From a virus: a stretch of 64,000 nucleotides of DNA. Made by a program: the position numbers and the translations under genes. Numbering within the stretch: position 1 is the stretch's first letter; each line of letters opens with the position of its first letter. A model generated the notes under the pieces. That model was given only the letters and a program-made list of their open reading frames with translations. It was not told where the DNA came from and made no database searches. Positions 1 to 64,000 of the stretch are shown here, piece by piece. The DNA lies in the IMG/VR virus record IMGVR_UViG_3300045738_001212, positions 93,998-157,997 of that record. The stretch is one strand, 5' to 3'.

Positions 1-62
1 TTATCTTAACGATTTTCTTTGTTTCGTTTTGGACCCTCCAAAAAGTTAATCACGCAAAAGAA

Positions 63-335
63 ATGGCTCAAATAAAAAAAGAAAATATTTCATTACGAGG
101 AGCTCTAAGCGAGTCCGACAAAGCTATAGAAGATTCTTGGGAAGTGATTCAGCTTCAAGCCAAAACCTTACAAAAGTATGAAAACATCGTTGATAGAGCT
201 CAAAACGCTCTGAATACTCAAGCTAGATTTATCAACGACCTAGTAGAATACCTAAAAAAAATCAAACACTGGCCGCCGAAAGAACCAAGACCAGAAAGTG
301 ACCCTAGCAAATGGATAACCTTTACAAAGGAATAA
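63..335 (+). CDS. hypothetical coiled-coil protein
   Basis: 90 aa ORF directly upstream of the ClpP-like gene; helical, heptad-like composition. Confidence 0.6.
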   Translation: MAQIKKENISLRGALSESDKAIEDSWEVIQLQAKTLQKYENIVDRAQNALNTQARFINDLVEYLKKIKHWPPKEPRPESDPSKWITFTKE

Positions 336-339
336 AAAA

Positions 340-1068
340 ATGAGCGAAGAAAAAGACCACAGATCAAAAAAAGAAATCGCCGCTGATATTCTTCTCAAAG
401 AGGCCGAGGCAGCACTAAAGGTGGCCGAGGCAACCAAGGTGAACGCGGAAGCAAAAAAAGCCCAGTTCCACGCCCACGAAGCCGAACTCAAGTATCACGA
501 GACACGACTAAAGTATGACCGCGATCAAGCGGTAGACGAAAGAAACTTCCTTTACAGATTCGACGGTGGCGTCGATGCAAGCTCCGTGAAAGCGTGTATG
601 AAAAAGCTCACAGAATGGTCAAGGCTAAATTCGAAATGCGACATCGAAATTGTTTTCTCCTCCCCCGGAGGAAATATTATTGATGGGTTTGAATTATTTG
701 ATTTTATCCAAGAGTTAAGAGCTAAGGGGCACCACATAACAACAGGTTCCTTGGGCTATGCGGCGTCAATGGCTGGAATTCTATTGATGGCTGGAGACAC
801 TCGTTGGATCGGACATCAAAGTTGGATGATGATTCACCGAGCAGCCTTCGGAGCTTATGGAAAAACGTTTGAAATCGAAGACGAAGTTAAGTTCGTCAGA
901 AGAATTGAATCCAGAATCGTAAACATCTTTGCCCTAAGATCAAAGCTGACGAAACAAAAGATCAAGAGAAACTGGGATAGGAAAGACTGGTGGATTTCGG
1001 CAGATGAATGTCTAGAACTCAGCCTAGTTGATGAAATCAGAGGGATGATGCCTGAGTATAAGAAGTAA
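340..1068 (+). CDS. ClpP-family serine protease
   Basis: Motifs FSSPGG, GYAASMAGILLMAG (catalytic Ser), MMIH (His), DWWISADECLELSLVDEI; N-terminal coiled-coil extension. Confidence 0.9.
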   Translation: MSEEKDHRSKKEIAADILLKEAEAALKVAEATKVNAEAKKAQFHAHEAELKYHETRLKYDRDQAVDERNFLYRFDGGVDASSVKACMKKLTEWSRLNSKCDIEIVFSSPGGNIIDGFELFDFIQELRAKGHHITTGSLGYAASMAGILLMAGDTRWIGHQSWMMIHRAAFGAYGKTFEIEDEVKFVRRIESRIVNIFALRSKLTKQKIKRNWDRKDWWISADECLELSLVDEIRGMMPEYKK

Positions 1069-1069
1069 G

Positions 1070-1423
1070 TTACTTCTTCTTTTTCTTTAGCCACGGTGGG
1101 AGATTATTTCCGCCTTCCTTCTCCTCTCCCTTCTTGTCTCCCTTCTTGTCCCCTTTCTTGTCCCCTTTCTTGTCTCCCTTTTTCTTGAAGGGGTTTTCTT
1201 TGTTCTTCTTCGCGCTATCCTCTACAATTTTAACGCACTTCGTTTTGTCTTCGTTTACCTCGTAGCCCGAATTACATTTAGGTGGATAGCCCGCTTTCTG
1301 TTCAGCCCTAAGCTCCTCGATGGCCATTCGGACGCCCTCAACGTCCTCGGTAAAATCAATTTCCAAAGTGCCGCGTTCGTCCACTTTTTTTAACCAAGTC
1401 TTTTTGTTTTTATAGTCCCACAT
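1070..1423 (-). CDS. hypothetical Lys-rich protein with KKGD repeats
   Basis: 117 aa ORF with (KKGD)x4; preceded by GTGTATA motif. Confidence 0.75.
   Translation of the reverse strand: MWDYKNKKTWLKKVDERGTLEIDFTEDVEGVRMAIEELRAEQKAGYPPKCNSGYEVNEDKTKCVKIVEDSAKKNKENPFKKKGDKKGDKKGDKKGDKKGEEKEGGNNLPPWLKKKKK
1125..1184 (-). repeat. 12-bp tandem repeat encoding KKGD x4 plus KKGE
   Basis: Units of about ttcttgtc(c/t)cc(c/t) repeated on the + strand. Confidence 0.85.
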
Positions 1424-1457
1424 AATATTTTATACACAAAATTACCCACTTAGGGAA

Positions 1458-1503
1458 GAGAAGGGCACGGTACATAGAACTGGGTATGCACCGCACCCTC
1501 CTC
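1458..1503 (-). other. long RNA hairpin (about 19 bp stem, 8 nt loop) in 3' UTR
   Basis: Minus strand GAGGAGGGTGCGGTGCATA-cccagttc-TATGTACCGTGCCCTTCTC pairs fully only with G-U pairs, which favours the minus-strand RNA. Confidence 0.6.
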
Positions 1504-1537
1504 GTTTACTCGCCTACATGTCTTATTTCGGGCCTGT

Positions 1538-1702
1538 TTATTGGCCTGAATCTTTAGAACAAGAACACCCACAATCAGCCACCGAACAAGCACCAGACTC
1601 ACAACAATTTGCTGCGTCACAGTTACAGTTGGAACAACCAGAGCTTCCCCAGTTACAACCAATAGCCAATGCCATTACGAATAAAACTAAAATCTTTTTC
1701 AT
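1538..1702 (-). CDS. small Cys-rich lipoprotein (metallothionein-like or protease-inhibitor-like); not in ORF track
   Basis: Manual translation MKKILVLFVMALAIGCNWGSSGCSNCNCDAANCCESGACSVADCGCSCSKDSGQ*; lipobox-like AIGC; 10 Cys in 54 aa; ATG overlaps protease stop (TAATG). Confidence 0.8.
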   Translation of the reverse strand: MKKILVLFVMALAIGCNWGSSGCSNCNCDAANCCESGACSVADCGCSCSKDSGQ

Positions 1703-2643
1703 TATCTTTTATCCTGAATGATTATTACTTTAGGATAAATTACGCGCAACATGAATGGAAACATCTTCTTCACGGCTTCCTCCTCTGCGTCTTTGACCTC
1801 TTTTTTCTCTTTCGGCGTGTTTTCGACGGGCATTTTCTCTAATTCATCTTCGCTAGGCATTTCCACTGAACCGTCTAAGGCCCACATAATTTTGTGCTCC
1901 TGACAATACCCAACCATGCGGCGTATAGGTACGATTAAATTAAACCCTTCTCCCGCTCCTCTCACCAACATCCCCACGTATTTTGCATTTTCATCACGCT
2001 TTAAGAACACTCCGCCGCCGCTAGAGCCCGGAAACGCCGTACAAGTAGTCTGATCGAAGATGCGCTTGTTTAAATTTTTTAAAATTCTACCATGCTGAGA
2101 ATAGATTCCGTCCGTCATACTGTTTGCGCCTAATTGGCCTAGTAGAGAGCCAACGTGCAGAAGGTCTACGCCCAGTTCGGGAAGTTTCTTGTCGAGATAA
2201 AACGTTACTGAATCAGTTACGAAATTGAACTTACGAACTCGTAATAGTGCTAAATCATGCCCATCCGTAGCGTCACTATATTTTAATACTTCCGCATCCA
2301 TTTGAAGACGGCCAACGGTTCTGCCGTTTTGCCTGATTTCCTTAATGATTACTGGGTCTTTGAATTCTACTAGAGTTTTGGTTAAACCTTCAACTAACAC
2401 CTTCCTTTCGGATCGAAGATTGCCCACAACATGAGCGGCGGTCCAAACAAAGTTCACCAAGTCCCCTTTAGAGTTCTTCCTAGAGAAGATCACCCCCGAG
2501 CCTTCGCTCGCGCTAAATGCGCCTTCTGCCCTAATCGTTACGGATACGTTTTGGAGATGTTCTGCTGTAGACTGCTTTTTCTCTGCTCCGTACAGTGTTC
2601 CTGTAAGGATGAGACCTAACGTAAAGGCTTTTAGAGCTTTCAT
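1702..2643 (-). CDS. secreted trypsin-like (S1) serine protease
   Basis: Triad motifs TAAHV, DLALL, GSSGG; N-terminal signal peptide MKALKAFTLGLILTGTLYG. Confidence 0.9.
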   Translation of the reverse strand: MKALKAFTLGLILTGTLYGAEKKQSTAEHLQNVSVTIRAEGAFSASEGSGVIFSRKNSKGDLVNFVWTAAHVVGNLRSERKVLVEGLTKTLVEFKDPVIIKEIRQNGRTVGRLQMDAEVLKYSDATDGHDLALLRVRKFNFVTDSVTFYLDKKLPELGVDLLHVGSLLGQLGANSMTDGIYSQHGRILKNLNKRIFDQTTCTAFPGSSGGGVFLKRDENAKYVGMLVRGAGEGFNLIVPIRRMVGYCQEHKIMWALDGSVEMPSEDELEKMPVENTPKEKKEVKDAEEEAVKKMFPFMLRVIYPKVIIIQDKR

Positions 2644-2699
2644 AGTAAAAGATACTCCTTATTCTAGGGAAACTCTTTGCAAAGTTCTAAGGAAAATGC

Positions 2700-2707
2700 G
2701 TGTAATT
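2700..2707 (+). promoter_or_regulatory. GTGTAW candidate phage late promoter
   Basis: GTGTAATT 12 nt (from hexamer end) before ATG 2718; motif recurs upstream of many genes. Confidence 0.55.
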
Positions 2708-2717
2708 AAAATTAGAG

Positions 2718-3056
2718 ATGAATTTAATTATAACTGCCAATCTATCTACAGACCCCCCCTCTGAAGGGCTTTACTTTCGTTTCCTTACGATGGTGGCCAA
2801 AAAAGACCTGAGTTATGATATAGCCTTGGAAGCGGACAAGGAAATTATTGATTTTTATTATCATTTTTTGAAAAAAAGAGGCTGGTTTGATTTCGTGGAC
2901 GGTTTCGTAACTCCAGAAGAAAAAGAAGAAGGAATAAGAATCGACACTGAACTAACTTATCCGATGACAATACGAACAAAGAATATCAGGTGTGAAAATA
3001 CGCCCAACCTGATAGGGCAAATAAAGTCCTTAAGGGATATAGATATTAATTTTTAA
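2718..3056 (+). CDS. hypothetical protein
   Basis: 112 aa ORF preceded by GTGTAA motif. Confidence 0.7.
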   Translation: MNLIITANLSTDPPSEGLYFRFLTMVAKKDLSYDIALEADKEIIDFYYHFLKKRGWFDFVDGFVTPEEKEEGIRIDTELTYPMTIRTKNIRCENTPNLIGQIKSLRDIDINF

Positions 3057-3075
3057 GAGCGTCAATTTTTTCTTC

Positions 3076-3174
3076 TTAAGAGGCCAATATTGTTAATACC
3101 CACGCTAGAAAAACGCCAAAGCCAAAGGCTAAAAGTCCAGCTAGTACACAGAGTCTTGCGGTTTTCCAAGACAT
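3076..3174 (-). CDS. 32 aa single-TM peptide; not in ORF track
   Basis: MSWKTARLCVLAGLLAFGFGVFLAWVLTILAS*, starting 4 nt after the upstream stop. Confidence 0.55.
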   Translation of the reverse strand: MSWKTARLCVLAGLLAFGFGVFLAWVLTILAS

Positions 3175-3178
3175 AGGC

Positions 3179-3463
3179 TTATTTTTTAAGTCCGTCTATC
3201 TTTTCTTCCAGACGGTCAAACCTGTCATTCATGCGCTCTGAGAACATTTTGAAATCTGATTTGCTAACGTACTTTTCTGGTAGGGAAAGAGCTAGGTCGT
3301 TGTGTTTTTCTCTTAGCTTATCGATATCGACGTGATGGTTTTTCATCAAATCATGATGCTCACCTTTGATTTCGTTCAAGGTGCCAAGAATCATTTTGAA
3401 AATCCACCCCCCCATAAGCGTAATCACAGCTACGGCTATATTGACAAGAATTTGGTAGTCCAT
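3179..3463 (-). CDS. membrane protein with N-terminal TM and coiled coil (holin-like architecture)
   Basis: Hydrophobic residues 5-26, LPEKYVSKSDF then a charged coiled-coil tail; GTGTAA at 3472-3477 upstream. Confidence 0.65.
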   Translation of the reverse strand: MDYQILVNIAVAVITLMGGWIFKMILGTLNEIKGEHHDLMKNHHVDIDKLREKHNDLALSLPEKYVSKSDFKMFSERMNDRFDRLEEKIDGLKK

Positions 3464-3504
3464 ACCTTTACTTACACTTAAAGAAGAGTGAGCTAAAATA
3501 TTTT

Positions 3505-3882
3505 TTAGACCAACTCAAGAATCGATATCGCTGTAGCGTAGTCCGTACAATGAGCCATAGATAGATGACATGTGTAGCCGTTTTTTTTAATTTTTTTTCC
3601 TATCTCGTTCCTGAATTTGATAAACGGTTTTCCTTTGTCGTTATTGCACACTACAATATCCTTCCAATCTAGGGCTTTACCAAAGCCAACACCCAAAGCC
3701 TTAGCCGTGGCTTCTTTTGCGGCAAATCGAACAGCGTAATGTTGAGCCGAATTGTCATACTGGCCACAGTACTTTTTTTCTGACGACGTGAATACCCTAT
3801 TAAGGAACTTGTCGCCATATTTTTGCTCCATTCTACGTACTCTGGGTATGCTTATTGCGTCTGTGCCCGTTCCAATGATCAT
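3505..3882 (-). CDS. acpS: holo-[acyl-carrier-protein] synthase (4'-phosphopantetheinyl transferase)
   Basis: IIGTGTD start, RVFTSSE, RFAAKEATAKALG, GKPFI, HLSMAH motifs; 125 aa. Confidence 0.93.
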   Translation of the reverse strand: MIIGTGTDAISIPRVRRMEQKYGDKFLNRVFTSSEKKYCGQYDNSAQHYAVRFAAKEATAKALGVGFGKALDWKDIVVCNNDKGKPFIKFRNEIGKKIKKNGYTCHLSMAHCTDYATAISILELV

Positions 3883-3900
3883 TTTTTTGTCCTTTTAAGA

Positions 3901-3929
3901 AGTTTACCCTGACTTTGGAATAAAAGCAA
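3901..3929 (-). promoter_or_regulatory. sigma70-like promoter of acpS
   Basis: TTGCTT-17-TAAACT on minus strand. Confidence 0.5.
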
Positions 3930-3957
3930 GAAATTATAAAAAAGTGTAACTGTTAGT

Positions 3958-4173
3958 ATGTATTATTACGCTTGCCCATATTGCGACCCAAGTAGCAAGG
4001 CTCATCTAAAAATAGTGATAACCGAAGCGGTGGGCTGCAAATATGACAATGAAGATGTTTGCGAAGAAAAGCACAAGTGCAAAGAGACAATGGAATGCAA
4101 AGTGTGTCAAAACCGATTCAAAATCACTAAAAGTTTTTTAAAATCACAGAAGAGGAAAATAAAAGACGGATAA
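3958..4173 (+). CDS. small Zn-finger-like protein
   Basis: CPYC and CKVC plus further Cys; GTGTAA at 3944-3949 upstream. Confidence 0.65.
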   Translation: MYYYACPYCDPSSKAHLKIVITEAVGCKYDNEDVCEEKHKCKETMECKVCQNRFKITKSFLKSQKRKIKDG

Positions 4174-4178
4174 ACTCC

Positions 4179-4207
4179 TTGACAACAGCCCCAAGCCGTG
4201 CTATCAT
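4179..4207 (+). promoter_or_regulatory. sigma70-like promoter
   Basis: TTGACA-17-TATCAT with extended TG. Confidence 0.7.
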
Positions 4208-4216
4208 CCTTGTGAT

Positions 4217-4420
4217 ATGAATGACCCTACGACACAACTACCTCATTACAAGCTAAAGTATCGGAACGCCGAGGGCAAGGTAAGAGAACACGACATCAGT
4301 CAACCATTCGACTCTGTGATGAACAAAGGCGAACGAGTTGGATTCGTGGCTTACAGCTACGGCAGGGGCATCCGCTCATTCCGAAACGATAGGATTCTTG
4401 AGATGAGTCCTACGGCATAA
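4217..4420 (+). CDS. stand-alone WYL-like domain protein
   Basis: LKYRNAEGK and AYSYGRGIRSFRNDRI resemble the WYL pattern Y-x3-G ... RxFRxDRI. Confidence 0.6.
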   Translation: MNDPTTQLPHYKLKYRNAEGKVREHDISQPFDSVMNKGERVGFVAYSYGRGIRSFRNDRILEMSPTA

Positions 4421-4423
4421 AGC

Positions 4424-4498
4424 TGGTAGCCCGTAGGGGAATCGAACCCCTCTCTCAGCCTTGAAAGGGCCGTGTCCTGTCCGCTAGACGAACGGGCC
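4424..4498 (-). tRNA. tRNA-Glu(TTC)
   Basis: GGCCCGTTCGTCTAGCGG...CTTTCAA loop...GGTTCGATTCC...CCA. Confidence 0.95.
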
Positions 4499-4500
4499 AA

Positions 4501-4576
4501 TGGTGGAGGTAATCGGACTTGAACCGATGACATCCTGCTTGCAAAGCAGGTGCTCTCCCAACTGAGCTATACCCCC
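4501..4576 (-). tRNA. tRNA-Ala(TGC)
   Basis: GGGGGTATAGCTCAGTTGGGAGAGC...TTTGCAA loop...GGTTCAAGTCC...CCA; G3-U70 present. Confidence 0.96.
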
Positions 4577-4578
4577 AC

Positions 4579-4654
4579 TGGAGCCGAAGACCGGACTCGA
4601 ACCGATAACCTGTGGTTTACAAAACCACTGCTCTGCCATTGAAGCTACTTCGGC
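4579..4654 (-). tRNA. tRNA-Thr(TGT)
   Basis: GCCGAAGTAGCTTCAATGG...GTGGT-TTTGTAA-ACCAC...GGTTCGAGTCC...CCA. Confidence 0.95.
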
Positions 4655-4723
4655 GTCAAACCACCAGCCACACTTCGGGTACTTTCTCACGCGACAAGAG
4701 TTACTTTAAACTTTCGCTATGTC

Positions 4724-4750
4724 AAAACAAAAACCCCGCCGAAGCGGGGT
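4724..4750 (-). terminator. intrinsic terminator
   Basis: Minus strand ACCCCGC-TTCG-GCGGGGT followed by TTTTGTTTT; cUUCGg tetraloop. Confidence 0.85.
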
Positions 4751-4839
4751 CTGGGTTAAGACGCCGATTAGCTAGTCCGGTCTTTCCTTGCCGCAACAAG
4801 GACGTGCAAGCTCACACTACGTCTGGGGAAAAATGCTTT

Positions 4840-5112
4840 TTACAGCCACTTCCACCTGTCTTTTAGGTCCAGCAATAAACGGACGACCCCAACTAAGAGA
4901 GCCCCCCAAGCGATTACAGTCCAAGGCACAATGGATGGACATAACATAGCCAAGCCAAAGAGCACAAGCCCTATGGACCAAAGCGTATGAGTATTCCATT
5001 CGAGCCAGTTCAGTAAACCTTCTCCCCAGCCCTTGAGTTTGTCCCAGTACCTTCTCAAAATAGAGGGTTTCTGAGCCTTTTTTCTAGTTTTTCTTTTCTT
5101 TGTCGTTTTCAT
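4840..5112 (-). CDS. small membrane protein (basic N-terminus, 2 TM)
   Basis: Two hydrophobic segments; GGAGG upstream; GTGTAA at 5148-5153. Confidence 0.7.
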   Translation of the reverse strand: MKTTKKRKTRKKAQKPSILRRYWDKLKGWGEGLLNWLEWNTHTLWSIGLVLFGLAMLCPSIVPWTVIAWGALLVGVVRLLLDLKDRWKWL

Positions 5113-5147
5113 GATAAAATACCTCCCGTCAAAGGAGGCTCATTTAA

Positions 5148-5166
5148 TTACACTAAAAAAGTGTAA
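5148..5166. promoter_or_regulatory. back-to-back GTGTAA candidate late promoters
   Basis: TTACAC (5148-5153) and GTGTAA (5161-5166) between divergent ORFs. Confidence 0.6.
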
Positions 5167-5174
5167 TACTTTAC

Positions 5175-5402
5175 GTGAACCTCACGATAAATTCATATCC
5201 TGTGGTCTTTCAGCCCGATCTAGACAACGGCTTTTGGATGCAGGAGAAGATCATAATTCATGATTCCCAAGGCTCCTTGGGTGAATCAGGGATTAGGTTG
5301 ATTATCCAATACCTATACGATGAGGGCTTCATACTAGACAGAAGAGCTCCTTATGAAGTGGTACGAGCGGAAGGGATCGAACCTCCGACAAGCACGGTGT
5401 AA
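5175..5402 (+). CDS. hypothetical protein
   Basis: 75 aa, GTG start 8 nt after GTGTAA; 3' end overlaps antisense tRNA-Val. Confidence 0.55.
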   Translation: MNLTINSYPVVFQPDLDNGFWMQEKIIIHDSQGSLGESGIRLIIQYLYDEGFILDRRAPYEVVRAEGIEPPTSTV

Positions 5403-5433
5403 ACGTGCCGCTCTACCTCTGAGCTACGCTCGC
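5359..5433 (-). tRNA. tRNA-Val(TAC)
   Basis: GCGAGCGTAGCTCAGAGGTAGAGC...GCACG-TTTACAC-CGTGC...GGTTCGATCC...CCA. Confidence 0.93.
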
Positions 5434-5459
5434 AAAAAAAAAGGCCCGATAAACGGGCC
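5434..5459 (-). terminator. intrinsic terminator
   Basis: Minus strand GGCCCG-TTTAT-CGGGCC followed by a long T tract. Confidence 0.75.
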
Positions 5460-5471
5460 AGCCCTCTCGGG

Positions 5472-5756
5472 CTACTCCTTCTCTCGCGTGGGAAGAGCGG
5501 GTTGCTCTCCTTGAGATTCGGTAGCCGCTGGGGTCTGTGGAGTTGCCTTTAGGGACAGCGGCGTTGTTGACGCTGATGACTCCGTAAGACTATCAATTTG
5601 AGCTTGAGTGGCCTGAGTCATATTAAGGACTACGTAGCCAGTGAGACAAAAGTTAAGAGCTAGGAGAACTATAGCGGCTCTCGCGTAAACGGTCTTAACT
5701 GTTGTGAACTTGTTGCCGCCGCTAGTGCTGCAACTTTCTGTGTTTGTTGTTGTCAT
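5472..5756 (-). CDS. single-TM protein with Ser/Thr/Pro-rich tail
   Basis: Likely start ATG 5756 overlapping the upstream stop (ATGA); hydrophobic AAIVLLALNFCLTGYVVL. Confidence 0.65.
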   Translation of the reverse strand: MTTTNTESCSTSGGNKFTTVKTVYARAAIVLLALNFCLTGYVVLNMTQATQAQIDSLTESSASTTPLSLKATPQTPAATESQGEQPALPTREKE

Positions 5757-5956
5757 GGTTTTTTTTGTTCTACGACGACTGGTCGCAAAGTCTTGTACTT
5801 CCAAATATCCGGGTTCTCCTCTCTTTTCCTCCTCATGTAGTCGCGCTTCTGCTGACGCCTTCTTTCGGGGTCTCTCGAATCATACGCTTTCCTTGCTTTC
5901 TGTAAAGCTTTTTTTCCTTTTATTGTTTTAAAATATTTTTTAGTAGCTCCACTCAT
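5753..5956 (-). CDS. small basic helical protein
   Basis: 67 aa Lys/Arg-rich ORF coupled to the downstream gene. Confidence 0.55.
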   Translation of the reverse strand: MSGATKKYFKTIKGKKALQKARKAYDSRDPERRRQQKRDYMRRKREENPDIWKYKTLRPVVVEQKKP

Positions 5957-6019
5957 GATATATCGTCCACCATGTTTCTTTTTCTTCGTTCGGTTAAAAT
6001 TTTATTTTTTTAATAACGG

Positions 6020-6093
6020 CAGGAGAGGTGGGACTCGAACCCACAACCCTCGGTTTAGAAGACCGATGCTCTATCCAATTGAGCTACTCCCCC
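6020..6093 (-). tRNA. tRNA-Arg(TCT); 3' end reads CCG rather than CCA
   Basis: GGGGGAGTAGCTCAATTGGATAGAGC...TCGGT-CTTCTAA-ACCGA...GGTTCGAGTCC. Confidence 0.92.
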
Positions 6094-6099
6094 TAAACT

Positions 6100-6173
6100 T
6101 GGAGCGAGCGAAGGGGATCGAACCCTCATCAAGAGCTTGGAAGGCTCCCGCACTACCGTTGTGCTACACTCGC
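6100..6173 (-). tRNA. tRNA-Gly(TCC)
   Basis: GCGAGTGTAGCACAACGGTAGTGC...GGAGC-CTTCCAA-GCTCT...GGTTCGATCC...CCA; 5' end overlaps the last codons of the epimerase gene. Confidence 0.93.
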
Positions 6174-7028
6174 AAGGGCCAAGTGGTCCCTGTATTTTTT
6201 TGTCCCTGATTCTACATCGAACTCAGGCGTCCAGCCAAGTAATCTTTTGTCCTTATCTGCACAGGTGTAGTGCTGGTACCAAGAGGGAATCTTGTCCGAC
6301 CTGTGATGTTTATATTCCAATCCCATTCCATCAAGCAGCGACTCAAATGTCCGAGCTTCTCCATAACCAATCTCATAGACTCCCTTTTTAGCTGTTACGG
6401 CGTGAAGGTTAGCCTCGATAACGTCATCGATATAAATAAAATCTCTTTGGGGTTGCGTAGGAAACAGCCTAAAAAAAGAATCCTTTTGAATCAAAGAACC
6501 AACCTCCTGCCTCAAACGTATCCGTTGGTTCACGGCAGCTTTTCCCATAGCTCTTTCCCAAGCCTGATACGCCACCGAAGCCATGCGCCCCTTGCATTCT
6601 TCTCCCGGCCCGTAAACATTAAAATATCTTAACGAGACAAATTCGTCACACTTAACTATGCCATATTCTTCGGCAATCAACTTAGACCAACCGTAAATAT
6701 TATTTGGGGTGTCGCCGTCGCCAAGACAGGCCGCAGACGACGAATATATAACTTTCTTGTTGTGGGTTTGAGCTAAGTTGAATAACTCTTTGCTCGCGGA
6801 ATAATTGTACCGCATCATTTTCCCCATGTCTTGCAATGAGGTATCTGACATGGCTCCGACATGAAAAATTATGTCTGCTCGCTCTACCATACGACCCAAC
6901 ACCTTGTCGCGAAGGCCGTTGTCGAAAAGCTGCTTCCCTACCGTGTCTACGGTATAGTTTAAGGCTCTTAGCTTTTCCAACAAACGCTTGCCGATGAATC
7001 CTTCGTGACCCGTTAGCAATATTTTCAT
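6153..7028 (-). CDS. NAD-dependent epimerase, ADP-L-glycero-D-manno-heptose 6-epimerase (HldD/RfaD)-like
   Basis: TGHEGFIG, FHVGAMSDT, YSSSAA, YGWSK (YxxxK), LRYFNVYGPGEECKGRMASV. Confidence 0.85.
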   Translation of the reverse strand: MKILLTGHEGFIGKRLLEKLRALNYTVDTVGKQLFDNGLRDKVLGRMVERADIIFHVGAMSDTSLQDMGKMMRYNYSASKELFNLAQTHNKKVIYSSSAACLGDGDTPNNIYGWSKLIAEEYGIVKCDEFVSLRYFNVYGPGEECKGRMASVAYQAWERAMGKAAVNQRIRLRQEVGSLIQKDSFFRLFPTQPQRDFIYIDDVIEANLHAVTAKKGVYEIGYGEARTFESLLDGMGLEYKHHRSDKIPSWYQHYTCADKDKRLLGWTPEFDVESGTKKYRDHLALASVAQR

Positions 7029-7124
7029 AACAAAAAGTAAAATTTTAGTATCCTACTCGGAATGAGTTGTCTCATATTAAGACCTTTTTCTCGTATCTAC
7101 TTTCGTACTTATAATTACACCTTT

Positions 7125-9470
7125 TTACGAGCCACAGGCTTCACAATTTTGAGGATCGCTTATTGAGCACGATAGGTCCGGTGTTTTTTCAGATTCCACC
7201 CCTAGTCCTTTTAGGGCAAAAGCTTTCGGTTGAGTGCGTAAATAATACATTCCTGTCTTAAGACCCTTCTCCCATCCGTAAAAATGAGCACTGTTTAACA
7301 TGCCAACGGTGGGTTCTGCCATGAATAAATTCATAGATTGAGATTGGCAAACATAAATCCCCCTTTCTGATGCCATATCTATAATTGATCGCTGCGGTAT
7401 CTCCCAGACGGTTTTATAAAGTTTCTTAACGTCCTCGGGTATAGCAGTGATTTCTTGGACAGACCCATCGTTCTCGTAAAGTTTTAACTTCATTTCCTCG
7501 TCCCAAAGATTCAAGTTAATTAAATCTTGAATAAGATGTTTGTTGATGACGACGAACTCTCCTCCCAAGGTGTTCCTTTTATAGAGGTTACTCGTAAACG
7601 GTTCAAAGCATTCGTTGTTGCCAAGTATCTGAGCGGTAGAAGCGGTGGGCATGGGAGCAATCAAAAGCGAATTCCTTGCTCCATGTTTAAGTAAAGCTTT
7701 CCTTAACTCTTCCCAATCCCACGTTTTAGAAGGTGTCGCTTTCCAAAGGTCAAATTGAAATTTACCTTCTGATAGGGGCGAGCCTTTATAGGAATCATAA
7801 GCTCCTTCTTTTTTCGCTAGGTGCACTGAGGCCCACATGGCTCCGTGATAAATTGCCGCAAACACTTCTTTGTTTAATTCTCTTGCGTCCGGTGAGTCGA
7901 ACGCATAACCCATAAGGACGAAGGTGTCCGCTAACCCCTGAACCCCAATCCCTATGGGGCGATGACGTAAGTTGGATTTTTCTGTTTCTTTCGTGGGGTA
8001 AAAATTAATATCTATAACCCTATTAAGATTAAGAGCTATTTGATATGCTGTTTCTTCCAGCCTCTTCAAGTTGTACGTTCTCTTTGATTTTTTTTGCGAA
8101 CGAATTTGACCACTTGGTATTTCTACAAATTTATTTAAGACAATGCTCGCCAGATTACATACGGCTTGCTCTTTGTGATCTGAGTACTCTATGATTTCGG
8201 TGCAAAGGTTACTGGATTTTATTGTCCCAATATTTTTTTGATTGGATTTATTGTTGGCCGCATCTTTGTATAAAATGTAAGGGGTGCCTGTTTCTATTTG
8301 AGCTTTTAAAATTTCGGTCCATAGCTCTCTTGCTTTTACCTTTCTTCTAGCTAGTCCTTCTTTCTCATATTTTAAATACAGTTTCGTAAACTTTTTGCCC
8401 TTTGGGGTGTCAAAGATATCAGACAACCCCGGAGCGTCGTTCGGACAAAAAAGACTCCACTCTTCATCGTTCTTTACTCTCTCCATGAAAAGGTCTGGAA
8501 CCCACAGGGCGAGGAACAGGTCTCTGGTTCTCATTTCTTCTTTGCCGTGGTTTTTTCTAAGCTCTATGAACTCAAAAACGTCAGAGTGCCAAGGCTCAAG
8601 GTACACAGCAAACGACCCCTTACGTTTACCTCCTTGATTAATCCATCTAGCTATTTCGTTATAGGTCCGCATCATTGGGACCAGCCCGTCTGACTGCCCA
8701 CCCGTCCCAAGAATAGCACTACCCTTAGCTCTTACGTTATGGACATGAATACCTACGCCCCCTGCCCACTTGGAAATGTTTGCTACGTCTTTAATGGTAT
8801 CAAATAACCCGTCAATGCTGTCTCCTTTGTTGGCGATTAAAAAGCATGAGGCTAATTGGCTGGTAGGAGTTCCCGCGTTAAATAAGGTAGGAGTTGCGTG
8901 GGTAAAATACCCTTCAGACAACAGGTCGTAAGTTTTTTGTACGTTCTCAAGATCGTCCCCCCAGATTCCTAACGCCACCCTCATGTACAGATATTGTGGG
9001 CATTCCGCGAGTTCTCCATCCACCTTTTGTAAATAGCTCCTTTCGAGAGTTTTGAACCCGAAATAGTCAATGTTAAAATCCCTATCTCCCACAATCATAG
9101 AGTTTATTTTCCGAGCATTGGATTTAATTATTTCATATGTCTCCTCTGAAAGCTTCCCTGCTTCATAGATTCTCTTGGAATTCTTAGAGAAGGGTTTCAT
9201 CAGACCCTTATAGAGCCTTGTGATAGCAATACGTGAGCCCAGTAGGGAATAGTCAGGATGAATAGAAGACAAACTCGCCGCTGTTTCAGCCGCAAGGTTG
9301 TCTAACTCCGTGGTAGTAATGCCGTCATGAAGCCCGGAGATGGTCTTTTTAACCACTTCCATGTAGTCCACGTAGTCTGGGTTCAGATCATACGTCTGTT
9401 TCTTTATCCTAGCTGTAATTTTATCAAGCTTTACGGGCTCGGAACTGCCGTCTCGTTTTAAAACTTCCAT
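7125..9470 (-). CDS. nrdA: ribonucleotide reductase class Ia alpha subunit
   Basis: N-terminal ATP cone (VLKRDG), ATPTLFNAG, SSNLCTEI, APMPTASTAQ, LKTGMYYLR, C-terminal CEAC. Confidence 0.97.
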   Translation of the reverse strand: MEVLKRDGSSEPVKLDKITARIKKQTYDLNPDYVDYMEVVKKTISGLHDGITTTELDNLAAETAASLSSIHPDYSLLGSRIAITRLYKGLMKPFSKNSKRIYEAGKLSEETYEIIKSNARKINSMIVGDRDFNIDYFGFKTLERSYLQKVDGELAECPQYLYMRVALGIWGDDLENVQKTYDLLSEGYFTHATPTLFNAGTPTSQLASCFLIANKGDSIDGLFDTIKDVANISKWAGGVGIHVHNVRAKGSAILGTGGQSDGLVPMMRTYNEIARWINQGGKRKGSFAVYLEPWHSDVFEFIELRKNHGKEEMRTRDLFLALWVPDLFMERVKNDEEWSLFCPNDAPGLSDIFDTPKGKKFTKLYLKYEKEGLARRKVKARELWTEILKAQIETGTPYILYKDAANNKSNQKNIGTIKSSNLCTEIIEYSDHKEQAVCNLASIVLNKFVEIPSGQIRSQKKSKRTYNLKRLEETAYQIALNLNRVIDINFYPTKETEKSNLRHRPIGIGVQGLADTFVLMGYAFDSPDARELNKEVFAAIYHGAMWASVHLAKKEGAYDSYKGSPLSEGKFQFDLWKATPSKTWDWEELRKALLKHGARNSLLIAPMPTASTAQILGNNECFEPFTSNLYKRNTLGGEFVVINKHLIQDLINLNLWDEEMKLKLYENDGSVQEITAIPEDVKKLYKTVWEIPQRSIIDMASERGIYVCQSQSMNLFMAEPTVGMLNSAHFYGWEKGLKTGMYYLRTQPKAFALKGLGVESEKTPDLSCSISDPQNCEACGS

Positions 9471-9472
9471 CT

Positions 9473-10432
9473 TTAAAAATCCGCATCAAAGGTTAGTTCT
9501 TGGTTTGGTGAGCCTACGTTAGCTTTAGCGTACTCAGCCACCCTCTTCTCAAAAAAATTAGTTTTATTTTGCAGAGCTATGTTCTGCATAAAATCAAAGG
9601 GGTTCTTGGTGCCGTATGTCTTTTCACACATTAAGTCAGCCAAAAGCCTGTCGGCCACGAACTCAAGATACTGCCTCATCAGACCACAATTCATCCCAAT
9701 TAAATCGACTGGCAAGGAGTCAGTAATGAACTCCTTTTCAATTTCCAACGCCGAGGCAATTATTTCTTTAATCCTGTCTTCTGAAACCTTGTTGACTACG
9801 TGATGATTATGAAGGTGGCAAGCAAAGTCGCAATGTAAGCCTTCGTCCCTGCTGATAAGTTCATTTGAGAAACTCAGACCGGGCATTAGCCCTCTCTTCT
9901 TCAACCAAAAAATTGAACAAAAACTACCGCTAAAAAAGATTCCCTCTACAGCGGCAAAGGCGACGAGTCTTTCTGCAAAACTGTCAGAGTCAATCCACTC
10001 CAAAGCCCAGACAGCCTTCTTCTTCACGCAGGTGATCTCCTCTATGGCGTTGAAATATTTTAGCTGCTCTACGGGGTCTTTCACATAGGTGTCGATTAAC
10101 AACGAATACATCTCGCTGTGGACATTTTCCATCATGATCTGGAAACCATAAAAAAACTTAGCTTCTGCATATTGGACCTCACTCACAAAATTTTCAGCAA
10201 GGTTTTCGTTAACTATCCCATCAGAGGCAGCGAAGAAAGCCAACACATTGTTAATGAAATGCTTTTCTCCACTCGTCAAGTTTTCGTACTGGGCCAAATC
10301 GTCAGACAGATCGACCTCCTCCGCTGTCCAAAAGCTTGCTTCTGCTCTCTTGTAGAAATCCCAAATGTCGGGATGCTTGATCGGGAAAATAACGAAGCGG
10401 TTCGGGTTGTTTACGAGGATGGGTTCTTCCAT
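9473..10432 (-). CDS. nrdB: ribonucleotide reductase class Ia beta subunit
   Basis: [47 protein letters not shown]. Confidence 0.97.
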
Positions 10433-10505
10433 TACTCAAGTATCATATCATAATCTGTTTTGAATGGAAGGAAAAAGAGAAGCGGTCTGGCGTTTTGCCT
10501 AAAGC

Positions 10506-10787
10506 CTAAGAGGGATTGAGCATCTCTTCAACCGTGTCGGACACGAGATTGATGAACTCTGCGGCTGACAGTTCCATTGCCGTTCCTATCTCGATCTTGG
10601 ATGAAATCTTCTCGTCTAGCCCAAAACCCTCCTCCACCACAAGAAAGACTTCGAGTATGGCTATCGAATCAAAATCAAGTTCCTTCACCTTTCTTTTCAA
10701 AAAGAAATCTTCAAACTCAAAGTCCTCGAAAGAGTAGTGTCCTTTCAAAATTAAAACGAGCTTTTCTTTGGTCTTGATCGAGTTCAT
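10506..10787 (-). CDS. acyl carrier protein-like
   Basis: 93 aa acidic protein; LDFDSIAILEVFLVVEEGFG matches the ACP attachment helix (LGxDSL...EEEFG). Confidence 0.75.
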   Translation of the reverse strand: MNSIKTKEKLVLILKGHYSFEDFEFEDFFLKRKVKELDFDSIAILEVFLVVEEGFGLDEKISSKIEIGTAMELSAAEFINLVSDTVEEMLNPS

Positions 10788-11389
10788 ATCTCCAGAAAAA
10801 TCTCTTCATTGGAAGAGAATATAATTTTTTTTGTTTTTAAAATTTCTTTCATCTTGGGCATCAGGGCCGTCTCTTTATTCTGTTGGACAAACTGCACGTA
10901 GTAGTCTTCAACCATCTTTCTCCTCTGCTCAAGTTTACATTTACACCCATTCGTAATCGATTCGACCGCTGACTTCACAGAGTCTATCGCTGGGTGCTGC
11001 CATTCGTCAAACTGTTCTCTGTTTATGGTAAAAAAATCTCTAAGATCAAAACAATTTGCAAAAGTAAACTCTTCCTTCTCCTCGTCAAGATACTCTCGGA
11101 CCTCGGGAGGCAAATCTTCTTTCGTGAGTTCCGGTTCGGGGAGGGGTGGCTCTTCTGGAATCGTCCCTTTAGCGAGCATCCTGCGCTGCATTTCTTCCGC
11201 CTTCTCTGCCGAGTTATTTAAATCCTCCCTTTCTTTTAGCTCGTCTTCAGAAAAAAAGCTCGACACGTCTTCCAAGGGAGGGTCGGGGTCAGAAGGCATC
11301 CTGTGCTCTACGGTATGCTCAGGGCTTTCTAAAACGCCTTTGTTCTGGCCTATCTGTTTTAGGATTCTATTGAGTGCCGGGTGATCCAT
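10784..11389 (-). CDS. hypothetical protein
   Basis: 201 aa; acidic/Pro-rich N-half, GCKC motif. Confidence 0.7.
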   Translation of the reverse strand: MDHPALNRILKQIGQNKGVLESPEHTVEHRMPSDPDPPLEDVSSFFSEDELKEREDLNNSAEKAEEMQRRMLAKGTIPEEPPLPEPELTKEDLPPEVREYLDEEKEEFTFANCFDLRDFFTINREQFDEWQHPAIDSVKSAVESITNGCKCKLEQRRKMVEDYYVQFVQQNKETALMPKMKEILKTKKIIFSSNEEIFLEI

Positions 11390-11390
11390 G

Positions 11391-11750
11391 TTATCTATCC
11401 GACGCTTTCACCACAGCCTTCAAGGTAAAAAATAAAAGCCAAGCGAAAACGATCTCTCTAAATATTATAGAGGAAGACATCTCCTTATTATACAGAAAAG
11501 ACACAAGAGGAGCCACCCACACCATCAAACAAACAGGGCAAGTCACGAGCTTCACAAAAAAAGAGCTAGGAAACCTCATCAACAGATGGGTATGATAATC
11601 AAACATTGGCTTCTCCTCTTTCTCGCTCAGGTATTTCCCCAAGCCGAACCAATAAAGACCGAAGGTCTTGCTGTACACTTCAAATGCGTCCGTCTCAAAC
11701 CAAGCGTACATCAAAACAACGGTAATGAAAGTGGGATATAAAAACTCCAT
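11391..11750 (-). CDS. membrane protein with CxxC (DUF1360-like)
   Basis: Three hydrophobic segments, LVTCPVCLMVW. Confidence 0.6.
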   Translation of the reverse strand: MEFLYPTFITVVLMYAWFETDAFEVYSKTFGLYWFGLGKYLSEKEEKPMFDYHTHLLMRFPSSFFVKLVTCPVCLMVWVAPLVSFLYNKEMSSSIIFREIVFAWLLFFTLKAVVKASDR

Positions 11751-11751
11751 A

Positions 11752-12171
11752 TTAGGTAAATTTCAATAGTTCAATGTTGTAAAATCCAAGTATCTCTTTA
11801 GCCTTGTCGTCGTTCTTGTAGTCCTCGTGGTACAAAACCTCTTTCACTCCATAGGCTGCTATCATAGTAGCGCAAAACGAGCAAGGCAACAAGCTAACAG
11901 CCAGCAGTTCCACCTCCCCTTTCTTGCATAAAGAAAGACAGTTTGTTTCAGCGTGGATCATGTAGGGACGCCGAGCGTCCCTATCCTTCCAGAAAGACGG
12001 AGGAGCATCCCGCCCCGAGGCCAACCCATTATACCCAAGCCCCAAGACCATGTGGTCTTTACCAAAGGCGCAAGCCCCCACTTTGTGGTGAGGGTCTTCG
12101 CTTCTTTTAGCCGCAGCGAAGGCCAAAAGCATGGCGTATTCGTACCAATCTATCCTTTCCTCTTCAAACAT
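11752..12171 (-). CDS. dCMP deaminase
   Basis: RSEDPHHKVGAC, GYNG, HAETN, PCSFC zinc motifs. Confidence 0.93.
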   Translation of the reverse strand: MFEEERIDWYEYAMLLAFAAAKRSEDPHHKVGACAFGKDHMVLGLGYNGLASGRDAPPSFWKDRDARRPYMIHAETNCLSLCKKGEVELLAVSLLPCSFCATMIAAYGVKEVLYHEDYKNDDKAKEILGFYNIELLKFT

Positions 12172-12238
12172 CAGCTAGGATACTATCACACAGAAACAAA
12201 AAAACAAATATTTTTTACCCGGAACAAGTACAATAAGA

Positions 12239-12703
12239 GTGACCGTATACGAAGCTTATTCAAAACTTTGGGAGTATTTCAAGGATACGGACTCTTTTGT
12301 CATGGAGGAAGACTTTCGCAAGGTCTCCCTCGTTTCAGATACCCCGACGAGAGACAGGGCGGCGTTTCAATCAGCCCTTGACGACTGGGCAAAGCAAGAC
12401 ATTCTAACTCGCCAAGTCCAACACGTCTGGAACAAGGAGATCAAAGACAACGAGACCAAAACAGTCTACGTCCTCAGAAAACCCCTCGACTCAAATGAGC
12501 AGTCAATCAGTGTTCACGCAAACCTCGCAACCTACATGATGAAGGAGATAAACAGTTTCTGCGAACTCATTGATGACAAAACTGACCTCTGCGACCCAAC
12601 GGATTTGCGTAGCAAAGACATTTTGAACTTGATCCATATCCTAAATTTCTACAAAAACAAATACCAAGAAGAGATAGGAATGGACAATGAAAAAGATGAT
12701 TGA
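12239..12703 (+). CDS. hypothetical protein
   Basis: 154 aa GTG-start ORF at the strand switch. Confidence 0.7.
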   Translation: MTVYEAYSKLWEYFKDTDSFVMEEDFRKVSLVSDTPTRDRAAFQSALDDWAKQDILTRQVQHVWNKEIKDNETKTVYVLRKPLDSNEQSISVHANLATYMMKEINSFCELIDDKTDLCDPTDLRSKDILNLIHILNFYKNKYQEEIGMDNEKDD

Positions 12704-12727
12704 CACCGAAACAGGTTCCGGTATGAT
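12700..12727 (+). promoter_or_regulatory. sigma70-like promoter
   Basis: TTGACA-16-TATGAT; -35 box contains the TGA stop of the upstream ORF. Confidence 0.7.
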
Positions 12728-13080
12728 GCTCAAGTCAAAAGGGAAGAGCCCCTTTCAGCCCACCGGGAGTAAACGGCAGGGTTTCCCAAGGTGAGTGAAT
12801 TTCACAGGACTTGAGCGTGGGTCCATATCCGAAGGGCAAACCGCTTTCAAAAAAAACTGACAGGTAGTCCCTGTCGCATAACCCCGGCGTGATGCGGGTA
12901 ATCACTGTAATGAGTTTTTAGCACAGTTTCTCACCCTGTAATAAGGGAGGTGATCCAAAGTACTTGGTTGTACGTGGGCTGGCTACCCACTTAAAAAACT
13001 TTAGCCCTCAAAAGGAAATCAATGTACCCTTACCCCCCAAAAGGGGGTATTGTACCTATTTGCTAAAAGGAAAGTGCAAC
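12728..13080 (+). ncRNA. candidate structured non-coding RNA of unknown family
   Basis: About 400 nt without a credible CDS; many hairpins and long-range complementarity (12756-63 with 12974-81; 12728-36 with 12808-16); own promoter. Confidence 0.5.
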
Positions 13081-13110
13081 ATACGATACGTAAGATACGT
13101 AAGATACGAT
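13081..13110 (+). repeat. short direct repeats (G)ATACG(TAA) directly before ATG 13111
   Basis: atacgatacgtaagatacgtaagatacgat. Confidence 0.75.
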
Positions 13111-13752
13111 ATGAGTAACATATACATTGGTCTCGCTGGCGTCGCCGGATCAGGCAAAGACCTTTTCTTTTCCATGCTCTCCGAAAGGATGCAGTGCCAA
13201 CGCTTTTCCCTCGCAGACGCCCTTAAGAAAGAAGTGTCCGAGTTCACCAAATGGTCCTACGGCATAGACCCACTCACTTGCTCCCGTAAGGACAAGAACC
13301 TAATTAGACCCTTCCTTGTCTTTCACGGCTCCATGAAAAGAAGCAGGACTAATGGTAGATATTGGATAGATCAAATGAATAATAAAATTTTAAAAAATAA
13401 AACAACCAGTAAGATCGTCATAATAACAGACGTTAGGTATGACGACTACCCTAGAGACGAGGCATATTGGTTGAAAAAGGAGCTTGGGGGCTACCTTGTT
13501 CACATTTCTTTGTACGATGACATCCCTAGATTAAGTTCATCTTACAAGAAATATAAACCCCCCGCGAACGAGGAAGAAAGAAGGAATGACCCCAAATTGA
13601 AAGCCCAAGCTGATTATTTAATCGATTGGGGAAGGGTCAAAGGAGTCGTTAAGCCGCAACTCATACCGTTTGTAGATGAGTTCATTGAGTGGCTCAATAG
13701 AAAAGAAGACGGACTCTCAGCTTACGAAAAAGCTGAAGAAGGACGGGTGTGA
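13111..13752 (+). CDS. deoxynucleoside monophosphate kinase-like P-loop protein
   Basis: Start at MSNIYIGLAGVAGSGKD (P-loop); FSLADALKKEV; IITDVRY. Confidence 0.85.
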   Translation: MSNIYIGLAGVAGSGKDLFFSMLSERMQCQRFSLADALKKEVSEFTKWSYGIDPLTCSRKDKNLIRPFLVFHGSMKRSRTNGRYWIDQMNNKILKNKTTSKIVIITDVRYDDYPRDEAYWLKKELGGYLVHISLYDDIPRLSSSYKKYKPPANEEERRNDPKLKAQADYLIDWGRVKGVVKPQLIPFVDEFIEWLNRKEDGLSAYEKAEEGRV

Positions 13753-14290
13753 GCAAAGCTTTCTAGAGCTCTGCCGGAGATATGAAAATGTATACTATAA
13801 AATCTGCCAAAAATATCGATACACCCTCATTAAAGCTGGCGTTCAACCGGAAGATGTATTCGCAGAGAAAGACATGATCGTGCTAAAATGCGCCCTGTCG
13901 TTCGACCCCTCTAGAAAAACCAAATTCTCCACTTGGCTGGGAAACTACGCTAAATTTACCTGTCTCAACTTTGTAAATTCAAAAAGATATATCTTCAATG
14001 CTGACACTGAAGAGCTTCACGACTTTATAGGAGAAATCCAATGTGCCCCAAAAGCCGAAGACTTTTCAGAGGAAGCTGGGATAGCCTTGGAGATTTTAAA
14101 CAGCCTTAAAGACGAAAGGATAAAAAAAATCTTTAACATGAGGTACTTTCGTGATAAAAAGAAAGATGGCACTTGGAAAAAAATCTCAGAGAAGCTAGGC
14201 ATAAGCATTCAAACCGCTATAAACCTACATAAAAAAGGTCTTAGGCTTTTAAGGAGTAGATTAAGCAACAAAATAAACATTGACATGTGA
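13676..14290 (+). CDS. sigma-70 family RNA polymerase sigma factor (phage late-type candidate)
   Basis: Region 2 FDPSRKTKFSTW; region 4 HTH TWKKISEKLGISIQTAINLHKKGLRLLR. Confidence 0.85.
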   Translation: MSSLSGSIEKKTDSQLTKKLKKDGCEQSFLELCRRYENVYYKICQKYRYTLIKAGVQPEDVFAEKDMIVLKCALSFDPSRKTKFSTWLGNYAKFTCLNFVNSKRYIFNADTEELHDFIGEIQCAPKAEDFSEEAGIALEILNSLKDERIKKIFNMRYFRDKKKDGTWKKISEKLGISIQTAINLHKKGLRLLRSRLSNKINIDM

Positions 14291-14308
14291 CCAGAACAAG
14301 GGTACATT
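14280..14308 (+). promoter_or_regulatory. sigma70-like promoter
   Basis: TTGACA-17-TACATT. Confidence 0.6.
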
Positions 14309-14317
14309 CTCCCGAGT

Positions 14318-14620
14318 ATGACTGATACAAATACAAATAAAGAACCAAGTGAGTGGACAAAACGCGAAATCGGAGCCTTGTGGATACGGGAAAGTCCTAA
14401 TCAAAAATACTTTTCTGGACACTTCACGACTCAAGATGAAATGGGAGTGGAAAAAAAGGTTAAAGTGGTGATCTTCACCAACAAGCATAAAAAGAAAGAT
14501 AACCATCCCGACTTCCGCATTTACCGCTCAGAACCCCAAGCCGCACAGGCGACTGCTGCGACGGAAGAAGTAGCAGAAGTTATGGGAGAAACTAACGTGG
14601 TAGAAGAAGAATTAATCTAA
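14318..14620 (+). CDS. DUF736-like protein with acidic tail (possible ssDNA binder)
   Basis: EIGALW...KYFSG...NHPDFRIY pattern; acidic C-terminus. Confidence 0.6.
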   Translation: MTDTNTNKEPSEWTKREIGALWIRESPNQKYFSGHFTTQDEMGVEKKVKVVIFTNKHKKKDNHPDFRIYRSEPQAAQATAATEEVAEVMGETNVVEEELI

Positions 14621-15721
14621 ATGTCTTCAATCGCCTTCAATGTACCGATAAATTCGGTCTCGTTCGGGCAAATATCGACCCTCCTGTTAAAGACCTATCA
14701 CAAGAAGTCTTTGGCAGGAGAGTCCTTGCCTGAGCTTAAGGTTTTCCCTTTGGGTGGGCAGGTTGACCTTTCCTCTCAGAAAAAAGACGACCTGTTCGAT
14801 CTGTGGTTGAACAAAAGAAGCACGGAAGCGTTGGAGAGTCATAAAAAAAGCGATCCATGTTTTAAGCTGTGGCATTTAGTTGGATCAATAGAATCTTTCT
14901 CCTGTGATCAAACTCTATTTTCTTTTTATGAACTAAATTCTCCGACCAAGGTTGAAACCAATATAGTAAAGAATAATAGAACTATTTTTAGTTCCCAATA
15001 CACTTGCGACATATTTAAAAGCTCGGGAGTAGACACTGAATACGTCCCCCTAGCATTTGATGACTTCAATTTCAAAAGACTAGAGGGCAAGGAGTACTTT
15101 TCTGACGGAAGAATAACTTTTGGGCTTGTCGGCAAAATGGAGAGAAGAAAGAGGCACGATAAAATCCTTAGTGCGTGGGCTAAAAAATTTGGAGATGATA
15201 AAAGATACGCCCTACATTGCGCTCTATACAATCCCTTCCTCAACCCAGAGCAAAACAACGCCTTCGTCCACAAAGCCCTGAATGGAAAGAAATATTTTAA
15301 TATAAACTTCTTGAATTACATGGGCGAAAATGAAACCTATAATGATTACCTTAATTCAATAGATATAATCATCGGCATGTCAGGCGGCGAAGGGTGGGGA
15401 CTCCCAGAATTTCATACGGTTGCAATAGGTAAACACGGAATAATTATGGACGCTCACGGATATAAGGGATGGGCAAATGAAAAAAATGTTACCTTGGTCG
15501 GTCCCTCTGGGAAAATTGATGCTGCTGACGGTATATTTTTCAGTAAAGACGTAAACCATAATCAAGGTCAAATCTTTGATTTCGATGAGGATGATTTTAT
15601 ATCTGCCTGTGAAGAAACCATAAAGAAATATGAGGCTAACCCCAAAAACGAAGAAGGCATTAAGCTTCAAAAAGAGTTTACAAAAGACAAGTTCCTAAAC
15701 AATATACTCTCAAAGATATGA
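14621..15721 (+). CDS. GT-B glycosyltransferase (GT4-like)
   Basis: FGLVGKMERRKRHD and SGGEGWGLPEFH (E-x7 motif region). Confidence 0.85.
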   Translation: MSSIAFNVPINSVSFGQISTLLLKTYHKKSLAGESLPELKVFPLGGQVDLSSQKKDDLFDLWLNKRSTEALESHKKSDPCFKLWHLVGSIESFSCDQTLFSFYELNSPTKVETNIVKNNRTIFSSQYTCDIFKSSGVDTEYVPLAFDDFNFKRLEGKEYFSDGRITFGLVGKMERRKRHDKILSAWAKKFGDDKRYALHCALYNPFLNPEQNNAFVHKALNGKKYFNINFLNYMGENETYNDYLNSIDIIIGMSGGEGWGLPEFHTVAIGKHGIIMDAHGYKGWANEKNVTLVGPSGKIDAADGIFFSKDVNHNQGQIFDFDEDDFISACEETIKKYEANPKNEEGIKLQKEFTKDKFLNNILSKI

Positions 15722-16476
15722 TGACACCAGAATTCACAATCAGAACATTCACCGACGACCAATACGTCCTAGATAAAATCTTCTACGCGAACAACTATAG
15801 ACTTAAAAAGTTCCCCGAAGAAGGTGAGTCTGTAGTCGTGGATATCGGAGCACATACAGGATTCTTCTCTCTTCTTTGCCTAATGAGAAACGCCACTCAG
15901 GTTTACAGCGTGGAACCGTTTGGTGAAAACTACAGAATCCTATCAAGAAACACGGAAGCCTTTGCCGACAAATTAACCAGCATGAAGCTTGGCATTTATA
16001 CAGAAACAAAATTTGCTAGGCTAAAATATCCCAAACCCGAAAACAACTTTTTCTTTTTGAGCCATATCGGTTTTTACGATGGAGAAGAAGAAGCCTTTTC
16101 AGAGACGTGCCACTTCATTAAGCTGGATACCCTCTTGGGGGGGCTAACGGAGGAAAAGGTTGACCTATTAAAAATTCACATAGGCTATGGAGAGGCGGAC
16201 ATACTATTGTCTTCTGAAAAGATTGATAAGTGTAGGTTCGTTTGTGGGGAAACCTCTGCTAACGAAAAGAAACTTAAGGAACTGGTTCAATACATGACCG
16301 ACAAGGGGTTTCAAGATTCTTTCTTGTCTAAATCTAAAGAGAAAGAAGAGTTGCACATGTTTGTGTTTGCTAAAGATTCATGCCAAGAACTGTTTGACAT
16401 ATACGCCCCCGGTTCCGCCGAAGAAGCAGATCAACAGCAAGCGGAGACTGATCAAATGACGAAATTTTCCCCATGA
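15718..16476 (+). CDS. FkbM-family methyltransferase
   Basis: VVVDIGAHTGFFS, VYSVEP, VDLLKIHIGYGE. Confidence 0.85.
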   Translation: MMTPEFTIRTFTDDQYVLDKIFYANNYRLKKFPEEGESVVVDIGAHTGFFSLLCLMRNATQVYSVEPFGENYRILSRNTEAFADKLTSMKLGIYTETKFARLKYPKPENNFFFLSHIGFYDGEEEAFSETCHFIKLDTLLGGLTEEKVDLLKIHIGYGEADILLSSEKIDKCRFVCGETSANEKKLKELVQYMTDKGFQDSFLSKSKEKEELHMFVFAKDSCQELFDIYAPGSAEEADQQQAETDQMTKFSP

Positions 16477-16477
16477 T

Positions 16478-16825
16478 ATGCCAGTATATGAGTTTGAACA
16501 TCCCGAGACGGGAGAAATCGTAGACGTAGTGCAAAAGATGAGTGGCGAACACGTTTACGAAAACCCCAAAGGAGTAAAATGGAACAGGGTATGGATGTCT
16601 CCGAACGCCGCCATAAAGGACAACCTAATTAACGCGGACACGACAGCCGAAGAATTCGTGAGAAAAACCAAAGAGAAGAACTATAATGTAGGAGAGATGT
16701 GGGACTTATCTAAAGAACTCAGCGAAAAAAGAAAAAGAGTAGCAGGTAAAGATCATGTCAAAGAAAAAACGAAAAAAGCATACCAAAAAAAATGCGACAA
16801 GGCCCACCCTCATGGAAACGACTAA
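16478..16825 (+). CDS. FmdB-like ribbon protein lacking the zinc Cys
   Basis: MPVYEFEHPETGE N-terminus. Confidence 0.55.
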   Translation: MPVYEFEHPETGEIVDVVQKMSGEHVYENPKGVKWNRVWMSPNAAIKDNLINADTTAEEFVRKTKEKNYNVGEMWDLSKELSEKRKRVAGKDHVKEKTKKAYQKKCDKAHPHGND

Positions 16826-17891
16826 AGAAAAACCAGAAGAAACCCCAGCAAGCGCAGAGGTTGTCATAGATGTAGCTGAAGACGCCCAACAAATGGTAGA
16901 ACAAGCCCCGCCGGAGCCATCGGACGCTAAAACTTACGAACTTGGTAGCGTAGAGCCCAACAAAATGGCAATTCCGGCAAAGGCTGATGACTCTCGTATG
17001 TTTGGTGAGCAATCAACACTTCAGAATTGCTATGAAAAAATTACAGTAAGAAATTCTCCCATTGAGGGCTTCGGGGTGTTTGCTCTTGTAGATATCCCAC
17101 GCGATACCGTATTGGAAGAGATTCCTTTCGTCATGTGGCCACGATCCTGTCAATTAGGAGACAAGGTGTATGCAATCATGGACCAAGACGGTTTCATCTC
17201 TCAAGATGAAAAACATTACGAACATATGAGGGCTGTGTTCGGTTTTAAACATCCAACCAAATACTATTTCAAATGGTATCCGCCCAACGCCCCAACAAAT
17301 TCGGACGGAAAACCTCTCGATTTTCAAGTTCTTCCCCTTGGCTTTGGCCCGATTTATAACTCGTCAAACTCTGAAAATAATGCTGGCTGGAAGGTGAAGG
17401 AAAAGACATTCGTATTCCATACGATGAGAGACATAAAGGCGGGAGAAGAAATCCAAACCTTTTACGGATATTTTGTGACCGAAGACGGGTCAACATTTAA
17501 TGTTAGCGACACGTTCGGCTTAGGTCTTGATTTTCAATCTGATCACGAAGGTGTTCTACGGGTTTTTTGCAGGTCGATGAGGTTCTCTGGAGATAAAGAA
17601 AGAGAACTCAGGTTAAAAGAGAGCGGCGTTCAAGAACTCCTCAAGCTTTTTGATCTTAGCAACAGGCAACTCAGGCTTCGCAAGATAAGTGTTATAGACG
17701 GAGCAGAGGAAAAGCACCCCTTCGAGTTCCCAGATGGATTCTCTTTGAAATTTCACTATATGAAACTGAAGGAATTCAAGCAGACCAGATTCAAAATGAT
17801 CAAACTAGTCTTTTCGTTCTACGGTAAAGAAGACTCCAAGCACGAAAAAGAACTAGCCAAGGAAGTCATCCTTCAGAACTATAATGGTTGA
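16812..17891 (+). CDS. SET-domain protein (putative protein lysine methyltransferase)
   Basis: SPIEGFGVFA; GFGPIYNSSNSENN; RDIKAGEEIQTFYG; likely start ATG 16812. Confidence 0.8.
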   Translation: METTKEKPEETPASAEVVIDVAEDAQQMVEQAPPEPSDAKTYELGSVEPNKMAIPAKADDSRMFGEQSTLQNCYEKITVRNSPIEGFGVFALVDIPRDTVLEEIPFVMWPRSCQLGDKVYAIMDQDGFISQDEKHYEHMRAVFGFKHPTKYYFKWYPPNAPTNSDGKPLDFQVLPLGFGPIYNSSNSENNAGWKVKEKTFVFHTMRDIKAGEEIQTFYGYFVTEDGSTFNVSDTFGLGLDFQSDHEGVLRVFCRSMRFSGDKERELRLKESGVQELLKLFDLSNRQLRLRKISVIDGAEEKHPFEFPDGFSLKFHYMKLKEFKQTRFKMIKLVFSFYGKEDSKHEKELAKEVILQNYNG

Positions 17892-18853
17892 TGAATATAA
17901 GTATAAGGCTAGAAGGTGGACTAGGGGATCATTTATTGGGTAACAGGTTTGTCCCTGCTATCCTTGAAGAGTATCCAGACGCACAAATTACGGCCTTCTC
18001 TGATACGGAGAACAATTCTTTTCAAAAAGAGTGCATAGAAATCCTCTATCCTCATTTCTATAAAGACATAAAGGTAATCCCTCACAAGAAATACAAGGAG
18101 TTCTGGGTAGACTGTCAGTTTGGGGAAGATAATTATTATGGAGCTTTGGAAAACTTACCAGACGAGGTGGTCCATGAAATGGAATCCTATGATAAGTTTT
18201 ACGATCTCCATATCGACTCCTTAAAATGGCTTGATTACGATTTCGATTGGTATAGGTATTTTAAGTTTTTCCCCGCGCCCGCGATTAAGAAAGACAAGAG
18301 TAAAGACCCCTACATAGTCTTTCAACTTCACACTTCTAGATCAGGAGTAAAGAACACCAACCACTATCTAGAGCCTTGGTACGTCAACAAGCTTATCCAC
18401 ACCCTAAGAGAAAGGCATAAGTGTAAGATCATAGCCACCCCGGAACTGCTAGAAGAATACAAGGAGCTTAAAGACTGTGAAAATGTTGAGATCGTTATTG
18501 GGGAAATTGAAGACATTATAGAAGAGATAAAAGACGCCTCTTTGTTTATTGGTATCGACTCAGGCTTTAGGTTTATCGGTTATTCTTTCGGGGTTCCTGC
18601 TATTTTGTACGGAATTTGGTACAAGCAACCCTATTGGTGTGTACCTTTTCATCAAATTAGGTGGAGTTTTTATCCTGAGCAGTGCTTTCCGTTGCATCAC
18701 GACTACAAAGAAATAACGTCTCTCGCTTTTAAAATTATGGAGAACAAGGCCATATCAGTATATCCTTTCGTTCAAGATTTTGATATGGAAATGGTAAGGA
18801 GAAAATGGACCATCAACAAAGAGAAGAGTATCTTGAGGGGAGAGTCACATTAG
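17891..18853 (+). CDS. GT9-like (heptosyltransferase-fold) glycosyltransferase
   Basis: GGLGDHLL...EEYPDAQI N-domain; LFIGIDSG C-domain. Confidence 0.75.
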   Translation: MNISIRLEGGLGDHLLGNRFVPAILEEYPDAQITAFSDTENNSFQKECIEILYPHFYKDIKVIPHKKYKEFWVDCQFGEDNYYGALENLPDEVVHEMESYDKFYDLHIDSLKWLDYDFDWYRYFKFFPAPAIKKDKSKDPYIVFQLHTSRSGVKNTNHYLEPWYVNKLIHTLRERHKCKIIATPELLEEYKELKDCENVEIVIGEIEDIIEEIKDASLFIGIDSGFRFIGYSFGVPAILYGIWYKQPYWCVPFHQIRWSFYPEQCFPLHHDYKEITSLAFKIMENKAISVYPFVQDFDMEMVRRKWTINKEKSILRGESH

Positions 18854-19575
18854 GGATAGGAATGCCTAGTGTTATCGGGCTTGGAGATGCCATTCAGTTC
18901 TCCTGTATACCGGAAAACTTCTACAAAAACACCAACCAAAGACTGGTAGACTTCAATAACTCTTACGTCTTTGACTACAACCCTTATGTTGTGCGTGATA
19001 TAACACCTCAAAAAATATTTGACCCTTGGGGGTTTAAGTGGAGTTCGGGTCACAATTTCCGTTCAAAATCAGCGAGGTGGTGTGACGGGTTGGGCCTAGA
19101 AAAATGTTACCTAAGACACCCTCGTCTCTACATATATGAAGATACCCAAAGTCATCTAAATTCCCCTACGGTTTCCATCCATTGCTCTGGCAAAACAAGA
19201 GGGCACCTGTCTGATAAGGTGATAAACGTAATCAAAAAAAACTATAAAGACTTTGACATTATTCAGGTCGGAGGGGCAAACGACAGAGACACCCCCTTTA
19301 TAGACAGGAGAGGGTTAACCTTTTTCGAAAGCGCAAAAATCATAGCCAACAGCCAAACGTTTATTGGTATTGACTCGGCGATGTACCATGTGGCAAGGTG
19401 TTACCCTCGTGTACGAAAGAAGATCATCATTCAAGACGACCACTTCAGCGAAGAAGAACTGCGGGATTTTTTTCCTTACAAAAAAGGATTTGATGACTGG
19501 ATAGATTTTGATTCTGAATATTTTAATGAATTTGATTACGACATAGGTATAACGAACGCGCTACACAAGGTTTAA
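18805..19575 (+). CDS. GT9-like glycosyltransferase
   Basis: IGLGDAI; IIQVGG; FIGIDSAMYHVA. Confidence 0.75.
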   Translation: MDHQQREEYLEGRVTLGIGMPSVIGLGDAIQFSCIPENFYKNTNQRLVDFNNSYVFDYNPYVVRDITPQKIFDPWGFKWSSGHNFRSKSARWCDGLGLEKCYLRHPRLYIYEDTQSHLNSPTVSIHCSGKTRGHLSDKVINVIKKNYKDFDIIQVGGANDRDTPFIDRRGLTFFESAKIIANSQTFIGIDSAMYHVARCYPRVRKKIIIQDDHFSEEELRDFFPYKKGFDDWIDFDSEYFNEFDYDIGITNALHKV

Positions 19576-19577
19576 TT

Positions 19578-20180
19578 ATGGGAAAAGAAACAAGCAAATC
19601 TTACAACTACAGACTGAAAAAGGGTTATGATAAATACCTACAAGGGAAAGGGGTAGACATCGGTCACGGTGGAGACCTTCTCTCTATGAGAATGTTTACT
19701 GGCATATCAGAATTGACCCCTTACGACCTCATTGACGACTCTTCGAACGACGCCGTTACTTGTCACAACTTGCCAGACGAAGCTTTTGATTTCGTATACA
19801 GTTCTCATTGTCTGGAGCATACGAGAGACCCGCACACTACGTTTTCGAATTGGATTAGGATATGTAAAACAGGTGGGCATATCTTCACTAGCGTCCCTCA
19901 CGAAGTCTTTTATGAAAAATGCCAATGGCCAAGCAGATTTGCCCCTTCTCAGATTGAGGGCGGTCACGGTCATCATTGCTCGTGGACCTTAGAGTGGAAA
20001 TCAAACCTGCCTCAATCAATAAATGTTAAAGATTTTATCAAAAAATTTGAAGACGAAGGCTTGGTCGAATTTGTATTAGCCGAAACCGCTTTGGAACATT
20101 TTGATTTTCGAAATTTTTTTGAAGATCAAACTCGGAGCAAGGCGATTTGCCAAATAGATTTCGTAGTCAGGAAACGATGA
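19578..20180 (+). CDS. class I SAM-dependent methyltransferase
   Basis: GVDIGHG; FDFVYSSHCLEH; WIRICKTGG. Confidence 0.85.
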   Translation: MGKETSKSYNYRLKKGYDKYLQGKGVDIGHGGDLLSMRMFTGISELTPYDLIDDSSNDAVTCHNLPDEAFDFVYSSHCLEHTRDPHTTFSNWIRICKTGGHIFTSVPHEVFYEKCQWPSRFAPSQIEGGHGHHCSWTLEWKSNLPQSINVKDFIKKFEDEGLVEFVLAETALEHFDFRNFFEDQTRSKAICQIDFVVRKR

Positions 20181-20599
20181 AAGTTTTTACCAATGGATGT
20201 TTTGACGTTCTCCACAGGGGGCACTTGGAACTGCTTAAGTACTGTCAGCAGTTAGCTTGCCCCGCGACAGGTGGATGGCTCATCGTCGGTTTGAATTCGG
20301 ACATGAGTGTCAGGGGATTAAAAGGGAAAAACAGGCCCATCAACAAGGAAGAAGATAGAAAATTTATGCTGGAAAGCTTGAAATTTGTTGACGAAGTTCA
20401 CATTTTTTCCGAGGATACCCCATACGAGTTAATCAAGAACCTCCGCCCAGATGTCATAGTAAAAGGGGGAGACTACAAGGCTGAAGATGTAGCGGGAAGC
20501 GACATTTGCGAGGTCAGAATTTTTAACCACTTAGAGGGGTATTCTACTTCGAACCTGATTAACTCGTGCGAAAGATTAACTTATGCTAGAAAACTATAA
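20177..20599 (+). CDS. RfaE/HldE domain II-like nucleotidyltransferase
   Basis: VFTNGCFDVLHRGH (HxGH), LIVGLNSD, KGKNRPIN, VKGGDY, GYSTS; start ATG 20177. Confidence 0.9.
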   Translation: MKVFTNGCFDVLHRGHLELLKYCQQLACPATGGWLIVGLNSDMSVRGLKGKNRPINKEEDRKFMLESLKFVDEVHIFSEDTPYELIKNLRPDVIVKGGDYKAEDVAGSDICEVRIFNHLEGYSTSNLINSCERLTYARKL

Positions 20600-21215
20600 A
20601 AAACTATCTACCACTGGAGTGATTAGGCAAGTAGATGTAGAGCCCATTGTTTACGATGAGAAATACGTTGTTCATTATAACGCTGGGCTTGGTGGACTAT
20701 CTAACGAGCTATCCTGTCTACGTCTTGGGGCCATACTGGGCTGCCTAAATCAACCAATAAATAAAATTCTAGACGTGGGGTATGGTGATGGGAATTTTTT
20801 AGAATGGGCTTCCAAGGTTGTTGAAGGGTGTTACGCCTACGACTCTTCCCCTGCGTATCCTCTTCCTTCGAATAGGCTTAAGATGGTGAACGACACGACT
20901 AGTAACTATTATGATGTAGTTACGTTTTTTAACAGTCTCGAACACATGCCTGATATTGATTTTCTTGAAAATTTAAGGTGCAAGTATGTTATTATTACGG
21001 TCCCTTGGTGTCACTACTTTTCAGATGATTGGTTTAAAGGCTGGAAACACAGAAAACCCAACGAACATATTTGGCATTTCAATGATGAATCTTTAAATAG
21101 GATGATGAGGTCCAAGGGATATTCTTCTGTTTATTATTCTAATCTTGAGGATATTATAAGGGGAGAAAAGATTGGCTATCCGAGTTATCTAACCGCCGTT
21201 TTCTCTAAGGGTTAA
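20583..21215 (+). CDS. class I SAM-dependent methyltransferase
   Basis: ILDVGYGDGNFL; YDVVTFFNSLEH; EHIWHF. Confidence 0.85.
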   Translation: MLENYKKLSTTGVIRQVDVEPIVYDEKYVVHYNAGLGGLSNELSCLRLGAILGCLNQPINKILDVGYGDGNFLEWASKVVEGCYAYDSSPAYPLPSNRLKMVNDTTSNYYDVVTFFNSLEHMPDIDFLENLRCKYVIITVPWCHYFSDDWFKGWKHRKPNEHIWHFNDESLNRMMRSKGYSSVYYSNLEDIIRGEKIGYPSYLTAVFSKG

Positions 21216-22277
21216 ATGAGTAATGTTATTGTTACGGGTGTGCTTGGGCAAGATGGCTCCAATATGGCGGACTTCTTGCTTAAGAATACTAGACATAAAA
21301 TTTACGGGATGATGCGGCGTAGTGCCACGCCTAACTTTAAAAACATTAAAGACCTAAAGAGCGTTCGATTTGAATTAGTTTACGGTGATCTAACCGACGA
21401 AGTAAGTATCAACAGGCTAGTTAAGAGAATCAAACCTAGATATTTTATAAACTTCGCAGCAAATTCTTTTGTCGGGTGTAGCTGGGACATGCCATTGCAA
21501 GTGTTCGACACCAATACGACAGGCGTTATCAGGTGCTTGGAAGCTATAAGAAATCACAAACCCAACTGTAGATTTTACAGTGCCGGAAGTAGCGAAGAGT
21601 TCGGTGACGTTAACTACTGCCCGCAAGATATAAGTCACCCTTTAAAACCACGAAGCCCTTACGGAGCCTCTAAGTGCGCGGCTAGACACATGGTTAAAGT
21701 CTATCGAGAAAGCTACAACATGTATGCTGTTCACGGCGTACTATTTAACCACGAAGGCATCAGGAGGGGAGAAGAGTTTGTAACAAGGAAGATCACGAAA
21801 GGAGTTGCTCGCATTTACCACGAAATGAGAGACGTGGATAAATGGAGGCAAAGACACGGAACCAAGCCGGTGTTTGACCCTATAGAACTTGGAAACCTTG
21901 ACGCCAAAAGAGACTGGAGCGACAGCGAAGATTTTGTCCAAGGAGTATGGCTGATGTTGAACCAAAAAAGCCCCAAAGACTATATCCTTGCCAGTGGAGA
22001 AGCTCATTCGATCAAGGAGTTTGTCGAAGAAGCTTTTGGTTGCGCTAAGATAGACGGAAAATGGGCTGGTAAAAATGAAAACGCAGCCTTCCTTCACTCT
22101 TGGGACGAATACAAAGTCGCCCTAGTGAAGGTCAATCCAGAATTTTACAGACCAGCAGAGGTTAACCTTTTGATGGGAGATTCCACTCCTATCAGAAAGG
22201 AGTTAAAATGGAAACCTAAAACAAATTTCACGGGGCTTGTCCGAAAAATGGTGGAATACGACATTAAAAATCCTTGA
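21216..22277 (+). CDS. gmd: GDP-mannose 4,6-dehydratase
   Basis: TGVLGQDGS, PRSPYGASK, LFNHEG, FVTRKIT, LGNLDAKRDW, RPAEV. Confidence 0.92.
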   Translation: MSNVIVTGVLGQDGSNMADFLLKNTRHKIYGMMRRSATPNFKNIKDLKSVRFELVYGDLTDEVSINRLVKRIKPRYFINFAANSFVGCSWDMPLQVFDTNTTGVIRCLEAIRNHKPNCRFYSAGSSEEFGDVNYCPQDISHPLKPRSPYGASKCAARHMVKVYRESYNMYAVHGVLFNHEGIRRGEEFVTRKITKGVARIYHEMRDVDKWRQRHGTKPVFDPIELGNLDAKRDWSDSEDFVQGVWLMLNQKSPKDYILASGEAHSIKEFVEEAFGCAKIDGKWAGKNENAAFLHSWDEYKVALVKVNPEFYRPAEVNLLMGDSTPIRKELKWKPKTNFTGLVRKMVEYDIKNP

Positions 22278-22302
22278 CTTCATTCTGGATTCGCGCTATA
22301 CT
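22274..22302 (+). promoter_or_regulatory. sigma70-like promoter of replication module
   Basis: TTGACT-17-TATACT; -35 overlaps gmd TGA stop. Confidence 0.7.
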
Positions 22303-22329
22303 CTCATTGTCATTCAACTGACTGAGAGG

Positions 22330-22701
22330 ATGAAGAAGAAAGGTCCAACACCTAAAGGATTCTACCTATTTATGGTGGAAAATTTCCTGAAAGGAAAAGG
22401 AAATCATCTTACCAGCGCGGGGTGGGCTAGGGAAACTAAAATCGCTAAAAAAATTTTTAATTTATACCCCAACGTGTATCTCTGGCACCAGATAGACCTT
22501 GGCTTTCTTTTAAATTCTTTAGCGTATTTTCTTACCCCCGAAGGAAAGTATACGTTGATTACCCAACGCAAAGGGATAGCCTTTAGACTAAAAAAAATTA
22601 AGTCCTACAAGCTTTCCCGCAGGAAGATAGGCAAAGACAAAAAGATCGTTAGAACGAAAAAAACATTAATGGATTTTTTAAATGAGCAAAAAAAGAATTA
22701 A
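22330..22701 (+). CDS. hypothetical basic protein
   Basis: Likely start ATG 22330 after the promoter and GAGAGG. Confidence 0.65.
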   Translation: MKKKGPTPKGFYLFMVENFLKGKGNHLTSAGWARETKIAKKIFNLYPNVYLWHQIDLGFLLNSLAYFLTPEGKYTLITQRKGIAFRLKKIKSYKLSRRKIGKDKKIVRTKKTLMDFLNEQKKN

Positions 22702-23758
22702 ATCGCTCCTTGTAGACAAAAGATTCAAGGGAGATCACTACAATCACCTAGAAAAAGTAAAATGGATTTGTAGCACGGGCAGTATACAACTAGACCTTTT
22801 CCTTGACGGGGGACTTAGGCCGGGATTCTTCAGGATGTCTGGCGAACCAGAAAGTGGTAAGACTAGTTTCGCCCTTAACGTGGCAAGAATATTTCAAGAA
22901 ACCATCCCGAATGCTTTTGTGTTCTATATTAATGCGGAGGGAAGACTTACTGAAGAGCTTTTGGAGCGGTCAGGAATCGACACCAGCGAAGACAAATGGT
23001 GCAGTTTCGATTCAAATATTTTAGAAACGGCGATGGGGATGGTAAAAGAACTTATTACCGAAAACGGAAGCGGGGAAGACAAGGAGCAGTATCGATATTT
23101 GTTCGTGGTTGACTCTACGGATGCGCTGATAAAAAAGGCAGACCTTAGCAAAAAATTTGACGAAGGGCAGAAAGTAGCAGGGTCAGCGGTTATCTTTTCT
23201 CATGTCGGGAAAGTCACGAGCTTGCCTCTCACCAAGAATGGCCACGCGATGTTTATACTTTCGCAAACTCGATATAAAATGAACATGGGTATGGGCACGG
23301 GGATGGGGACCACCCAATCAGGCGGGAAGGCTCTCAATTTCTACAGTTCCCTTATCGCTGAGATTAAACCTCTTTGGACTGATCTTTATATCTGGGAAAA
23401 CCCAAGCGGAGCATCTATAGAGAAGAAGGGTAAAAGATTAGGCCACCAATGCGTTCTTAAATTTACTAAAACCCGCAACGAAAAAACAGGGCAAACGGTA
23501 GAAGTGCCGATCAAATACGGATCGAAAGGAGAAGGCTCAATATGGGCTGAACATGAAGTTATGAATCTCTGTTTGCAATTCGAATTTCTTCACAAGAAAA
23601 ACGCTGGGTGGTTTGAATTTGATAAAGAACTGGTCGAAGACGCAAAAAGCGTTGACCTCAAGCCGAAACATCAAGGACTAAACAATTTAATTGGCTACTT
23701 AGAAAAAAACGAAGAGGTGACGCAGTTTCTTATGAACAAGTTTAAACAATTACTATGA
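22682..23758 (+). CDS. RecA/UvsX-like recombinase
   Basis: STGSIQLD, Walker A GEPESGKTS, Walker B FVVDS, ILSQTR, GGKALNFYSS. Confidence 0.92.
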   Translation: MSKKRIKSLLVDKRFKGDHYNHLEKVKWICSTGSIQLDLFLDGGLRPGFFRMSGEPESGKTSFALNVARIFQETIPNAFVFYINAEGRLTEELLERSGIDTSEDKWCSFDSNILETAMGMVKELITENGSGEDKEQYRYLFVVDSTDALIKKADLSKKFDEGQKVAGSAVIFSHVGKVTSLPLTKNGHAMFILSQTRYKMNMGMGTGMGTTQSGGKALNFYSSLIAEIKPLWTDLYIWENPSGASIEKKGKRLGHQCVLKFTKTRNEKTGQTVEVPIKYGSKGEGSIWAEHEVMNLCLQFEFLHKKNAGWFEFDKELVEDAKSVDLKPKHQGLNNLIGYLEKNEEVTQFLMNKFKQLL

Positions 23759-24168
23759 GGCTATACAGCACAGCAGGAAGACTGGTCAACAAAAACGTTA
23801 GCAAGTACCTGATAGACTGGGACAAAAAATCCAGATCGAAAATACAATTTAGAATAAAGCAATTTTTAAAAGAGCACTGGCAGAATCATATTGTTTATGA
23901 AGAGTTTCCAGTGTACGGGACGAGACTGAAAGTGGACATATTAAACGCGACAAAGAAAATAGCGGTAGAGGTGAACGGGAATCAGCACACCTCTTTTAAC
24001 AAGTTCTTTCACAAGACTCGCATTAACTTTTTGCAGTCCCTCAAAAGGGACCACAAAAAACTAGAGTGGTTGAAAACAAACGACTTTGAACTAATAGAAA
24101 TAGAAGAAAAAGAAGTTCCTTTGGTGACATATAAGTTTATCAAGGACAAATTTGGGATAGAAATATGA
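23755..24168 (+). CDS. PD-(D/E)XK endonuclease (Vsr/DUF559-like)
   Basis: EEFPV...VDIL...IAVEVNGNQH...RDHKK. Confidence 0.75.
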   Translation: MRLYSTAGRLVNKNVSKYLIDWDKKSRSKIQFRIKQFLKEHWQNHIVYEEFPVYGTRLKVDILNATKKIAVEVNGNQHTSFNKFFHKTRINFLQSLKRDHKKLEWLKTNDFELIEIEEKEVPLVTYKFIKDKFGIEI

Positions 24169-25661
24169 CGGCACTTTATTCATACAACATAGAAAAACAC
24201 GTATTGGGAGGGTTAGTGAAGAACCCAGAGGTATTTGCGGACATTGACACGTTCGTTACGGAGAAAGACTTTTACTCAGATGTACACTCAACAATTTATT
24301 GCTGTGTCAGGGACATCCTGCTTAAGGATTCAAAAATTGATCAAGTCATTCTGGCCCAGAGAATTAAGAACTTAGGGATATCATTCAAGGATGATATTAA
24401 TATTTTCGATTATATTGATTCAATTTCATTTACCCATATCACGGCGAAGGCGACCATAGAATCAGCAAAGGAACTTGTTTCCCTTAGAGTCAGAAGAGAC
24501 CTAGATGCGACTGCGGACAAAATCAAGAGGCACATAAAAGACACGCTAGACAAAGGGATATCTACCGTTATATCTGAAGTGGATGCTATTTATGGAGAAA
24601 AAGTTTCGGGCTACTACTCGGAAGAAAACGGTCCACAACGTCTCCTTAGTAGGATCATTGAAGAGATAGAAATCCGAAGCAACTCCGAAAACGAACTGGA
24701 AGAAATAGGATTCGCTGTCCCCTATCCAGAATTCAACAGGCTCTATGGGGGGCTTAGACCCAAATGCCTTTACTCGATAATTGCCCGCCCCGGCAACGGC
24801 AAGACCACGTTTCTTAATGACCTTGTTTTCAAAACTTGCATAAGCAGCAAGGTGAAAGCTCTTATCCTAGATACAGAAATGCCAACTGAAGATATAGAAT
24901 TTAGGATGTTCTCTGCAATTTCTCAGGTTCCCGTATGGCATCTAGAGACTGGGCAATGGAGGAGGAATACTGAGCTAGTACGAAAAACGAATGAAGGGTT
25001 TGTCAAAGTTAAAGAGTATCTCAAAGAAAATCAAGTCGATCACTACTTTATTGGGGACAAGTCAATTGACGAAGTGTGCTCCATTGTGAGAAGGTGGAAG
25101 CTTTCTGAGGTAGGGAGAGAGAACAGGTGCATTATAGCCCTTGACTACCTAAAGCTGACTGGGGAAAAAGTAAACCAGTCGTGGCTTGAATATCAGGCTA
25201 TTGGAGAAAAGGTTAACAAGCTAAAAAAACTAGCGATAGAAATCGATTGCCCCATCATCACCGCTGTCCAATCTAATCGGAGTGGGGAAGGTCGAAGGGT
25301 GGGAGACCCGGTTGACTCTAGCGTAATATCTCTTTCAGATAGGATTCAATGGTTTTCTGATTTCACCGCGTTTCTTACTCGAAAAATCAGAGAAGAGATG
25401 GCTTGGGATGGGGAAGATTATGGCACCCACATGCTTGTACCATTCAAAACGAGATATCAAGGAAGAGACGCGGCGGGACATCAAGACCTAGTAAGGAGAA
25501 GAGACCCCAATGGCAGAGAGAAATACTATAATAACTTTTTAAATTTTCATATTGAAAACTTTAATGTAGAAGAAAGAGGGTCACTACATGACATAGCCGA
25601 AAGAGAAAGAGCGCAGCATACGCCAGATGACGCCAGCGAAAGGGATGGAGAGTTGTTGTAA
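24165..25661 (+). CDS. dnaB: replicative DNA helicase (DnaB family)
   Basis: N-domain EKHVLGGL; Walker A ARPGNGKTT; DTEM; LDYLKL; AVQSNR. Confidence 0.92.
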   Translation: MTALYSYNIEKHVLGGLVKNPEVFADIDTFVTEKDFYSDVHSTIYCCVRDILLKDSKIDQVILAQRIKNLGISFKDDINIFDYIDSISFTHITAKATIESAKELVSLRVRRDLDATADKIKRHIKDTLDKGISTVISEVDAIYGEKVSGYYSEENGPQRLLSRIIEEIEIRSNSENELEEIGFAVPYPEFNRLYGGLRPKCLYSIIARPGNGKTTFLNDLVFKTCISSKVKALILDTEMPTEDIEFRMFSAISQVPVWHLETGQWRRNTELVRKTNEGFVKVKEYLKENQVDHYFIGDKSIDEVCSIVRRWKLSEVGRENRCIIALDYLKLTGEKVNQSWLEYQAIGEKVNKLKKLAIEIDCPIITAVQSNRSGEGRRVGDPVDSSVISLSDRIQWFSDFTAFLTRKIREEMAWDGEDYGTHMLVPFKTRYQGRDAAGHQDLVRRRDPNGREKYYNNFLNFHIENFNVEERGSLHDIAERERAQHTPDDASERDGELL

Positions 25662-26585
25662 ATGGACAATCCCATTAAAAACATATTAATTGAAATTGGA
25701 TACGACCTGATGGATCGCGGGAAAAACTATAGGGCTAAACCCCTGTACCGCGACTCTGACAGCGGCGATGTATTGTCTATTGATAAAGAGTCTGGGGTAT
25801 GGTATGACTTCAAAGAGAGAAAAGGGGGCAAATTCGAGGAACTCGTTAGGCTTTCCTTGAAGCAAGGAGACGTTTCCGAAACTAAAGAGTGGCTAAAATC
25901 TAGAACGAATGGGTACGCAATCGTTCGTAATAAAAAACCAGAAATTAAAACACCAAAAAAATACTCAAAGGAAATACTCCTAAAGCTGCAAAAGGACCAC
26001 TCTTATTGGCTAGGAAGAAACATAGATAAAGAAACGCTAGAGGTTTTCGATGGGGGCTTGGCAAACTCTGGGCAGATGGCGAACAGGTATGTATTCCCCA
26101 TCTTCAACTCTCAAGATGACCTAGTTGGTTTTACGGGAAGATACGTGAAGGAAATTCCAAAAGAATTCAAAATACCAAAATGGAAGCATGTAGGGACGGT
26201 CTCTAACTGGTGCTATCCATTAAAGCATAATCTCAAAGACATACGAGAAGCGAAGAAAGTCATCCTAGTAGAGAGCGTGGGAGATATGCTTTCCCTTTGG
26301 AATGCGGGAATAAAATACTCCGTGGTTACATTCGGCCTAACGATAAGCAAAGCTATTACTATTGTGTTGCTTAAAATGGATGTCCAAAAAGTTATAATCT
26401 CTTTCAACAACGATAGCCAAAATAACCACGCAGGGAACAAGGCGGCAGAAAAAGCGGCCAGTAGACTTTACTATCACTTTGACAAGCAGCAGGTGAGAGT
26501 CGCTCTGCCTACTAAAAATGATTTCGGAGAGATGACGAGAAAGGAAATCCAGCAGTGGTGCTCGACTGCTCTTGGGGATGTCTAA
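25662..26585 (+). CDS. DNA primase (TOPRIM)
   Basis: RYVFPI...GFTGR, PKWKH, ILVESVGD, SFNND, NDFGEM; follows dnaB. Confidence 0.85.
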   Translation: MDNPIKNILIEIGYDLMDRGKNYRAKPLYRDSDSGDVLSIDKESGVWYDFKERKGGKFEELVRLSLKQGDVSETKEWLKSRTNGYAIVRNKKPEIKTPKKYSKEILLKLQKDHSYWLGRNIDKETLEVFDGGLANSGQMANRYVFPIFNSQDDLVGFTGRYVKEIPKEFKIPKWKHVGTVSNWCYPLKHNLKDIREAKKVILVESVGDMLSLWNAGIKYSVVTFGLTISKAITIVLLKMDVQKVIISFNNDSQNNHAGNKAAEKAASRLYYHFDKQQVRVALPTKNDFGEMTRKEIQQWCSTALGDV

Positions 26586-27552
26586 AAATAAAAAATATCT
26601 ATCAGCTTCTAGAATCAAGACCTTAGAGTCCTGTTCTTGGCTGTATTGGTGTCATTATCATTTAAAGATTCCCCAAGGGGGGAACTCTGGCATGTGGATG
26701 GGTAGCGTTTGTCACTTGGTTCTGGAGTTATTACTACTACCCAAGCACAAAAAACATTACGATCTAATTACCGAAGCCAAAACGATAGAAGCTTCGAAGC
26801 CCATCCAGAGGCTGGTCATAAAGCACCTTAAGTCGTATGGAATATACGAGGACGAGTTCTATAAGATGGTTGACAAGATGCTAGTCATCGGTCTCAACCA
26901 AGACTTCTTTGTAGAGGGGGCTGAACTGGAAGAGCCAGAAATTGAATTTGATATAGAAAGCGAAGACCCAGAATATAGAATCTATGGGTTCATTGACAAA
27001 GCTGCTCGGTTCGAGAAAGAAAAGAAAATTGTTATCTCTGACTACAAGAGTAGCAAAAAGAAATTTACCGGAGAAGGATTAGACTCTAATGTGCAAGCGT
27101 TAATGTACAGCTTGGTAGCTAAGAAGATGTGGCCGAAGCTGAAACCTGTCGTTGAATTTATTTTTTTAAGATTTCCGAGAGCCCCCATTCAAAAACTAGA
27201 GTTCAGCGACGATGCCCTGAAGGGGTTTGAGTATTATCTTGAGGCAATGTTTAAGAGGGTGACAGAGTTTAGTGAGAAGGACGCCGCTTCAGATTTCGCA
27301 GCAGTAAAACCCAAGCCTTCTGACGGGGGGTGGGGTGGGTGTCTCAACTGCGGGTTTGCTCGATACGAAGGGCACTTGAAAAAAGACGGCAACCCCATGT
27401 GGCACTGTCCATATAAGTTTAGCTTTGATTACTATGCGCTGAAGGATAAGGAAGGAGAAATGGTTAAAACGAACCTAGAGAACGTCTTTACCCCGAAAGA
27501 GGGCCAAAAGGTGGTAAGGATGAAGTACAAGGGGTGCCCACATTTTTCTTGA
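26578..27552 (+). CDS. PD-(D/E)XK exonuclease (AddB/Cas4-like)
   Basis: LSASRIKTLESC; GFIDK...ISDYKSS; C-terminal Cys cluster. Confidence 0.85.
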   Translation: MSKNKKYLSASRIKTLESCSWLYWCHYHLKIPQGGNSGMWMGSVCHLVLELLLLPKHKKHYDLITEAKTIEASKPIQRLVIKHLKSYGIYEDEFYKMVDKMLVIGLNQDFFVEGAELEEPEIEFDIESEDPEYRIYGFIDKAARFEKEKKIVISDYKSSKKKFTGEGLDSNVQALMYSLVAKKMWPKLKPVVEFIFLRFPRAPIQKLEFSDDALKGFEYYLEAMFKRVTEFSEKDAASDFAAVKPKPSDGGWGGCLNCGFARYEGHLKKDGNPMWHCPYKFSFDYYALKDKEGEMVKTNLENVFTPKEGQKVVRMKYKGCPHFS

Positions 27553-27576
27553 CACAGGCCAGAAACATGGTATAAT
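27549..27576 (+). promoter_or_regulatory. sigma70-like promoter
   Basis: TTGACA-16-TATAAT with extended TG; -35 overlaps TGA stop. Confidence 0.75.
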
Positions 27577-27583
27577 CTTACCT

Positions 27584-28939
27584 GTGACCGAATGTATTCC
27601 ATTATTTAAGTCTCACTATTCGCTAGGGAGGTCTATCCTTACTTTGAATAGCCCCGGAGAACACGCTGATGAATCTCCGGTCTCAATTTTCGATATCCTT
27701 ATTGAGAATAAAATCGAAGAGCTCTTCCTCTTAGAAGATTCTTTCGGAGGCTTCCTGCAAGCGCACCAAAATTGTAAGGAGAATAATATCAAACTTAACT
27801 TCGGGTTAAGGTTTAATTTTCTATGTGACGTTAAAGAAAAAAATGAAGAAGCCCTTAAGTCTAGGTGCAAATATTCCATCTTCGCCAAGAATAACGAGGG
27901 CTACAAGCGGCTTGTAAAAATCTGGAGCCTCGCAGCGAAAGAGGGCTTTTATTATACACCTAATCTTGACTTTAAAGTCTTACGGGACTTTTGGAATGAC
28001 GACGACTTATTGATGTGCGTACCGTTCTACGACTCGTTCTTACACAGGAACACCCTAGAGGGTGCTGTCTGCATACCCGACTTTGAATACTGTAAGCCTG
28101 TACTTTTTTTAGAAGATAATGATGTTCCATTTGATTACCTTATAAGGGACAGGGTAGAAGCCTACGCTAAATCTTCCGGTCTCCTTACTCAAGAAGTGAA
28201 AAGCATTTTCTACAAAGGAAAGAAAGACTTCATGGCTTATCTTACGTTTAAATGCGTTAACAAAAGGTCCACGTTAGACAGGCCCAACATGGACCATATG
28301 TGCAGTGATGAATTTTGCTTCGAAAGCTGGGCGAAACAAAAGAAGCTAAAGGTTGCTGACGACAAACCCAAAAAAAAAGTCGCTGTTCCTAAGAAGGAGA
28401 AAGACAATGTGATAGTTCTGACAAAAGAACAACAGAAATACGCAAACCAAATCGGAGCTAAACGACAAAAATATAACGAATCTATAAACAAAAAAGATGC
28501 TTACGGCTTTAAAGGCAACGGAGAAAAAATTCACATACAAGGAGCAAGAGCAGAACTGTCCGTATCCCTAATTCTAAAGCAAGATTGGACAGATTTTAAG
28601 AAGAACTATACGTCCATAATGGCTGATGTTGGAAAGAATATTCAAGTTAGAAGCACTAATTACAGAGAGGGTAACCTTTTGGTCCACCCGAAAGACAAGG
28701 ATGATCAGGTTTTTGTTTTGGTGAAATCTCATAACTATCCAGAGATGGAAATTTCTGGTTGGATTCTGGGCAAGGACGCCAAAAGAAAAGAGTTTTGGGA
28801 GGATGGTACTAACTGGCCCAAGTTTAAGGGGCGAGCTTGCTATCGGTTCCCTTATGAAAGACTAAATCCGATTACAACTTTAGAATCACTGGGTGTAATT
28901 ACAAAGAAGGCTGAAGGAATCGGGGGTACCCATGCGTGA
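27584..28939 (+). CDS. DNA polymerase III alpha PHP domain, fused to a C-terminal nuclease-fold-like domain
   Basis: KSHYSLGRSIL, IKLNFG, FAKNNEGYKRL, GFYYTP (DnaE PHP); Lys-rich linker; then GARAE...DVG..IQVR. Confidence 0.75.
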   Translation: MTECIPLFKSHYSLGRSILTLNSPGEHADESPVSIFDILIENKIEELFLLEDSFGGFLQAHQNCKENNIKLNFGLRFNFLCDVKEKNEEALKSRCKYSIFAKNNEGYKRLVKIWSLAAKEGFYYTPNLDFKVLRDFWNDDDLLMCVPFYDSFLHRNTLEGAVCIPDFEYCKPVLFLEDNDVPFDYLIRDRVEAYAKSSGLLTQEVKSIFYKGKKDFMAYLTFKCVNKRSTLDRPNMDHMCSDEFCFESWAKQKKLKVADDKPKKKVAVPKKEKDNVIVLTKEQQKYANQIGAKRQKYNESINKKDAYGFKGNGEKIHIQGARAELSVSLILKQDWTDFKKNYTSIMADVGKNIQVRSTNYREGNLLVHPKDKDDQVFVLVKSHNYPEMEISGWILGKDAKRKEFWEDGTNWPKFKGRACYRFPYERLNPITTLESLGVITKKAEGIGGTHA

Positions 28940-29573
28940 GCACCTACTTAGATTCGACAAGTCTAAGACTTATGTATTCATAGATTGCGAGACGTTCAAC
29001 CTGTGTCTAAACAAGGTCTATAATCTTCCTTGGCAAATAGCGATGATCAAGGCTGTTGCTGGTAAAAAAATTGCCGAAAAGAACTTCTATATTAAATGGA
29101 AAACAGACCTGAAAATAGGAGACGAAGCCGCTAGGATTACCCGCTATAGCCAAAAAACGATGGACGAGAAGGGCATCTCTCCAGAAGAAGCTTTCCCCAC
29201 GATACGAGACTGGTTGGATAACTCTGATTGGATAATCGCTCATAACATGCTGGGGTTTGATCTTTACCTAATAAAGGACTATTACAGGCTGAATAACCTT
29301 GATTATAAGCACCTGATGCCCAAGATTCTTGACACCAACTCCCTCGCTAAGGGTGTTAAGCTTGACATCCCCTACAAGGAGGATGAGGGGTCTTTAATTG
29401 AGTACCAGTATAGGATGACCAATATGCGTAAAAAGGGCGTTAGAACGAACCTGATGGCCTTGGGGAGGGACTATGACATCGAACATGACAGCGACAAACT
29501 CCACGATGCTATAGTAGATTTGGAACTTAATCTGAAAGTCTGGAACAAGCTAAAATGGCAGATAGAAATATAA
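28932..29573 (+). CDS. DEDDh 3'-5' exonuclease (DnaQ-like)
   Basis: FIDCET, AHNMLGFD, LHDAIVD. Confidence 0.9.
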   Translation: MREHLLRFDKSKTYVFIDCETFNLCLNKVYNLPWQIAMIKAVAGKKIAEKNFYIKWKTDLKIGDEAARITRYSQKTMDEKGISPEEAFPTIRDWLDNSDWIIAHNMLGFDLYLIKDYYRLNNLDYKHLMPKILDTNSLAKGVKLDIPYKEDEGSLIEYQYRMTNMRKKGVRTNLMALGRDYDIEHDSDKLHDAIVDLELNLKVWNKLKWQIEI

Positions 29574-32131
29574 ATTTTAAGTCTCACTTTAAAGGCATTG
29601 ATCTACCTATTCATGGGGTTCGTTTACCTCGGTTCGAGATAGAGAAGAAGTTCAAAAGAGAGCTCGGGGTAAGTGAAGATATTAGTAACTATGACTTCTT
29701 ACGTTCATTAGCTAACGCTGGATTTAAAAATTTAAAAATAAATAAAAAAAGTAAGAAATACAAACTCTATGCCGAAAGAGCGAAGCACGAAATAGACACC
29801 CTAGAAGACTTGGGATTTGTTGACTATGTGCTTTTAGTTTGGGACGTAATTAACTACTGCAAGCGTAGTGATATACCGACAGGTCTCGGGCGGGGCAGTG
29901 CTGCTGGAAGCCTTATCCTTTATTTAATTGGAGTGACCAAGGTTGACCCAATTGAGTACGGCCTTTATTTCGAGAGATTTATTTCAAAAATTAGAGCGAA
30001 GAAGCAGGTCGTTGACGGCATCACTTATCTTGATGGTTCGCTAATGTGTGATGTCGATTTAGACATTTGTTATTACAATCGTGGTAAGGTTATCGATTAC
30101 CTTGAAGAAAAGTTTAAAGGGAGGACTTCTAAAATTATAACCTTCAACACCCTTAGTGGGAAGCTGTGCATGAAGGAATGCGGGAAGATTGTAGGGGGGA
30201 AGACCGAACAAGAAATGAGCCTTGTGTCTTCAATGATACCTAAAGTCTTTGGTAAGGTGAAAGACATAGAAGAAGCGAACGAAGAAGTTCCCGAGTTTAA
30301 AGAGTGGTGCGACAAAAACAGGCGGGCCTACAAGATAGCCTTGAACCTTAGAGGCTTAATCAAAAACAAAGGAGTTCACCCATCGGCCCTTTCCTTATCG
30401 TATGAAGACATGGAGGACAGTTGTCCCACAGAATTTTCATCAGACAAAGCTTCCATCTCGTCTTTCGACATGAACTGGACCTCGATTTCCAATGTTAAGC
30501 TAGACTTGCTGGGACTAAGGTCCGTATCGGTAATCGATGACGTTTGCAAAAGTGTTAAAATTAAAATAGAAGACATTAATCCTAACAGCAAATTTATATA
30601 CAGGCACCTTCAAGATTTAAGAACGCCTCATGGCTTATTTCAAATTGAAGCCGATACAAACTATGGGGTTTGTAGGAAGGTGATGCCCAAGAATCTTGAA
30701 GAACTAAGCGCGGTACTAGCCCTTGCTCGTCCCGGAGCATTAGCTTTCGTTAACCAATACGCAAACTACTCAAACAACGGGGTGAAAGAATCCATACACC
30801 CATTCTTTGATGACATTTTGGCGTCAACTGGTGGTGTTTGTTTATATCAAGAGCAGATGATGCAAATGGCTCACAAGGTTGGGTTCACGCTTGACGAAGC
30901 TGAAATTCTACGTCGTATCGTGGGCAAAAAGAAAGTTACTGAGGTACGCAAGTGGAAGAAGAAAATTAAAAACAAAATCACAGAGAAGAAGCTCGATTCT
31001 GAGATCGGTAAAATCCTCTGGAAAATCCTTGAGGATTCAGCCAACTACTCTTTCAATAAGTCCCATTCTATTTCATACGCCGCGCTTGCCGCGACGACGA
31101 TTTATCTTAAGTTCAAATACCCTATGGAATTTTTCTTAAGCCTGTTGCGTATGACCAGACACGAACCAGACCCGATTAACGAAATTTCCAAAATCCAGAA
31201 AGAGATGCACAACTTTAATATAAAGTTACTGCCTCCTCATATCACAAAATCACGGATGGATTTTATGTCTGAAGGCGAAGATATTCGATTCGGACTACTC
31301 TCGATTAAGGGAATTTCAGATAAGTCTATAGAAAAACTAAACAGGTTTAAAAGAGACACCTCCACAAAGTTCGAGGTATTCGAGGCGGCAAACGAAGCCA
31401 ACCTAACGATTGGTATACTGTGTGCGCTTATTCAAGCGGGGGCTTTTCAGGGGTTTGTGCAATCCAGAACCAAGATAGCATACGAAGCTCAACTTTGGAA
31501 TGTCCTTACCCAAAAAGAAAAGAAGCTCTGCATAAGCCTATCTAAAGAACACAGGCACGATCTGGTTGCCGTTCTTAAAGACATCTTAGGCAAGAAAAAC
31601 GAAAAAGGGAAACCCCTTATTAAGCCTTCTCGTTTTGAGACTATCCAAAGAAAATCTCAACCTTACAAGGAAATTTTTAACAAGAACAGGTACTCTGAAA
31701 GCTTTGCGAATTGGTACTACGAAAATCATTTACTAGGATACACCTACGGAAAGACCCTCAAGGATATTTTCGCTAAAGAAAGACCCAACTTGCTTTCCCT
31801 TAGCTCAGTCAACGCCAGAACTAAGGGGGCAGAGGTAGAGTTTATTGCTCCCGTTGGGAGTAAGCCAGCCACGCGCATGTCTAGAAACGGCAACCGTTAT
31901 CTTGTCATGGAAGTCCAAGACGAAACAGATAGAACGAAGGTAATGATATTCGGTGACAGACTGGATGGGTGCGAAGAAACGAACGGAGGTCTTCCTCAAG
32001 AAAAGAACATTGTGATAGTCACGGGGCAGAAACAAGATGACAACACGGTCTTTGCCAACTCCATCACTATCCAGACAAATAAAATTTACACCCGCTATTC
32101 TGAAATAGAATCAGAAAGAAAACTTAAGTAG
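29555..32131 (+). CDS. dnaE: DNA polymerase III alpha catalytic core lacking PHP
   Basis: GRGSAAGS, FERF, DVDLD, KLDLLGL, YQEQ, YSFNKSHS, IRFGLLSIKGI, C-terminal OB fold. Confidence 0.93.
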   Translation: MADRNINFKSHFKGIDLPIHGVRLPRFEIEKKFKRELGVSEDISNYDFLRSLANAGFKNLKINKKSKKYKLYAERAKHEIDTLEDLGFVDYVLLVWDVINYCKRSDIPTGLGRGSAAGSLILYLIGVTKVDPIEYGLYFERFISKIRAKKQVVDGITYLDGSLMCDVDLDICYYNRGKVIDYLEEKFKGRTSKIITFNTLSGKLCMKECGKIVGGKTEQEMSLVSSMIPKVFGKVKDIEEANEEVPEFKEWCDKNRRAYKIALNLRGLIKNKGVHPSALSLSYEDMEDSCPTEFSSDKASISSFDMNWTSISNVKLDLLGLRSVSVIDDVCKSVKIKIEDINPNSKFIYRHLQDLRTPHGLFQIEADTNYGVCRKVMPKNLEELSAVLALARPGALAFVNQYANYSNNGVKESIHPFFDDILASTGGVCLYQEQMMQMAHKVGFTLDEAEILRRIVGKKKVTEVRKWKKKIKNKITEKKLDSEIGKILWKILEDSANYSFNKSHSISYAALAATTIYLKFKYPMEFFLSLLRMTRHEPDPINEISKIQKEMHNFNIKLLPPHITKSRMDFMSEGEDIRFGLLSIKGISDKSIEKLNRFKRDTSTKFEVFEAANEANLTIGILCALIQAGAFQGFVQSRTKIAYEAQLWNVLTQKEKKLCISLSKEHRHDLVAVLKDILGKKNEKGKPLIKPSRFETIQRKSQPYKEIFNKNRYSESFANWYYENHLLGYTYGKTLKDIFAKERPNLLSLSSVNARTKGAEVEFIAPVGSKPATRMSRNGNRYLVMEVQDETDRTKVMIFGDRLDGCEETNGGLPQEKNIVIVTGQKQDDNTVFANSITIQTNKIYTRYSEIESERKLK

Positions 32132-35100
32132 ACGAGCCGATAGGAACCGACCCCCCCGCTTCGTCAGGCGGTCTTAGAATCGTCTTTTCGGCTGACACGA
32201 TTCCTTGTTCAATGTCATTGACGGTTGTTCCTTTCGGGACCACATATCCTCCTCCGGGGAAAAAGTTATGTCCGACTTCGCCTCTTCGCATCCACTCTCT
32301 ATTTATTGTGGGGTCGGTAACTACGCCATCGTAAAACATCCAATGCTGGGTTACCACGTAGTGTCTTTGCGTGAAGATACTAGTGTCGTCGTTAGCCGTG
32401 GGTTGTCCAGCGGCAGCAGAACAAAGTAAAGCACTGACCGGATAAGTTTGAGAGTCGCTAGTCGGCAAACTTTCCCAAGATAATAAGTGGCCATTAAAAT
32501 GATGAAGATCGCTTATGGTTGGCCACAAATATCTATTGTAATAATAGGGAGCCCCCCTATATAAGTCATGATAGTTATGCATCCCGCTACCCATCGTTAC
32601 CAATTCATTAGCTCTTACCTGCATCCTTGAAGGAGCAAAGAGGATGTCTTTCGTTACGGGGGCAAAGTCTGGATTAAACAGGCCGAATTGGGCTTCGTAT
32701 GCATCACCAGTCGGGAATGTAACCCCATCTCTCTTGATTACTTCTGAGGCGTAGTGAGGGTAGTCCAAGTCATTTAGGTCAGGGTCTTCTGATACGTCTT
32801 CCATCACGATACCCTCGGTATATATCGAAGCCTCCTGTTGATGTTGGTATTGCAGGTATCCCGAGACTTGACACGCTCCGCTTTGTTCCATTGCGAAATA
32901 AGAATCTACAGGCATTCTTCCAAGTCCATCTATTTTTATGTCTGTGATTAGAATTTTTATTCTTGATGTCTCTTTCCATCCCGATACGGGTATTAAAAGA
33001 CTAGCGTCCGTTGGGTCTGGCGTCGTAGGCGTTGGAGCGCAAAGGCTTATCTCAACCCCTTGGAAACTTGCGTTAGGCTGTCCGGTCTCGGCGGAACCAT
33101 GCACACCACATGTCCAAGATACCCCATTGGGCAGATGATTCGAGCCATCACCGGGGCACGGCCATTGGAGGGTGGCATTATCCACGGCGAGTGCCCAACA
33201 TGATGCTTTCGAGTAATCGTAATGATTAGGGATATCATCCTTATTTCCAATCAACCAGTGCGTATTGCCACCGGGCACATCTGTACGTCCGAACATACTG
33301 ACTCCATTTTCTGAGTCCACCATGTCCCACTCTGTCTGTGAATAATTGAGGTAATCATAAGCGAGTCTCCAGTATCCATTAAGCGATTCATCTTCAAAGC
33401 CAACAGACTTCAAACATCCAGCGCAACTTCCGGGTATGAATTCAGGAGTGGTAGAAGTAGTGGTAGTAGGGGGGGTGGGATCGACAGTGGTTCCCACCGC
33501 TCCTCCGACAGCTATCCTTGCTCCGTGTTCGAGTAGTGTTTCCCACCGAGTCCCGCCAGCATGAGATTTATAGGCCCACGGTTGGGTTGGTTTTTCAAAC
33601 ACGATACCATCTGCGATGGGGAACGCCCCCTCGAAAGAAAGTGTTTTTTCGTCTATCCATGATTCCTTAAACAACTCGATAGGCTTATTGTTTGGGTTTC
33701 CGTATACCGCCTCTACTCCCTCTGGCAACTCCTCCATCCCTACGCGAGCAATTTGGTCTGTTCCAGTCAAGTAACACAAGACTACCTGCTTGGCCCAGCC
33801 CATTCCTGCCAACGAACCACCACCCCCGTCATACATGGACATCTCACCTATCGTCCCCACTCCGGTTGGATCATAGACTCTCCCCTCTGTGTCCTCTGAT
33901 ACGTAGTCGGGTGCCCTAATGTGTATATCGACTTCAGTTGGTCGAATATTAAATAAGTATACCCTTGATTCCGCTTCTCTTAGGGTAGGATATTCGTCGA
34001 AGTAAGGGCTTGTAGAAAAATCCATAGGGCATCTAAGATAGTCATCCATGCCGTAGTGTCCCGCCTCGCCCTCGCAATTAATTGTTGCGCTCTCGTCGTT
34101 TGGACAACACAACCCCGGAGAATCGTCAATTGGGCTTTTGCTGTAAGGGTGAATCCATTCGTGACCATCTCTTTCGCAATATTCCTGCGAACCTGTCCAA
34201 TAATGCCCGTGCCAAGTGCAATCACCTGCTTCTGTGTAATAGGGGGATGAGCATCTCCCCATCCGGGCTTCCCAAACCTTATCATGGTAGTCGCAATCTT
34301 CCTTGGTTAAGTATTGCTCGTCCGAGCATACCCAGATTTCATAAAGCTCCCTGTTCTCATCGCAAAAATATCCAGCATCATTGCCTGTTGCCGGGAGCCC
34401 TTCCAGATCAATTAAAGAATCGAAGTTGCCAGCGTAACCATTCGCGCCATAAAGACACCCAGACCTTAACCCCACCCAATGATCACCATATATTTTTTCT
34501 GGATGGACCAGCGGCCCTTCGATGACCTTACACGCTTCACTTTGTATCGCGGGCTGTTGCCCGTCCATGACGTAAGCATCTGCACATTTCTCGTAGTTCT
34601 CGTGGTAGGTTCCTGTCACATGAGAAGAACTACTCATTGGCCACCAGTGGACAGGATCAAACGACATAGACTCTGGCCCATAGTCTACTCTATCCATGTT
34701 TTGGCTAAATGTCCCCCCTCCTCCCTGATCGTAGCTACATAGAAAATACGCTTGGTTCCCGTAAGAGAAAGCGGTGTTGAATTCCTCGAAATCTTGCAAT
34801 AAATTTTCTAACCTGTAGGAAGGCTTGGCGTACCTAGTTTTTACCGGGAAATCGTATTTTGAATAGCGACGGTATCCACCATAAGTTACTGAAGCTTTTA
34901 CCTCGTAATAGTCATCTTCTAGGTCATTGTCGTAGTGGCTTTCTTCCGTCTGGTATTTGTAATATTGCGCCCTTGCAAATTTGTTTCCCCCATCAATGAC
35001 CACTTGGGTTGGCTTGGTTTCGATATAGCTCGGTTGCCATATGTAATTAGCGTCTTCGCATGTATATCGGGTGACGTAATCATGCATTGGGTTCGCGTCT

Positions 35101-38100
35101 TGGTCACCGCATCCAGTTATAGAATAATATGTCTCAGTGGTGAAATCATTTATGTTTCTTCCTGACGCTAGATCAACATCTATGGTTATAACTTGGTCAG
35201 CAGCCGGATCAGGACCGAAGCTACTCAATACGGCTTCTTCTGTAACGTAATCAACATTGACTAAGCCAGACCAATTATAGTCTTCGTTAACACTCTTAAA
35301 CTCCGGCAAAGTCGAGCCTTCTTTGGTGAGCTTTTTGGTCCAAGATACATTTCCGTATGTGTCAACAAACCCTCCAGAAACGAAATCTTTCATTGCCCAC
35401 TCTTCAACTTCCACGTTAAATGATACATGCCAGAGGAACCCACTGATTTCTTTGTCCTCCTCTTCTTCTGGATAGGTTGTCGCGTGAGCCCCAGAAGCGT
35501 TTGGATATAAAAAAGTATAATGAGTGCTTGCGTATGGTCCCCTCCAATATCTTGGGGGGTTTTCTGTTCTTTGTTTCCCCTCTAACTCAAGCCACCCCCG
35601 TTCCTCTGGCCATATTCCAGTGTCCCACGCTATGTCCCTGTGATAATGGTAATCGCAGTCATAAACCTCACAATATGCCCACCAGCTTGAGCATTGCTCC
35701 CAATTACATGCTCCGGGAGATGAGCTATTATAGCCCCCATACTGTGTTGCTTCCGATCCATCTGGACAGGGTAACGGGATAGCGTTTTCGCCACACTCTT
35801 CCATCTCAGGAGGTATTGGCGTGGTAGTGGTGGGTTCATTTGCGGGATCGTATGAGGTCGTCGTTCCGTAAGGGTCAGCCGAGGTAGTAGTCCCTTGGTA
35901 ATTCGGATTGTCGGGATTTAGGGGGTCGCAATCGTCAGGGTTAGAAACATTAGCGCAAGGATCGAGAGTCGTAGTCGTGCAAAGTTTGTCGTATGGTGGC
36001 CCCCCATCCCAGTTTCCGGGAGGTGGGCCGTGGAACGGTGGGGTAAATCCGACATCACAACACTTACTTATGTGTGGATAGTCGGCAAGGAAACCCGCCG
36101 TATTTGTCATGCAGTCTAGTCCTACGTAAGGAAAATCTTCATGGACATCTCCTTCTCCGCTTCCTATCCAGTAATACGTGACCTGACTATCTAGATAATG
36201 CTTACACTCGTTATTCCATTGGTGACCAGTGTGTACGTGCATACAAGAAACCGACTCTCCCGCCGCGTCTCCCGTTATCTGCATCCACCCCGATACAAAG
36301 GTGTGCCAATAGTCGCCTCCCCACTCACCTATGATCGTATTCTGCCACAGTCCTTCCGCTCCCGTTACTTCTGTGTATCCGCTAAGGAACAGTATTGCGC
36401 TTTCGTTATTGGCGATCTCAGGGTTGGTAATGTTTTTATAGTCAACGGTGTGGAACTGATAAGGAAACGTTGCGTTGTCCCGGAACTCTTTGGTAACTGG
36501 TATGTCCTGACAGTTGTCTCCCATTCCGAAGAATTTCTGTGGAGTGATTATCTCTTGGCCCATAGAAAACGGATCAGGAGGCAGGGGGTCTGGTGGGGAA
36601 AAATGTTGAGAGTAGCTTCCCATGTACGACTGATATGTCTGTGGAAATACGGAAGCACCTTGACAGCCAGTGAATCTATACGGATAATTTCTTTGGTTTT
36701 CTTCGTTAAAGTTATTGCTTATTTTCTTTCCTTCGAATTTTACGGTTGGACATTTTTCCCAAAAGGCTGTCTCGGGATCACAAAACGATGTTTGATATTC
36801 CACGTCTATGAGAGGGAGATTCCAACCACCTGTCCTATGAAAATAAAAAGACCCGTAGGGGTCTTGTGCCCATCTATACATCCACCCCGGAAAGAGGTTG
36901 ATGGATGCCTTTTGCATTTTTGTTTTATTCTCTATGTATACTTGGGCGTACACAAATGGGCCACCAGCAAAATCGCTATACGACAACCTGTCAGTATGCG
37001 ATATGTATCTGCTATAGAAAGGTTGAGGAGGTCCACATGTGCCAGCGACAACCCCCGCCGTAGCTGGCCCATAATGGAAAGCTCTTCTTCCTAGATTCTT
37101 GAGGTCACCTATCGGATTAGTGTAATGCTGAAGGTATGATCCACTTAGCCTTTCCTCAGTGAACCCTAGTGGACACAGAACAAATCCTGTCCATTTAATT
37201 ATGTTGCTGTTTTGCCAATAAGTTTGCGAGGTGCCCATATCCTTATTGATATGGTGGTGCCTGAAACTCATGCTTTCGACTGCATTATAATCGTCGTAGA
37301 TGCCCATCCCGACCATATCGTTACTTCCCGGAAAAGGAGACGGCCCCGGCGAGAGAGGGTTTTCGCAACTCTCTCTCCACACTCCAGCTTCGGCCCAATC
37401 GTGGTCAGATGAAAATTCTTCAGTTGTCCAATACTCTTCAGCGTCTGCCCATGTAGAGCCAGCAGCTTCACAAGTTTCTTTGGTTGTATATTGGCCCTCC
37501 CAACAATAATGAGCAGCTTCACAAGCCTCTTTGGTTACGTGTTGGGAGTCCGAGCAGTAACCAGCAGCTTCACAGCCAGCCTTATTGTTATCAAACGCAG
37601 AGTCCGTGCAAGTACCTACATCCTCGCAAGTTTCTCTGGTCGTGTATTGGGTATCTGAACACCGAGCAGTCTCACATTCAGTCTTGGTGGCCGTATACTC
37701 CCCTTGACATCCGTTTAAAGTAAAGCAACTCTTCGGTACAGTCCATTCACCCCCGATAGCGTCGCATTCTCCTGTGGTGTTGTAGTCAGGCCAAAGATAA
37801 CCTATTTTCCACGATCCACCATTGTTTACGCAATCCTCTTTGTTATTGTCTACGGAACCGAGACAAAAACCATCCTCGTGATGGCACAATGTCCTAACAA
37901 GCTCAGGGCATCCTCCGTACCAACGAGACCCGTGGACCTCGTGCGCGTGTACAAATGCATATGGTTCGTAAACTGAAGAGTCCGAAACGTCATGATACCA
38001 CGAAGGATAAGAATAATAATCAGTAAGCCATCTTCCGTCTATGCCCGTGTAGGTTTTTAGGGATTCATACGTATCTCCGAGGTAGTCAGCAGAGGCTGGA

Positions 38101-39158
38101 TAATTCCATATTGTTTTATCTGTAATATATTTTGTAGCTCCTTCGTCGTAAGTACCAGACACGGGAGGAGACTCTACAAACTTCCTTTCAAATGAAGTCC
38201 CGGTTATGGGAGCAATGGTGTAGGCTTCATCAAGGCACGGGAATTTAATTGGTCCTATGTTATCATACCCCGTTACTACTCCTTGTGGATTTGTTTTTGA
38301 AATTATCTTGTCTTCGCACGGGGGGGTGTACCACCACCAAGTTGGGTCGTATAATATTTCTCCCTTAATTGAGTAGGTAGCAAGCTCGGCGTCTTTCATG
38401 AGTTGGGGGTCGATAGGCTCCCCAAAAATTTTTGTTACGTCTTCGTAGCCGAACATGACAGCCGGAGTCGGTATTGTGGCCTCAGAAGTAATTGAAATCT
38501 CTTGAAACATTGGCGTCCAGTTGGTCGTCAATATCCTCTTAAAAACATCAGAAGATATATGCACTGGCGACATCGGAGACGCTGCTGCCCCATATTCCGT
38601 GTAATACGTATGAAGAAAAGCGGAAATTTTAGCGTAGACATGAAGGTGAATCATGTTGTTGTTCACCCCCTGTGAAGCCATCGACCCCAAACACGAAACG
38701 ATAGCTACTGAAAAATCTTCCCGAGCCTGAGTGGTTCCCCCCGACATTCTGGAAAGAACAAATTCCCTATGCGCCCCGAAGACCGAACCTTCATTAAACC
38801 CCTTGGATTGAGTTAACGCATTCCATTGCTCGTCTTTTTTTGTTACTTTCTCAAGATTTCTCAAGGGAGAGTTTGGCGACATATCTTCTACGATACTGAA
38901 ATAAGCAGCCTGAAGAACCCGAGTTATCCGGTCAAGAATCTCATGCTTACTCTTGTGACCAGCGTATGTGGATGCGTAATAGCAGACAATTAACGAGCTC
39001 GCTTTGCCCAAGGCTTGGCTCATTGCTTCTAGGTCAGGATTTCCAACTCCTTTTGCTCTATCTCCATATCCTTGTCTCCTCAAGGTAGCATATTCGTTAC
39101 TTTGCTCACTTTTACTGAGCCAAGAACTCATTTTCAGGGTTGGATCATAGCTTCCCAT
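32124..39158 (-). CDS. giant Cys-rich probable virion/fibre protein with nested C-C-W modules
   Basis: 2344 aa; about 11 C-x9/10-C...W modules; Thr/Pro-rich linkers; many S/T-G. Confidence 0.75.
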   Translation of the reverse strand: MGSYDPTLKMSSWLSKSEQSNEYATLRRQGYGDRAKGVGNPDLEAMSQALGKASSLIVCYYASTYAGHKSKHEILDRITRVLQAAYFSIVEDMSPNSPLRNLEKVTKKDEQWNALTQSKGFNEGSVFGAHREFVLSRMSGGTTQAREDFSVAIVSCLGSMASQGVNNNMIHLHVYAKISAFLHTYYTEYGAAASPMSPVHISSDVFKRILTTNWTPMFQEISITSEATIPTPAVMFGYEDVTKIFGEPIDPQLMKDAELATYSIKGEILYDPTWWWYTPPCEDKIISKTNPQGVVTGYDNIGPIKFPCLDEAYTIAPITGTSFERKFVESPPVSGTYDEGATKYITDKTIWNYPASADYLGDTYESLKTYTGIDGRWLTDYYSYPSWYHDVSDSSVYEPYAFVHAHEVHGSRWYGGCPELVRTLCHHEDGFCLGSVDNNKEDCVNNGGSWKIGYLWPDYNTTGECDAIGGEWTVPKSCFTLNGCQGEYTATKTECETARCSDTQYTTRETCEDVGTCTDSAFDNNKAGCEAAGYCSDSQHVTKEACEAAHYCWEGQYTTKETCEAAGSTWADAEEYWTTEEFSSDHDWAEAGVWRESCENPLSPGPSPFPGSNDMVGMGIYDDYNAVESMSFRHHHINKDMGTSQTYWQNSNIIKWTGFVLCPLGFTEERLSGSYLQHYTNPIGDLKNLGRRAFHYGPATAGVVAGTCGPPQPFYSRYISHTDRLSYSDFAGGPFVYAQVYIENKTKMQKASINLFPGWMYRWAQDPYGSFYFHRTGGWNLPLIDVEYQTSFCDPETAFWEKCPTVKFEGKKISNNFNEENQRNYPYRFTGCQGASVFPQTYQSYMGSYSQHFSPPDPLPPDPFSMGQEIITPQKFFGMGDNCQDIPVTKEFRDNATFPYQFHTVDYKNITNPEIANNESAILFLSGYTEVTGAEGLWQNTIIGEWGGDYWHTFVSGWMQITGDAAGESVSCMHVHTGHQWNNECKHYLDSQVTYYWIGSGEGDVHEDFPYVGLDCMTNTAGFLADYPHISKCCDVGFTPPFHGPPPGNWDGGPPYDKLCTTTTLDPCANVSNPDDCDPLNPDNPNYQGTTTSADPYGTTTSYDPANEPTTTTPIPPEMEECGENAIPLPCPDGSEATQYGGYNSSSPGACNWEQCSSWWAYCEVYDCDYHYHRDIAWDTGIWPEERGWLELEGKQRTENPPRYWRGPYASTHYTFLYPNASGAHATTYPEEEEDKEISGFLWHVSFNVEVEEWAMKDFVSGGFVDTYGNVSWTKKLTKEGSTLPEFKSVNEDYNWSGLVNVDYVTEEAVLSSFGPDPAADQVITIDVDLASGRNINDFTTETYYSITGCGDQDANPMHDYVTRYTCEDANYIWQPSYIETKPTQVVIDGGNKFARAQYYKYQTEESHYDNDLEDDYYEVKASVTYGGYRRYSKYDFPVKTRYAKPSYRLENLLQDFEEFNTAFSYGNQAYFLCSYDQGGGGTFSQNMDRVDYGPESMSFDPVHWWPMSSSSHVTGTYHENYEKCADAYVMDGQQPAIQSEACKVIEGPLVHPEKIYGDHWVGLRSGCLYGANGYAGNFDSLIDLEGLPATGNDAGYFCDENRELYEIWVCSDEQYLTKEDCDYHDKVWEARMGRCSSPYYTEAGDCTWHGHYWTGSQEYCERDGHEWIHPYSKSPIDDSPGLCCPNDESATINCEGEAGHYGMDDYLRCPMDFSTSPYFDEYPTLREAESRVYLFNIRPTEVDIHIRAPDYVSEDTEGRVYDPTGVGTIGEMSMYDGGGGSLAGMGWAKQVVLCYLTGTDQIARVGMEELPEGVEAVYGNPNNKPIELFKESWIDEKTLSFEGAFPIADGIVFEKPTQPWAYKSHAGGTRWETLLEHGARIAVGGAVGTTVDPTPPTTTTSTTPEFIPGSCAGCLKSVGFEDESLNGYWRLAYDYLNYSQTEWDMVDSENGVSMFGRTDVPGGNTHWLIGNKDDIPNHYDYSKASCWALAVDNATLQWPCPGDGSNHLPNGVSWTCGVHGSAETGQPNASFQGVEISLCAPTPTTPDPTDASLLIPVSGWKETSRIKILITDIKIDGLGRMPVDSYFAMEQSGACQVSGYLQYQHQQEASIYTEGIVMEDVSEDPDLNDLDYPHYASEVIKRDGVTFPTGDAYEAQFGLFNPDFAPVTKDILFAPSRMQVRANELVTMGSGMHNYHDLYRGAPYYYNRYLWPTISDLHHFNGHLLSWESLPTSDSQTYPVSALLCSAAAGQPTANDDTSIFTQRHYVVTQHWMFYDGVVTDPTINREWMRRGEVGHNFFPGGGYVVPKGTTVNDIEQGIVSAEKTILRPPDEAGGSVPIGSST
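37377..37712 (-). repeat. five-deep nested C-C-W module array
   Basis: Opener units with about 51-nt period (agcagcttcaca at 37461, 37512, 37563), then five short aromatic closers. Confidence 0.75.
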
Positions 39159-39207
39159 AGGTGTATATTATATAAAAAAAAGCCTGTTTAGTCTCCTTAA
39201 TCAGACC

Positions 39208-42200
39208 TTAGACTATCTCAAGCTGACCATTATTGAGGAAATCATGGAACATTGCGTCCACCCCTTGCCGCGTTCGATTTGCCGCGTATGTTGCTGCTCG
39301 GCTATATATTTCCTTTTGATGAAGGGTGGAGTTATTAGCTCCAACATTAATCACGAGTTGGTCGAGAAATTTATCGAGAGGTTCTCCCAACATGTTTGTC
39401 GCGCACCAAATTTGGTCATTTGTAAATAGTGCTTTTATCGTTTGGTATGACCCGCCGCTGCTGTTGATTCCGGGAACTTGAATCATGGTACTCATGAACC
39501 CGTCCACCATGTTTACAAGTTCACTGGTGAACGTGAGTTCTAGCAGGTCTTGATGAGTCTCTGCGAAAACACTTGCCGATTGAGCGAATGCTGATTGCAT
39601 CATTGTTAATTCTACATCCATTCCCAGATGCAGGGTAGGGGTTAGAAAATTACAGTGTTCTGCGCCCTGACCATTACACGGAGAAATGGAGGTGTCAGCA
39701 TATCTCTGTGCAGACAAGTCTGGTGTAGCTCCATATGTGCCCTTATTTTCGGACAAGTTGTAAGCGGTTGCTTCCTGTAATCCCTGCCCCAGAAAATCAG
39801 CCTCGAATACACCACCGCCTTCACTCTTAATTCCATCCCCGCCAGCTATTGTATTCTTAATACGTCTGTAAGGGGTAGCCCACGGTCCTCTCATTATTCT
39901 GCAAGATTTCCCAAGCGCATTTTTAGACAACAACTTTTCTTCATCGTCAACCTCGTTTGAGATTTGCGTTACGAATCTGCTTCCCTGCGCTTGTCCTGCC
40001 GCCGAAAAGCCACTTTGCGCGGCTGTGCGAGCGTCAATTACGGCCTGTGCTTGTTGCGCGGCTTGTGCAGTTTGAGTTAGCCCAAGTTTTTTGGTGCTTG
40101 GAGCCGGGATGTTGTGTCTGCTGTAGCTATATTTGACATGACCGTTTATGGTTAGTAGCTTTCCTCCGGGGAAAAATCCATAATTATATTTCATGCTTAA
40201 ACAGGGATCAAAGCACTTACCTTTCAACAATTGGTCCTCATTACACCCGTAAAACCAACCGGGGTCTAAGCCCACCCTAATCGCGTAGACATACCAGTCA
40301 CATATCGGGTCTCCCGGATGATAAAAAGCAGGGCGGCTCCGATGTGGTGCGTCCACGCAACTTATTCTCCACGACCCGCAGCCTCCGGCTTTTGATGAAC
40401 CGTGCGGCCCCCATCTTATGTATCTAACGCTTGTTATCCCGCCGAACGCTTGCATGGCTCTACGTCTTAACTTCCTTACTCTTTTAACCTGTGGAAGAAG
40501 ATTATTGGTTTCCTGTCTGGCCCACAAACCATATATCGCGGGAGGATCATACATGTTATCCATAGCCCTCTCAAACCTGTGTGAGTAAAAAGATTGAGGT
40601 ATGCCGTTCCCGTTCCTGTCCCTGTTGTGTCTGGAAATTTTCCATTCGTATGCATACGGCCCAATGAGGGCAGTTCTTTTAATGCGTGTGCTATTCGGGT
40701 TCCCTCCCCAGAAATATTGACAAGCTGCTGATCCAGCCCTTAATCCGGGAGCGATATAGCTTTTGTTTTTTACTTTAGCTTTACCCTTGGCGTCGCAAGA
40801 AAGCCAATATCTCATCAAGTTTTCTACGAAATACAACATGAATCTTCCGCATGAGCCCTCTCGCCACCCACACCTTTCGCCACCCAATGAATGAGGGAAA
40901 ACCATTCTTCTTGCGGCGTAAAATTCATGTCTCATCGCCGCCTGATCGGTTGACCAGAAAAGAACATCTTCATCATCTTCTATTTCGGTGCCAGTAGGGC
41001 CACCAAGCTTTAATATGGAGTAGCGGCCAAATCTTTTAATTGCCCCCAAGTTATTTGAAAACTGCCATGTGACACCTATTCCAAAATTCTGAACCAAATG
41101 ACCGGGGCCAAAACCATAGTCGTGGGTGACATCTTGCTCATTGTAAGGATATAGTTCTCCGTGATGAAATTGTAGAGACGGTTTTACCCCATAGATTGAA
41201 CTGGTGCAGATAATAGCTGGCTCCAACGGAGCCCAGTGTCGTGTCACAGGTGCCGTTGCGGGCGTTGCGCCAACTAATCCAGCAAGGTTTGTGCTGTTGG
41301 TTTGCTGGGACACCTCTCCGCACTTGTCTGTATGAGTGGTAAGACTATGGGCTGCTGCCCCATCAAATTTACCCACCTGAATGTTACCCCCGAACCCACA
41401 CCCCTTTCCCCCTCTCTGCATATTATAATTCTTGCAAATAGGAATCTGGCTTTGACCATATAGAGCGTTTCCTTCTTCCTGTTTTAACTTGGTCCCGAAT
41501 GGAACTAGGTAACCATACTCAAACCAGCTTGCTCTTTCAGCCTTGTCTCCTTTTACGGCTGCTTGCGTGGGTGGCATAAACGATCTGGTTGTTCCCCTAA
41601 ACCCTTCTACACCGAGAAAGGAATAAGACCTACAGTTGTTGTACATGTTCATGAACTCTTTAACATGGTTTTCGGTAACTTGGTTTTTGTCTTTTTGAAT
41701 ACCCAGAAACGCAGGAATCATTCCCTTTTTAAAAAACGATGGGCTTTCTTTGTGAGCTCCCCATCCCATTTTAAGAATTACCGACCCTGCTACCCCCTCA
41801 ACTGTTTCGTACTCAAAATTGACTGAGTTCATAGGTATCTGCGCTGGAGCACCATTTCTTATAGAGAAATCTATCTTTACCCAGTCTTCCACCTGCAAGT
41901 TGACATGCTCGCTCCGTCGGAAACCAAACCTTCCAGAAGCGACACAAAGATAAAGATAATCTTCATCTCCGTTAAAACCCGGTGCCGCCGGGTGGACAAT
42001 AGGAACTTTTTCCCATTCGTCTGGGCCGACACCGAACGTCGGACATGCGCTGTGTCCGTCTCGCATTATCGCCCCTTGGACATAACTAAACTCCCTGTAA
42101 AGCCTTTTGTCGTAGTCGCTGTCCACATGTATTTGAGATGTGCCTTTTATTTTTCCGTTGTAGTCGCACAGCTTAGACCAGTGTTCTTCACCGACTTTTC

Positions 42201-45200
42201 TGCTGCCCGGATTATATTCGTATTGAGACATGTCCCACGTATAGGTCAATTGAGGGTGAATCAAGGTGCAATCCTCGGCTCCTCTTCCGCTTATCCCTTC
42301 GAGGCAACACCACGTACCAGTCACGGAAGCTTCTTGAATAAGCTCAAAATCTTTCAGGCCAGCACTCTTTACTTGGTTGAAGTTGGGAGACTTGGGGTCC
42401 GTCTCGAAAATATTACCATAGAAAAGACTATCCAATTCCGCTTCAGCAGAAGCCTTATTTAAATATGTCTTATTTATTCGGTACCATTTGTACTCAACAG
42501 GGTATTTCGGATTCCCCTCTTTGTTCGTAAGCTTGAGGTTGTTGGTCCAAAAATCAATTTCTGGATAACCCTTATTTATCTTGTCCTCTGGGATGGTATG
42601 ATAGTCAACAGCCTGACACCTGAACTTGGGCCTTTGTCCAACCTTACACGCCACATCTATCGGTTGCTGCGTAAAGATGGGTGAGAAGCAGGAGAAGTTC
42701 GGGTCCAGTTCCCCGACATCGTTATGACCGACTACCCTCCAAGGGGCAATCGGGATTTTAGAGGACCAGCTTTCCCCAGCAGCTTCACAGTCCGCCTTGC
42801 TGGCGTGACCTCCCGCGCTACAGGTTCCTTTTGTGTCCGTTGATACTCCGTAAGAAGTATTTTGTCTTCTTGGTATGTCGCCGCCGCACCCAAACTCCTG
42901 AAAGAAACCTGCGGAAAAGAAAGGAGACTGCGATATAGCATCTTTGATCTTATGTTGTACTCCCGTGATGGTAGACTTGTGGGCGTATACACCTTGGAAA
43001 TATGTCCTTGGTACGTCTGGTAAAGGGTCGAATCGAGCATTAGCTGGATTTTTTGAGCCTCGATAGTTATCTGTTACGTTGTTGCCATATATGGAATTTC
43101 CCCAATGTTCGTTCAAGCGATACCCTGACGCTGTGTCCGTGGAGAATCCGATGTGGTTTGTCGGGTACAGGTCGATGGCTTTGCCCCTTAATTTATTTTC
43201 GACAAACCTTGTCAATAACCTTGCTTCCTTTCCTGTAATTCCCGATTCGTAAAAGGCTCCTCTTGCCACTGACTTGGAATTGGACGGAGCACCAGCGTGG
43301 CTGGCATTATCAGCGACGTAGTGGCCGTATAAATTTACAAGGTCATTCCAAGCGTCGTTATGTTTCTCGCTATTGCCTAAAAGATTGTTCCCCAAGTCCC
43401 ACGAAATTTCTTTTATAAATCTTTTGTACCTATCGTTAGTGAACAGCAAGTCGTTAAGGGCACTTTTTCTTGAGTAAGATAATGCGTCAGTGCCGAACAT
43501 ATCCCCTCCCCCCGTGTCGTAAAAAATGACAGGTGAATTTGCTCCCCTCATAAAGTTGGGAAGATTTATAAGGGTTTCGTCAAAGTCCTGCTTTAGTCTT
43601 AGAAAGCTTTGTTTAAAATGAATTTCTCCGTCTGCTCCGGGAGTACTTCCCGTTAATAATTTTCGGTACTCGTATGAATTTACTATGTGATCGTAATTAG
43701 CCCAAAGGAAAAAGCCCCTATTACCAGCAAAAAATTCTCCCAAACGTTCTTCATGCTTCGCAAGCTCTAAAAGAGTTTCGTAGTGTGCGGTATCACATGT
43801 CCCGGCGGCAACCGCTGGCTCTTCATAGGGCGTACAGTTTTGTACGCTCGCTGAAAAATCTCTCACCAAGCCTACCTTGCTGTCACAAGTGCTGTACTTT
43901 CCTTCAGAAGCTTGTATATTGTCGAGGGTTCCTCTAGCCGATGTCCTTATCATGTTTAACGCGAGGAACGGGTCGTTAACCACGATGTCTACGTTAAAGT
44001 ATTCCGAACCATGCCTCAGAAGACTTGCGTCGGAAGTGCTGCCTATCGCTCGTAATTCTGCCAACGTTTTTCCAAACTCGGTTTCTATCGCTGTTGTTAT
44101 TTGCTCCTCTACCTTATCGAAGGCGTCCTTGCCTCCATCAATACAGGATGAGCAAGGGTCTATTGTGTAATTGATAGTTTTCCAAGTGACCGTATCTTTT
44201 TTCACCATGTGATAAAAATTCATAAGGTCGAACTCTTCTTCGAATACGTCATATTCAAGGTCTATATTTCCTTGTTCTTGGGCAAAAGCTGGGCCAGTAG
44301 AAGACAACTGGAGGTCTGCTGGTTCATCATCCGTTGAAGTCTTTACGAATGTCACGTTGTAACACTTATAATTGACCATCAAGGTAGAGCTCGGAGAACT
44401 AGAGCCGCCAGCTAAAGACTTCATGGTGACAGTCCCACCACCACCACCGCACTCTGTAGCCGTGTAGTAACTGTACTCGTCGTTAAATTGAGCGCACGTT
44501 TCATTATCTTTTTGTGATACCGGGCGGCTACAGGAATTAAAAAACCTTGCCCCGTAAAATCCAAACTTGCCTATCGCAGCGTAGTATGGAATATCAAAAT
44601 AATCCGAGGGACAGGCGGTAATTGGATTATCTTGGCTCCAAGGCAGGAAATCTGGAGTGTTGGGGCATTGCCTATATTCCCACATATGCTTATCGAAAGC
44701 TCCCTCACCATGAACGAGTGACGTTACCTTCTTCGACGTGGTGTTTTCTGTGTCGTTCCACAGTTGGTCGTGATTGTACCTATAAATAAAATGCCAATAG
44801 ACAAACGGATCATAAGTAGCGAAGCTTGCCTGATCGTTCACTGCTGACGCAAAGCCGTGACCCGCCCCCAATTGAACTCCCGCAAAATGGTAACCGAGAA
44901 GCTGGGATGTTTCACATTGCCTAGCTTTACATATACCTCCGTCTAGTTTTGATTCGTTAGTCCCCGCGACGGGGTAGGCCATTTCTGGGAATCCGCCTTT
45001 TATTTTATATCCAAGATATTTTGGTGCCCCTTCATAGCAAAGTTGAGCTTCGTAAACGTGAGTATTAAGCCAACCATCTGCGTCTACGGAATTTGGGAAA
45101 GGATTATCGTTGTAAAATGATCCCGCTCCCGGAGCCATGATTGAACCGGGGTGATAAGCGAACCTTTGTTCCTGAAAATAATAAGCCGGAATAAAGTCTG

Positions 45201-46155
45201 GCGGACACTCTTCAGATGGAGCATGAATCCCATGTTCGTCCCCCCTCTGTTGGTCGAAAGTCACCATAAAAGTGCCTCTAGTGGGGAAAATCGTTCTTAT
45301 CCCCCACATAAATAGCTCTTCTGGGTCGTCTAACTTTTTACAGCAATCTCCAGCCATAAAGTTGCCGAGAGCGAAGTCCTCGGCGTTCATTATTTGCCCC
45401 TCTCCAAGACCTCCTAAGTCTCCCCCGTCGGGGTCAGGGCCATAAAGACTAAGGGTCGGGACTTCTCCGTAGGGGGGAGCAAAGTATCCAGCGGGATATG
45501 TGGCGTTGTAGAAATTGTGCTCGCCACCATGCCCCTGTTCAGCAAGCCTTGTAGTCCCATGACACGTTTCATAAATATCAAACTTATAACTGGTTGCCAT
45601 GTGGAATTGATTAACGCCAGCTACGAATTTCTCTTGTTTTTTCGCGGAGCTATGCTTACCGACTTCATACCAGTCCTGTATCTTGTGTTTTTCTGTATTC
45701 AGAAGGTGAAATGCGTCAGGGTCTAGTTCCCCCGCGTTTCCTTCGAATTCGAAAGAGTCAATAGGCACTTCTTCCCAGAGACTATCGCTTTCGGTGGGAG
45801 CGGTAGCAGAACCGTGATCAGTCATGCAATAATAGAACTTAGGTTCTCCCCCTCCGGGGTCAGGCACGGAAACGAAATCTCCTTTTGCGTAGTTTGTAGC
45901 TCCAGCCCAGCCTTTCTGATTGTCGTAGCCGAAAGGAATTCCACCCGTAAATGACTTCCTGTGGACACCTGTCCAGTAATAGTCTGTGACTTTTTCGTCA
46001 GGCTCGAAGGAAATCATTTTGGGATCAACCCACTCTTTCTCGGCATACCATGTTTTTCCATCGGTCTCACAAGCCGCCTTCGTAGCGTGACCCCCTTCAC
46101 TACAGTGGCCCTCATCGACTTGTCTCGTGTATCTGTAAAAACCGGGTATTCTCAT
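39208..46155 (-). CDS. giant probable virion protein with CBM5/12-like, Ig I-set-like and C-C-W modules
   Basis: 2315 aa; WAGATNYAKGDFV...YYCMTDH...LWEEV; PIFTQQP...FRCQA...YKWYR...YLCVAS; two C-C-W modules; GTGTAA at 46193-46198 upstream. Confidence 0.75.
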   Translation of the reverse strand: MRIPGFYRYTRQVDEGHCSEGGHATKAACETDGKTWYAEKEWVDPKMISFEPDEKVTDYYWTGVHRKSFTGGIPFGYDNQKGWAGATNYAKGDFVSVPDPGGGEPKFYYCMTDHGSATAPTESDSLWEEVPIDSFEFEGNAGELDPDAFHLLNTEKHKIQDWYEVGKHSSAKKQEKFVAGVNQFHMATSYKFDIYETCHGTTRLAEQGHGGEHNFYNATYPAGYFAPPYGEVPTLSLYGPDPDGGDLGGLGEGQIMNAEDFALGNFMAGDCCKKLDDPEELFMWGIRTIFPTRGTFMVTFDQQRGDEHGIHAPSEECPPDFIPAYYFQEQRFAYHPGSIMAPGAGSFYNDNPFPNSVDADGWLNTHVYEAQLCYEGAPKYLGYKIKGGFPEMAYPVAGTNESKLDGGICKARQCETSQLLGYHFAGVQLGAGHGFASAVNDQASFATYDPFVYWHFIYRYNHDQLWNDTENTTSKKVTSLVHGEGAFDKHMWEYRQCPNTPDFLPWSQDNPITACPSDYFDIPYYAAIGKFGFYGARFFNSCSRPVSQKDNETCAQFNDEYSYYTATECGGGGGTVTMKSLAGGSSSPSSTLMVNYKCYNVTFVKTSTDDEPADLQLSSTGPAFAQEQGNIDLEYDVFEEEFDLMNFYHMVKKDTVTWKTINYTIDPCSSCIDGGKDAFDKVEEQITTAIETEFGKTLAELRAIGSTSDASLLRHGSEYFNVDIVVNDPFLALNMIRTSARGTLDNIQASEGKYSTCDSKVGLVRDFSASVQNCTPYEEPAVAAGTCDTAHYETLLELAKHEERLGEFFAGNRGFFLWANYDHIVNSYEYRKLLTGSTPGADGEIHFKQSFLRLKQDFDETLINLPNFMRGANSPVIFYDTGGGDMFGTDALSYSRKSALNDLLFTNDRYKRFIKEISWDLGNNLLGNSEKHNDAWNDLVNLYGHYVADNASHAGAPSNSKSVARGAFYESGITGKEARLLTRFVENKLRGKAIDLYPTNHIGFSTDTASGYRLNEHWGNSIYGNNVTDNYRGSKNPANARFDPLPDVPRTYFQGVYAHKSTITGVQHKIKDAISQSPFFSAGFFQEFGCGGDIPRRQNTSYGVSTDTKGTCSAGGHASKADCEAAGESWSSKIPIAPWRVVGHNDVGELDPNFSCFSPIFTQQPIDVACKVGQRPKFRCQAVDYHTIPEDKINKGYPEIDFWTNNLKLTNKEGNPKYPVEYKWYRINKTYLNKASAEAELDSLFYGNIFETDPKSPNFNQVKSAGLKDFELIQEASVTGTWCCLEGISGRGAEDCTLIHPQLTYTWDMSQYEYNPGSRKVGEEHWSKLCDYNGKIKGTSQIHVDSDYDKRLYREFSYVQGAIMRDGHSACPTFGVGPDEWEKVPIVHPAAPGFNGDEDYLYLCVASGRFGFRRSEHVNLQVEDWVKIDFSIRNGAPAQIPMNSVNFEYETVEGVAGSVILKMGWGAHKESPSFFKKGMIPAFLGIQKDKNQVTENHVKEFMNMYNNCRSYSFLGVEGFRGTTRSFMPPTQAAVKGDKAERASWFEYGYLVPFGTKLKQEEGNALYGQSQIPICKNYNMQRGGKGCGFGGNIQVGKFDGAAAHSLTTHTDKCGEVSQQTNSTNLAGLVGATPATAPVTRHWAPLEPAIICTSSIYGVKPSLQFHHGELYPYNEQDVTHDYGFGPGHLVQNFGIGVTWQFSNNLGAIKRFGRYSILKLGGPTGTEIEDDEDVLFWSTDQAAMRHEFYAARRMVFPHSLGGERCGWREGSCGRFMLYFVENLMRYWLSCDAKGKAKVKNKSYIAPGLRAGSAACQYFWGGNPNSTRIKRTALIGPYAYEWKISRHNRDRNGNGIPQSFYSHRFERAMDNMYDPPAIYGLWARQETNNLLPQVKRVRKLRRRAMQAFGGITSVRYIRWGPHGSSKAGGCGSWRISCVDAPHRSRPAFYHPGDPICDWYVYAIRVGLDPGWFYGCNEDQLLKGKCFDPCLSMKYNYGFFPGGKLLTINGHVKYSYSRHNIPAPSTKKLGLTQTAQAAQQAQAVIDARTAAQSGFSAAGQAQGSRFVTQISNEVDDEEKLLSKNALGKSCRIMRGPWATPYRRIKNTIAGGDGIKSEGGGVFEADFLGQGLQEATAYNLSENKGTYGATPDLSAQRYADTSISPCNGQGAEHCNFLTPTLHLGMDVELTMMQSAFAQSASVFAETHQDLLELTFTSELVNMVDGFMSTMIQVPGINSSGGSYQTIKALFTNDQIWCATNMLGEPLDKFLDQLVINVGANNSTLHQKEIYSRAATYAANRTRQGVDAMFHDFLNNGQLEIV

Positions 46156-46164
46156 CCTTTATCC

Positions 46165-46198
46165 TTGACTTTCTCCTCTATTATGCCTATAATTACAC
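46165..46198. promoter_or_regulatory. overlapping divergent promoters: sigma70-like (+) and GTGTAA (-)
   Basis: TTGACT-17-TATAAT on +, overlapping TTACAC. Confidence 0.7.
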
Positions 46199-46203
46199 GT
46201 ATT

Positions 46204-46782
46204 ATGATACAATTCTACAAGCCAAATGGCAAAAATACCGGGGCCGCCTGTTCTTTTTGGTATAGCCCTGATAAAGACGCCTTTTTTAGCAACATTATTA
46301 AACAGGCATCTTGGAACGCCAAGTCTAGGACGGGCTCCTTTTTGGAGAACAAAAAAAATAGAGAAAAAAACGTCCTGATTAAGCTAAACTTAAATGAAAT
46401 TGGTGGGATACTGGACTGCTTGGAAAACAACAGGGAATTCTCTGCATACCACTCTTCTCCACAGGCTAACCACATTACCAAGATGAAGTTTGCTAAGTAC
46501 GTCAAAGAAGATGAGCAGCTAGGTTTTATTTTTATGGCATCGAAAGAACCGAAAGACGACCCTTCTTCCAAGTTGAATTTCAGTATCGCTTTGAATTTTG
46601 GGGAGGCTAAAGCTCTCCAACAGTGTCTTTTGTTCATGATGAACTCGATGTTCACGGATAAAATCGACAAGATTAAAAGTAAAGCAGCCAGCCGACAAAA
46701 AACCTTGCCCAGTCAAGCTCCCGCTAAAAAAGCGACCTACACGCAGGGAGACAGTGAAAAAAGTGACGAGATAGTCTTTTAG
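46204..46782 (+). CDS. Whirly/PC4-fold ssDNA-binding-like protein
   Basis: Start MIQFYKP; two beta-beta-beta-alpha repeats ending IKLNLNEIGGIL and IALNFGEAKAL; acidic-aromatic tail DEIVF. Confidence 0.55.
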   Translation: MIQFYKPNGKNTGAACSFWYSPDKDAFFSNIIKQASWNAKSRTGSFLENKKNREKNVLIKLNLNEIGGILDCLENNREFSAYHSSPQANHITKMKFAKYVKEDEQLGFIFMASKEPKDDPSSKLNFSIALNFGEAKALQQCLLFMMNSMFTDKIDKIKSKAASRQKTLPSQAPAKKATYTQGDSEKSDEIVF

Positions 46783-46787
46783 AAGAA

Positions 46788-48713
46788 ATGAAAAAAAAGA
46801 AAGTAGTATTCCAAACTGATTTTAGCTTGGCTAAAACGGGGTTTGGGCGCAATGCAAGAATTCTTCTAGAGTATCTTCATGCGACAGGGAAATATGACCT
46901 AGTTCACTACGTCGTCGGGCTAAATTACTCCAACCCCGAACTAGAAAGGACGCCTTGGAAATCCGTAGGTTGTCTCCCGGATAGTCAGCAAGAGCTTCAA
47001 GAGCTACAAAGAGACCCAAATGTAGCTAGGCAAGCTGGCTACGGCGCACACTATCTCGACAGGGTTATCAAAGAGGAACGACCAGATATATACATAGCTA
47101 CTCAAGATATCTGGGGGGTTGACTTTGCTTTAGAAAAAAAATGGTTTAAAAAAATAACAAGCGTCATCTGGACAACCCTCGACTCTCTCCCCCTGTTGCC
47201 CGTGGCGATAGATAAGGCTAACAAAATTGATAACTATTGGATATGGAGCAACTTCGCTGTCAAAGCCCTCCATAAATTAGACCACAAACACGTTAAGCAA
47301 GTCTCAGGGGTTATAAACGAAAAAGATTTCTACAAACTGGAAGACGAAAAAAGAAAATCGTTAAGAAAGAAGTTCCAAATCCCCGAAGACACTTTTGTTA
47401 TAGGGTTCGTATTCAGAAACCAACTAAGAAAATCTGTCCCGAATCTCCTAGAGGGGTACAAAATATTCAAAGAGCAAAACCCTGATACCAAGACGCTTTT
47501 GTTGCTACATACGCACTTCTCAGAAGGTTGGGAAATCGAACGGCTGATTAAAGAGTATGACCTGCCGAAGGAAGAAATAATCACCACGTATATTTGTCGA
47601 AACTGCCTCAACTACGAGATCAAACCCTTCACTAAACAGGACATAGACTGCAATCTCTGTCGTACCCAAAAGTCTCAAGTAACCACACAGCCTCAGATAG
47701 GGGTTGAAGAGAAGCAGTTAAACGAGGTGTACAATTTAATGGATGTTTATTGCCATCCATTTACTTCTGGAGGTCAGGAGATTCCAATCCAAGAGGCTAA
47801 ACTAGTAGAGCTTATTACCCTTGTTACAAATTATAGTTGTGGCGAAGATATGTGTGTGCCCGAAGCGGCTTCCATTGCGTTGGATTGGGCAGAATACAGG
47901 GAGCACGGAACACAATTCATCAAAGCCTCTACTTATCCAAAGTCCATAGCTGAAGGGCTTACGAAGGTTCTCAACATGGACCCAGAAGAGAGAGAGCTCC
48001 TTGGGGCGAAAGCTAAAGAGTGGACTATCAAAAATTATTCCATCAACTCTATGGGATCGTTTTTCGAGGAGTTCATAGATTCTGCCCCCTTTACTAAATA
48101 TGACTTTGAAGAAAAAGAAGAAGAGAAAAACCCCTTTTACGAAATCCCAAACATTGAAAAAGACGACGAGTGGTTGATTAATATATATGAGAACATCCTC
48201 AGAATGAAAGATGTGGACAAGGGCGATGATGGCCACCAGTATTGGATGAAAGAGCTTGAGAAGGGGGCTAATCGACGAGACATAGAAAATTATTTTCGGC
48301 AAATTGCTCTTAAAGAAAATCAAAAAAATCAAAAAATACCCTTTGAGGATTTGCTAGATGAAGACGACGAAGGCAAGAGAGTCCTCTACGTTATACCCCA
48401 AAGTATAGGTGACATTTTTCTATCAACAAGCCTGTTCAAATCAATTAAAGAGCAATACCCAGACTATAATCTATACGTAGCCATCGATCCTCAATTCAGA
48501 GATATTTTAGAAGGCGGACCCTATATTCATAAGATAATTAATTACATTCCACAAATGGACAACCTTTTGTGGCTAGAGGGCACTGGGGATCATAAAGGAT
48601 TTTTTGAAATAGCATTTCTCCCTCACTTGGGAACCCAAAGGATGCTTAGTTACTTACACAACGGTAAAGATAAAATAGCTTACAAAGACCTATGTTATGA
48701 AAGGGAACGATGA
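46788..48713 (+). CDS. GT4-like glycosyltransferase with a C-terminal GT9-like N-domain
   Basis: KTGFG, RNQLRKS, YNLMDVYCHPFTSGGQEIPIQEA; C-terminal PQSIGDIFLS...KEQYPD. Confidence 0.85.
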   Translation: MKKKKVVFQTDFSLAKTGFGRNARILLEYLHATGKYDLVHYVVGLNYSNPELERTPWKSVGCLPDSQQELQELQRDPNVARQAGYGAHYLDRVIKEERPDIYIATQDIWGVDFALEKKWFKKITSVIWTTLDSLPLLPVAIDKANKIDNYWIWSNFAVKALHKLDHKHVKQVSGVINEKDFYKLEDEKRKSLRKKFQIPEDTFVIGFVFRNQLRKSVPNLLEGYKIFKEQNPDTKTLLLLHTHFSEGWEIERLIKEYDLPKEEIITTYICRNCLNYEIKPFTKQDIDCNLCRTQKSQVTTQPQIGVEEKQLNEVYNLMDVYCHPFTSGGQEIPIQEAKLVELITLVTNYSCGEDMCVPEAASIALDWAEYREHGTQFIKASTYPKSIAEGLTKVLNMDPEERELLGAKAKEWTIKNYSINSMGSFFEEFIDSAPFTKYDFEEKEEEKNPFYEIPNIEKDDEWLINIYENILRMKDVDKGDDGHQYWMKELEKGANRRDIENYFRQIALKENQKNQKIPFEDLLDEDDEGKRVLYVIPQSIGDIFLSTSLFKSIKEQYPDYNLYVAIDPQFRDILEGGPYIHKIINYIPQMDNLLWLEGTGDHKGFFEIAFLPHLGTQRMLSYLHNGKDKIAYKDLCYERER

Positions 48714-48906
48714 ATTTACTAAAAACTTCAAAAGCCCCATACCTCCCCACCTTTCTCCCGAAGAAAGAGAGGAGTGGGAAGAAGAATTCCGCCGGGACAA
48801 AGAAGAGTTAGAGAAGAGGAAGAAGAAAGGTCTCTACAAACAACAACCAAGGAAAAGAAGAGGCAAATTAACAGAAAGAATTGCCAATCTTTTTAGATCG
48901 ACATAA
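48697..48906 (+). CDS. small charged hypothetical protein
   Basis: 69 aa ORF overlapping both neighbours. Confidence 0.55.
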   Translation: MKGNDEFTKNFKSPIPPHLSPEEREEWEEEFRRDKEELEKRKKKGLYKQQPRKRRGKLTERIANLFRST

Positions 48907-50069
48907 TGCACCTAGTAGAAACATACGCCTTAGCTTGCGGGGCCAAGATAGATAAGCCTTACATCTATGAAAAATACTTTCCGCTTCCAAACGCCAAGTA
49001 CATATCCTTCCAGCCCTTTGCTGGTGCGCCCATCAAGAACTATGATTACTGGCAAGAGGTAATTAACATATTGTCCCCTTCCCTTTCGAAAGAGAAAATT
49101 TCTATTTTACAGATCGGAGCGAAAGATGAAAAAATTTTCAAGGGATGTCTAAGCGTCGTGGGGCATACAAACGTTAATCAAGCAGCCTATGTGATAAGCA
49201 GGGGTGAACTTCACTTGGGGGCGGACAGCTTTGGTGTGCACATAGCCTCCTCTCAGGAGAAAAGAATTGTTTCTTTATATTCTAATAATCTCATCAAGAA
49301 CGTCGGGCCTTATTGGTCTGAAAGCAAAGATGTCGCTCTCCTAGAACCCAAGAGGGAAGGCAAACCAAACTATTCCACCGAAGAAAAACCGAAGTCAATA
49401 AACTCAATCAAGCCCGAAGACATAGCTCAATCTGTATGTAGACTACTAAATATAAAATTTAAAAAACCATATCAAACAATCTTTACCGGAGAAAGGTTCG
49501 GTGAAGATGAGTTCCTTGTCTTTGTTCCTGACACGATACACATGATTAGAAAGCCGCCCCAACCAATAGAGATAAGAATGGACTACCACTTCGATGAGAG
49601 CATGTTGGAAAAACAGCTAGGGATATGTCCATGTGGTATAATTACGAAGAGACCCATTAACCTTGAGATGCTTAAGCGATACAAGCCTCATGTCGGTCAC
49701 TTGTTTTATGAAATTACAGAAAATGACAAGCCAGAATTTGCCCAAGCAGTCAGGAAGTTAGGCATAAAAATCATGCCGATCTCAAGGCTTCCAAAGGAAG
49801 AGCTTTCGAGAAAGAAGATCGACTACCTAGACGTGGGCAAAATCAACGTTGTCGAAGAGCCTGATGAAAAATTAATTAAAAAAATAAAAAAAGAATCAAA
49901 TCTTTTTTATAAATCGAACAAGATAATTATGTCTCGTGAGAAAACATTCTCCAGTTACCCAAAATACAAAAAAGATCAACCAAGTAACGGAAATTTCGAG
50001 CCTGTTGAAACGTCTGATATGTTTTTCGACGACTTAGATCACTATCACATCGTGAAAAAGCTTGACTAG
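48906..50069 (+). CDS. GT9-like glycosyltransferase C-domain protein
   Basis: MHLVETY start; ILQIG; LHLGADSFGVHIA. Confidence 0.75.
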   Translation: MHLVETYALACGAKIDKPYIYEKYFPLPNAKYISFQPFAGAPIKNYDYWQEVINILSPSLSKEKISILQIGAKDEKIFKGCLSVVGHTNVNQAAYVISRGELHLGADSFGVHIASSQEKRIVSLYSNNLIKNVGPYWSESKDVALLEPKREGKPNYSTEEKPKSINSIKPEDIAQSVCRLLNIKFKKPYQTIFTGERFGEDEFLVFVPDTIHMIRKPPQPIEIRMDYHFDESMLEKQLGICPCGIITKRPINLEMLKRYKPHVGHLFYEITENDKPEFAQAVRKLGIKIMPISRLPKEELSRKKIDYLDVGKINVVEEPDEKLIKKIKKESNLFYKSNKIIMSREKTFSSYPKYKKDQPSNGNFEPVETSDMFFDDLDHYHIVKKLD

Positions 50070-50089
50070 TCAAAAGATTATGGTATAAT
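50062..50089 (+). promoter_or_regulatory. sigma70-like promoter
   Basis: TTGACT-16-TATAAT with extended TG. Confidence 0.75.
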
Positions 50090-50095
50090 CCTTAT

Positions 50096-50833
50096 ATGGC
50101 TACGAAAAAACAAAGCGGCCCGGTGGGGTCGCGAGGGAAAACTCAATTCAAGAGGGATAACAACGGGCTAATCAGTGGGGTTGATTACGTCTTTAATGAA
50201 GATGGAGCAATCGACTGGAGAGCGATGGTCAAAACTCAATATCTTGTCCCAGATAGAAATAAAACCCAAGAAACCGACGTAACCAAACTTCCTGATAATC
50301 AACTTATTATTCTTCTCGGCGGGATTAAAGAGCTTGCTCAGATCAGGGGCTATAGCTCTGTAAAATATGACGTAAAAAGCCCTAGTTCAGATTATGTTGT
50401 GGCCGCTTGCTCGATAGATTGGACTCCAAATTATGAGACAGAGAACCAAGCTGTCACATTTTCAGCAATAGGAGATGCTTCTCCCGCTAATACGACAAGC
50501 TTCGCTCGCAATTACCTCGGTCCTATCGCGGAAAATCGAGCATTCGTAAGATGTGTCAGAAGTTTTTTGAAAATAAACATTGTTTCCCAAGAAGAACTTG
50601 GAGAGCAAAATCCTTCGAAACAACAGCCCAAGACAGCAGAAGATCAAGTGGTTCCAAGCCCTCATAACGTTTTAAAAAACACAATGGAGAGCAAGGGCGT
50701 TGACTTCAAGACCATAAAGAAACGACTTGGCGATGAAGGATACGAGAAGGCAGAAGAAATCTTCTCAATTGAAGACATTCCAAAGATAAAGGTCTTTGAA
50801 CTCATAGAGAGAATCAAAAAGATTCCCGCCTAG
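50096..50833 (+). CDS. putative single-strand annealing protein (RecT/Rad52-superfamily-like)
   Basis: GIKELA...FSAIGDA...IAENRAFVRCVR...EEL resembles the SSAP core helix pattern. Confidence 0.5.
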   Translation: MATKKQSGPVGSRGKTQFKRDNNGLISGVDYVFNEDGAIDWRAMVKTQYLVPDRNKTQETDVTKLPDNQLIILLGGIKELAQIRGYSSVKYDVKSPSSDYVVAACSIDWTPNYETENQAVTFSAIGDASPANTTSFARNYLGPIAENRAFVRCVRSFLKINIVSQEELGEQNPSKQQPKTAEDQVVPSPHNVLKNTMESKGVDFKTIKKRLGDEGYEKAEEIFSIEDIPKIKVFELIERIKKIPA

Positions 50834-50836
50834 TTA

Positions 50837-52060
50837 TTACGGGTTTTGTGCCGCAGCTACAGTGGCGTAAGCTGGGTTGTAGATAATCGCTCCCACTTTT
50901 CTTTCTTTTGGTGTCGGGAAATTGTTCGGGCTTGCTATAACCAGCGGCATACACTCGTCTCTTGATATTCTTTGCTTGTTCCCTTGGTTCGTGTCTTCCC
51001 ACTCGCATAGCCCGAAAGGTATATTTTTTGTTATATATTTTTTATCGGTCTGTACCGTTCCCGCGCTTATCACCTGTCCTTTATCGTCTGTGACGAAATG
51101 TTTTCTGCTTCCGCTAGGGAATAAGTTTTTCAACTTCTGTCCAGTGGCGGGGTCAAACCCCAATTGATATTTATGTAGTCCTACTTTTAATTTTTCTATT
51201 GTTGTCGTGTTTTGGGGATTAGTGACCCCAAGGAACCAGTCAATCATGTAATAATGTAGAACAAACCAAAAAGTATTTGCAGAAGGCATACCCGATTCCC
51301 TTGAAGTTCCGGCGTTTTTTACTGCACTTATATAGTATGGCATAGCAGCCATCAAGGGCTTAAGTTTATGTTCTAAATTTCCTCTTGCTCCCGCACCCGC
51401 TAAATTTGTTTGAGTTCCATGAGCGGTCCAGTAACTAGAGGAATACTGCATCGTAAGGTCAAGAGTAGCAGCGGGAAGCATTTTACCTACGCCTGTTCTT
51501 CCGCCTCCTGCCTTATACGGTAGATTTGCCGCCCCCTTAGCTTTCCCATAAAACTGTTCAAAGTCGTCATTAACAAACGCGGAAATAAAAACAGGCGATG
51601 CCCCAGCCCACTCTTTGGGAATTTTTCTGCATTGTAATGTCTGACCGATGGCGTAATTTTCACTTAGATTAGGTATGGTGTTAATGGTATAAGTGCCGGG
51701 AGAACCAACATTTAAATTGCCCTGAGCGTCCTTCCTTCTGGTAGTTGCAAATAGTTTTCCGGGGTCCAATTCTGGTGCGCCTTCGCACGATACCCAAAGA
51801 TGCTCGGGTCTTTTTACTAGAAAAAATTGTCTAAAATATGACGAATTAGTTGGAACCTTGGTGGTTGGTTCGATCATGCAAAGCACAAACCTGCTTAATA
51901 TATCAAAAAAATATGGTTCAGTTAGCCCCGGATCGCCAGCGTTACCGACGACTTTCATTGCCACGGGGTCTCCCCCGACTGGTCCCTGATCGTCAGGCTT
52001 TTTTTGATTTTTCTTATTCGCTTTGTTTTTAGCCTGTTGCTCTCTTGATAATTTAGACAT
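50837..52060 (-). CDS. probable virion protein
   Basis: 407 aa; last gene of a tightly packed minus-strand operon. Confidence 0.6.
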   Translation of the reverse strand: MSKLSREQQAKNKANKKNQKKPDDQGPVGGDPVAMKVVGNAGDPGLTEPYFFDILSRFVLCMIEPTTKVPTNSSYFRQFFLVKRPEHLWVSCEGAPELDPGKLFATTRRKDAQGNLNVGSPGTYTINTIPNLSENYAIGQTLQCRKIPKEWAGASPVFISAFVNDDFEQFYGKAKGAANLPYKAGGGRTGVGKMLPAATLDLTMQYSSSYWTAHGTQTNLAGAGARGNLEHKLKPLMAAMPYYISAVKNAGTSRESGMPSANTFWFVLHYYMIDWFLGVTNPQNTTTIEKLKVGLHKYQLGFDPATGQKLKNLFPSGSRKHFVTDDKGQVISAGTVQTDKKYITKNIPFGLCEWEDTNQGNKQRISRDECMPLVIASPNNFPTPKERKVGAIIYNPAYATVAAAQNP

Positions 52061-52062
52061 TT

Positions 52063-54336
52063 TTATCCTCCAAAATATGTTGTGTTATATGCCCCTACGC
52101 CTTCTGAGTACAAGATGTAAGCTTTGACATAGGCCATACCAGTCTCCGTTGAGTAAGAGTTGACCCCTGAGATAAGAAACTCCTCCCTTACGTCATCTTT
52201 TCCTGTGACAACCAGTTTTGCGAATATGGGCTCGTCAATATCCAAGTTGTCGAACTCTACACAGGCATAAAAACTTGTATCATAGCTAGAAACAATACCA
52301 GAGTTCACGTACTTTTCGTTTTGAATAAAATTTTCTTCTCTAAAATCAACCAGATCACTTAAGCCAGTTAGATATACTCCTGTTTTTAAATTCCATGTTT
52401 CTGTAAAGTCATAAAGCGTACCTTTCGTGTTAAACAGGAACTCTCCCGATAAATCATCTCCCAATATAGCCGTCCAAATTTCTCCATAATTTTCGCAACT
52501 AGCCTGAGTCGTATAGGAGGTGTCGGTACAAAAACCCCTATCAGGGCCGAACAAGTCTTCAGAATCCCTTGTAATTCTTAACCGAGGCTTGTAAACATCA
52601 GGTTCATAGCCCGATCCGGGATTAGTAATTAGTACCCCTGAAAAAGCATAAATAGAGTTTCCTGTTTCCACAAAGTACGGCACCCCGGTAAGATAGGCTG
52701 CTTGTTCTTTAAGGCGGGACTCTGGCACAAACCGCTCGAAAGTATAAAGGGCTCCGTATGACCACGGCAAGTCATAAGCGTAAGGCGTGTCAATAACGAC
52801 CCCTTCTTCTCTAAAGCCACCCGCGACAGTACCGTCCTGTACCATCATTCCTGTAGCCGCAAATACTGCTGGGGCTTTGGTGTATCCGGTACCGAAATCG
52901 GTCATTTCAAACCCTGTTATTCTTCTCCAATTTGTATCACTTGTTGTCCAAGTTTCATTGTTGTAAAGTTCGCACTCGTCTTCGCTTGTGTATTGGGGGT
53001 CTGAACAAACATAATTATATGTCCTCGGGTGGGGTGAGTTTGAGTCGATATTGAAAGTAAACTGAAAGGGTTCCGTAAGGAAATACCCCGCTGCTCCTGC
53101 GCCTAATTCCCCCTCATGCCCAGAAAAAAGCATAGAGATTTTATCTGGAGTGCCTTGGCTAAAAATATTTTGAGAATTAAATTCAACCCCAGTGACCCTG
53201 CTATAACTTAGGAATTCTACCAATGGGGCTTGTCCTGAATAGCTTCCACTCCCCGGTATTTCTCCCCTGCATATTTCCAAGTCTGATTGCCAAGTTGCTC
53301 CGTTAGTTTCACACGCTTCCTTGCTTGCGTATATTGAGTTAGAGCAAGAATGGTCTGACCCGGTGCAATAAGCTAAATTTTTGTCATACGTTAGCCATGA
53401 CGCTACATAAGTCCCGGTGTAAAGCTCTTGGTTGGCTGGCGAAACATTTTCTAATGAAAAATATAATGGCTTTGGCAATTCCACCATACCTTCCCCGTAT
53501 TCTTCGTTGGTTCCCTGTACGCTGTACTCTAAATTATATGCTATTTTTTGTCTTGCGTCTGCCAGCCAGCTAAAGCCAGTTGCGTCTCCGCTACCCAAGA
53601 AAGATGGCTCTATCGTATCTATCCCCTCTTCGGCTATTGAAAAATTTAATACGTCATTAAAATAACCAGACACCCTAAAGGCCATAATGTCATGGCTTAC
53701 TGCCCCGAACGTGGTCACAAGGGACAAGGTAGAACTAGCTTCAGAATCATATAGAATCTCAGATACGTCATGAAGCTCAAATTCTAAAGTCGATAGGGCG
53801 GGCATGTCTCCCGTCACAATTCCGGTAAAGGCGTTGTTACTTACCCCATCCCCCTGAACTAATTCGCTTGATAGAATCTTGAAACCTATGGCGGAAGAAT
53901 TAACAATACGCCCGTTTAATGTTCTCCCAGCGATAAAATAATCATCAACTTCAACCGAATAATTAATAATTGGGCAGAACATTTCCAGACCCAAGGATAA
54001 TTGGCAATCCTGAGTTTTCACAAAAAACTTTTCAGTTGCAAACCCTTGCTTGGCGGAACCATCAACAACTAATACGTCGTTTATGTAGTACCTGTAGCTA
54101 GAGTCGTTATAGTCTCCAGATATAGTGATTTGTTCGTCTGAACCATAGCTGTAGGCAAACCTGTTGTTGGGGTCTAAAAGTCTTTGCCCCGACATTAAGA
54201 ATGAAAATACTTGATTGTCCCCAGAAAACCCGAACTCTGCCACTCCGGTACGATTGTCCAGAGTCAGGCTGCTGAAAACAAAAGATAGGTTTTCTGTCCT
54301 TGGAGTGGGTACGTAATGTTCTCCAGAGAAATCCAT
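52063..54336 (-). CDS. probable virion/tail protein, S/T-G rich, with three C-C-W modules
   Basis: 757 aa; ITNPGSGY-type motifs; 30 SG/TG dipeptides by manual count. Confidence 0.7.
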   Translation of the reverse strand: MDFSGEHYVPTPRTENLSFVFSSLTLDNRTGVAEFGFSGDNQVFSFLMSGQRLLDPNNRFAYSYGSDEQITISGDYNDSSYRYYINDVLVVDGSAKQGFATEKFFVKTQDCQLSLGLEMFCPIINYSVEVDDYFIAGRTLNGRIVNSSAIGFKILSSELVQGDGVSNNAFTGIVTGDMPALSTLEFELHDVSEILYDSEASSTLSLVTTFGAVSHDIMAFRVSGYFNDVLNFSIAEEGIDTIEPSFLGSGDATGFSWLADARQKIAYNLEYSVQGTNEEYGEGMVELPKPLYFSLENVSPANQELYTGTYVASWLTYDKNLAYCTGSDHSCSNSIYASKEACETNGATWQSDLEICRGEIPGSGSYSGQAPLVEFLSYSRVTGVEFNSQNIFSQGTPDKISMLFSGHEGELGAGAAGYFLTEPFQFTFNIDSNSPHPRTYNYVCSDPQYTSEDECELYNNETWTTSDTNWRRITGFEMTDFGTGYTKAPAVFAATGMMVQDGTVAGGFREEGVVIDTPYAYDLPWSYGALYTFERFVPESRLKEQAAYLTGVPYFVETGNSIYAFSGVLITNPGSGYEPDVYKPRLRITRDSEDLFGPDRGFCTDTSYTTQASCENYGEIWTAILGDDLSGEFLFNTKGTLYDFTETWNLKTGVYLTGLSDLVDFREENFIQNEKYVNSGIVSSYDTSFYACVEFDNLDIDEPIFAKLVVTGKDDVREEFLISGVNSYSTETGMAYVKAYILYSEGVGAYNTTYFGG

Positions 54337-54337
54337 C

Positions 54338-57300
54338 CTAAAGCATCCTTGGCCCGATTTTGTTTAGAATGCTTTCCTGTTGTGGAGCTTGCGCTGGCCT
54401 ATCGGCAAAGGTCAAAGAAGTTTCAACTCCTCCGTCAGAAAGCGAAACGTTTATACTTGTTAGCCCATTCCTCGGTTCACATACCTGTTTGAAAAAAGGA
54501 AAATCTAATAGAGACCCGGCTAATTTTAAATCTACTTTTTGATTTGGCTTAAGAACACTATAATTATTCAATCCACCACCTATATTCGGCCTTTGTTTGG
54601 CGTCGCCATAGGCAATTACATTATGGTATTGTTCTATAGTTTGTATCGCGTCACCGTCTTGATCGTACATTTTTGTTACGAAACCCCTTCCGTCTGGGTC
54701 TAGCATGGCTCCCATGTCAGGATCAATTGTATTATTTATTACCTTTATTCCTGCGGTAGCGTTTTCATTCGCGGGTGGCTCTCCATAAATTTCCATTAAT
54801 TCCGGCATTCGATCTTCAATCGTCACGTTAGCGTTCCAAATCCCGCTATATAATTGGAATGCCCTCGAACTCGAAGGCAGTCGTACACCTAAGTTATCAA
54901 CCAACTTAAAGTTGTTCATTGGGTAAACGATGTTTTTTACGAAACTTTTTCTCGGCAAGTATTCCAAGTCTTCTTCCAAGTCCATCAAGTGATAGTGCCC
55001 CAAGTCGGAGGTGGGAACATAGCCTTCTTGATCTGGATTTCTGACAACAGTTAGTCTCAGTACTCTGGAATTTTCCATCCCATTCCACGGGGCACCATTG
55101 GGCATTATGTACCCACCAATCAACGCCTTATCAAATCCTTCCTTATAATTACCTGTTGGGTCAACAGCGCATGAATTTACGTCCATATTTCCCCATCCGC
55201 CTCGCTGAAAGCTTGCTGGATCAGTTCTTCCTCTGTGCTTTATGGCTTCTTCACAGAATTCATACAGGATATCTCTATCACACTTGTTCCTTATGTCGGC
55301 AACCTGCCTTCTCTTGCGCTCCGCTAACTCCCACAGTTCTCTTTGCTTTCTTGCTTCTGTGTTGACTACGCCTCGGCCAAGATATTTGGCGTCAAAGTAA
55401 ATGTTGGGATGAGTTTTCACGTTTGGGATAACCATCAGCGTAACCTTTTTACAGGCATTTCTAAACTGATAGTCAATGTCCCAACTGCTAACGCTTACTT
55501 CATCCACGAGCTTGCCATCATTATACAAATTTTGTAATAGGTCTGAACAAGCGTCTAGCATTTGCTCTGTGTCATCGAAAAATTTAGGAGCGAACATCCC
55601 GATATCCCAGCTTTGTTTTTTCTCTGGCCAAGGCCGATTTACTATTTCTTCAAATCCTCCAGCTTGAATTGTATTTAATGAGTCGTTGAATTGCTGACAC
55701 GCATTATCGTTAAAAGCCCTACTCCATTCTTTATCAAAGTTATCCTTGGTGTAGCCCCAAGGGTTGTCCAGTGTGCAAAAGTACAGGCCCGTAGGCATGA
55801 AGTTACCTGAGTTAACTAGTACTCCATTGTACGGGGCGGTAAATGCTGCCGCGCTGTAGGTGGGCTGTTGGCCATGTTCTAAACTTAATATTGGATATTG
55901 CTGTGCATCGGGCTCAAAAGTGCTGTTCAACTTGGGGATGGATAGCCCCTTATCCCCCGGTTGCAAACCAGCACCCCCATCAGTGACCCCGAAGTAGTCC
56001 CTTGGGACAAATGGATAAGCAGGGAGTGTCCCTCCGACGATAGCTCCAAATTTGTACATTCCTTCAGCGCATCTCTGTTCCCACGCCACATATTCATCGT
56101 GAAGAGCTTTGTCATAGTATCCCACGAAGATTTTATAGTCAGCCGCGTCCATGCTAATGTCTTCGATTTCCTGCTTGTTGAGAAAAATTTCTAAAACATT
56201 TTGTTTTACCATGACGTTTTCTACTTCTGAAATCCGCTGGAAGCCTAACGCTTCCATTTGGGCGGTAAGCTCTTTTTTTTCGTATGCGTTTGGACGCCCC
56301 GGAAAGTTCTTTCTTTTGGTTGATGTGGGTACCGCAGGAACAGCTTCTAATTGGGCTTGAGTAGCTAAAGTGTTTGATGCTCCCCCGCCAGCAGCTTGCG
56401 TATATAGCCTAGTATCGCCTTCTTGAGCGTGACCCACGGGGTAAGTGTCAACGGGGCATAAAGTACTTAAAGCGTACTCTGATAAACGTGACCCTACGTA
56501 TATGTCCCTTAATTCCCTGCTGTAACGAGACAATGCTATTGATACGTCCATGTCCCATAGCTGTCTATTGGTTCTGTGGTCCAAGCGTAGTCTTCCGTCG
56601 TGGGTCGATGCGTCTCCCAATTCCTGTGTGGGAAGAAAACGTGGGTTTTCCCAAGGAAAAGAGTTCGCTAATTGTATATATTTAAAGTCTTCCCCCAACA
56701 AGCTAGTGTAATTAGTTTCGGTTTTGTTCGGCATACTGAAGTCCAACGGGTGAAGCGGTAGTACTGGGACGTATCTTGTAATTGTCTTTTTTCGTTCTTT
56801 CACCATGAACGGTTTGATATTTGAAGTTATACAGCTTTGGACGAACGTGTTTTCTAGGGTAGAAGATTCCTTATAGGATATAATGGCTGAAGTTCCTGCT
56901 GCTGTTGCTCCAAATTCCATTCCCATAGGAGTGGAAGGATCAACTATGTTTCGGATGGGAGCTACATCTGCCCCCCGTTGCAAGTCGAGGAAATAAAAAC
57001 CCTGAAAACTATTAGCTCCAACCGGAGGGAACAGGGGATTTGTGTTATCCCTGTAGTAATAGTCCAAGGCAAATACCCCGCACCACTGTTCTAATACTTC
57101 CCTGAGTGTACCAATATAATTCGCCCTGTATCTTGGGTTTTTGTCCGGGCTTCTAGGGACTCCATTTGGGTAGGTGATATTTCCGAATTTCAAACCTCTA
57201 AGCTTTAAGCTGTCCAAAAGCTCGGTGAAATTATAACTTACATTAGGTGCCTCTCCGCACGGCTTTTCTTGGAACTCTTCTGTCCCGATTATTAAATAAC

Positions 57301-58348
57301 CACCGTCCATAGTAAAACCTACTGGCTCTACCATTCCCGCAGAGACTCTAGCATGTAACAAACCCCAATATTCTTTCGGATTGAAACGAACATAGGGTCT
57401 CCACTTTGTGCCTCGCACTCGCAATGGGTGGACATCACCGTGGTAACCAATCCAGTGACAAGCAGCCGCATTGCCTCCGTAGCAAGCTGAATCTTTTATA
57501 TTATAAATGTTTGTCACGTCGTACACTGGACCGACTAGGTTGGTCCCATAACGAGGGTTACCACCGAAGCCCGGTCTTCCAATGAAAGAAGCAAGGGCGC
57601 AATCTCTTTTAATCATTCCCTTCTCCTTATTGAAGAATCCGGGGCGGCCTACTCTTCCAAATAAATTCGCGCCAAACCAACTCTTGTTTGCTGGATTGGA
57701 AAATCCTTCCCCCTCCAGATAACAATTCGGACACATTGCCTCAAGCTCCACCATTGCGTGTGAGTCTTTCCCGAATGCTGTACGATACACATTTTGCCTC
57801 GGGTCAACTGCTTGCTCCCATCTCATACGCTGTGGGCCTTGTTTTTTAGCTAATCCAACGTAAATTTTATCCAATATTACTGAGTAGTCTTTGAACGTAA
57901 CATGTAATACTTTTTGATTTGGCTCTATGCTAATGTTGTAATCGAACAGATACATTCTGGCGAACACTAAGCCGTGGATATAAATGGTATAGAAATTTCC
58001 GAGCACTGTTTCCTGAAGGAAATTCGCAGCCGTTGCTCCTGTTCTCGGGTGTGTAGAGGTCAAGCTGACCCCTAATATGTTATCATTTATGTCAAATTGG
58101 GGGACTTGAAAGATCGTCATCTTGTGATCTGCTCGTCGAGGGGCAACTTTTTCTTCCTCTAACACCATACTCATGGTGATTTGAGTAGGGGACTTAGAGA
58201 AGCCCAAGTCAACTGAAGCGTTATATATCCACCCTCCGAAAGCGAACCCCTTGGGCCATAACCACGGATTTTTTCTAAATAATCCAGAATTCTTAAGGTT
58301 TACGCTCGGGATTACCTCTACTGCCTGTAAATTTTGTACGAATGCCAT
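54338..58348 (-). CDS. large probable tail/baseplate hub-like protein
   Basis: 1336 aa; beta-rich N-terminus, GTLREVLEQWC segment, C-terminal SINVSLSDGGVETSLTF; position in the structural operon. Confidence 0.55.
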   Translation of the reverse strand: MAFVQNLQAVEVIPSVNLKNSGLFRKNPWLWPKGFAFGGWIYNASVDLGFSKSPTQITMSMVLEEEKVAPRRADHKMTIFQVPQFDINDNILGVSLTSTHPRTGATAANFLQETVLGNFYTIYIHGLVFARMYLFDYNISIEPNQKVLHVTFKDYSVILDKIYVGLAKKQGPQRMRWEQAVDPRQNVYRTAFGKDSHAMVELEAMCPNCYLEGEGFSNPANKSWFGANLFGRVGRPGFFNKEKGMIKRDCALASFIGRPGFGGNPRYGTNLVGPVYDVTNIYNIKDSACYGGNAAACHWIGYHGDVHPLRVRGTKWRPYVRFNPKEYWGLLHARVSAGMVEPVGFTMDGGYLIIGTEEFQEKPCGEAPNVSYNFTELLDSLKLRGLKFGNITYPNGVPRSPDKNPRYRANYIGTLREVLEQWCGVFALDYYYRDNTNPLFPPVGANSFQGFYFLDLQRGADVAPIRNIVDPSTPMGMEFGATAAGTSAIISYKESSTLENTFVQSCITSNIKPFMVKERKKTITRYVPVLPLHPLDFSMPNKTETNYTSLLGEDFKYIQLANSFPWENPRFLPTQELGDASTHDGRLRLDHRTNRQLWDMDVSIALSRYSRELRDIYVGSRLSEYALSTLCPVDTYPVGHAQEGDTRLYTQAAGGGASNTLATQAQLEAVPAVPTSTKRKNFPGRPNAYEKKELTAQMEALGFQRISEVENVMVKQNVLEIFLNKQEIEDISMDAADYKIFVGYYDKALHDEYVAWEQRCAEGMYKFGAIVGGTLPAYPFVPRDYFGVTDGGAGLQPGDKGLSIPKLNSTFEPDAQQYPILSLEHGQQPTYSAAAFTAPYNGVLVNSGNFMPTGLYFCTLDNPWGYTKDNFDKEWSRAFNDNACQQFNDSLNTIQAGGFEEIVNRPWPEKKQSWDIGMFAPKFFDDTEQMLDACSDLLQNLYNDGKLVDEVSVSSWDIDYQFRNACKKVTLMVIPNVKTHPNIYFDAKYLGRGVVNTEARKQRELWELAERKRRQVADIRNKCDRDILYEFCEEAIKHRGRTDPASFQRGGWGNMDVNSCAVDPTGNYKEGFDKALIGGYIMPNGAPWNGMENSRVLRLTVVRNPDQEGYVPTSDLGHYHLMDLEEDLEYLPRKSFVKNIVYPMNNFKLVDNLGVRLPSSSRAFQLYSGIWNANVTIEDRMPELMEIYGEPPANENATAGIKVINNTIDPDMGAMLDPDGRGFVTKMYDQDGDAIQTIEQYHNVIAYGDAKQRPNIGGGLNNYSVLKPNQKVDLKLAGSLLDFPFFKQVCEPRNGLTSINVSLSDGGVETSLTFADRPAQAPQQESILNKIGPRML

Positions 58349-58353
58349 AATTT

Positions 58354-60723
58354 TTATCCTAAATCTACTAAGTCCTCATCATTATTATAAAAATAAAAGA
58401 GGTTTTCGTCAAAGAAAGTGAATGATTTTGTCATGCTGCACTCCCTCCCTCTTCTATAATCTGTATGCCTTTCCTGCCTTACCCCGTTAACCCAAATCAT
58501 TTCGGAGAACCCAGAAATTGGGTTTGGTATGCCGTCAATTGGAGCCCAAGCCCCACCTGCGGCTTCGCAAATGGTTTCGGTTGCATACGTGTCAGTCCAA
58601 GCGTTGGTAACTGTCCAAGTGTTGGTGGGTGTCCAAGTCTCGGATGCTCCTTCGCAAGTTGCTTTCGTAGCATATTGAGTATTAGAGCAAAGCCCATCAT
58701 ACTCCAAACAGGTTACCTCTGTGGAATACACAGCGTTACTACAAGTTCCATCGTTTAAGCAGGTCGCTTCAGTTATGTGCTGAGAATCACTACAGGAAGG
58801 GGCAACGGTACAAATTCGTATAGACTCTTTGATTATCGAAGGCTTTTCTCCCGTAACCATTGGCGCGAAACATAATTCCGGGGTATAAACTTCTTCTGCT
58901 AGGCGTGGGTAGCTTGGCCCCGCTTGGAGCCCCGGCAATCCCCCCAAGATAGTCAAACTTGGGACGTTAACGGGCAAGTCCCACTCTTGGAAATTAGCAT
59001 TGTTTGAACTATTCCCGGTTCTATAAAAGCCAGTTGAGTAATCGATATCCTCGATTAGCTTCTGGCCGTTATAATAGACGTGCTTATCGTGCACGTATTG
59101 ACCGGAAACCCCCGTGATAATCACGTTACAAGAGTTGCCTGTTTGTATAAACTGGGCGTGTGCTGGCCAATATCCACCGTTTCCAGTAACAAATCGGTGG
59201 GATACTAAACACCCGCTAAAATCTACACATATGGAGGTGTCTTCAAGAATATCATAAATTAGATTATGCTCTCCCGCCTCATACCCAACTAAAGACCTGT
59301 CGTCGAATATCTCATAATCGTAATAGTGTCCCCCTTCTTGTCCATCAGCCATGACAGCGGTGGAATCATCTCCAGAAGTCAAAAGAGTCGGATCATTTAT
59401 AGATTGCTGGAACAAACCACAATGGTACAGCCTGATAGCGTCCCCAGTAACCTTGTCCTCTATGGGGTGAAGCTGGGTATCCGTTCTCGGGTTGTCAAAA
59501 ACAGATATTTCTAAGTGTTCTCCGGCTGCTAATTTATTTTTAAAATTTAAAAAATATCTGTTATAGAGACCTAATTTCTCGTGATCATATATCACCCCTG
59601 TGACATCCTCGCTTAACGAAGTGGTGTTGATGTCTCCTGTTAAAAATGTTGTTAACGTCCCCGACTCTATCAACCCTGTTACTCCCGAAGAAAAAGCAGT
59701 AAGGACAGTCGATCCGTCCAAGTCGGTCACGTATTTGTTTCTTATTTCATACCCAGTGATTCCAGTGGTATAAATTATGACCTCTTCAAAACCCGTGATA
59801 GTCGGAGAAAGTATCTCTGACGAGACATTGGTTACGTTTGTGCCACTTGCGAACATGCACTTGCATTGGTCATCAGCAGTGGTTCCCCCAATAGCGGTAT
59901 TGTACAAGGCGAAGTTGCGTATATAACCTTGGTACCCAGTGTAGTAAATATTACCTTCGACATCATTACCGTGGTATGGACTTCCGTCAGGGTATACTGC
60001 TTTTTCAGGGAAACTTCCAAGATATATCTTATCGGAATCAAAAATGTGTTGAGAAATCAAACTTACAAAATCCGAAGCTTCTGTTTCCATGTCGTAAAGA
60101 CCAATGGAGACCTGATTTAAGTCCTTTAGTACGCTTACTATTGAATGGGTACCTATTTCCCTATTTAGGGTTTGGCCGACGGGAATACCATTATCGTTGT
60201 ATTGAATATACAGCCTATTTGATTGGTTGATTCCTACAAAAAAACCAGAAGTGGAATCATAGGCATTCATCGAAGAAAGAAGGACTCGCGAAAGATTGTC
60301 CTCGTCTGAATAATTACACAGAGATGGGTTGATATCTATTATTGCAGTCCACCCCGCGAAGGGGACACTTATGCCCACCCTTACCCAGTCTTCCTTGGTA
60401 AAAAGACCAAAATCTGTAACAGGTTTGTCTGTTTTTCCGATAGAAAACCCCGGCAAAAGATCAGCGTTAACTACCTGTGCATATGTCCAAGCGTTTGCTG
60501 AAGCGTCACATTCCGTTTTTGTGTCGTACTGAGGGTCAGAACAGGTGCCCGCGAAATCTTCAACACCTACCACGAAGTGGTCTCCAGTCGGATAATTAAG
60601 GTTAAATATGTAGTCCCCTACCGGATTATCCTGAGTTCCACTGTCGAAATCATAAAAGACTTTAAGTTCTCCCGTTTCCAAGGAACTAGCTGTTAAGCAG
60701 TCTATGTAATTTCCATATTTCAT
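58354..60723 (-). CDS. probable virion protein with a LamG/ConA-like domain and nested C-C-W modules
   Basis: 789 aa; VFYDF...GFFVGINQSNRLYIQY...IYLG...GYIRNFALYN; GTGTAA at 60741-60746 upstream. Confidence 0.7.
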   Translation of the reverse strand: MKYGNYIDCLTASSLETGELKVFYDFDSGTQDNPVGDYIFNLNYPTGDHFVVGVEDFAGTCSDPQYDTKTECDASANAWTYAQVVNADLLPGFSIGKTDKPVTDFGLFTKEDWVRVGISVPFAGWTAIIDINPSLCNYSDEDNLSRVLLSSMNAYDSTSGFFVGINQSNRLYIQYNDNGIPVGQTLNREIGTHSIVSVLKDLNQVSIGLYDMETEASDFVSLISQHIFDSDKIYLGSFPEKAVYPDGSPYHGNDVEGNIYYTGYQGYIRNFALYNTAIGGTTADDQCKCMFASGTNVTNVSSEILSPTITGFEEVIIYTTGITGYEIRNKYVTDLDGSTVLTAFSSGVTGLIESGTLTTFLTGDINTTSLSEDVTGVIYDHEKLGLYNRYFLNFKNKLAAGEHLEISVFDNPRTDTQLHPIEDKVTGDAIRLYHCGLFQQSINDPTLLTSGDDSTAVMADGQEGGHYYDYEIFDDRSLVGYEAGEHNLIYDILEDTSICVDFSGCLVSHRFVTGNGGYWPAHAQFIQTGNSCNVIITGVSGQYVHDKHVYYNGQKLIEDIDYSTGFYRTGNSSNNANFQEWDLPVNVPSLTILGGLPGLQAGPSYPRLAEEVYTPELCFAPMVTGEKPSIIKESIRICTVAPSCSDSQHITEATCLNDGTCSNAVYSTEVTCLEYDGLCSNTQYATKATCEGASETWTPTNTWTVTNAWTDTYATETICEAAGGAWAPIDGIPNPISGFSEMIWVNGVRQERHTDYRRGRECSMTKSFTFFDENLFYFYNNDEDLVDLG
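58546..58815 (-). repeat. nested C-C-W module array (3 openers, 3 closers, inside an outer module)
   Basis: 18-nt-period closers (gtccaag at 58595, 58613, 58631) adjacent to three opener units. Confidence 0.75.
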
Positions 60724-60746
60724 CCGTTTACCTTCTTATATTACAC

Positions 60747-62603
60747 CTAGAAACCCCACTTATACCCCGGAGGTCTTATATATTGCATATTCAACGCGGA
60801 GAATAAGACCCGCGCCTGATTTAAAACCTCCATATGTTTTATGGTTGGATTATGTAAAAAACTAGATGACAAAGTGTACATATAAGGAAACTGGACATCA
60901 TCCGTACTGTCTTGTTCAAAGCGCGAAATGATTGGGAACATACCCCCGATAAGGGGGTACTTGGTTATGTCTATAGGAGCGGTAGCGAGTTCAACAGCCT
61001 GTCGAAAAATTATTAGTTGTTCGTGAGCCATTTGGTCTGCCGTTCTGCCCAAAGGCCATCCCCCAGCGGGCGGGTAAGATTTGCCATTCCAGTTTGCCGA
61101 GGAGTAGACGAGTCTTCCGTGAGCCGCTTGTCCATCTACATTTATCTTAGTATTCGTTTGAGAAATACTGTTGAGATTTTGTAATACATATACTCCATCC
61201 ACGTTTGCCGAGGCCATTTCTTTGTAGGTGTCCTTTGAGCTTGTCACGCTTACGTTATATTTTGCGTCAGCAACCACATCCAAATAATCTTCATCTGAAT
61301 AAGTGGCGTTCATACTTAACGAACCTTTGAGTTGATCCTCGTTCCATTTTATCGTCGTTGGGAACGGGTCTAATGCCCTGCTGTTGCCAAGGATACGGTA
61401 AACTTCGCTAGACGTGACTTTTTGGTATAGGTAAGCTTCTAAGTTGCTGTAAATTGTGGACGCTCCGTAAGCTAAATCTTTGAAATTTTTAATAGCTACG
61501 TTTTTATTTGGAATAGTTCCATAAGCGATTAACTTAGCGTCAATGGCATAAGTTGCGACCTCTGTCACGTCATCTCTATTAAACGAAATAGTATAATCAA
61601 ATACACCCTTGGTGAGGTCTGTAATTCCATACTGGAATGCTCCCTTAATGTTTATTTTGTTCGCCGCTGGCTCTTCGTTAATCGAGAAACTAACTTGATG
61701 GACTTGGCCGACAGGAACACCCAACAAACCAGCTACTTCATTATGGTACTCCTTTGTGTCTACGGCGTTATTGATTATGGTCCTTAAAGACGCCATCCCG
61801 TTAGCGTCATCGGTTGTGTATTGTGCCTCGTAATCTACAGTTTTGTATTCTTCTGCGATGCTTTCGTTGTGGGTAAATTTAGATTTTTTCAGGTAAGGCA
61901 ACCCAGCACCGCCGCCGAGACCATCGGGGTGATTTACGGTATATTTATATTTTTCCGTGACAGAGTAGGAACCCTCAAGCCTGTTAATGTTTTCCGACCT
62001 GTCGATTAGTACAGGTGTTCGATTTGCTATGAAAGATGGATCACATGTTCCGAAGTGGCTAACTCCGACGTATTTATCTACAAAAGTTATTGCCCTCTGC
62101 AACGGGGAAACGGTTCCATTTTTAATTCCCTTGGCTGAAACTTTGTGTACAACGTCAACCGATCCATCCTCGTTTTCTGTGAAATTGTATGAGTCGGTTG
62201 GGTCTAACACCGAGTCTGCACTAAAAATATCATAAGCTTTTAGCTTAACTGTGTATCTAATTTGGGATTTAGGTGACCACTTATCTTTCGGAAAGTCTAT
62301 TGAGTCCACCACCACGGATGGGAATTTATAATATTCAATCGCGCCCTCCATCACCTTCAATTCTGCAAAATTGTTCTTAAATGTCTCGGCAAACTCTATG
62401 CCCAAGTCCCTAGTAGTTCCACCTACGGGAGCTTCAAGCTGGGCGATAACGCCATTTAAAGTAATAGTTTCGGTCATGCCCCACCTATCACCATAATCTA
62501 TGGGATCAAGGCTTCTTGAGACAAAAGGGTCACCCTCTACTATAATGCCATCATAGTATACTCTAGCCGTCGTTACTCCGGGTAATGTATTAGCTAAACT
62601 CAT
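60747..62603 (-). CDS. probable virion structural protein
   Basis: 618 aa beta-rich ORF in the structural operon. Confidence 0.6.
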   Translation of the reverse strand: MSLANTLPGVTTARVYYDGIIVEGDPFVSRSLDPIDYGDRWGMTETITLNGVIAQLEAPVGGTTRDLGIEFAETFKNNFAELKVMEGAIEYYKFPSVVVDSIDFPKDKWSPKSQIRYTVKLKAYDIFSADSVLDPTDSYNFTENEDGSVDVVHKVSAKGIKNGTVSPLQRAITFVDKYVGVSHFGTCDPSFIANRTPVLIDRSENINRLEGSYSVTEKYKYTVNHPDGLGGGAGLPYLKKSKFTHNESIAEEYKTVDYEAQYTTDDANGMASLRTIINNAVDTKEYHNEVAGLLGVPVGQVHQVSFSINEEPAANKINIKGAFQYGITDLTKGVFDYTISFNRDDVTEVATYAIDAKLIAYGTIPNKNVAIKNFKDLAYGASTIYSNLEAYLYQKVTSSEVYRILGNSRALDPFPTTIKWNEDQLKGSLSMNATYSDEDYLDVVADAKYNVSVTSSKDTYKEMASANVDGVYVLQNLNSISQTNTKINVDGQAAHGRLVYSSANWNGKSYPPAGGWPLGRTADQMAHEQLIIFRQAVELATAPIDITKYPLIGGMFPIISRFEQDSTDDVQFPYMYTLSSSFLHNPTIKHMEVLNQARVLFSALNMQYIRPPGYKWGF

Positions 62604-64000
62604 ATTGGTGGCCCCTTATAAGTGTAAGTGAGTTCAGCCGTTAAACTGATATTTCTTCGAGAATCAAATGTGTAACTTAGGTTAGATAGATAGCCGACGC
62701 TTTGGAGACTGTTATTCGTTTTAGGGTGCAGCAAAGCTCCCTGTAGTACTGCTTTCGCTTCGTAAGCCAGAAGCTTTAGTTCCGCCCACGGGACAGTCAC
62801 GTTTGTTAACATATTGAAAGCGGGCCTTGCGTGTACCCCGTTCAAAGTAACCGATCTTTTTCCCGGTGTTGTTTGAAAAGCCGGAGCAACAGCACTTGTG
62901 CCGGGAAGGTTTCGTGTTATAGGGCTCGTCCCCCTGTTTATGATAGGGTGTTCGTTTACTATTTGTTTCGGCCAAGAGTCGTTCCATTTTACTTCTATTT
63001 TATTGAATAGGTTTGCAATATTACCGCCCATGTACCAATTGTTGTAAGTGGAGAATTCGTTCGAAAAAGTTTTTTTAAGGGAGTATGCTTTCCCCATATT
63101 TGAAGAAGTCACCGCTGTAGTCAAATACATGAAACAGCAATTACCTCCTTGTCCGCTTGCGTATTGGCCCCATCTACCAGCGGGGAGTAAGAAAGATAGA
63201 GTAGACCCCCACATTCCTACTGCAAATCCAACACCCGCACCCCCCGTGTGATTGTAGATATCTTGTATCCTCGTTAAAGCGTTATTGTCGTAATCTTTAA
63301 TTACTTCTATTATGGTTTTACCCGTGGCCGCATTAACAATTGCTTGATCGTTGTTGAAAGTTTTTTGATCGAACAGACTAAAGTCTACGTTGTAGTTTAT
63401 TTTCACTACCCCCCTCGTGTCTTTATCCACGTCAATTGTTTCTTGGATAGTCGCGCCAACTACTTGCGGGTCGTTTGAAAACGTTGTTGAGATTGTCGCG
63501 GTCAAAGATTGCTCGTCGTAAACCACGCTTCTTTGAACTGGCTGAGAAAACAAAGTGTCCCCAAGTCCGGGGCTGGTTACACCCGCTGAATTTAATTCTG
63601 CGGTATACGAGCCTAATATGCCTAAGCAATTTGCGCCAGAAGCGGCCTTTAGAGCGGGTATACCCGCAAGTAAGTTAGCCCAAGTCCCATCTCTTGATCT
63701 AATGTCCAGAGTTTCTGAAACAGATACCCTGCCTTCCTTATTGAATTCCACTGAATACTTTACATCTGTCGTATAGGAGGCGTAGGAGGCTGGCAAAATC
63801 ATTATTTTCTTGGAGAAAGAAAACTTATTTTGCTTGAGATCATAAGATTCAGTATAGTAGTGCTTGTTGTTTGCTCCGCTACCGTAGTCTTTAAGCGCGT
63901 TGATAAAAGTATTGTGCCCAAAGTATTCGTTATCTACGTCACTTGCGAATAGATGGACCGCAATATTTACAGCGGCGTCTTTGGGGGTATTAGCTCCCGA
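62600..64000 (-). CDS. probable virion structural protein, 5'-truncated by the window edge
   Basis: Frame of the 62600..63802 ORF stays open to 64000 (SGANTPKDAAV...FSFSKKIMILP). Confidence 0.7.
   Translation of the reverse strand, partial: SGANTPKDAAVNIAVHLFASDVDNEYFGHNTFINALKDYGSGANNKHYYTESYDLKQNKFSFSKKIMILPASYASYTTDVKYSVEFNKEGRVSVSETLDIRSRDGTWANLLAGIPALKAASGANCLGILGSYTAELNSAGVTSPGLGDTLFSQPVQRSVVYDEQSLTATISTTFSNDPQVVGATIQETIDVDKDTRGVVKINYNVDFSLFDQKTFNNDQAIVNAATGKTIIEVIKDYDNNALTRIQDIYNHTGGAGVGFAVGMWGSTLSFLLPAGRWGQYASGQGGNCCFMYLTTAVTSSNMGKAYSLKKTFSNEFSTYNNWYMGGNIANLFNKIEVKWNDSWPKQIVNEHPIINRGTSPITRNLPGTSAVAPAFQTTPGKRSVTLNGVHARPAFNMLTNVTVPWAELKLLAYEAKAVLQGALLHPKTNNSLQSVGYLSNLSYTFDSRRNISLTAELTYTYKGPPI

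What the first reader, a model, noticed from the sequence alone, without database searches (positions are those of the whole stretch)
12700..13110. Candidate novel ~350-400 nt structured RNA with its own promoter
Seen: the longest stretch in the window without a credible CDS or tRNA. It starts at TTGACA-16-TATGAT and is packed with stems: AAAGGG/CCCTTT; GCTCAAGTC (12728-36) with GACTTGAGC (12808-16); long-range CAGCCCAC (12756-63) with GTGGGCTG (12974-81), competing with a local GTGGG/CCCAC hairpin; CAGGGT/ACCCTG; GACAGG/CCTGTC; GTGAT/ATCAC; TACCCCC/GGGGGTA. It lacks the hallmark sequences of tmRNA, RNase P and SRP RNA. Inference: a large phage ncRNA, or a switchable leader of the dNMP kinase-sigma factor operon. 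An origin or primer RNA is also possible because it lies near the strand switch.
Basis: partly seen in the sequence, partly recalled or inferred. Interest (0 to 1): 0.75.

Follow-up and report, generated by a model that had tools for sequence, protein, structure and literature searches.

The report
New structured RNA of marine phages
The gap holds a real gene for an intricately folded non-coding RNA of about 320 bases that is conserved in many uncultured ocean phages and matches no described RNA family; its function is still unknown.

Summary
Window 12704-13110 has no credible CDS. It starts at TTGACA-16-TATGAT and ends at a GC-rich hairpin with a U-rich tail.

It is a gene family. I found 146 loci (76 clusters at 96% identity) in IMG/VR and marine metagenomes. 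Each has the same promoter, a body of about 320 nt and the hairpin.

Covariation is strong:
- Central domain: 89.7% of cells paired against 31-51% when partners are slid, with 386 double-change cells.
- 3' domain: 85.7% against 40-51%.
- One pseudoknot is supported by counts. A second pseudoknot and a long-range 5' helix are supported mainly by inspection.

G-U pairs put the RNA on the + strand. Neither the window nor 10 homologues match any Rfam 15 family, and ARAGORN finds no tmRNA.

It is not a fixed leader of the kinase gene. The downstream gene varies and can be convergent, and at least 26 of 70 loci have a second promoter after the hairpin. The gene directly upstream is usually a winged-helix protein.

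Among 80 related loci, 35 carry this RNA and 30 carry a different structured RNA in the same slot. None carries both.

Unexplained: the last ~20-30 nt before the hairpin are repeated after it and co-vary with it. The function is inferred only. The scan had noted this same stretch once before, but on no other DNA.

The parts
12239..12703 (+). Upstream gene orf154, a winged-helix protein. Its stop codon overlaps the RNA promoter.
   Evidence: No Pfam or PHROG match. AF2 model has pLDDT 89.8. Residues 1-90 match many winged-helix domains at Z 7-8. It lies directly upstream of the RNA in most of 41 loci.
12700..12727 (+). Sigma-70-type promoter (-35 at 12700-12705, -10 at 12722-12727)
   Evidence: Scores 11 of 12. 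The TTGAC is kept across members. The full pattern is found in 50 of 74 clusters.
12734..13053 (+). RNA body, about 320 nt. The start is inferred from the -10 and the end from the hairpin tail.
   Evidence: nhmmer and CM hits cover the full length in 129 loci. G-U pairs fix the strand.
12738..12755 (+). H1, the 5' hairpin (12738-43 with 12750-55)
   Evidence: Compensatory variants are visible in alignment A2. No formal count was made.
12758..12782 (+). H2, a bulged hairpin with a conserved 8-nt loop (12766-73)
   Evidence: RNAalifold pairs 33-40 with 51-61 of A2, with double changes at 5 of 7 pairs.
12785..12836 (+). P-X, a long-range helix. In the window only 12785-87 pairs with 12834-36; relatives have 7 bp.
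   Evidence: Six different perfectly complementary 7-mers occur in relatives. The count is weak: 57.7% paired, covariation 0.198 against 0.130 in shuffles.
12791..12805 (+). H3 hairpin
   Evidence: Seen by inspection of A8 and A9.
12807..12846 (+). Pseudoknot 1. Stem A is 12807-10 with 12821-24. Its loop 12813-17 pairs with 12842-46 (stem B).
   Evidence: Nine different complementary stem-B pairs were read in A8 and A9. Partner-swap z is -4.9, which lies within the noise range seen.
12848..12857 (+). Conserved A-rich linker
   Evidence: Invariant A columns in A3.
12858..12876 (+). H6 hairpin with conserved 5-nt loop
   Evidence: 90.6% paired; 5 of 7 pairs have double changes.
12883..12898 (+). 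H7, a short CC/GG helix around a conserved loop
   Evidence: 100% paired but nearly invariant.
12901..12954 (+). H8, a long-range helix (12901-06 with 12949-54) that encloses H9 (12912-32) and H10 (12934-47)
   Evidence: H8 is 97.1% paired and all 7 pairs have double changes. H9 is 100% paired. H10 is 62% paired, with a register shift in one subgroup.
12955..12967 (+). H11 hairpin
   Evidence: All 4 pairs have double changes; 72% paired.
12970..13027 (+). P-Y, the helix that closes the 3' domain. The window has a short form, 12970-73 with 13024-27.
   Evidence: The inner part is 85.7% paired and the outer part 74.6%. Partner-swap z is -9.1. Both strands of the inner part are deleted together in the window, L004, L008, L009 and L104.
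12974..13006 (+). H12 hairpin (12974-78 with 12986-90) and pseudoknot 2 (loop 12981-84 with 13003-06)
   Evidence: H12 is 93.4% paired. PK2 is 83.9% paired, with covariation 0.209 against 0.097 in shuffles and at most 0.08 when slid.
13032..13053 (+). GC-rich 3' hairpin with U-rich tail, a terminator-like end
   Evidence: 96% paired. The tail has 4-6 T in 8 nt in 74 of 76 clusters. The window's own tail is too weak for the scan.
13010..13027 (+). Direct repeat, copy 1 (the A/G-rich segment plus the P-Y 3' strand)
   Evidence: Alignments. Similarity of own against swapped copies gives z = 18.
13065..13084 (+). Direct repeat, copy 2, after the hairpin
   Evidence: It is complementary to the P-Y 5' strand in a lineage-specific way, z -3.4 to -4.1.
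13085..13108 (+). Tandem 9-mer, 2.7 copies, specific to the window
   Evidence: It is absent from relatives.
13111..13752 (+). Downstream P-loop gene, like a deoxynucleoside monophosphate kinase
   Evidence: phrog_139 at 7e-16. Pfam matches fall below the cut-off.

Best explanation
Window 12700-13053 (+) is an independent gene for a non-coding RNA of about 320 nt. It belongs to a previously undescribed family found in a clade of uncultured marine phages that use a DnaE-type polymerase.

Shown:
- A conserved sigma-70-type promoter and a GC-rich 3' hairpin.
- A fold of three domains with about 14 helices.
- Pseudoknot 2 is supported by pair counts.
- Pseudoknot 1 and the long-range 5' helix P-X rest mainly on inspection.

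Inferred:
- Host RNA polymerase makes the RNA early in infection, and it accumulates as a discrete, compact RNA that acts in trans.

My preferred mechanism (about 35%) is that the RNA is the scaffold of a ribonucleoprotein formed with the winged-helix protein encoded directly upstream, acting in the early replication and nucleotide-metabolism module. The many invariant unpaired loops would be protein or tertiary contacts.

The confidence below is for the claim 'independent structured RNA gene of a new family', not for the mechanism.
For: Conservation and spread:
- The core is 75-85% identical in loci where the kinase is only 42-60% identical.
- 146 loci in 76 clusters. All 81 hits of a 24-nt pattern in marine metagenomes are members.

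Covariation:
- central domain; 3' domain; PK2; H2.

Strand:
- Frequent G-U pairs on the + strand, for example 33 U-G at one H8 pair.

Promoter and 3' end:
-.

Not coding:
-.

Not a known family:
- No Rfam match and no tmRNA.

Independent unit:
- The downstream gene differs or is convergent.
- A second promoter follows the hairpin in at least 26 of 70 loci.

Link to the winged-helix gene:
- It is the adjacent upstream gene in most loci.
- It is kept whether the slot holds this RNA or the alternative type B RNA.
- Its fold is given.
Against: - There are no transcript data, so the 5' and 3' ends are inferred.
- The window's own U-tract is weak.
- In the window and in L004 no separate promoter is evident before the kinase gene, so read-through may matter there.
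- In six rearranged loci the RNA is 1-3 kb from the winged-helix gene. Winged-helix domains usually bind DNA. The partnership is therefore only a guess.
- The direct repeat around the hairpin is not explained by this model.
Confidence: 0.88

Rival explanations
1. A cis-acting leader or attenuator, riboswitch-like or a processive antiterminator. The fold would decide whether transcription stops at the hairpin or runs on into the kinase-sigma genes.
For: - The hairpin is followed in the window and in L004 by the kinase gene with no clear promoter between.
- The post-hairpin repeat can replace copy 1 as partner of the P-Y 5' strand, which fits alternative folds in read-through RNA.
- The outer P-Y strand abuts the extended hairpin stem.
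Against: - In about nine clusters the next gene is convergent. In rearranged loci it is a different gene.
- At least 26 of 70 loci have a new promoter after the hairpin.
- Copy 2 is transcribed only after the termination decision.
- At 320 nt with three domains it is far larger than known antiterminator RNAs.
Confidence: 0.15
2. A replication-origin element. The transcript would prime or activate an origin, and the direct repeats would be binding sites for the winged-helix protein.
For: - The element lies at the main divergent strand switch, at a local minimum of cumulative GC skew.
- It sits within the replication and nucleotide-metabolism module: RNR, DnaB, DnaE-type polymerase.
- A winged-helix gene is next to it.
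- The two direct repeats co-vary.
Against: - GC skew here simply follows the coding strand.
- Covariation shows selection on RNA pairing, including pseudoknots, which a plain R-loop primer would not need.
- The repeat motif occurs nowhere else in the genome.
- No AT-rich unwinding element was identified.
Confidence: 0.1
3. A ribozyme, self-processing or acting in trans.
For: It has a compact multi-domain fold, pseudoknot 2 (and probably pseudoknot 1) and many invariant unpaired nucleotides. This degree of complexity is typical of large ribozymes.
Against: It matches no ribozyme family in Rfam. No conserved cleavage-site signature was recognised. Nothing bearing on chemistry was tested.
Confidence: 0.1
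4. Not an RNA gene: a regulatory DNA region or a missed small CDS.
For: Single-sequence fold z-scores are modest, and the - strand folds slightly better.
Against: - Hundreds of compensatory changes keep pairing on the + strand.
- G-U pairs would be A-C mismatches on the other strand.
- There is no open frame above chance and no 3-nt periodicity in indel lengths.
Confidence: 0.02

Closest known systems
ROOL and GOLLD RNAs (large ornate RNAs often carried by phages and prophages)
   Same: Large, elaborately folded, phage-borne, with many conserved helices, transcribed as stand-alone RNAs, and of unknown function.
   Different: No match to their Rfam models. This RNA is smaller (about 320 nt), is not next to tRNA genes, and has a different helix layout. 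Any self-assembly is untested.
ColE1 RNA II (structured replication primer)
   Same: A sigma-70-driven structured RNA of several hundred nt beside replication functions, with a G-run near its 3' part.
   Different: RNA II has no terminator before the origin and no pseudoknotted domains like these. No origin has been shown here.
put RNA of phage HK022 and EAR RNA (cis-acting antiterminator RNAs)
   Same: Sits just after an early promoter and before a terminator.
   Different: Those RNAs are 70-120 nt and always precede the operon they control. Here the downstream gene varies or is convergent.
phi29 pRNA (phage RNA that works as part of a protein machine)
   Same: A phage-encoded, early-transcribed structured RNA proposed to act with a phage protein.
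   Different: No sequence or structural likeness, a different genome position, and the protein partner is only inferred.
Bacterial RNase P RNA
   Same: Similar size class. At first sight some short motifs recall CR-I and CR-V.
   Different: Those motifs turn out to be arms of local helices. The 5' and 3' ends do not pair. There is no Rfam hit.

Membership tests
RNase P RNA (bacterial type A/B) | Scores against the family covariance models | tested here: not met
   No hit at E <= 10 for the window or for 10 homologous loci.
RNase P RNA (bacterial type A/B) | P1 helix joining the 5' and 3' ends, and a long-range P4 formed by CR-I and CR-V | tested here: not met
   The ends are a 5' hairpin and a 3' hairpin. 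The CR-I-like motif is the 3' arm of local stem A.
tmRNA | tRNA-like domain plus a tag reading frame | tested here: not met
   ARAGORN finds only six tRNAs elsewhere in the window. No Rfam hit.
ROOL / GOLLD / other described large RNAs in Rfam 15 | Match to the family covariance model | tested here: not met
   Searches show no family reaching E <= 10 in the RNA region.
Riboswitch or cis-regulatory leader | Fixed position upstream of, and on the same strand as, the regulated gene | tested here: not met
   The downstream gene is the kinase, another gene, or a convergent gene. A second promoter is present in at least 26 of 70 loci.
Riboswitch or cis-regulatory leader | Mutually exclusive terminator and antiterminator pairing | tested here: inconclusive
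   The post-hairpin repeat can pair with the P-Y 5' strand, but it lies after the hairpin. No antiterminator for the hairpin core was found.
Intrinsic-terminator-ended stand-alone sRNA gene | Own promoter, a GC hairpin with U-tract, and no CDS | tested here: met
   The window's own U-tract is weak (4 T in 8).
Replication-primer RNA (RNA II-like) | The RNA 3' end maps to an origin and is processed into a primer | not testable with these tools
   Only GC skew was available, and it follows the coding strand.

The most novel reading that the evidence does not exclude
A clade of ocean phages keeps a dedicated genome slot, just after a winged-helix gene, for a large catalytic or protein-organising RNA. 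Two RNA classes with no detectable sequence similarity (type A here, type B in sister phages) can fill that slot interchangeably. That would be a new RNA-based phage function, for example in starting replication or in takeover of the host. Both classes share an unusual feature: an internal segment is repeated beyond the 3' hairpin, which hints at a common switching or target-mimicry mechanism.
Probability: 0.3. Interest if true: 0.9.

Novelty: categorically new. Interest (0 to 1): 0.8.

Why it matters
Few large RNAs with complex folds are known, and each has revealed new biology. Examples are RNase P, group I and II introns, and more recently the cage-forming ROOL and GOLLD RNAs.

This one is abundant in ocean metagenomes. 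It is conserved more strongly than the proteins around it. It sits in the early replication module of a phage group with no cultured member.

A second, unrelated-looking structured RNA replaces it in sister phages. This argues that the RNA does something these phages cannot do without.

The family, its alignments and its models make that function directly testable.

Tried and rejected
1. RNase P resemblance, recalled from memory. Rejected: the motifs are arms of local helices and no model hits.
2. tmRNA, 6S, SRP, group I intron, T-box and hammerhead. No Rfam or ARAGORN support.
3. Not conserved.
4. Cultured relatives. No blastn or tblastn match in 50,697 phage records for the RNA or the kinase. 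The polymerase is at most 32% identical to anything there.
5. The post-hairpin block as a genome-wide promoter motif. A loose scan found it only here. It does not fit the spacing of a MotA box or an ECF sigma promoter (by eye).
6. Pairing partner for the A/G-rich part of the repeat. Window scans gave only z -3 to -4, while unrelated windows reach +4.9. This is noise. The same noise level means the partner-swap values for P-X, PK1 and PK2 are not decisive alone.
7. A covariance model of the 5' domain was not built. MAFFT seeds put stem B in four different registers.
8. One viral scan was wasted on a pattern with a wrong gap length.
10. The two literature searches and one preprint I checked described no such RNA. 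One further search call failed on a term format.

Full report
**What is in the window.**
The stretch 12704-13110 lies between ORF 12239-12703 (+) and a P-loop gene that starts at 13111. That gene resembles a deoxynucleoside monophosphate kinase. A sigma factor gene follows. Only short ORFs overlap the gap. A consensus scan finds TTGACA-16-TATGAT at 12700-12727, scoring 11 of 12. Rfam 15 gives no match, either at gathering thresholds over the whole window or at E <= 10 over 12500-13300. ARAGORN finds six tRNAs elsewhere and no tmRNA. Folding the single sequence is only modestly better than shuffles: z -2.0 on the + strand and -3.3 on the - strand. The window alone is therefore suggestive, not convincing.

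**Relatives.**
The window belongs to a 158-kb IMG/VR virus record. The RNA and the kinase have no match among 50,697 deposited phage records. The kinase has many metagenomic homologues, and an alignment of them recovered 80 viral loci.
- blastn of the gap against these loci found its core (window about 12849-12954) at 75-85% identity. In those same loci the kinase protein is only 42-60% identical. The core lies at varying distances from the kinase and sometimes on the other strand.
- Profile searches raised this to 33 of the 80 loci.
- A 15-nt motif scan of IMG/VR added 31 true members.
- A 24-nt pattern hit 81 marine metagenome contigs, all of them true members. It also hit one contig binned with a Pseudomonadales MAG.
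- In total there are 146 loci, of which 129 are full length, in 76 clusters at 96% identity.
- Ten homologous loci also gave no Rfam match.

**Gene anatomy.**
Almost every member starts with TTGAC. About 17 nt further on comes a TAnnnT-like hexamer. Then follows a body of about 320 nt, and then a C5/G5 hairpin with a U-rich tail. The full promoter pattern is found in 50 of 74 clusters. The tail has 4-6 T in 8 nt in 74 of 76 clusters. For the window this gives an RNA of about 12734-13053. The window's own tail has only 4 T, which is why the terminator scan missed it.

**Structure.**
A covariance model of the central domain (R1) aligned 78 sequences.
- 89.7% of cells pair, against 31-51% when partners are slid by 1-3 columns.
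- There are 386 double-change cells against 31-65 in the slid controls. The covariation score is 0.583 against 0.05-0.13, and 0 of 500 shuffles reach it (seed alignment).
- H6, H8 and H9 are very well supported. H10 shows a register shift in one subgroup.

A model of the 3' domain (R2) gave 85.7% paired against 40-51% slid, with covariation 0.353 against 0.07-0.13. This supports H11, the two-part closing helix P-Y, H12 and the 3' hairpin.
- The inner part of P-Y is missing on both strands together in the window, L004, L008, L009 and L104.
- Pseudoknot 2 joins the H12 loop to a segment downstream. Its first three pairs hold in nearly all sequences, with several independent double changes. Covariation is 0.209 against 0.097 in shuffles and at most 0.08 when slid.

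In the 5' domain the evidence is as follows.
- H2 is supported by RNAalifold.
- H1 and H3 are plain hairpins with visible compensatory variants.
- The long-range helix P-X appears as six different perfectly complementary 7-mers, but it scores weakly in the formal count. One reason is an internal loop in most members. The other is a one-column register shift.
- Stem B of pseudoknot 1 was read as nine different complementary pairs. It could not be counted formally, because MAFFT places it in several registers.
- A partner-swap test on duplex energies gave z -9.1 for P-Y, -5.3 for P-X, -4.9 for stem B and -3.8 for PK2. Scans of unrelated windows reach |z| of 4-5, so only P-Y is safe by that test alone.

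Frequent G-U pairs would be A-C mismatches on the other strand, so the RNA is on the + strand. Stop-free stretches match shuffles, and domain lengths show no multiple-of-3 bias, so it is not coding.

H1, H6, H12 and the 3' hairpin are real. The 12728-36/12808-16 pairing is specific to the window and partly precedes the start site. The long-range 12756-63/12974-81 pairing and the two pairings that use 12933-38 and 12901-05 are replaced by conserved alternatives.

**Context.**
The phage carries ribonucleotide reductase, a DnaB-like helicase and a DnaE-type polymerase that is at most 32% identical to anything cultured.
- The RNA lies beside the main divergent strand switch. Cumulative GC skew has a local minimum there, but skew in this genome simply follows the coding strand.
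- Across 41 loci, the gene directly upstream and on the same strand is usually the orf154 homologue. Six rearranged loci separate the two by 1-3 kb.
- orf154 has no Pfam or PHROG match. Its AF2 model (pLDDT 89.8) has an N-terminal winged-helix domain with Z 7-8 to many such proteins. That Z range is not decisive on its own, but the matches are uniform.
- The downstream gene varies. It can be the kinase, another gene, or a convergent gene ending 30-50 nt after the hairpin.
- A second sigma-70-like promoter follows the hairpin in at least 26 of 70 clusters.
- The RNA is therefore its own transcription unit, not a fixed leader of the kinase. In the window and L004 I see no clear second promoter, so read-through may feed the kinase gene there.

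**An unexplained feature.**
The last ~20-30 nt before the hairpin are repeated directly after it. In the window these are 13010-13027 and 13065-13084. This segment holds the 3' side of PK2, an A/G-rich run and the P-Y 3' strand.
- The two copies co-vary between lineages. Similarity of own against swapped copies gives z = 18.
- The second copy keeps lineage-specific complementarity to the P-Y 5' strand (z -3.4 to -4.1).
- The motif is not found elsewhere in the genome.
- Possible readings are an alternative fold in a longer isoform, two sites for one protein, or mimicry of a target. None was tested.

**A second RNA in the same slot.**
Of the 80 kinase loci, 35 carry this RNA (type A). Another 30 carry a different conserved non-coding element of 430-470 nt at the same place (type B). 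None carries both.
- Type B has no Rfam match and no detectable sequence similarity to type A.
- RNAalifold on 15 type B sequences predicts 61 pairs, 94% of them kept, and 40 with compensatory double changes.
- Type B also repeats an internal block near its 3' end, and those copies co-vary too.
- The winged-helix gene is present in 60 of the 80 loci, alongside either RNA type.
- This mutual exclusion is the best indirect evidence that a large structured RNA at this position is needed by these phages.

**How it most likely works.**
The following is shown: an independent, conserved, promoter-to-hairpin RNA gene with a complex fold. The following is inferred: early synthesis by host polymerase and action in trans.
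- I favour a ribonucleoprotein with the neighbouring winged-helix protein (about 35%).
- A cis-acting attenuator comes next (about 15%).
- An origin or primer element and a ribozyme follow (about 10% each).
- The remainder is unassigned.

**Novelty.**
No family in Rfam 15 matches. The two literature searches and one preprint I checked described no such RNA. The scan's own notes hold only a second reading of this same stretch. I therefore class it as a new RNA family of unknown function. The caveat is that a recent description outside Rfam and outside the papers searched cannot be excluded.

Noticed in passing
L013:2507-3005, L016:2506-3002, L029:2509-2977, L052:2555-3007, L031:2399-2867 and 25 more loci: A second, unrelated-looking structured RNA (type B, 430-470 nt) fills the same slot after the winged-helix gene in 30 of 80 related loci. 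It is mutually exclusive with the window's RNA. It has no Rfam match, and 40 of 61 predicted pairs show compensatory changes. It also repeats an internal ~20-nt block near its 3' end.
   Followed up: partly
L053:367-717, L062:307-764, L073:306-767, L072:454-710: A third conserved ORF-free stretch (350-460 nt, 80-90% identical) occurs in kinase loci that have neither RNA type nor a detected orf154 homologue. It may be another RNA, perhaps on the other strand.
   Followed up: no
window 13085-13108: A perfect tandem 9-mer (2.7 copies) sits between the post-hairpin repeat and the kinase start codon. It is absent from relatives. It pushes an AAGGA-like motif about 36 nt away from the ATG.
   Followed up: partly
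window 12239-12703: orf154 is an unannotated protein family with an N-terminal winged-helix domain and a helical C-terminal half. Its stop codon overlaps the -35 of the RNA promoter.
   Followed up: partly
window 27584-28939 and 29555-32131: The DNA polymerase is of the PolIII-alpha (DnaE) type, apparently in two ORFs, and is at most 32% identical to any cultured phage.
   Followed up: partly
L178 (contig CAZYHH010000001.1): One family member lies on a 44-kb contig binned into an uncultured Pseudomonadales MAG. It clusters with IMG/VR contigs. This is a weak lead to the host.
   Followed up: no
L208:4467-4550: A second, truncated copy of the type A 3' domain lies about 230 nt after the complete RNA, at the contig end.
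   Followed up: no
L069:1658-1905 and L081:2590-2708: Weak covariance-model hits (E 1e-4 to 3e-3) suggest more divergent members of the family.
   Followed up: no
window 12859-12875, minus strand: Read on the minus strand, H6 and its A-run look like an intrinsic terminator (hairpin plus T8). This may explain why the minus strand folds slightly better in single-sequence tests.
   Followed up: partly

What the first reader, a model, noticed from the sequence alone, without database searches (positions are those of the whole stretch)
37377..37712. Recursively nested (matryoshka) Cys-Cys-Trp micro-domains: five openers followed by five closers
Seen: intact single copies elsewhere read GxC-S-x3-[YH]-x-[TS]-K-x2-C-E-x2-G-x2-W (e.g. 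GTCSAGGHASKADCEAAGESW). Here five N-halves occur in a row (CQGEYTATKTECETA, RCSDTQYTTRETCEDV, GTCTDSAFDNNKAGCEAA, GYCSDSQHVTKEACEAA, HYCWEGQYTTKETCEAA), followed by exactly five short aromatic C-halves (GSTW, AEEYW, TEEF, DHDW, AGVW). Inference: each module is inserted into the loop between the second Cys and the Trp of the previous one, like balanced parentheses. This would build a telescoping disulfide-stapled stalk from two adjacent tandem arrays that must expand in step. I do not recognise this architecture from described phage repeat proteins.
Basis: partly seen in the sequence, partly recalled or inferred. Interest (0 to 1): 0.9.

Follow-up and report, generated by a model that had tools for sequence, protein, structure and literature searches.

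The report
Nested cysteine-tryptophan ladder finger
A giant protein of a marine phage carries a small cysteine/tryptophan building block whose front halves and back halves are stacked like nested brackets. This layout is predicted to form a finger whose length depends on the number of rungs, and no library I searched describes either the block or the layout, which also occurs in many bacterial surface proteins.

Summary
Residues 484-594 of a 2,344-residue ORF (window 32124-39158, minus strand) hold five C-x10/11-C "openers" followed by five short units ending in Trp or Phe ("closers"). The nested reading is supported by independent lines. In 80 non-redundant arrays from other proteins, opener and closer counts are equal in 62% and within one in 84% (13% after permutation). 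Branched arrays read as balanced bracket strings. Two 78%-identical TadG orthologues differ by exactly one 17-residue opener and one 5-residue closer. Arrays sit as inserts inside PAD and vWA domains, so their two ends should meet. Orthologues of this phage protein carry 0, 1/1, 2/2 or 5/5 rungs in the same loop. AlphaFold2 gives a confident model (pLDDT 85) with mirrored strand lengths; removing closers 3-5 collapses openers 1-3. In two genomes read with TGA=Gly, apparent Arg closers are all CGA codons, which are reassigned to Trp in Absconditabacteria; reading them as Trp restores 4/4 and 9/9. Pfam, NCBIfam, PHROGs, PDB and fold searches found nothing. Caveats: I could not inspect model coordinates, disulfides are inferred, some arrays have no closers, and function is unknown. 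Earlier scan notes report Cys/Trp modules on other phage fibres; I did not test whether they are the same module.

The parts
32124..39158 (-). Host gene P0001, 2,344 aa. It has no Pfam or PHROG family. Four orthologues (32-38% identity) lie in syntenic marine phage contigs.
37809..37871 (-). One complete single module (aa 430-450), the un-nested base case
37743..37787 (-). Half module (aa 458-472): second Cys plus GGxW, with no first Cys
   Evidence: read directly from the sequence
37710..37733 (-). Base strand on the N side with Cys478 (aa 476-483). In the AF2 model it is a 6-residue strand.
37662..37709 (-). Opener 1 (aa 484-499)
37611..37661 (-). Opener 2 (aa 500-516)
37557..37610 (-). Opener 3 (aa 517-534), with an 11-residue loop
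37506..37556 (-). Opener 4 (aa 535-551)
37458..37505 (-). Opener 5 (aa 552-567), the innermost. With closer 1 it forms a canonical contiguous module.
37449..37457 (-). Closer 1 (aa 568-570, ends W570)
37428..37448 (-). Closer 2 (aa 571-577, ends W577)
37413..37427 (-). Closer 3 (aa 578-582, ends F582)
37395..37412 (-). Closer 4 (aa 583-588, ends W588)
37377..37394 (-). Closer 5 (aa 589-594, ends W594), the outermost
37356..37376 (-). Base strand on the C side with Cys598 (aa 595-601). The W-x3-C motif is conserved in orthologues P0135 and P0136.
58597..58794 (-). Second, smaller nested array (3 openers, 3 closers) in ORF 58354-60723, aa 644-709
39208..46155 (-). Neighbouring giant ORF P0002 (2,315 aa) with two single modules (aa 18-36 and 1112-1130)

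Best explanation
Residues 484-594 form a five-rung 'split-repeat ladder'. The building block is a module of about 22 aa: a short strand (GxC), a loop with an aromatic residue, a short helix ending in the second Cys (C-E-x-x-G), and a short strand that starts at a Trp. In single copies these parts are contiguous. In the array, all five front halves come first and all five back halves follow in mirrored order: closer 1 completes opener 5 and closer 5 completes opener 1. The chain therefore climbs through the openers and returns through the closers. Each Trp/Phe strand pairs with the GxC strand of its mirror partner. The C-x10-C pair of each opener probably forms a disulfide (inferred). Because both ends meet at the base, the array is a finger that plugs into a surface loop of a host domain, and the number of rungs sets its length. 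In this phage protein it is a lineage-specific insert in a loop that holds 0, 1 or 2 rungs in orthologues. Shown: the sequence pattern, the count matching, coordinated indels, insertion into known domains, and the behaviour of the AF2 models. Inferred: the exact contacts, the disulfides, and the role. My best guess for the role, at about 40%, is an exposed projection of variable length on a virion or host-contact protein.
For: (1) Counts. Among 80 non-redundant arrays with at least 2 closers, counts are equal in 50 and within one in 84%. Permutation gives a mean of 13% and a maximum of 28% in 10,000 trials. In TadG/vWA proteins 30 of 34 are equal, Pearson 0.97 (raw parses). (2) Grammar. If every C-x8-20-C is read as '(' and every other Trp as ')', the branched arrays in P0041, P0079, P0098 and P0030 give perfectly balanced strings that never go negative. 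(3) Coordinated indels. P0047 and P0108 are 78% identical and differ in this region by exactly one 17-aa opener and one 5-aa closer. (4) Orthologous loop. P0137, P0135/P0136, P0138 and P0001 carry 0, 1/1, 2/2 and 5/5 rungs between the same conserved flanks. (5) Inserts in known domains. PAD profile positions 8-227 and 247-394 flank the 6/6 array of P0010. vWA profile positions 1-52 and 102-170 flank the TadG arrays. This fits array ends that lie close together. (6) AF2 with a 41-sequence alignment gives pLDDT 85. Opener strands of 6, 2, 3, 3 and 3 residues and closer strands of 3, 3, 3, 2 and 6 residues match only in mirrored order. (7) Truncation. With closers 3-5 removed, pLDDT of openers 1-3 falls from 88-96 to 32-49, the inner part keeps 68-84, and the opener strands disappear. 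(8) Natural recoding. In two TGA=Gly genomes, every 'Arg' at a closer position is a CGA codon. Reading CGA as Trp, as published for Absconditabacteria (PMC8629427), gives 4/4 and 9/9. (9) Connectivity. Closers are only 5-7 aa long and closer 1 is tethered to the last opener. One-to-one pairing can therefore only run in mirrored order (inference).
Against: I could not see model coordinates, so pairing is inferred from strand lengths, pLDDT and chain connectivity. My covariation test of mirrored against parallel pairing was inconclusive. Some arrays have openers only (P0007 with 16, P0006 and P0038 with 11), so front halves can exist without back halves. Off-by-one cases exist (P0011, P0082, P0119). 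My automatic parser is crude, and outside the TadG family exact equality is only 43% before manual curation. No disulfide, structure or function has been measured. Phage proteins fold in a reducing cytoplasm, so the timing of disulfide formation is unclear.
Confidence: 0.72

Rival explanations
1. This is an ordinary tandem array of five independent disulfide-loop beads whose last copy keeps its Trp tail, followed by an unrelated acidic, aromatic linker. The five-and-five match is coincidence.
For: TRF finds a plain 17-aa tandem period. Opener-only arrays exist. The closers in this window resemble each other less than those in TadG proteins do.
Against: It does not explain the family-wide count equality, the balanced branched arrays, the paired 17-aa and 5-aa indel, the variation of the orthologous loop, or the collapse of the outer openers when the distal closers are removed.
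Confidence: 0.07
2. The one-to-one ladder is real, but it did not arise by recursive insertion of whole modules. It grew by separate tandem duplications in the opener run and in the closer run, and selection restored the balance. The 3-D form may be a stack with a returning strand, not true domains within domains.
For: The opener DNA shows tandem similarity: 24-27 of 36 nt are identical among openers 2, 4 and 5. The indels between P0047 and P0108 are two separate events about 30 aa apart. Off-by-one arrays could be intermediates.
Against: Branched forms such as (()) are most simply explained by whole modules inserted inside others. The two routes are not exclusive, and both give the same final topology.
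Confidence: 0.15
3. The segment is a low-complexity, possibly glycosylated and largely disordered linker, and the confident AF2 model is an artefact of a repetitive alignment.
For: The composition is rich in Ser, Thr, Asn and Gln. Glycosyltransferase genes lie nearby. No solved or predicted structure resembles the model.
Against: All Cys and nearly all Trp positions are invariant across very distant hosts. With the same alignment depth, confidence depends on which closers are present. Trp is kept even through a codon reassignment.
Confidence: 0.05

Closest known systems
Thrombospondin type 1 repeat (TSR, Pfam TSP_1); layered fold described in PMC2173040
   Same: A small, elongated extracellular unit whose core is a stack of Trp side chains and disulfides laid across antiparallel strands. 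An earlier scan report on a Cys/Trp phage-fibre module also named it as the closest known fold.
   Different: TSR is a fixed unit of about 60 aa with three strands, a WxxWxxW strand, Arg layers and six Cys. It is not built from split units and cannot add rungs. Pfam found no TSP_1 match at E up to 1, and fold searches found no PDB match.
Fold-back needle of the phage T4 long tail fibre protein gp37 (domains D10/D11; PMC6957217)
   Same: It is part of a phage receptor-binding fibre in which the chain runs out to a tip and returns. The domain at the base (D10) is made of two separated segments, residues 811-881 and 1010-1026, and repeated motifs line the shaft.
   Different: gp37 is an intertwined trimer held by seven iron ions. 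It has no Cys/Trp module and no variable rung number. No sequence or fold similarity was found here.
Antiparallel coiled-coil stalks (SMC arms, dynein stalk) - from my own knowledge
   Same: The same design rule applies: an outgoing half and a returning half must match in length.
   Different: Those are helical heptads, not discrete split modules, and they have no disulfides. They are not known to occur both as separate beads and as nested stacks.
Disulfide-stapled beta-helical insect antifreeze proteins (Tenebrio type, 12-aa coils) - from my own knowledge
   Same: Short Cys-stapled repeats rich in Thr and Ser that build a rigid rod. The closers' T-W-T pattern recalls TxT ladders.
   Different: Those coils are contiguous and have no returning strand. 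Here the period is 17 plus 5-7 aa with C-x10-C spacing. No fold match was found.
Cys/Trp modules on phage tail fibres noted earlier in this scan (e1-5376222, e1-3412061)
   Same: Small, undescribed Cys/Trp domains on giant phage fibre proteins next to glycosyltransferases. The same setting is seen here.
   Different: Those notes describe beads on Thr-rich stalks, not nested arrays. I could not compare sequences, so whether it is the same module is untested.

Membership tests
Cys-Cys-Trp module (working definition from this genome) | GxC-x10/11-C-[E/x]-x2-G-x2-W within about 21 aa | tested here: met
   Seven strict matches in the window and about 20 in the genome. Opener 5 plus closer 1 is one of them.
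Nested (balanced-bracket) array of that module | The number of front halves equals the number of back halves | tested here: met
   5 and 5 here. Across the family, 62% are equal and 84% within one, against 13% after permutation.
Nested (balanced-bracket) array of that module | Back halves pair with front halves in mirrored order | tested here: inconclusive
   Supported by AF2 strand lengths and the truncation gradient. Coordinates could not be inspected, and the covariation test was inconclusive.
Nested (balanced-bracket) array of that module | The two ends of the array are adjacent, so it can sit as an insert in a loop | tested here: met
   It sits as an insert between conserved flanks relative to orthologue P0137. 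Related arrays lie inside PAD and vWA domains.
Nested (balanced-bracket) array of that module | A disulfide within each C-x10-C pair | not testable with these tools
   Inferred from the invariant Cys pairs and the extracellular setting of the relatives.
Thrombospondin type 1 repeat (PF00090) | Match to the Pfam model, with the WxxWxxW strand and six Cys in about 60 aa | tested here: not met
   hmmscan at E up to 1 finds no TSP_1. The Trp spacing here is 5-7 residues and they lie on the returning side.
Known phage tail-fibre or baseplate families (PHROGs, Pfam) | Profile match of P0001 or P0002 | tested here: not met
   No PHROG or Pfam family. No tblastn match in 50,697 GenBank phage records.
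T4 gp37-type fold-back needle | His-x-His iron-binding repeats in a trimeric intertwined shaft | tested here: not met
   The segment has no HxH repeats and there is no PDB sequence or fold match. Oligomeric state cannot be tested here.

The most novel reading that the evidence does not exclude
This is a previously undescribed class of protein repeat in which the unit is split and follows a bracket grammar. The same roughly 22-aa module can be strung side by side '()()()', nested '((( )))' or branched '((())())'. This would give rigid disulfide/Trp ladders that evolution lengthens one rung at a time and plugs into loops of unrelated domains in phage virion proteins, pilus-tip adhesins and enzymes.
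Probability: 0.6. Interest if true: 0.88.

Novelty: categorically new. Interest (0 to 1): 0.82.

Why it matters
As far as I know, the standard repeat-protein classes (fibrous, solenoid, closed, beads on a string) all have contiguous units. A repeat whose halves are separated and nested, with copy numbers that must match, would be a new structural principle. It can be tested directly: predictions are cheap, and the segment is only about 130 aa. It would explain a hypervariable loop in giant phage proteins and in Tad pilus-tip proteins, where finger length could tune reach or binding. It also offers a simple scaffold of programmable length for protein design. As a by-product, the invariant Trp of the closers acts as an internal reporter of codon reassignment, shown here for CGA read as Trp.

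Tried and rejected
- **Split-chain complex prediction** (openers as one chain, closers as the other): no verdict, score 0.20 against a mark of 0.32. This is not evidence either way.
- **Covariation test** of mirrored against parallel pairing, with slid-register controls, on 56 equal arrays: mirrored scored above parallel and above the shuffled null, but a shift of +1 scored almost as high. Inconclusive.
- **Structure and sequence searches with no usable hit:**
  - PDB sequence search.
  - Foldseek against PDB.
  - VIA-align against 48,161 chains: none at Z of 2 or more.
  - BFVD.
  - ESM Atlas by shape: only weak TM 0.27-0.35 to TadG/vWA and viral hypothetical proteins.
  - ESM Atlas by features.
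- **Family libraries:** Pfam, PHROGs and NCBIfam have no family for the module.
- **Relatives of this phage protein:**
  - A single-sequence word search with the segment found one protein.
  - A scan with the N-terminal flank found nothing.
- **Literature searches** for nested repeats and for TadG cysteine repeats found no description.
- **Length variants in the wild:** I laid marine metagenome contigs on the locus. The contigs are fragmented and show no indels or joints, so nothing can be said about length variation.
- **My first reading**, a plain tandem array plus an unrelated linker at about 75%, was abandoned.

Full report
**The observation**

The finding lies on the minus strand inside a 2,344-aa ORF, P0001 (window 32124-39158). 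Residues 484-567 are five units of C-x10-C (one C-x11-C), each followed by a 4-5 residue linker. Residues 568-594 are five short units ending in W570, W577, F582, W588 and W594.

The complete form GxC-x10-C-E-x2-G-x2-W occurs as isolated single copies about 20 times in eight large ORFs of the same genome. Tandem Repeats Finder sees a 51-nt period over openers 3-5.

The genome is a 157,997-bp, roughly 91% complete IMG/VR phage record. It encodes a DnaE-type polymerase, DnaB and ribonucleotide reductase. Near-identical pieces occur in seawater metagenomes from several studies.

**The module is undescribed and not phage-specific**

P0001 and its neighbour P0002 match no Pfam or PHROG family and no GenBank phage.

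A phmmer search of 1.8 billion representative proteins with aa 425-625 gave 27 hits, all through the module. A profile of the last two openers plus the first two closers gave 301 proteins. These include TadG/vWA pilus proteins, prepilin-type proteins, PKD/multihaem proteins, PA14 proteins, a protein-arginine deiminase and phage proteins. In none of them does a Pfam or NCBIfam model cover the module.

**Counts match**

By eye, most hits already showed as many Trp units as Cys-loop units. An automatic tokeniser then parsed the proteins into runs of openers (O) and closers (K). Three layouts appear:
- strings of single modules, for example nine O1K1 in P0033;
- nested O_nK_n arrays with n up to 12;
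- opener-only arrays.

Among 80 non-redundant runs with at least two closers, counts are equal in 50 and within one in 84%. Permuted data give 13% equal on average and never more than 28% in 10,000 trials. In the TadG/vWA family 30 of 34 are equal, with Pearson r of 0.97. This is after dropping one conserved Trp that belongs to the following vWA segment.

Many of the remaining mismatches are parser artefacts: Tyr closers, a stray Cys inside a closer, or trailing aromatic residues.

**Bracket grammar**

I applied the simplest possible rule: every C-x8-20-C is '(' and every other Trp is ')'. The branched arrays of P0041, P0079, P0098 and P0030 then read as perfectly balanced strings with 5, 10, 11 and 9 pairs. 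None ever closes more than it has opened. An under-closed block is always followed, never preceded, by an over-closed one. Nesting predicts this. Independent blocks do not.

**Orthologous series**

- P0047 and P0108 are 78% identical TadG proteins. In this region they differ by exactly one 17-aa gap (one opener) and one 5-aa gap (one closer).
- A second family with conserved flanks carries 2/2 or 3/3 rungs.
- Four orthologues of P0001 itself (32-38% identity) lie in syntenic loci: GT9, GT1, a second giant ORF, the P0001 orthologue, then DnaE. Between the same conserved flanks they carry no module (P0137), 1/1 (P0135, P0136), 2/2 (P0138) or, in this window, 5/5.
- A Cys just before the first opener and a W-x3-C just after the last closer are shared with P0135 and P0136. 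This is consistent with a staple at the base.

**Arrays are inserts in known domains**

In P0010, PAD profile positions 8-227 and 247-394 flank a 6/6 array. In TadG proteins, vWA profile positions 1-52 and 102-170 flank the arrays. This fits array ends that lie close in space, which the nested topology provides.

**Structure prediction**

I built a 41-sequence alignment from the innermost five openers and five closers of homologues. With it, AlphaFold2 gives a mean pLDDT of 85 and 75 residues at 90 or above.

Each opener is a short strand at GxC plus a short helix that runs into the second Cys. Each closer is a short strand that starts at its aromatic residue. The opener strands have 6, 2, 3, 3 and 3 residues, and the closer strands have 3, 3, 3, 2 and 6. 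The lengths match only in mirrored order.

I then refolded the five openers with only closers 1-2, at the same alignment depth. pLDDT over openers 1-3 fell from 88-96 to 32-49, and the inner part kept 68-84. The three outer opener strands disappeared and only a single bridge residue remained at opener 4. The outer openers therefore depend on the distal closers.

I could not access coordinates, so contacts are inferred. Chain connectivity adds an argument: closers are 5-7 aa long and the first is tethered to the last opener, so one-to-one pairing can only run in mirrored order.

**A natural control**

Two hits seemed to break the rule because Arg stood where Trp was expected. Both genes translate only with TGA=Gly. 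Every such Arg is a CGA codon. CGA and CGG are reported to be reassigned to Trp in Absconditabacteria (PMC8629427). Read that way, the arrays are 4/4 and 9/9.

**What remains open**

- Opener-only arrays (P0007 with 16, P0006 and P0038 with 11) show that front halves can exist alone.
- Three TadG proteins without closers look frameshifted.
- Off-by-one arrays exist.
- My covariation test could not separate the mirrored register from a one-step shift.
- Disulfides are inferred.
- Function is unknown. The settings suggest an exposed projection whose length is tuned rung by rung, but this is inference. Those settings are pilus-tip TadG (PMC12075869), giant phage proteins next to glycosyltransferases, and a hypervariable loop.

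**Comparison with known systems**

The TSR layered fold (PMC2173040) shares a Trp/disulfide stack but is a fixed unit and does not match by profile. The T4 gp37 needle (PMC6957217) shares the out-and-back path but is an iron-bound trimer.

No solved or predicted structure resembles the model:
- Foldseek against PDB: no match at E of 0.001 or better.
- VIA-align: none of 48,161 chains at Z of 2 or more.
- BFVD: no match at E of 0.001 or better.
- ESM Atlas: only weak matches to sequence relatives.

**Verdict**

I found no prior description in four literature searches. I rate the nested architecture about 70% likely to be real and, if real, a new kind of repeat.

Noticed in passing
L007:3001-5793 and L008:3001-6050 (genes of P0026 and P0003): Both genes need TGA=Gly. 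Every 'Arg' at a closer position is a CGA codon (3 in L007, 6 in L008; two further CGA codons follow in L008). Reading CGA as Trp restores 4/4 and 9/9 arrays. The invariant closer Trp therefore works as an internal probe for the CGA/CGG-to-Trp reassignment reported for Absconditabacteria.
   Followed up: yes
window 46788-48713 (+) and 48906-50069 (+); L009:1-2213: A GT1-type and a GT9 (heptosyltransferase-type) glycosyltransferase sit next to the two giant ORFs. The same arrangement is kept in a related 85-kb phage contig. P0001 also has several Thr/Pro-rich linkers. Together these suggest glycosylated giant proteins, as earlier scan notes proposed for other phages.
   Followed up: partly
window 58597-58794 (-), ORF 58354-60723: A second nested array, three openers and three closers, lies in a 789-aa ORF of the same window. 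That ORF also has a single module near its N terminus.
   Followed up: partly
P0007 aa 163-432; P0006 and P0038 aa ~540-1280: Long opener-only arrays (16, 11 and 9 units) have no Trp closers. In P0007 the linkers alternate between 5 residues with Gly and 4 residues ending in Arg, His or Tyr, which gives a two-unit super-repeat. How these fold is unexplained.
   Followed up: no
P0072, P0133, P0112 (TadG-type): After the last opener, the expected closer run is replaced by Arg/Pro/Gly-rich sequence in P0072 and P0133 that looks like an out-of-frame reading of the closers; P0112 ends shortly after its last opener. These are probably frameshifts, assembly errors or truncations, not true closer-less arrays.
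   Followed up: no
window 37743-37787 (-), aa 458-472 of P0001: A half module has the second Cys and GGxW but no first Cys. A similar half module follows the 2/2 array in orthologue P0138. Its Cys465 leaves an odd number of cysteines in the region.
   Followed up: no
window 32124-32131: The 3' end of P0001 (minus strand) overlaps the 3' end of the DnaE-type polymerase ORF (29555-32131, plus strand) by 8 nt. The two genes converge.
   Followed up: no
P0010 aa 132-635: A protein-arginine deiminase (PAD) domain carries a 6/6 array of about 130 aa inserted between profile positions 227 and 247. This shows that the finger also decorates enzymes.
   Followed up: partly

What the first reader, a model, noticed from the sequence alone, without database searches (positions are those of the whole stretch)
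58546..58815. Second, independent nested array in another virion gene, using two insertion points
Seen: ICTVAPS[CSDSQHITEATCLND[GTCSNAVYSTEVTCLEYD[GLCSNTQYATKATCEGASETW]TPTNTW]TVTNAW]TDTYATETICEAAGGAW. Three openers match three closers (18-nt DNA period), and the whole stack sits in the first loop of an outer module (ICT...DTYATETICEAAGGAW). Inference: a matched count in a different gene argues against coincidence and shows the module tolerates self-insertion in both loops.
Basis: partly seen in the sequence, partly recalled or inferred. Interest (0 to 1): 0.8.

Follow-up and report, generated by a model that had tools for sequence, protein, structure and literature searches.

The report
Nested Cys-Cys-Trp micro-domain array
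A loop of a phage tail-region protein carries a tiny 20-residue cysteine/tryptophan module nested inside copies of itself like Russian dolls, and the same undescribed module, nested up to about ten deep, turns up in many bacterial surface proteins and once in the solved T4 baseplate protein gp8.

Summary
Residues 637-726 of the 789-aa ORF 58354..60723(-) read: half module, three C-x10-C openers, three W-ended closers, second half module.

It is not chance. The strict opener pattern occurs 4 times, against 0.003 expected in shuffles.

At this site orthologues carry 3/3, 3/3, 2/2 (four proteins) or nothing (seven). Four orthologues carry arrays in another loop: three 2/2 (one of them twice) and one 1/1.

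Across 87 non-redundant arrays from about 120 proteins, Cys-pair and Trp counts correlate (Spearman 0.88).

AlphaFold2 on the array alone gives pLDDT 88. It predicts one helix per opener, a short strand before each first Cys and one at each Trp. This fits a two-limbed nested ladder, but strand partners and disulfides could not be read.

The module matches no Pfam, PHROG or NCBIfam model and no PDB fold. A module HMM finds exactly one copy in each of two T4-like phage genomes, in gp8 (solved as 1N7Z).

The same module occurs in T9SS cargo, TadG/VWA pilus proteins and pilins.

Close homologues differ by single whole-module indels. Growth from 2/2 to 3/3 appears as paired indels.

Function is inferred: a length-tunable rigid projection.

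Verdict: a real, undescribed module family with an unusual nested architecture. The scan noted a sister array in this window (37377-37712).

The parts
58354..60723 (-). Host gene: 789-aa protein (P0001) of the tail/baseplate-region gene block, with no known family
   Evidence: The frame is open and there are 18 homologues at 25-71% identity. It has no Pfam, PHROG or NCBIfam hit. The gene block continues across the record ends to a tail-fibre gene.
58795..58812 (-). Outer module, first half: C638 plus 5 residues. The nested stack is inserted in its loop 1.
   Evidence: The Cys is invariant in all array-bearing homologues (A3/A4). The model has a strand at 636-638.
58744..58794 (-). Opener 1 (aa 644-660): C-x10-C plus a 5-residue link, with no Trp of its own
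   Evidence: HMM match to model positions 2-16 only. Helix at aa 652-657 in the model.
58690..58743 (-). Opener 2 (aa 661-678)
   Evidence: HMM positions 1-15. Strand at aa 659-661 and helix at aa 669-674.
58633..58689 (-). Innermost complete module (aa 679-697): opener 3 plus its own Trp at the canonical C12+7 spacing
   Evidence: Full-length HMM match 1-23, E 9.6e-12. Strand, helix and strand at aa 677-679, 687-692 and 697-699.
58597..58632 (-). Two 6-aa closers (TPTNTW, TVTNAW), an 18-nt period, assigned to openers 2 and 1
   Evidence: They share 14 of 18 nt. Strands at each W. One closer is absent in the 2/2 orthologues.
58546..58596 (-). Outer module, second half (aa 710-726): Y-x-T-x3-C-x6-W
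   Evidence: HMM positions 7-23. Helix at aa 716-721 and strand at aa 726-728.
60487..60549 (-). Single complete module near the N-terminus (aa 59-79)
   Evidence: It is present only in P0001 and P0002, as one clean whole-module indel against 12 orthologues.

Best explanation
The region encodes a nested array of a roughly 20-residue micro-domain.

Module consensus: G-x-C-S-D-x-x-Y-T-T-x-x-x-C-E-x-A-G-x-T-W-T. It reads as a short strand, a loop, a short helix ending at the second Cys, a turn, and a Trp strand that returns beside the first strand.

Because the two ends of a module meet, a whole module can sit inside a loop of another. Two loops are used:
- loop 2, between the Gly turn and the T-W;
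- loop 1, between the first Cys and the aromatic residue.

In P0001 an outer module is split in loop 1. It holds a three-level stack built through loop 2.

The chain therefore goes out along four disulfide-stapled units and comes back along four Trp-bearing strands, one per level. The result is a rod-like hairpin ladder projecting from a surface loop of the host protein.

What is shown:
- the sequence anatomy;
- the matched counts within and between families;
- whole-module indels;
- the predicted secondary structure.

What is inferred:
- the C1-C12 disulfides;
- one-to-one Trp packing in nested order;
- the role, a rigid projection on an extracellular or virion surface whose length is set by the number of levels.
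For: Anatomy and HMM parse.

Orthologue counts. 3/3, 2/2 and 0/0 at this site; 2/2 (twice in P0010), 1/1, 2/2 and 2/2 at another loop. Paired gaps appear in BLASTP.

Other arrays in this genome are 2/2.

Cross-family statistics. 189 arrays collapse to 87 clusters. Cys pairs against Trp give Spearman 0.88 (p 6e-29). Counts are exactly equal in 46%, against 13% in permutations (maximum 28% in 5000), and within one in 79%.

TadG/VWA proteins with 4 to 9 openers carry mostly n or n+1 Trp (n+2 in one and at most n+2 in another). The last Trp is a conserved host-domain residue.

Mixed strings such as O(OW)(O(OW)W)(OW)W are balanced.

Spacing. The innermost unit keeps the single-module C12-to-W spacing of 7 in 188 of 237 cases. 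Outer openers have 5 residues to the next Cys in 122 of 161.

AlphaFold2 of aa 632-732 with 15 sequences: mean pLDDT 88.2, four strands just before first cysteines, four helices, four strands at the Trp residues.

Arrays are always loop insertions. Orthologues without the array join the flanks directly. In TadG proteins the array splits a VWA domain.

Whole-module contiguous indels occur at 74% and 60% identity.
Against: No coordinates were available, so strand partners, disulfide geometry and Trp contacts are not verified.

Only two of the five AlphaFold2 models are confident (88, 81, 65, 63, 61). The longer construct modelled poorly (mean 48.9).

Counts are exactly equal in only 46% of arrays with my crude parser. 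Some closers use F instead of W. P0073 (9 openers, 3 Trp) does not fit; it is a partial record.

Phage virion proteins fold in the reducing cytoplasm, so disulfides may form late or not at all.

The mirror-versus-parallel similarity test was only weakly in favour of nested register.

No function was tested.
Confidence: 0.75

Rival explanations
1. Two unrelated tandem repeats lie side by side: a 17-18-aa Cys repeat and a 5-6-aa Trp repeat. They fold separately, and the equal counts here are coincidence or loose length matching, not one-to-one pairing.
For: Adjacent closers are the most similar units (14 of 18 nt). Long TadG arrays have near-identical neighbouring units, as tandem duplication would give. 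A third of arrays are off by one.
Against: Counts track each other from 1 to 12 across 87 clusters and in every orthologue of this gene. The innermost pair always has the spacing of a free-standing module. Single modules contain both parts. Balanced mixed strings and whole-module indels inside closers are not expected from two separate repeats.
Confidence: 0.1
2. The nested structure is right, but arrays do not grow by self-insertion. They grow by separate duplication of one opener and, later, one closer. Selection for a matched ladder restores the balance.
For: The 3/3 and 2/2 orthologues differ by two separate gaps. Openers 1 and 2 share the outer-type signature. Neighbouring units are most alike in long arrays. 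Many arrays are off by one, as intermediates would be.
Against: A single contiguous deletion of the innermost module also turns 3/3 into a valid 2/2, and at 42-50% identity the alignment cannot tell the two apart. Close homologues do show single whole-module indels, and so does the N-terminal module.
Confidence: 0.45
3. The cysteines bind metal instead of forming disulfides. C12 of one opener and C1 of the next (C-x5-C) would build Zn or Fe sites, and the array would be a metal-stabilised or redox element.
For: Virion proteins are made in the reducing cytoplasm. The C-x5-C spacing between neighbouring openers is very regular (122 of 161).
Against: Free-standing modules have only two Cys and no His. 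The module is common in secreted proteins, namely T9SS cargo, pilins and TadG, where disulfides are usual.
Confidence: 0.05

Closest known systems
Loop 138-165 of bacteriophage T4 baseplate wedge protein gp8 (PDB 1N7Z; also 9F4A)
   Same: It belongs to the same sequence module. The A3 array profile hits it in the PDB (E 0.084). The module HMM A6, built without any gp8, finds exactly one hit in each of two whole T4-like genomes, and both are in gp8 (E 1.2e-3 and 9e-9). G, C, S, T, K, C, G-G and W are invariant across three divergent gp8 sequences. Like P0001, gp8 is a tail-region virion protein.
   Different: It is a single copy, never nested, with Leu or Ile at the aromatic position. P0001 is not a gp8 homologue (no PF09215 hit). 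To my knowledge the gp8 loop has not been described as a module family. I could not inspect its coordinates.
Nested sandwich-barrel hybrid motif (SBHM) domains in the Si3 insertion of cyanobacterial RNA polymerase
   Same: One domain type is repeated non-tandemly. The chain folds back on itself and four SBHMs are built from distant segments, giving an elongated projection inserted in a host loop (PMC10895346).
   Different: It is unrelated in sequence and fold. SBHM is a beta domain of about 80 residues with no Cys/Trp signature, and it is cytoplasmic. Here the unit is about 20 residues, depth reaches 9-12, and depth varies between close relatives.
Thrombospondin type-1 repeat (Trp ladder with disulfides)
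   Same: Both are small extracellular disulfide-stabilised elements in which regularly spaced Trp on one strand pack against a partner strand. This rests on my own knowledge, plus PMC9198472 as listed.
   Different: The TSR is a fixed three-strand unit of about 60 residues with six Cys and Trp-Arg layers, used in plain tandem. P0001 has no Pfam TSP_1 hit.
Antiparallel coiled-coil arms (SMC, Rad50)
   Same: The rod is made of an outgoing and a returning limb, so length changes need matched indels in two distant segments (my own knowledge).
   Different: In those arms both limbs are alpha-helical heptads. Here the limbs are unequal, at 17-18 aa against 5-6 aa per level.

Membership tests
   Openers 1-3 and the N-terminal module fit the pattern.
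   This holds for the innermost module, the outer second half and the N-terminal module. The spacing is 7 in 188 of 237 family modules.
   Structure prediction returns no coordinates. Only the pattern of strands and helices is available.
Nested (balanced) array of that module | The number of Cys pairs equals the number of closing Trp, and this is kept in orthologues | tested here: met
   P0001 has 4 pairs and 4 Trp. Orthologues are 3/3, 2/2, 0/0 and 1/1. Family-wide Spearman is 0.88.
Pfam Phage-Gp8 (PF09215) | Match of the whole protein to the gp8 profile | tested here: not met
   P0001 has no Pfam family at E up to 1.
Thrombospondin type-1 repeat (Pfam TSP_1) | Six-Cys unit of about 60 aa with a W-x-x-W ladder and a profile match | tested here: not met
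   There is no Pfam hit. The Trp spacing is 6 and there are two Cys per unit.
Phage tail or baseplate structural protein | Homology to a known tail protein, or location in the tail gene block | tested here: inconclusive
   There is no PHROG, Pfam or PDB homology for P0001 or its five neighbours. The co-oriented block wraps the record ends to a 1301-aa ORF with tail-fibre PHROG hits at E 1e-60.

The most novel reading that the evidence does not exclude
This would be a new class of protein repeat. The module is self-nesting and its arrays follow a bracket (Dyck-type) grammar instead of simple tandem repetition. Depth would evolve freely from 1 to about 12 by whole-module insertion or paired duplication. 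Phages and bacteria would use it as a general way to build disulfide-stapled rods of adjustable length on virions, pili and secreted proteins.
Probability: 0.5. Interest if true: 0.85.

Novelty: new variant of a known kind. Interest (0 to 1): 0.78.

Why it matters
Known repeat proteins are built from tandem units. Here two different units, about 17 aa and about 6 aa, occur in mirrored equal numbers. Depth differs between orthologues (0, 1, 2, 3) and reaches 9-12 in pilus-associated proteins.

Why this would matter if the nested ladder is real:
- It adds an architecture to the catalogue of repeat folds.
- It gives a natural example of recursive domain insertion at the 20-residue scale.
- It explains a conserved loop of the long-solved T4 gp8.
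- It defines a family absent from Pfam, PHROGs and NCBIfam that annotates parts of many large unassigned phage tail and bacterial surface proteins.
- It offers a simple design rule for rods of set length.

It is directly testable by one crystal or NMR structure and a disulfide map.

Tried and rejected
Family libraries. Pfam, PHROGs and NCBIfam gave nothing for P0001 or for array-rich proteins over the array.

Database searches.
- tblastn of P0001 against 50,697 phage records found no match.
- The PDB profile of the whole protein gave only meaningless haemagglutinin rows at E above 0.1.
- ESM Atlas feature search gave no usable hit.

Structure.
- The first AlphaFold2 run, on aa 545-789, was too poor overall (mean pLDDT 48.9) and its Foldseek search was empty.
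- For the good model, Foldseek against the PDB found nothing and VIA-align against 48,161 chains found no Z of 2 or more. This does not prove a new fold.

Literature. Searches for nested or recursive insertion, and for TadG cysteine repeats, found no description of this module.

Other tests.
- Chance is rejected.
- Recent slippage is rejected, because units are only 45-53% identical in DNA.
- Bracket-order test: 42 of 53 balanced arrays are well-formed, against 26 expected. This is modest, and parser errors explain several failures.
- Mirror-versus-parallel unit similarity was 0.28 against 0.05. This is suggestive only, and the TadG arrays are not independent.

Full report
**1. The observation**

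The minus-strand ORF 58354..60723 is open and encodes 789 aa, stored as P0001.

Residues 637-726 map exactly to 58546..58815. They read as follows:
- a lone Cys followed by five residues;
- three C-x10-C units, each with Ser at +1, an aromatic at +5 and Thr at +7;
- the third unit ends in its own Trp seven positions after its second Cys;
- two six-residue units ending in Trp;
- a segment Y-x-T-x3-C-x6-W.

The strict opener pattern occurs four times in the protein. The mean in 20,000 shuffles is 0.003.

The units are old. Openers share 45-53% of nucleotides and the two 18-nt closers share 14 of 18.

**2. Context**

The window belongs to a 158-kb virus record that is 91% complete by CheckV. It encodes RNR, DnaB, a split Pol III alpha, UvsX and sugar enzymes.

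P0001 and its five neighbours have no Pfam, PHROG or PDB relatives.

The co-oriented gene block runs off the end of the record and resumes at its start. There a 1301-aa ORF has strong tail-fibre PHROG hits and lies next to three further module-bearing ORFs.

"Virion gene" is therefore a reasonable inference from context. It is not shown.

**3. The module**

The same 20-residue pattern occurs as free-standing copies in seven large minus-strand ORFs of this genome. A module HMM gives 25 matches there.

From about 240 complete modules plus 161 Trp-less openers the consensus is G-x-C-S-D-x-x-Y-T-T-x-x-x-C-E-x-A-G-x-T-W-T. Spacings are regular:
- second Cys to Trp is 7 in 188 of 237 cases;
- an opener without a Trp has five residues to the next first Cys in 122 of 161 cases;
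- successive closing Trp are 5-7 residues apart.

An outer opener therefore looks like a complete module cut after its Gly turn. The next module sits in the cut. The T-W reappears after a three-residue link.

The HMM was built from 84 complete modules (three of them the complete modules of P0001 and two of its orthologues; none from the outer openers or the split half). It parses P0001 in just this way: full match for the innermost unit, positions 1-15 and 2-16 for the two outer openers, and positions 7-23 for the outer second half.

**4.

Eighteen homologues were found.

At this site:
- P0002 has three openers and three closers.
- P0003, P0004, P0005 and P0007 have two and two.
- Seven others lack the whole insert, outer module included. 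Their flanks are joined directly.

MAFFT and BLASTP independently place one opener-sized gap and one six-residue gap.

In a different loop, arrays occur in four orthologues:
- P0010 carries two arrays of 2/2.
- P0012 carries 1/1.
- P0014 and P0015 carry 2/2.

The N-terminal single module is present only in P0001 and P0002, as one clean indel.

Two arrays elsewhere in this genome are also 2/2.

No orthologue has unmatched counts.

**5. Beyond this phage**

A search of 1.8 billion representatives and a profile search found about 110 further proteins. They include:
- T9SS cargo of the FCB group. These carry the same 93-residue cassette, an outer module holding three openers and three closers.
- TadG/VWA pilus proteins, where the array sits inside a split VWA domain.
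- Pilins.
- Laminin_G_3, PKD and PA14 proteins.

Reduced to tokens, the arrays read like bracket strings. Examples are five openers then five Trp, four then four, and mixed forms such as O(OW)(O(OW)W)(OW)W.

Over 87 non-redundant arrays:
- Cys pairs and Trp correlate with Spearman 0.88.
- They are equal in 46%, against 13% in permutations.
- They are within one in 79%.

In TadG proteins with 4 to 9 openers the Trp count is mostly n or n+1 (n+2 in one and at most n+2 in another). The last Trp is a conserved residue of the host domain.

Exceptions exist. Some closers use F instead of W, and one partial record has 9 openers and 3 Trp.

**6. Structure**

The 245-residue construct modelled poorly.

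The array alone, aligned with 14 same-architecture sequences, gave mean pLDDT 88.2 and pTM 0.58. Two of the five models are confident.

DSSP shows, in order along the chain:
- a strand at the outer first Cys, then three times a strand just before a first Cys followed by a helix that ends around the second Cys (openers 1-3);
- three strands at the Trp residues of the closers;
- then the outer helix and a last strand at the outer Trp.

Four outgoing and four returning strands are what a nested ladder predicts. Strand partners were not returned, so the register is inferred.

No solved structure resembles the model. The nearest Atlas models are TadG, VWA, gp8 and phage clusters.

**7. A solved copy**

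The array profile hits T4 gp8 residues 138-165 in the PDB at E 0.084.

The module HMM contains no gp8 sequence. It finds exactly one match in the whole genome of a T4-like phage and one in a Vibrio phage. Both lie in gp8, at E 1.2e-3 and 9e-9.

The key residues are invariant across three divergent gp8 sequences. The segment is kept in 1468 phage records.

A single module therefore already sits in a crystal structure, apparently unremarked.

**8. How arrays change**

Two proteins 74% identical differ by one 21-residue gap. That gap is exactly one complete module lying inside a closer of a three-level nest.

Two others, 60% identical, differ by one 23-residue module.

Whole-module insertion or loss inside nests is therefore real.

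The 2/2 to 3/3 difference in this gene aligns as two gaps. A single deletion of the innermost module would also give a valid 2/2, so the route is open.

**9. Comparison and verdict**

Same-domain nesting has a precedent in the SBHM domains of cyanobacterial RNA polymerase Si3 (PMC10895346). I therefore rate this a new variant of a known kind.

The module itself, its depth and its variability appear undescribed.

Function as a rigid projection of adjustable length is inference only.

Noticed in passing
window 37377-37712 (ORF 32124..39158, minus strand): This is the sister array noted earlier by the scan. It has five openers followed by W- or F-ended closers. The module HMM hits several units there (genome 131443-131658).
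   Followed up: partly
P0024, P0033, P0034, P0045, P0047, P0060, P0070 (T9SS cargo of FCB-group bacteria): They carry a 93-residue cassette with exactly the same layout as P0001 and 30-38% identity to it: an outer module split in loop 1, holding three openers and three closers. This suggests either transfer of the whole cassette or a hint to the host phylum.
   Followed up: partly
P0090, P0115, P0082 and other TadG/VWA proteins: Arrays of 4 to 9 levels are inserted inside the VWA domain. VWA profile positions 1-51 lie before the array and positions 44-171 after it.
   Followed up: partly
L008:2646-6551 (genome 2646..6551, minus strand): A 1301-aa collagen-like tail-fibre protein with PHROG hits at E 1e-60. 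The tail gene block seems to wrap around the ends of the linear record.
   Followed up: partly
L001:1-6146: The closest relative phage contig carries an ORF of at least 5505 aa upstream of the same gene order (655, 618, 790 and 1337 aa).
   Followed up: no
P0010 residues 533-641: This orthologue has two nearly identical 2/2 arrays about 15 residues apart in another loop. A complete nest, possibly with the strand between the two copies, has been duplicated as a unit.
   Followed up: no
window 54338-58348, 60747-62603, 62600-63802, 50837-52060: Four neighbouring large ORFs of 1336, 618, 400 and 407 aa have no Pfam or PHROG family at all.
   Followed up: partly
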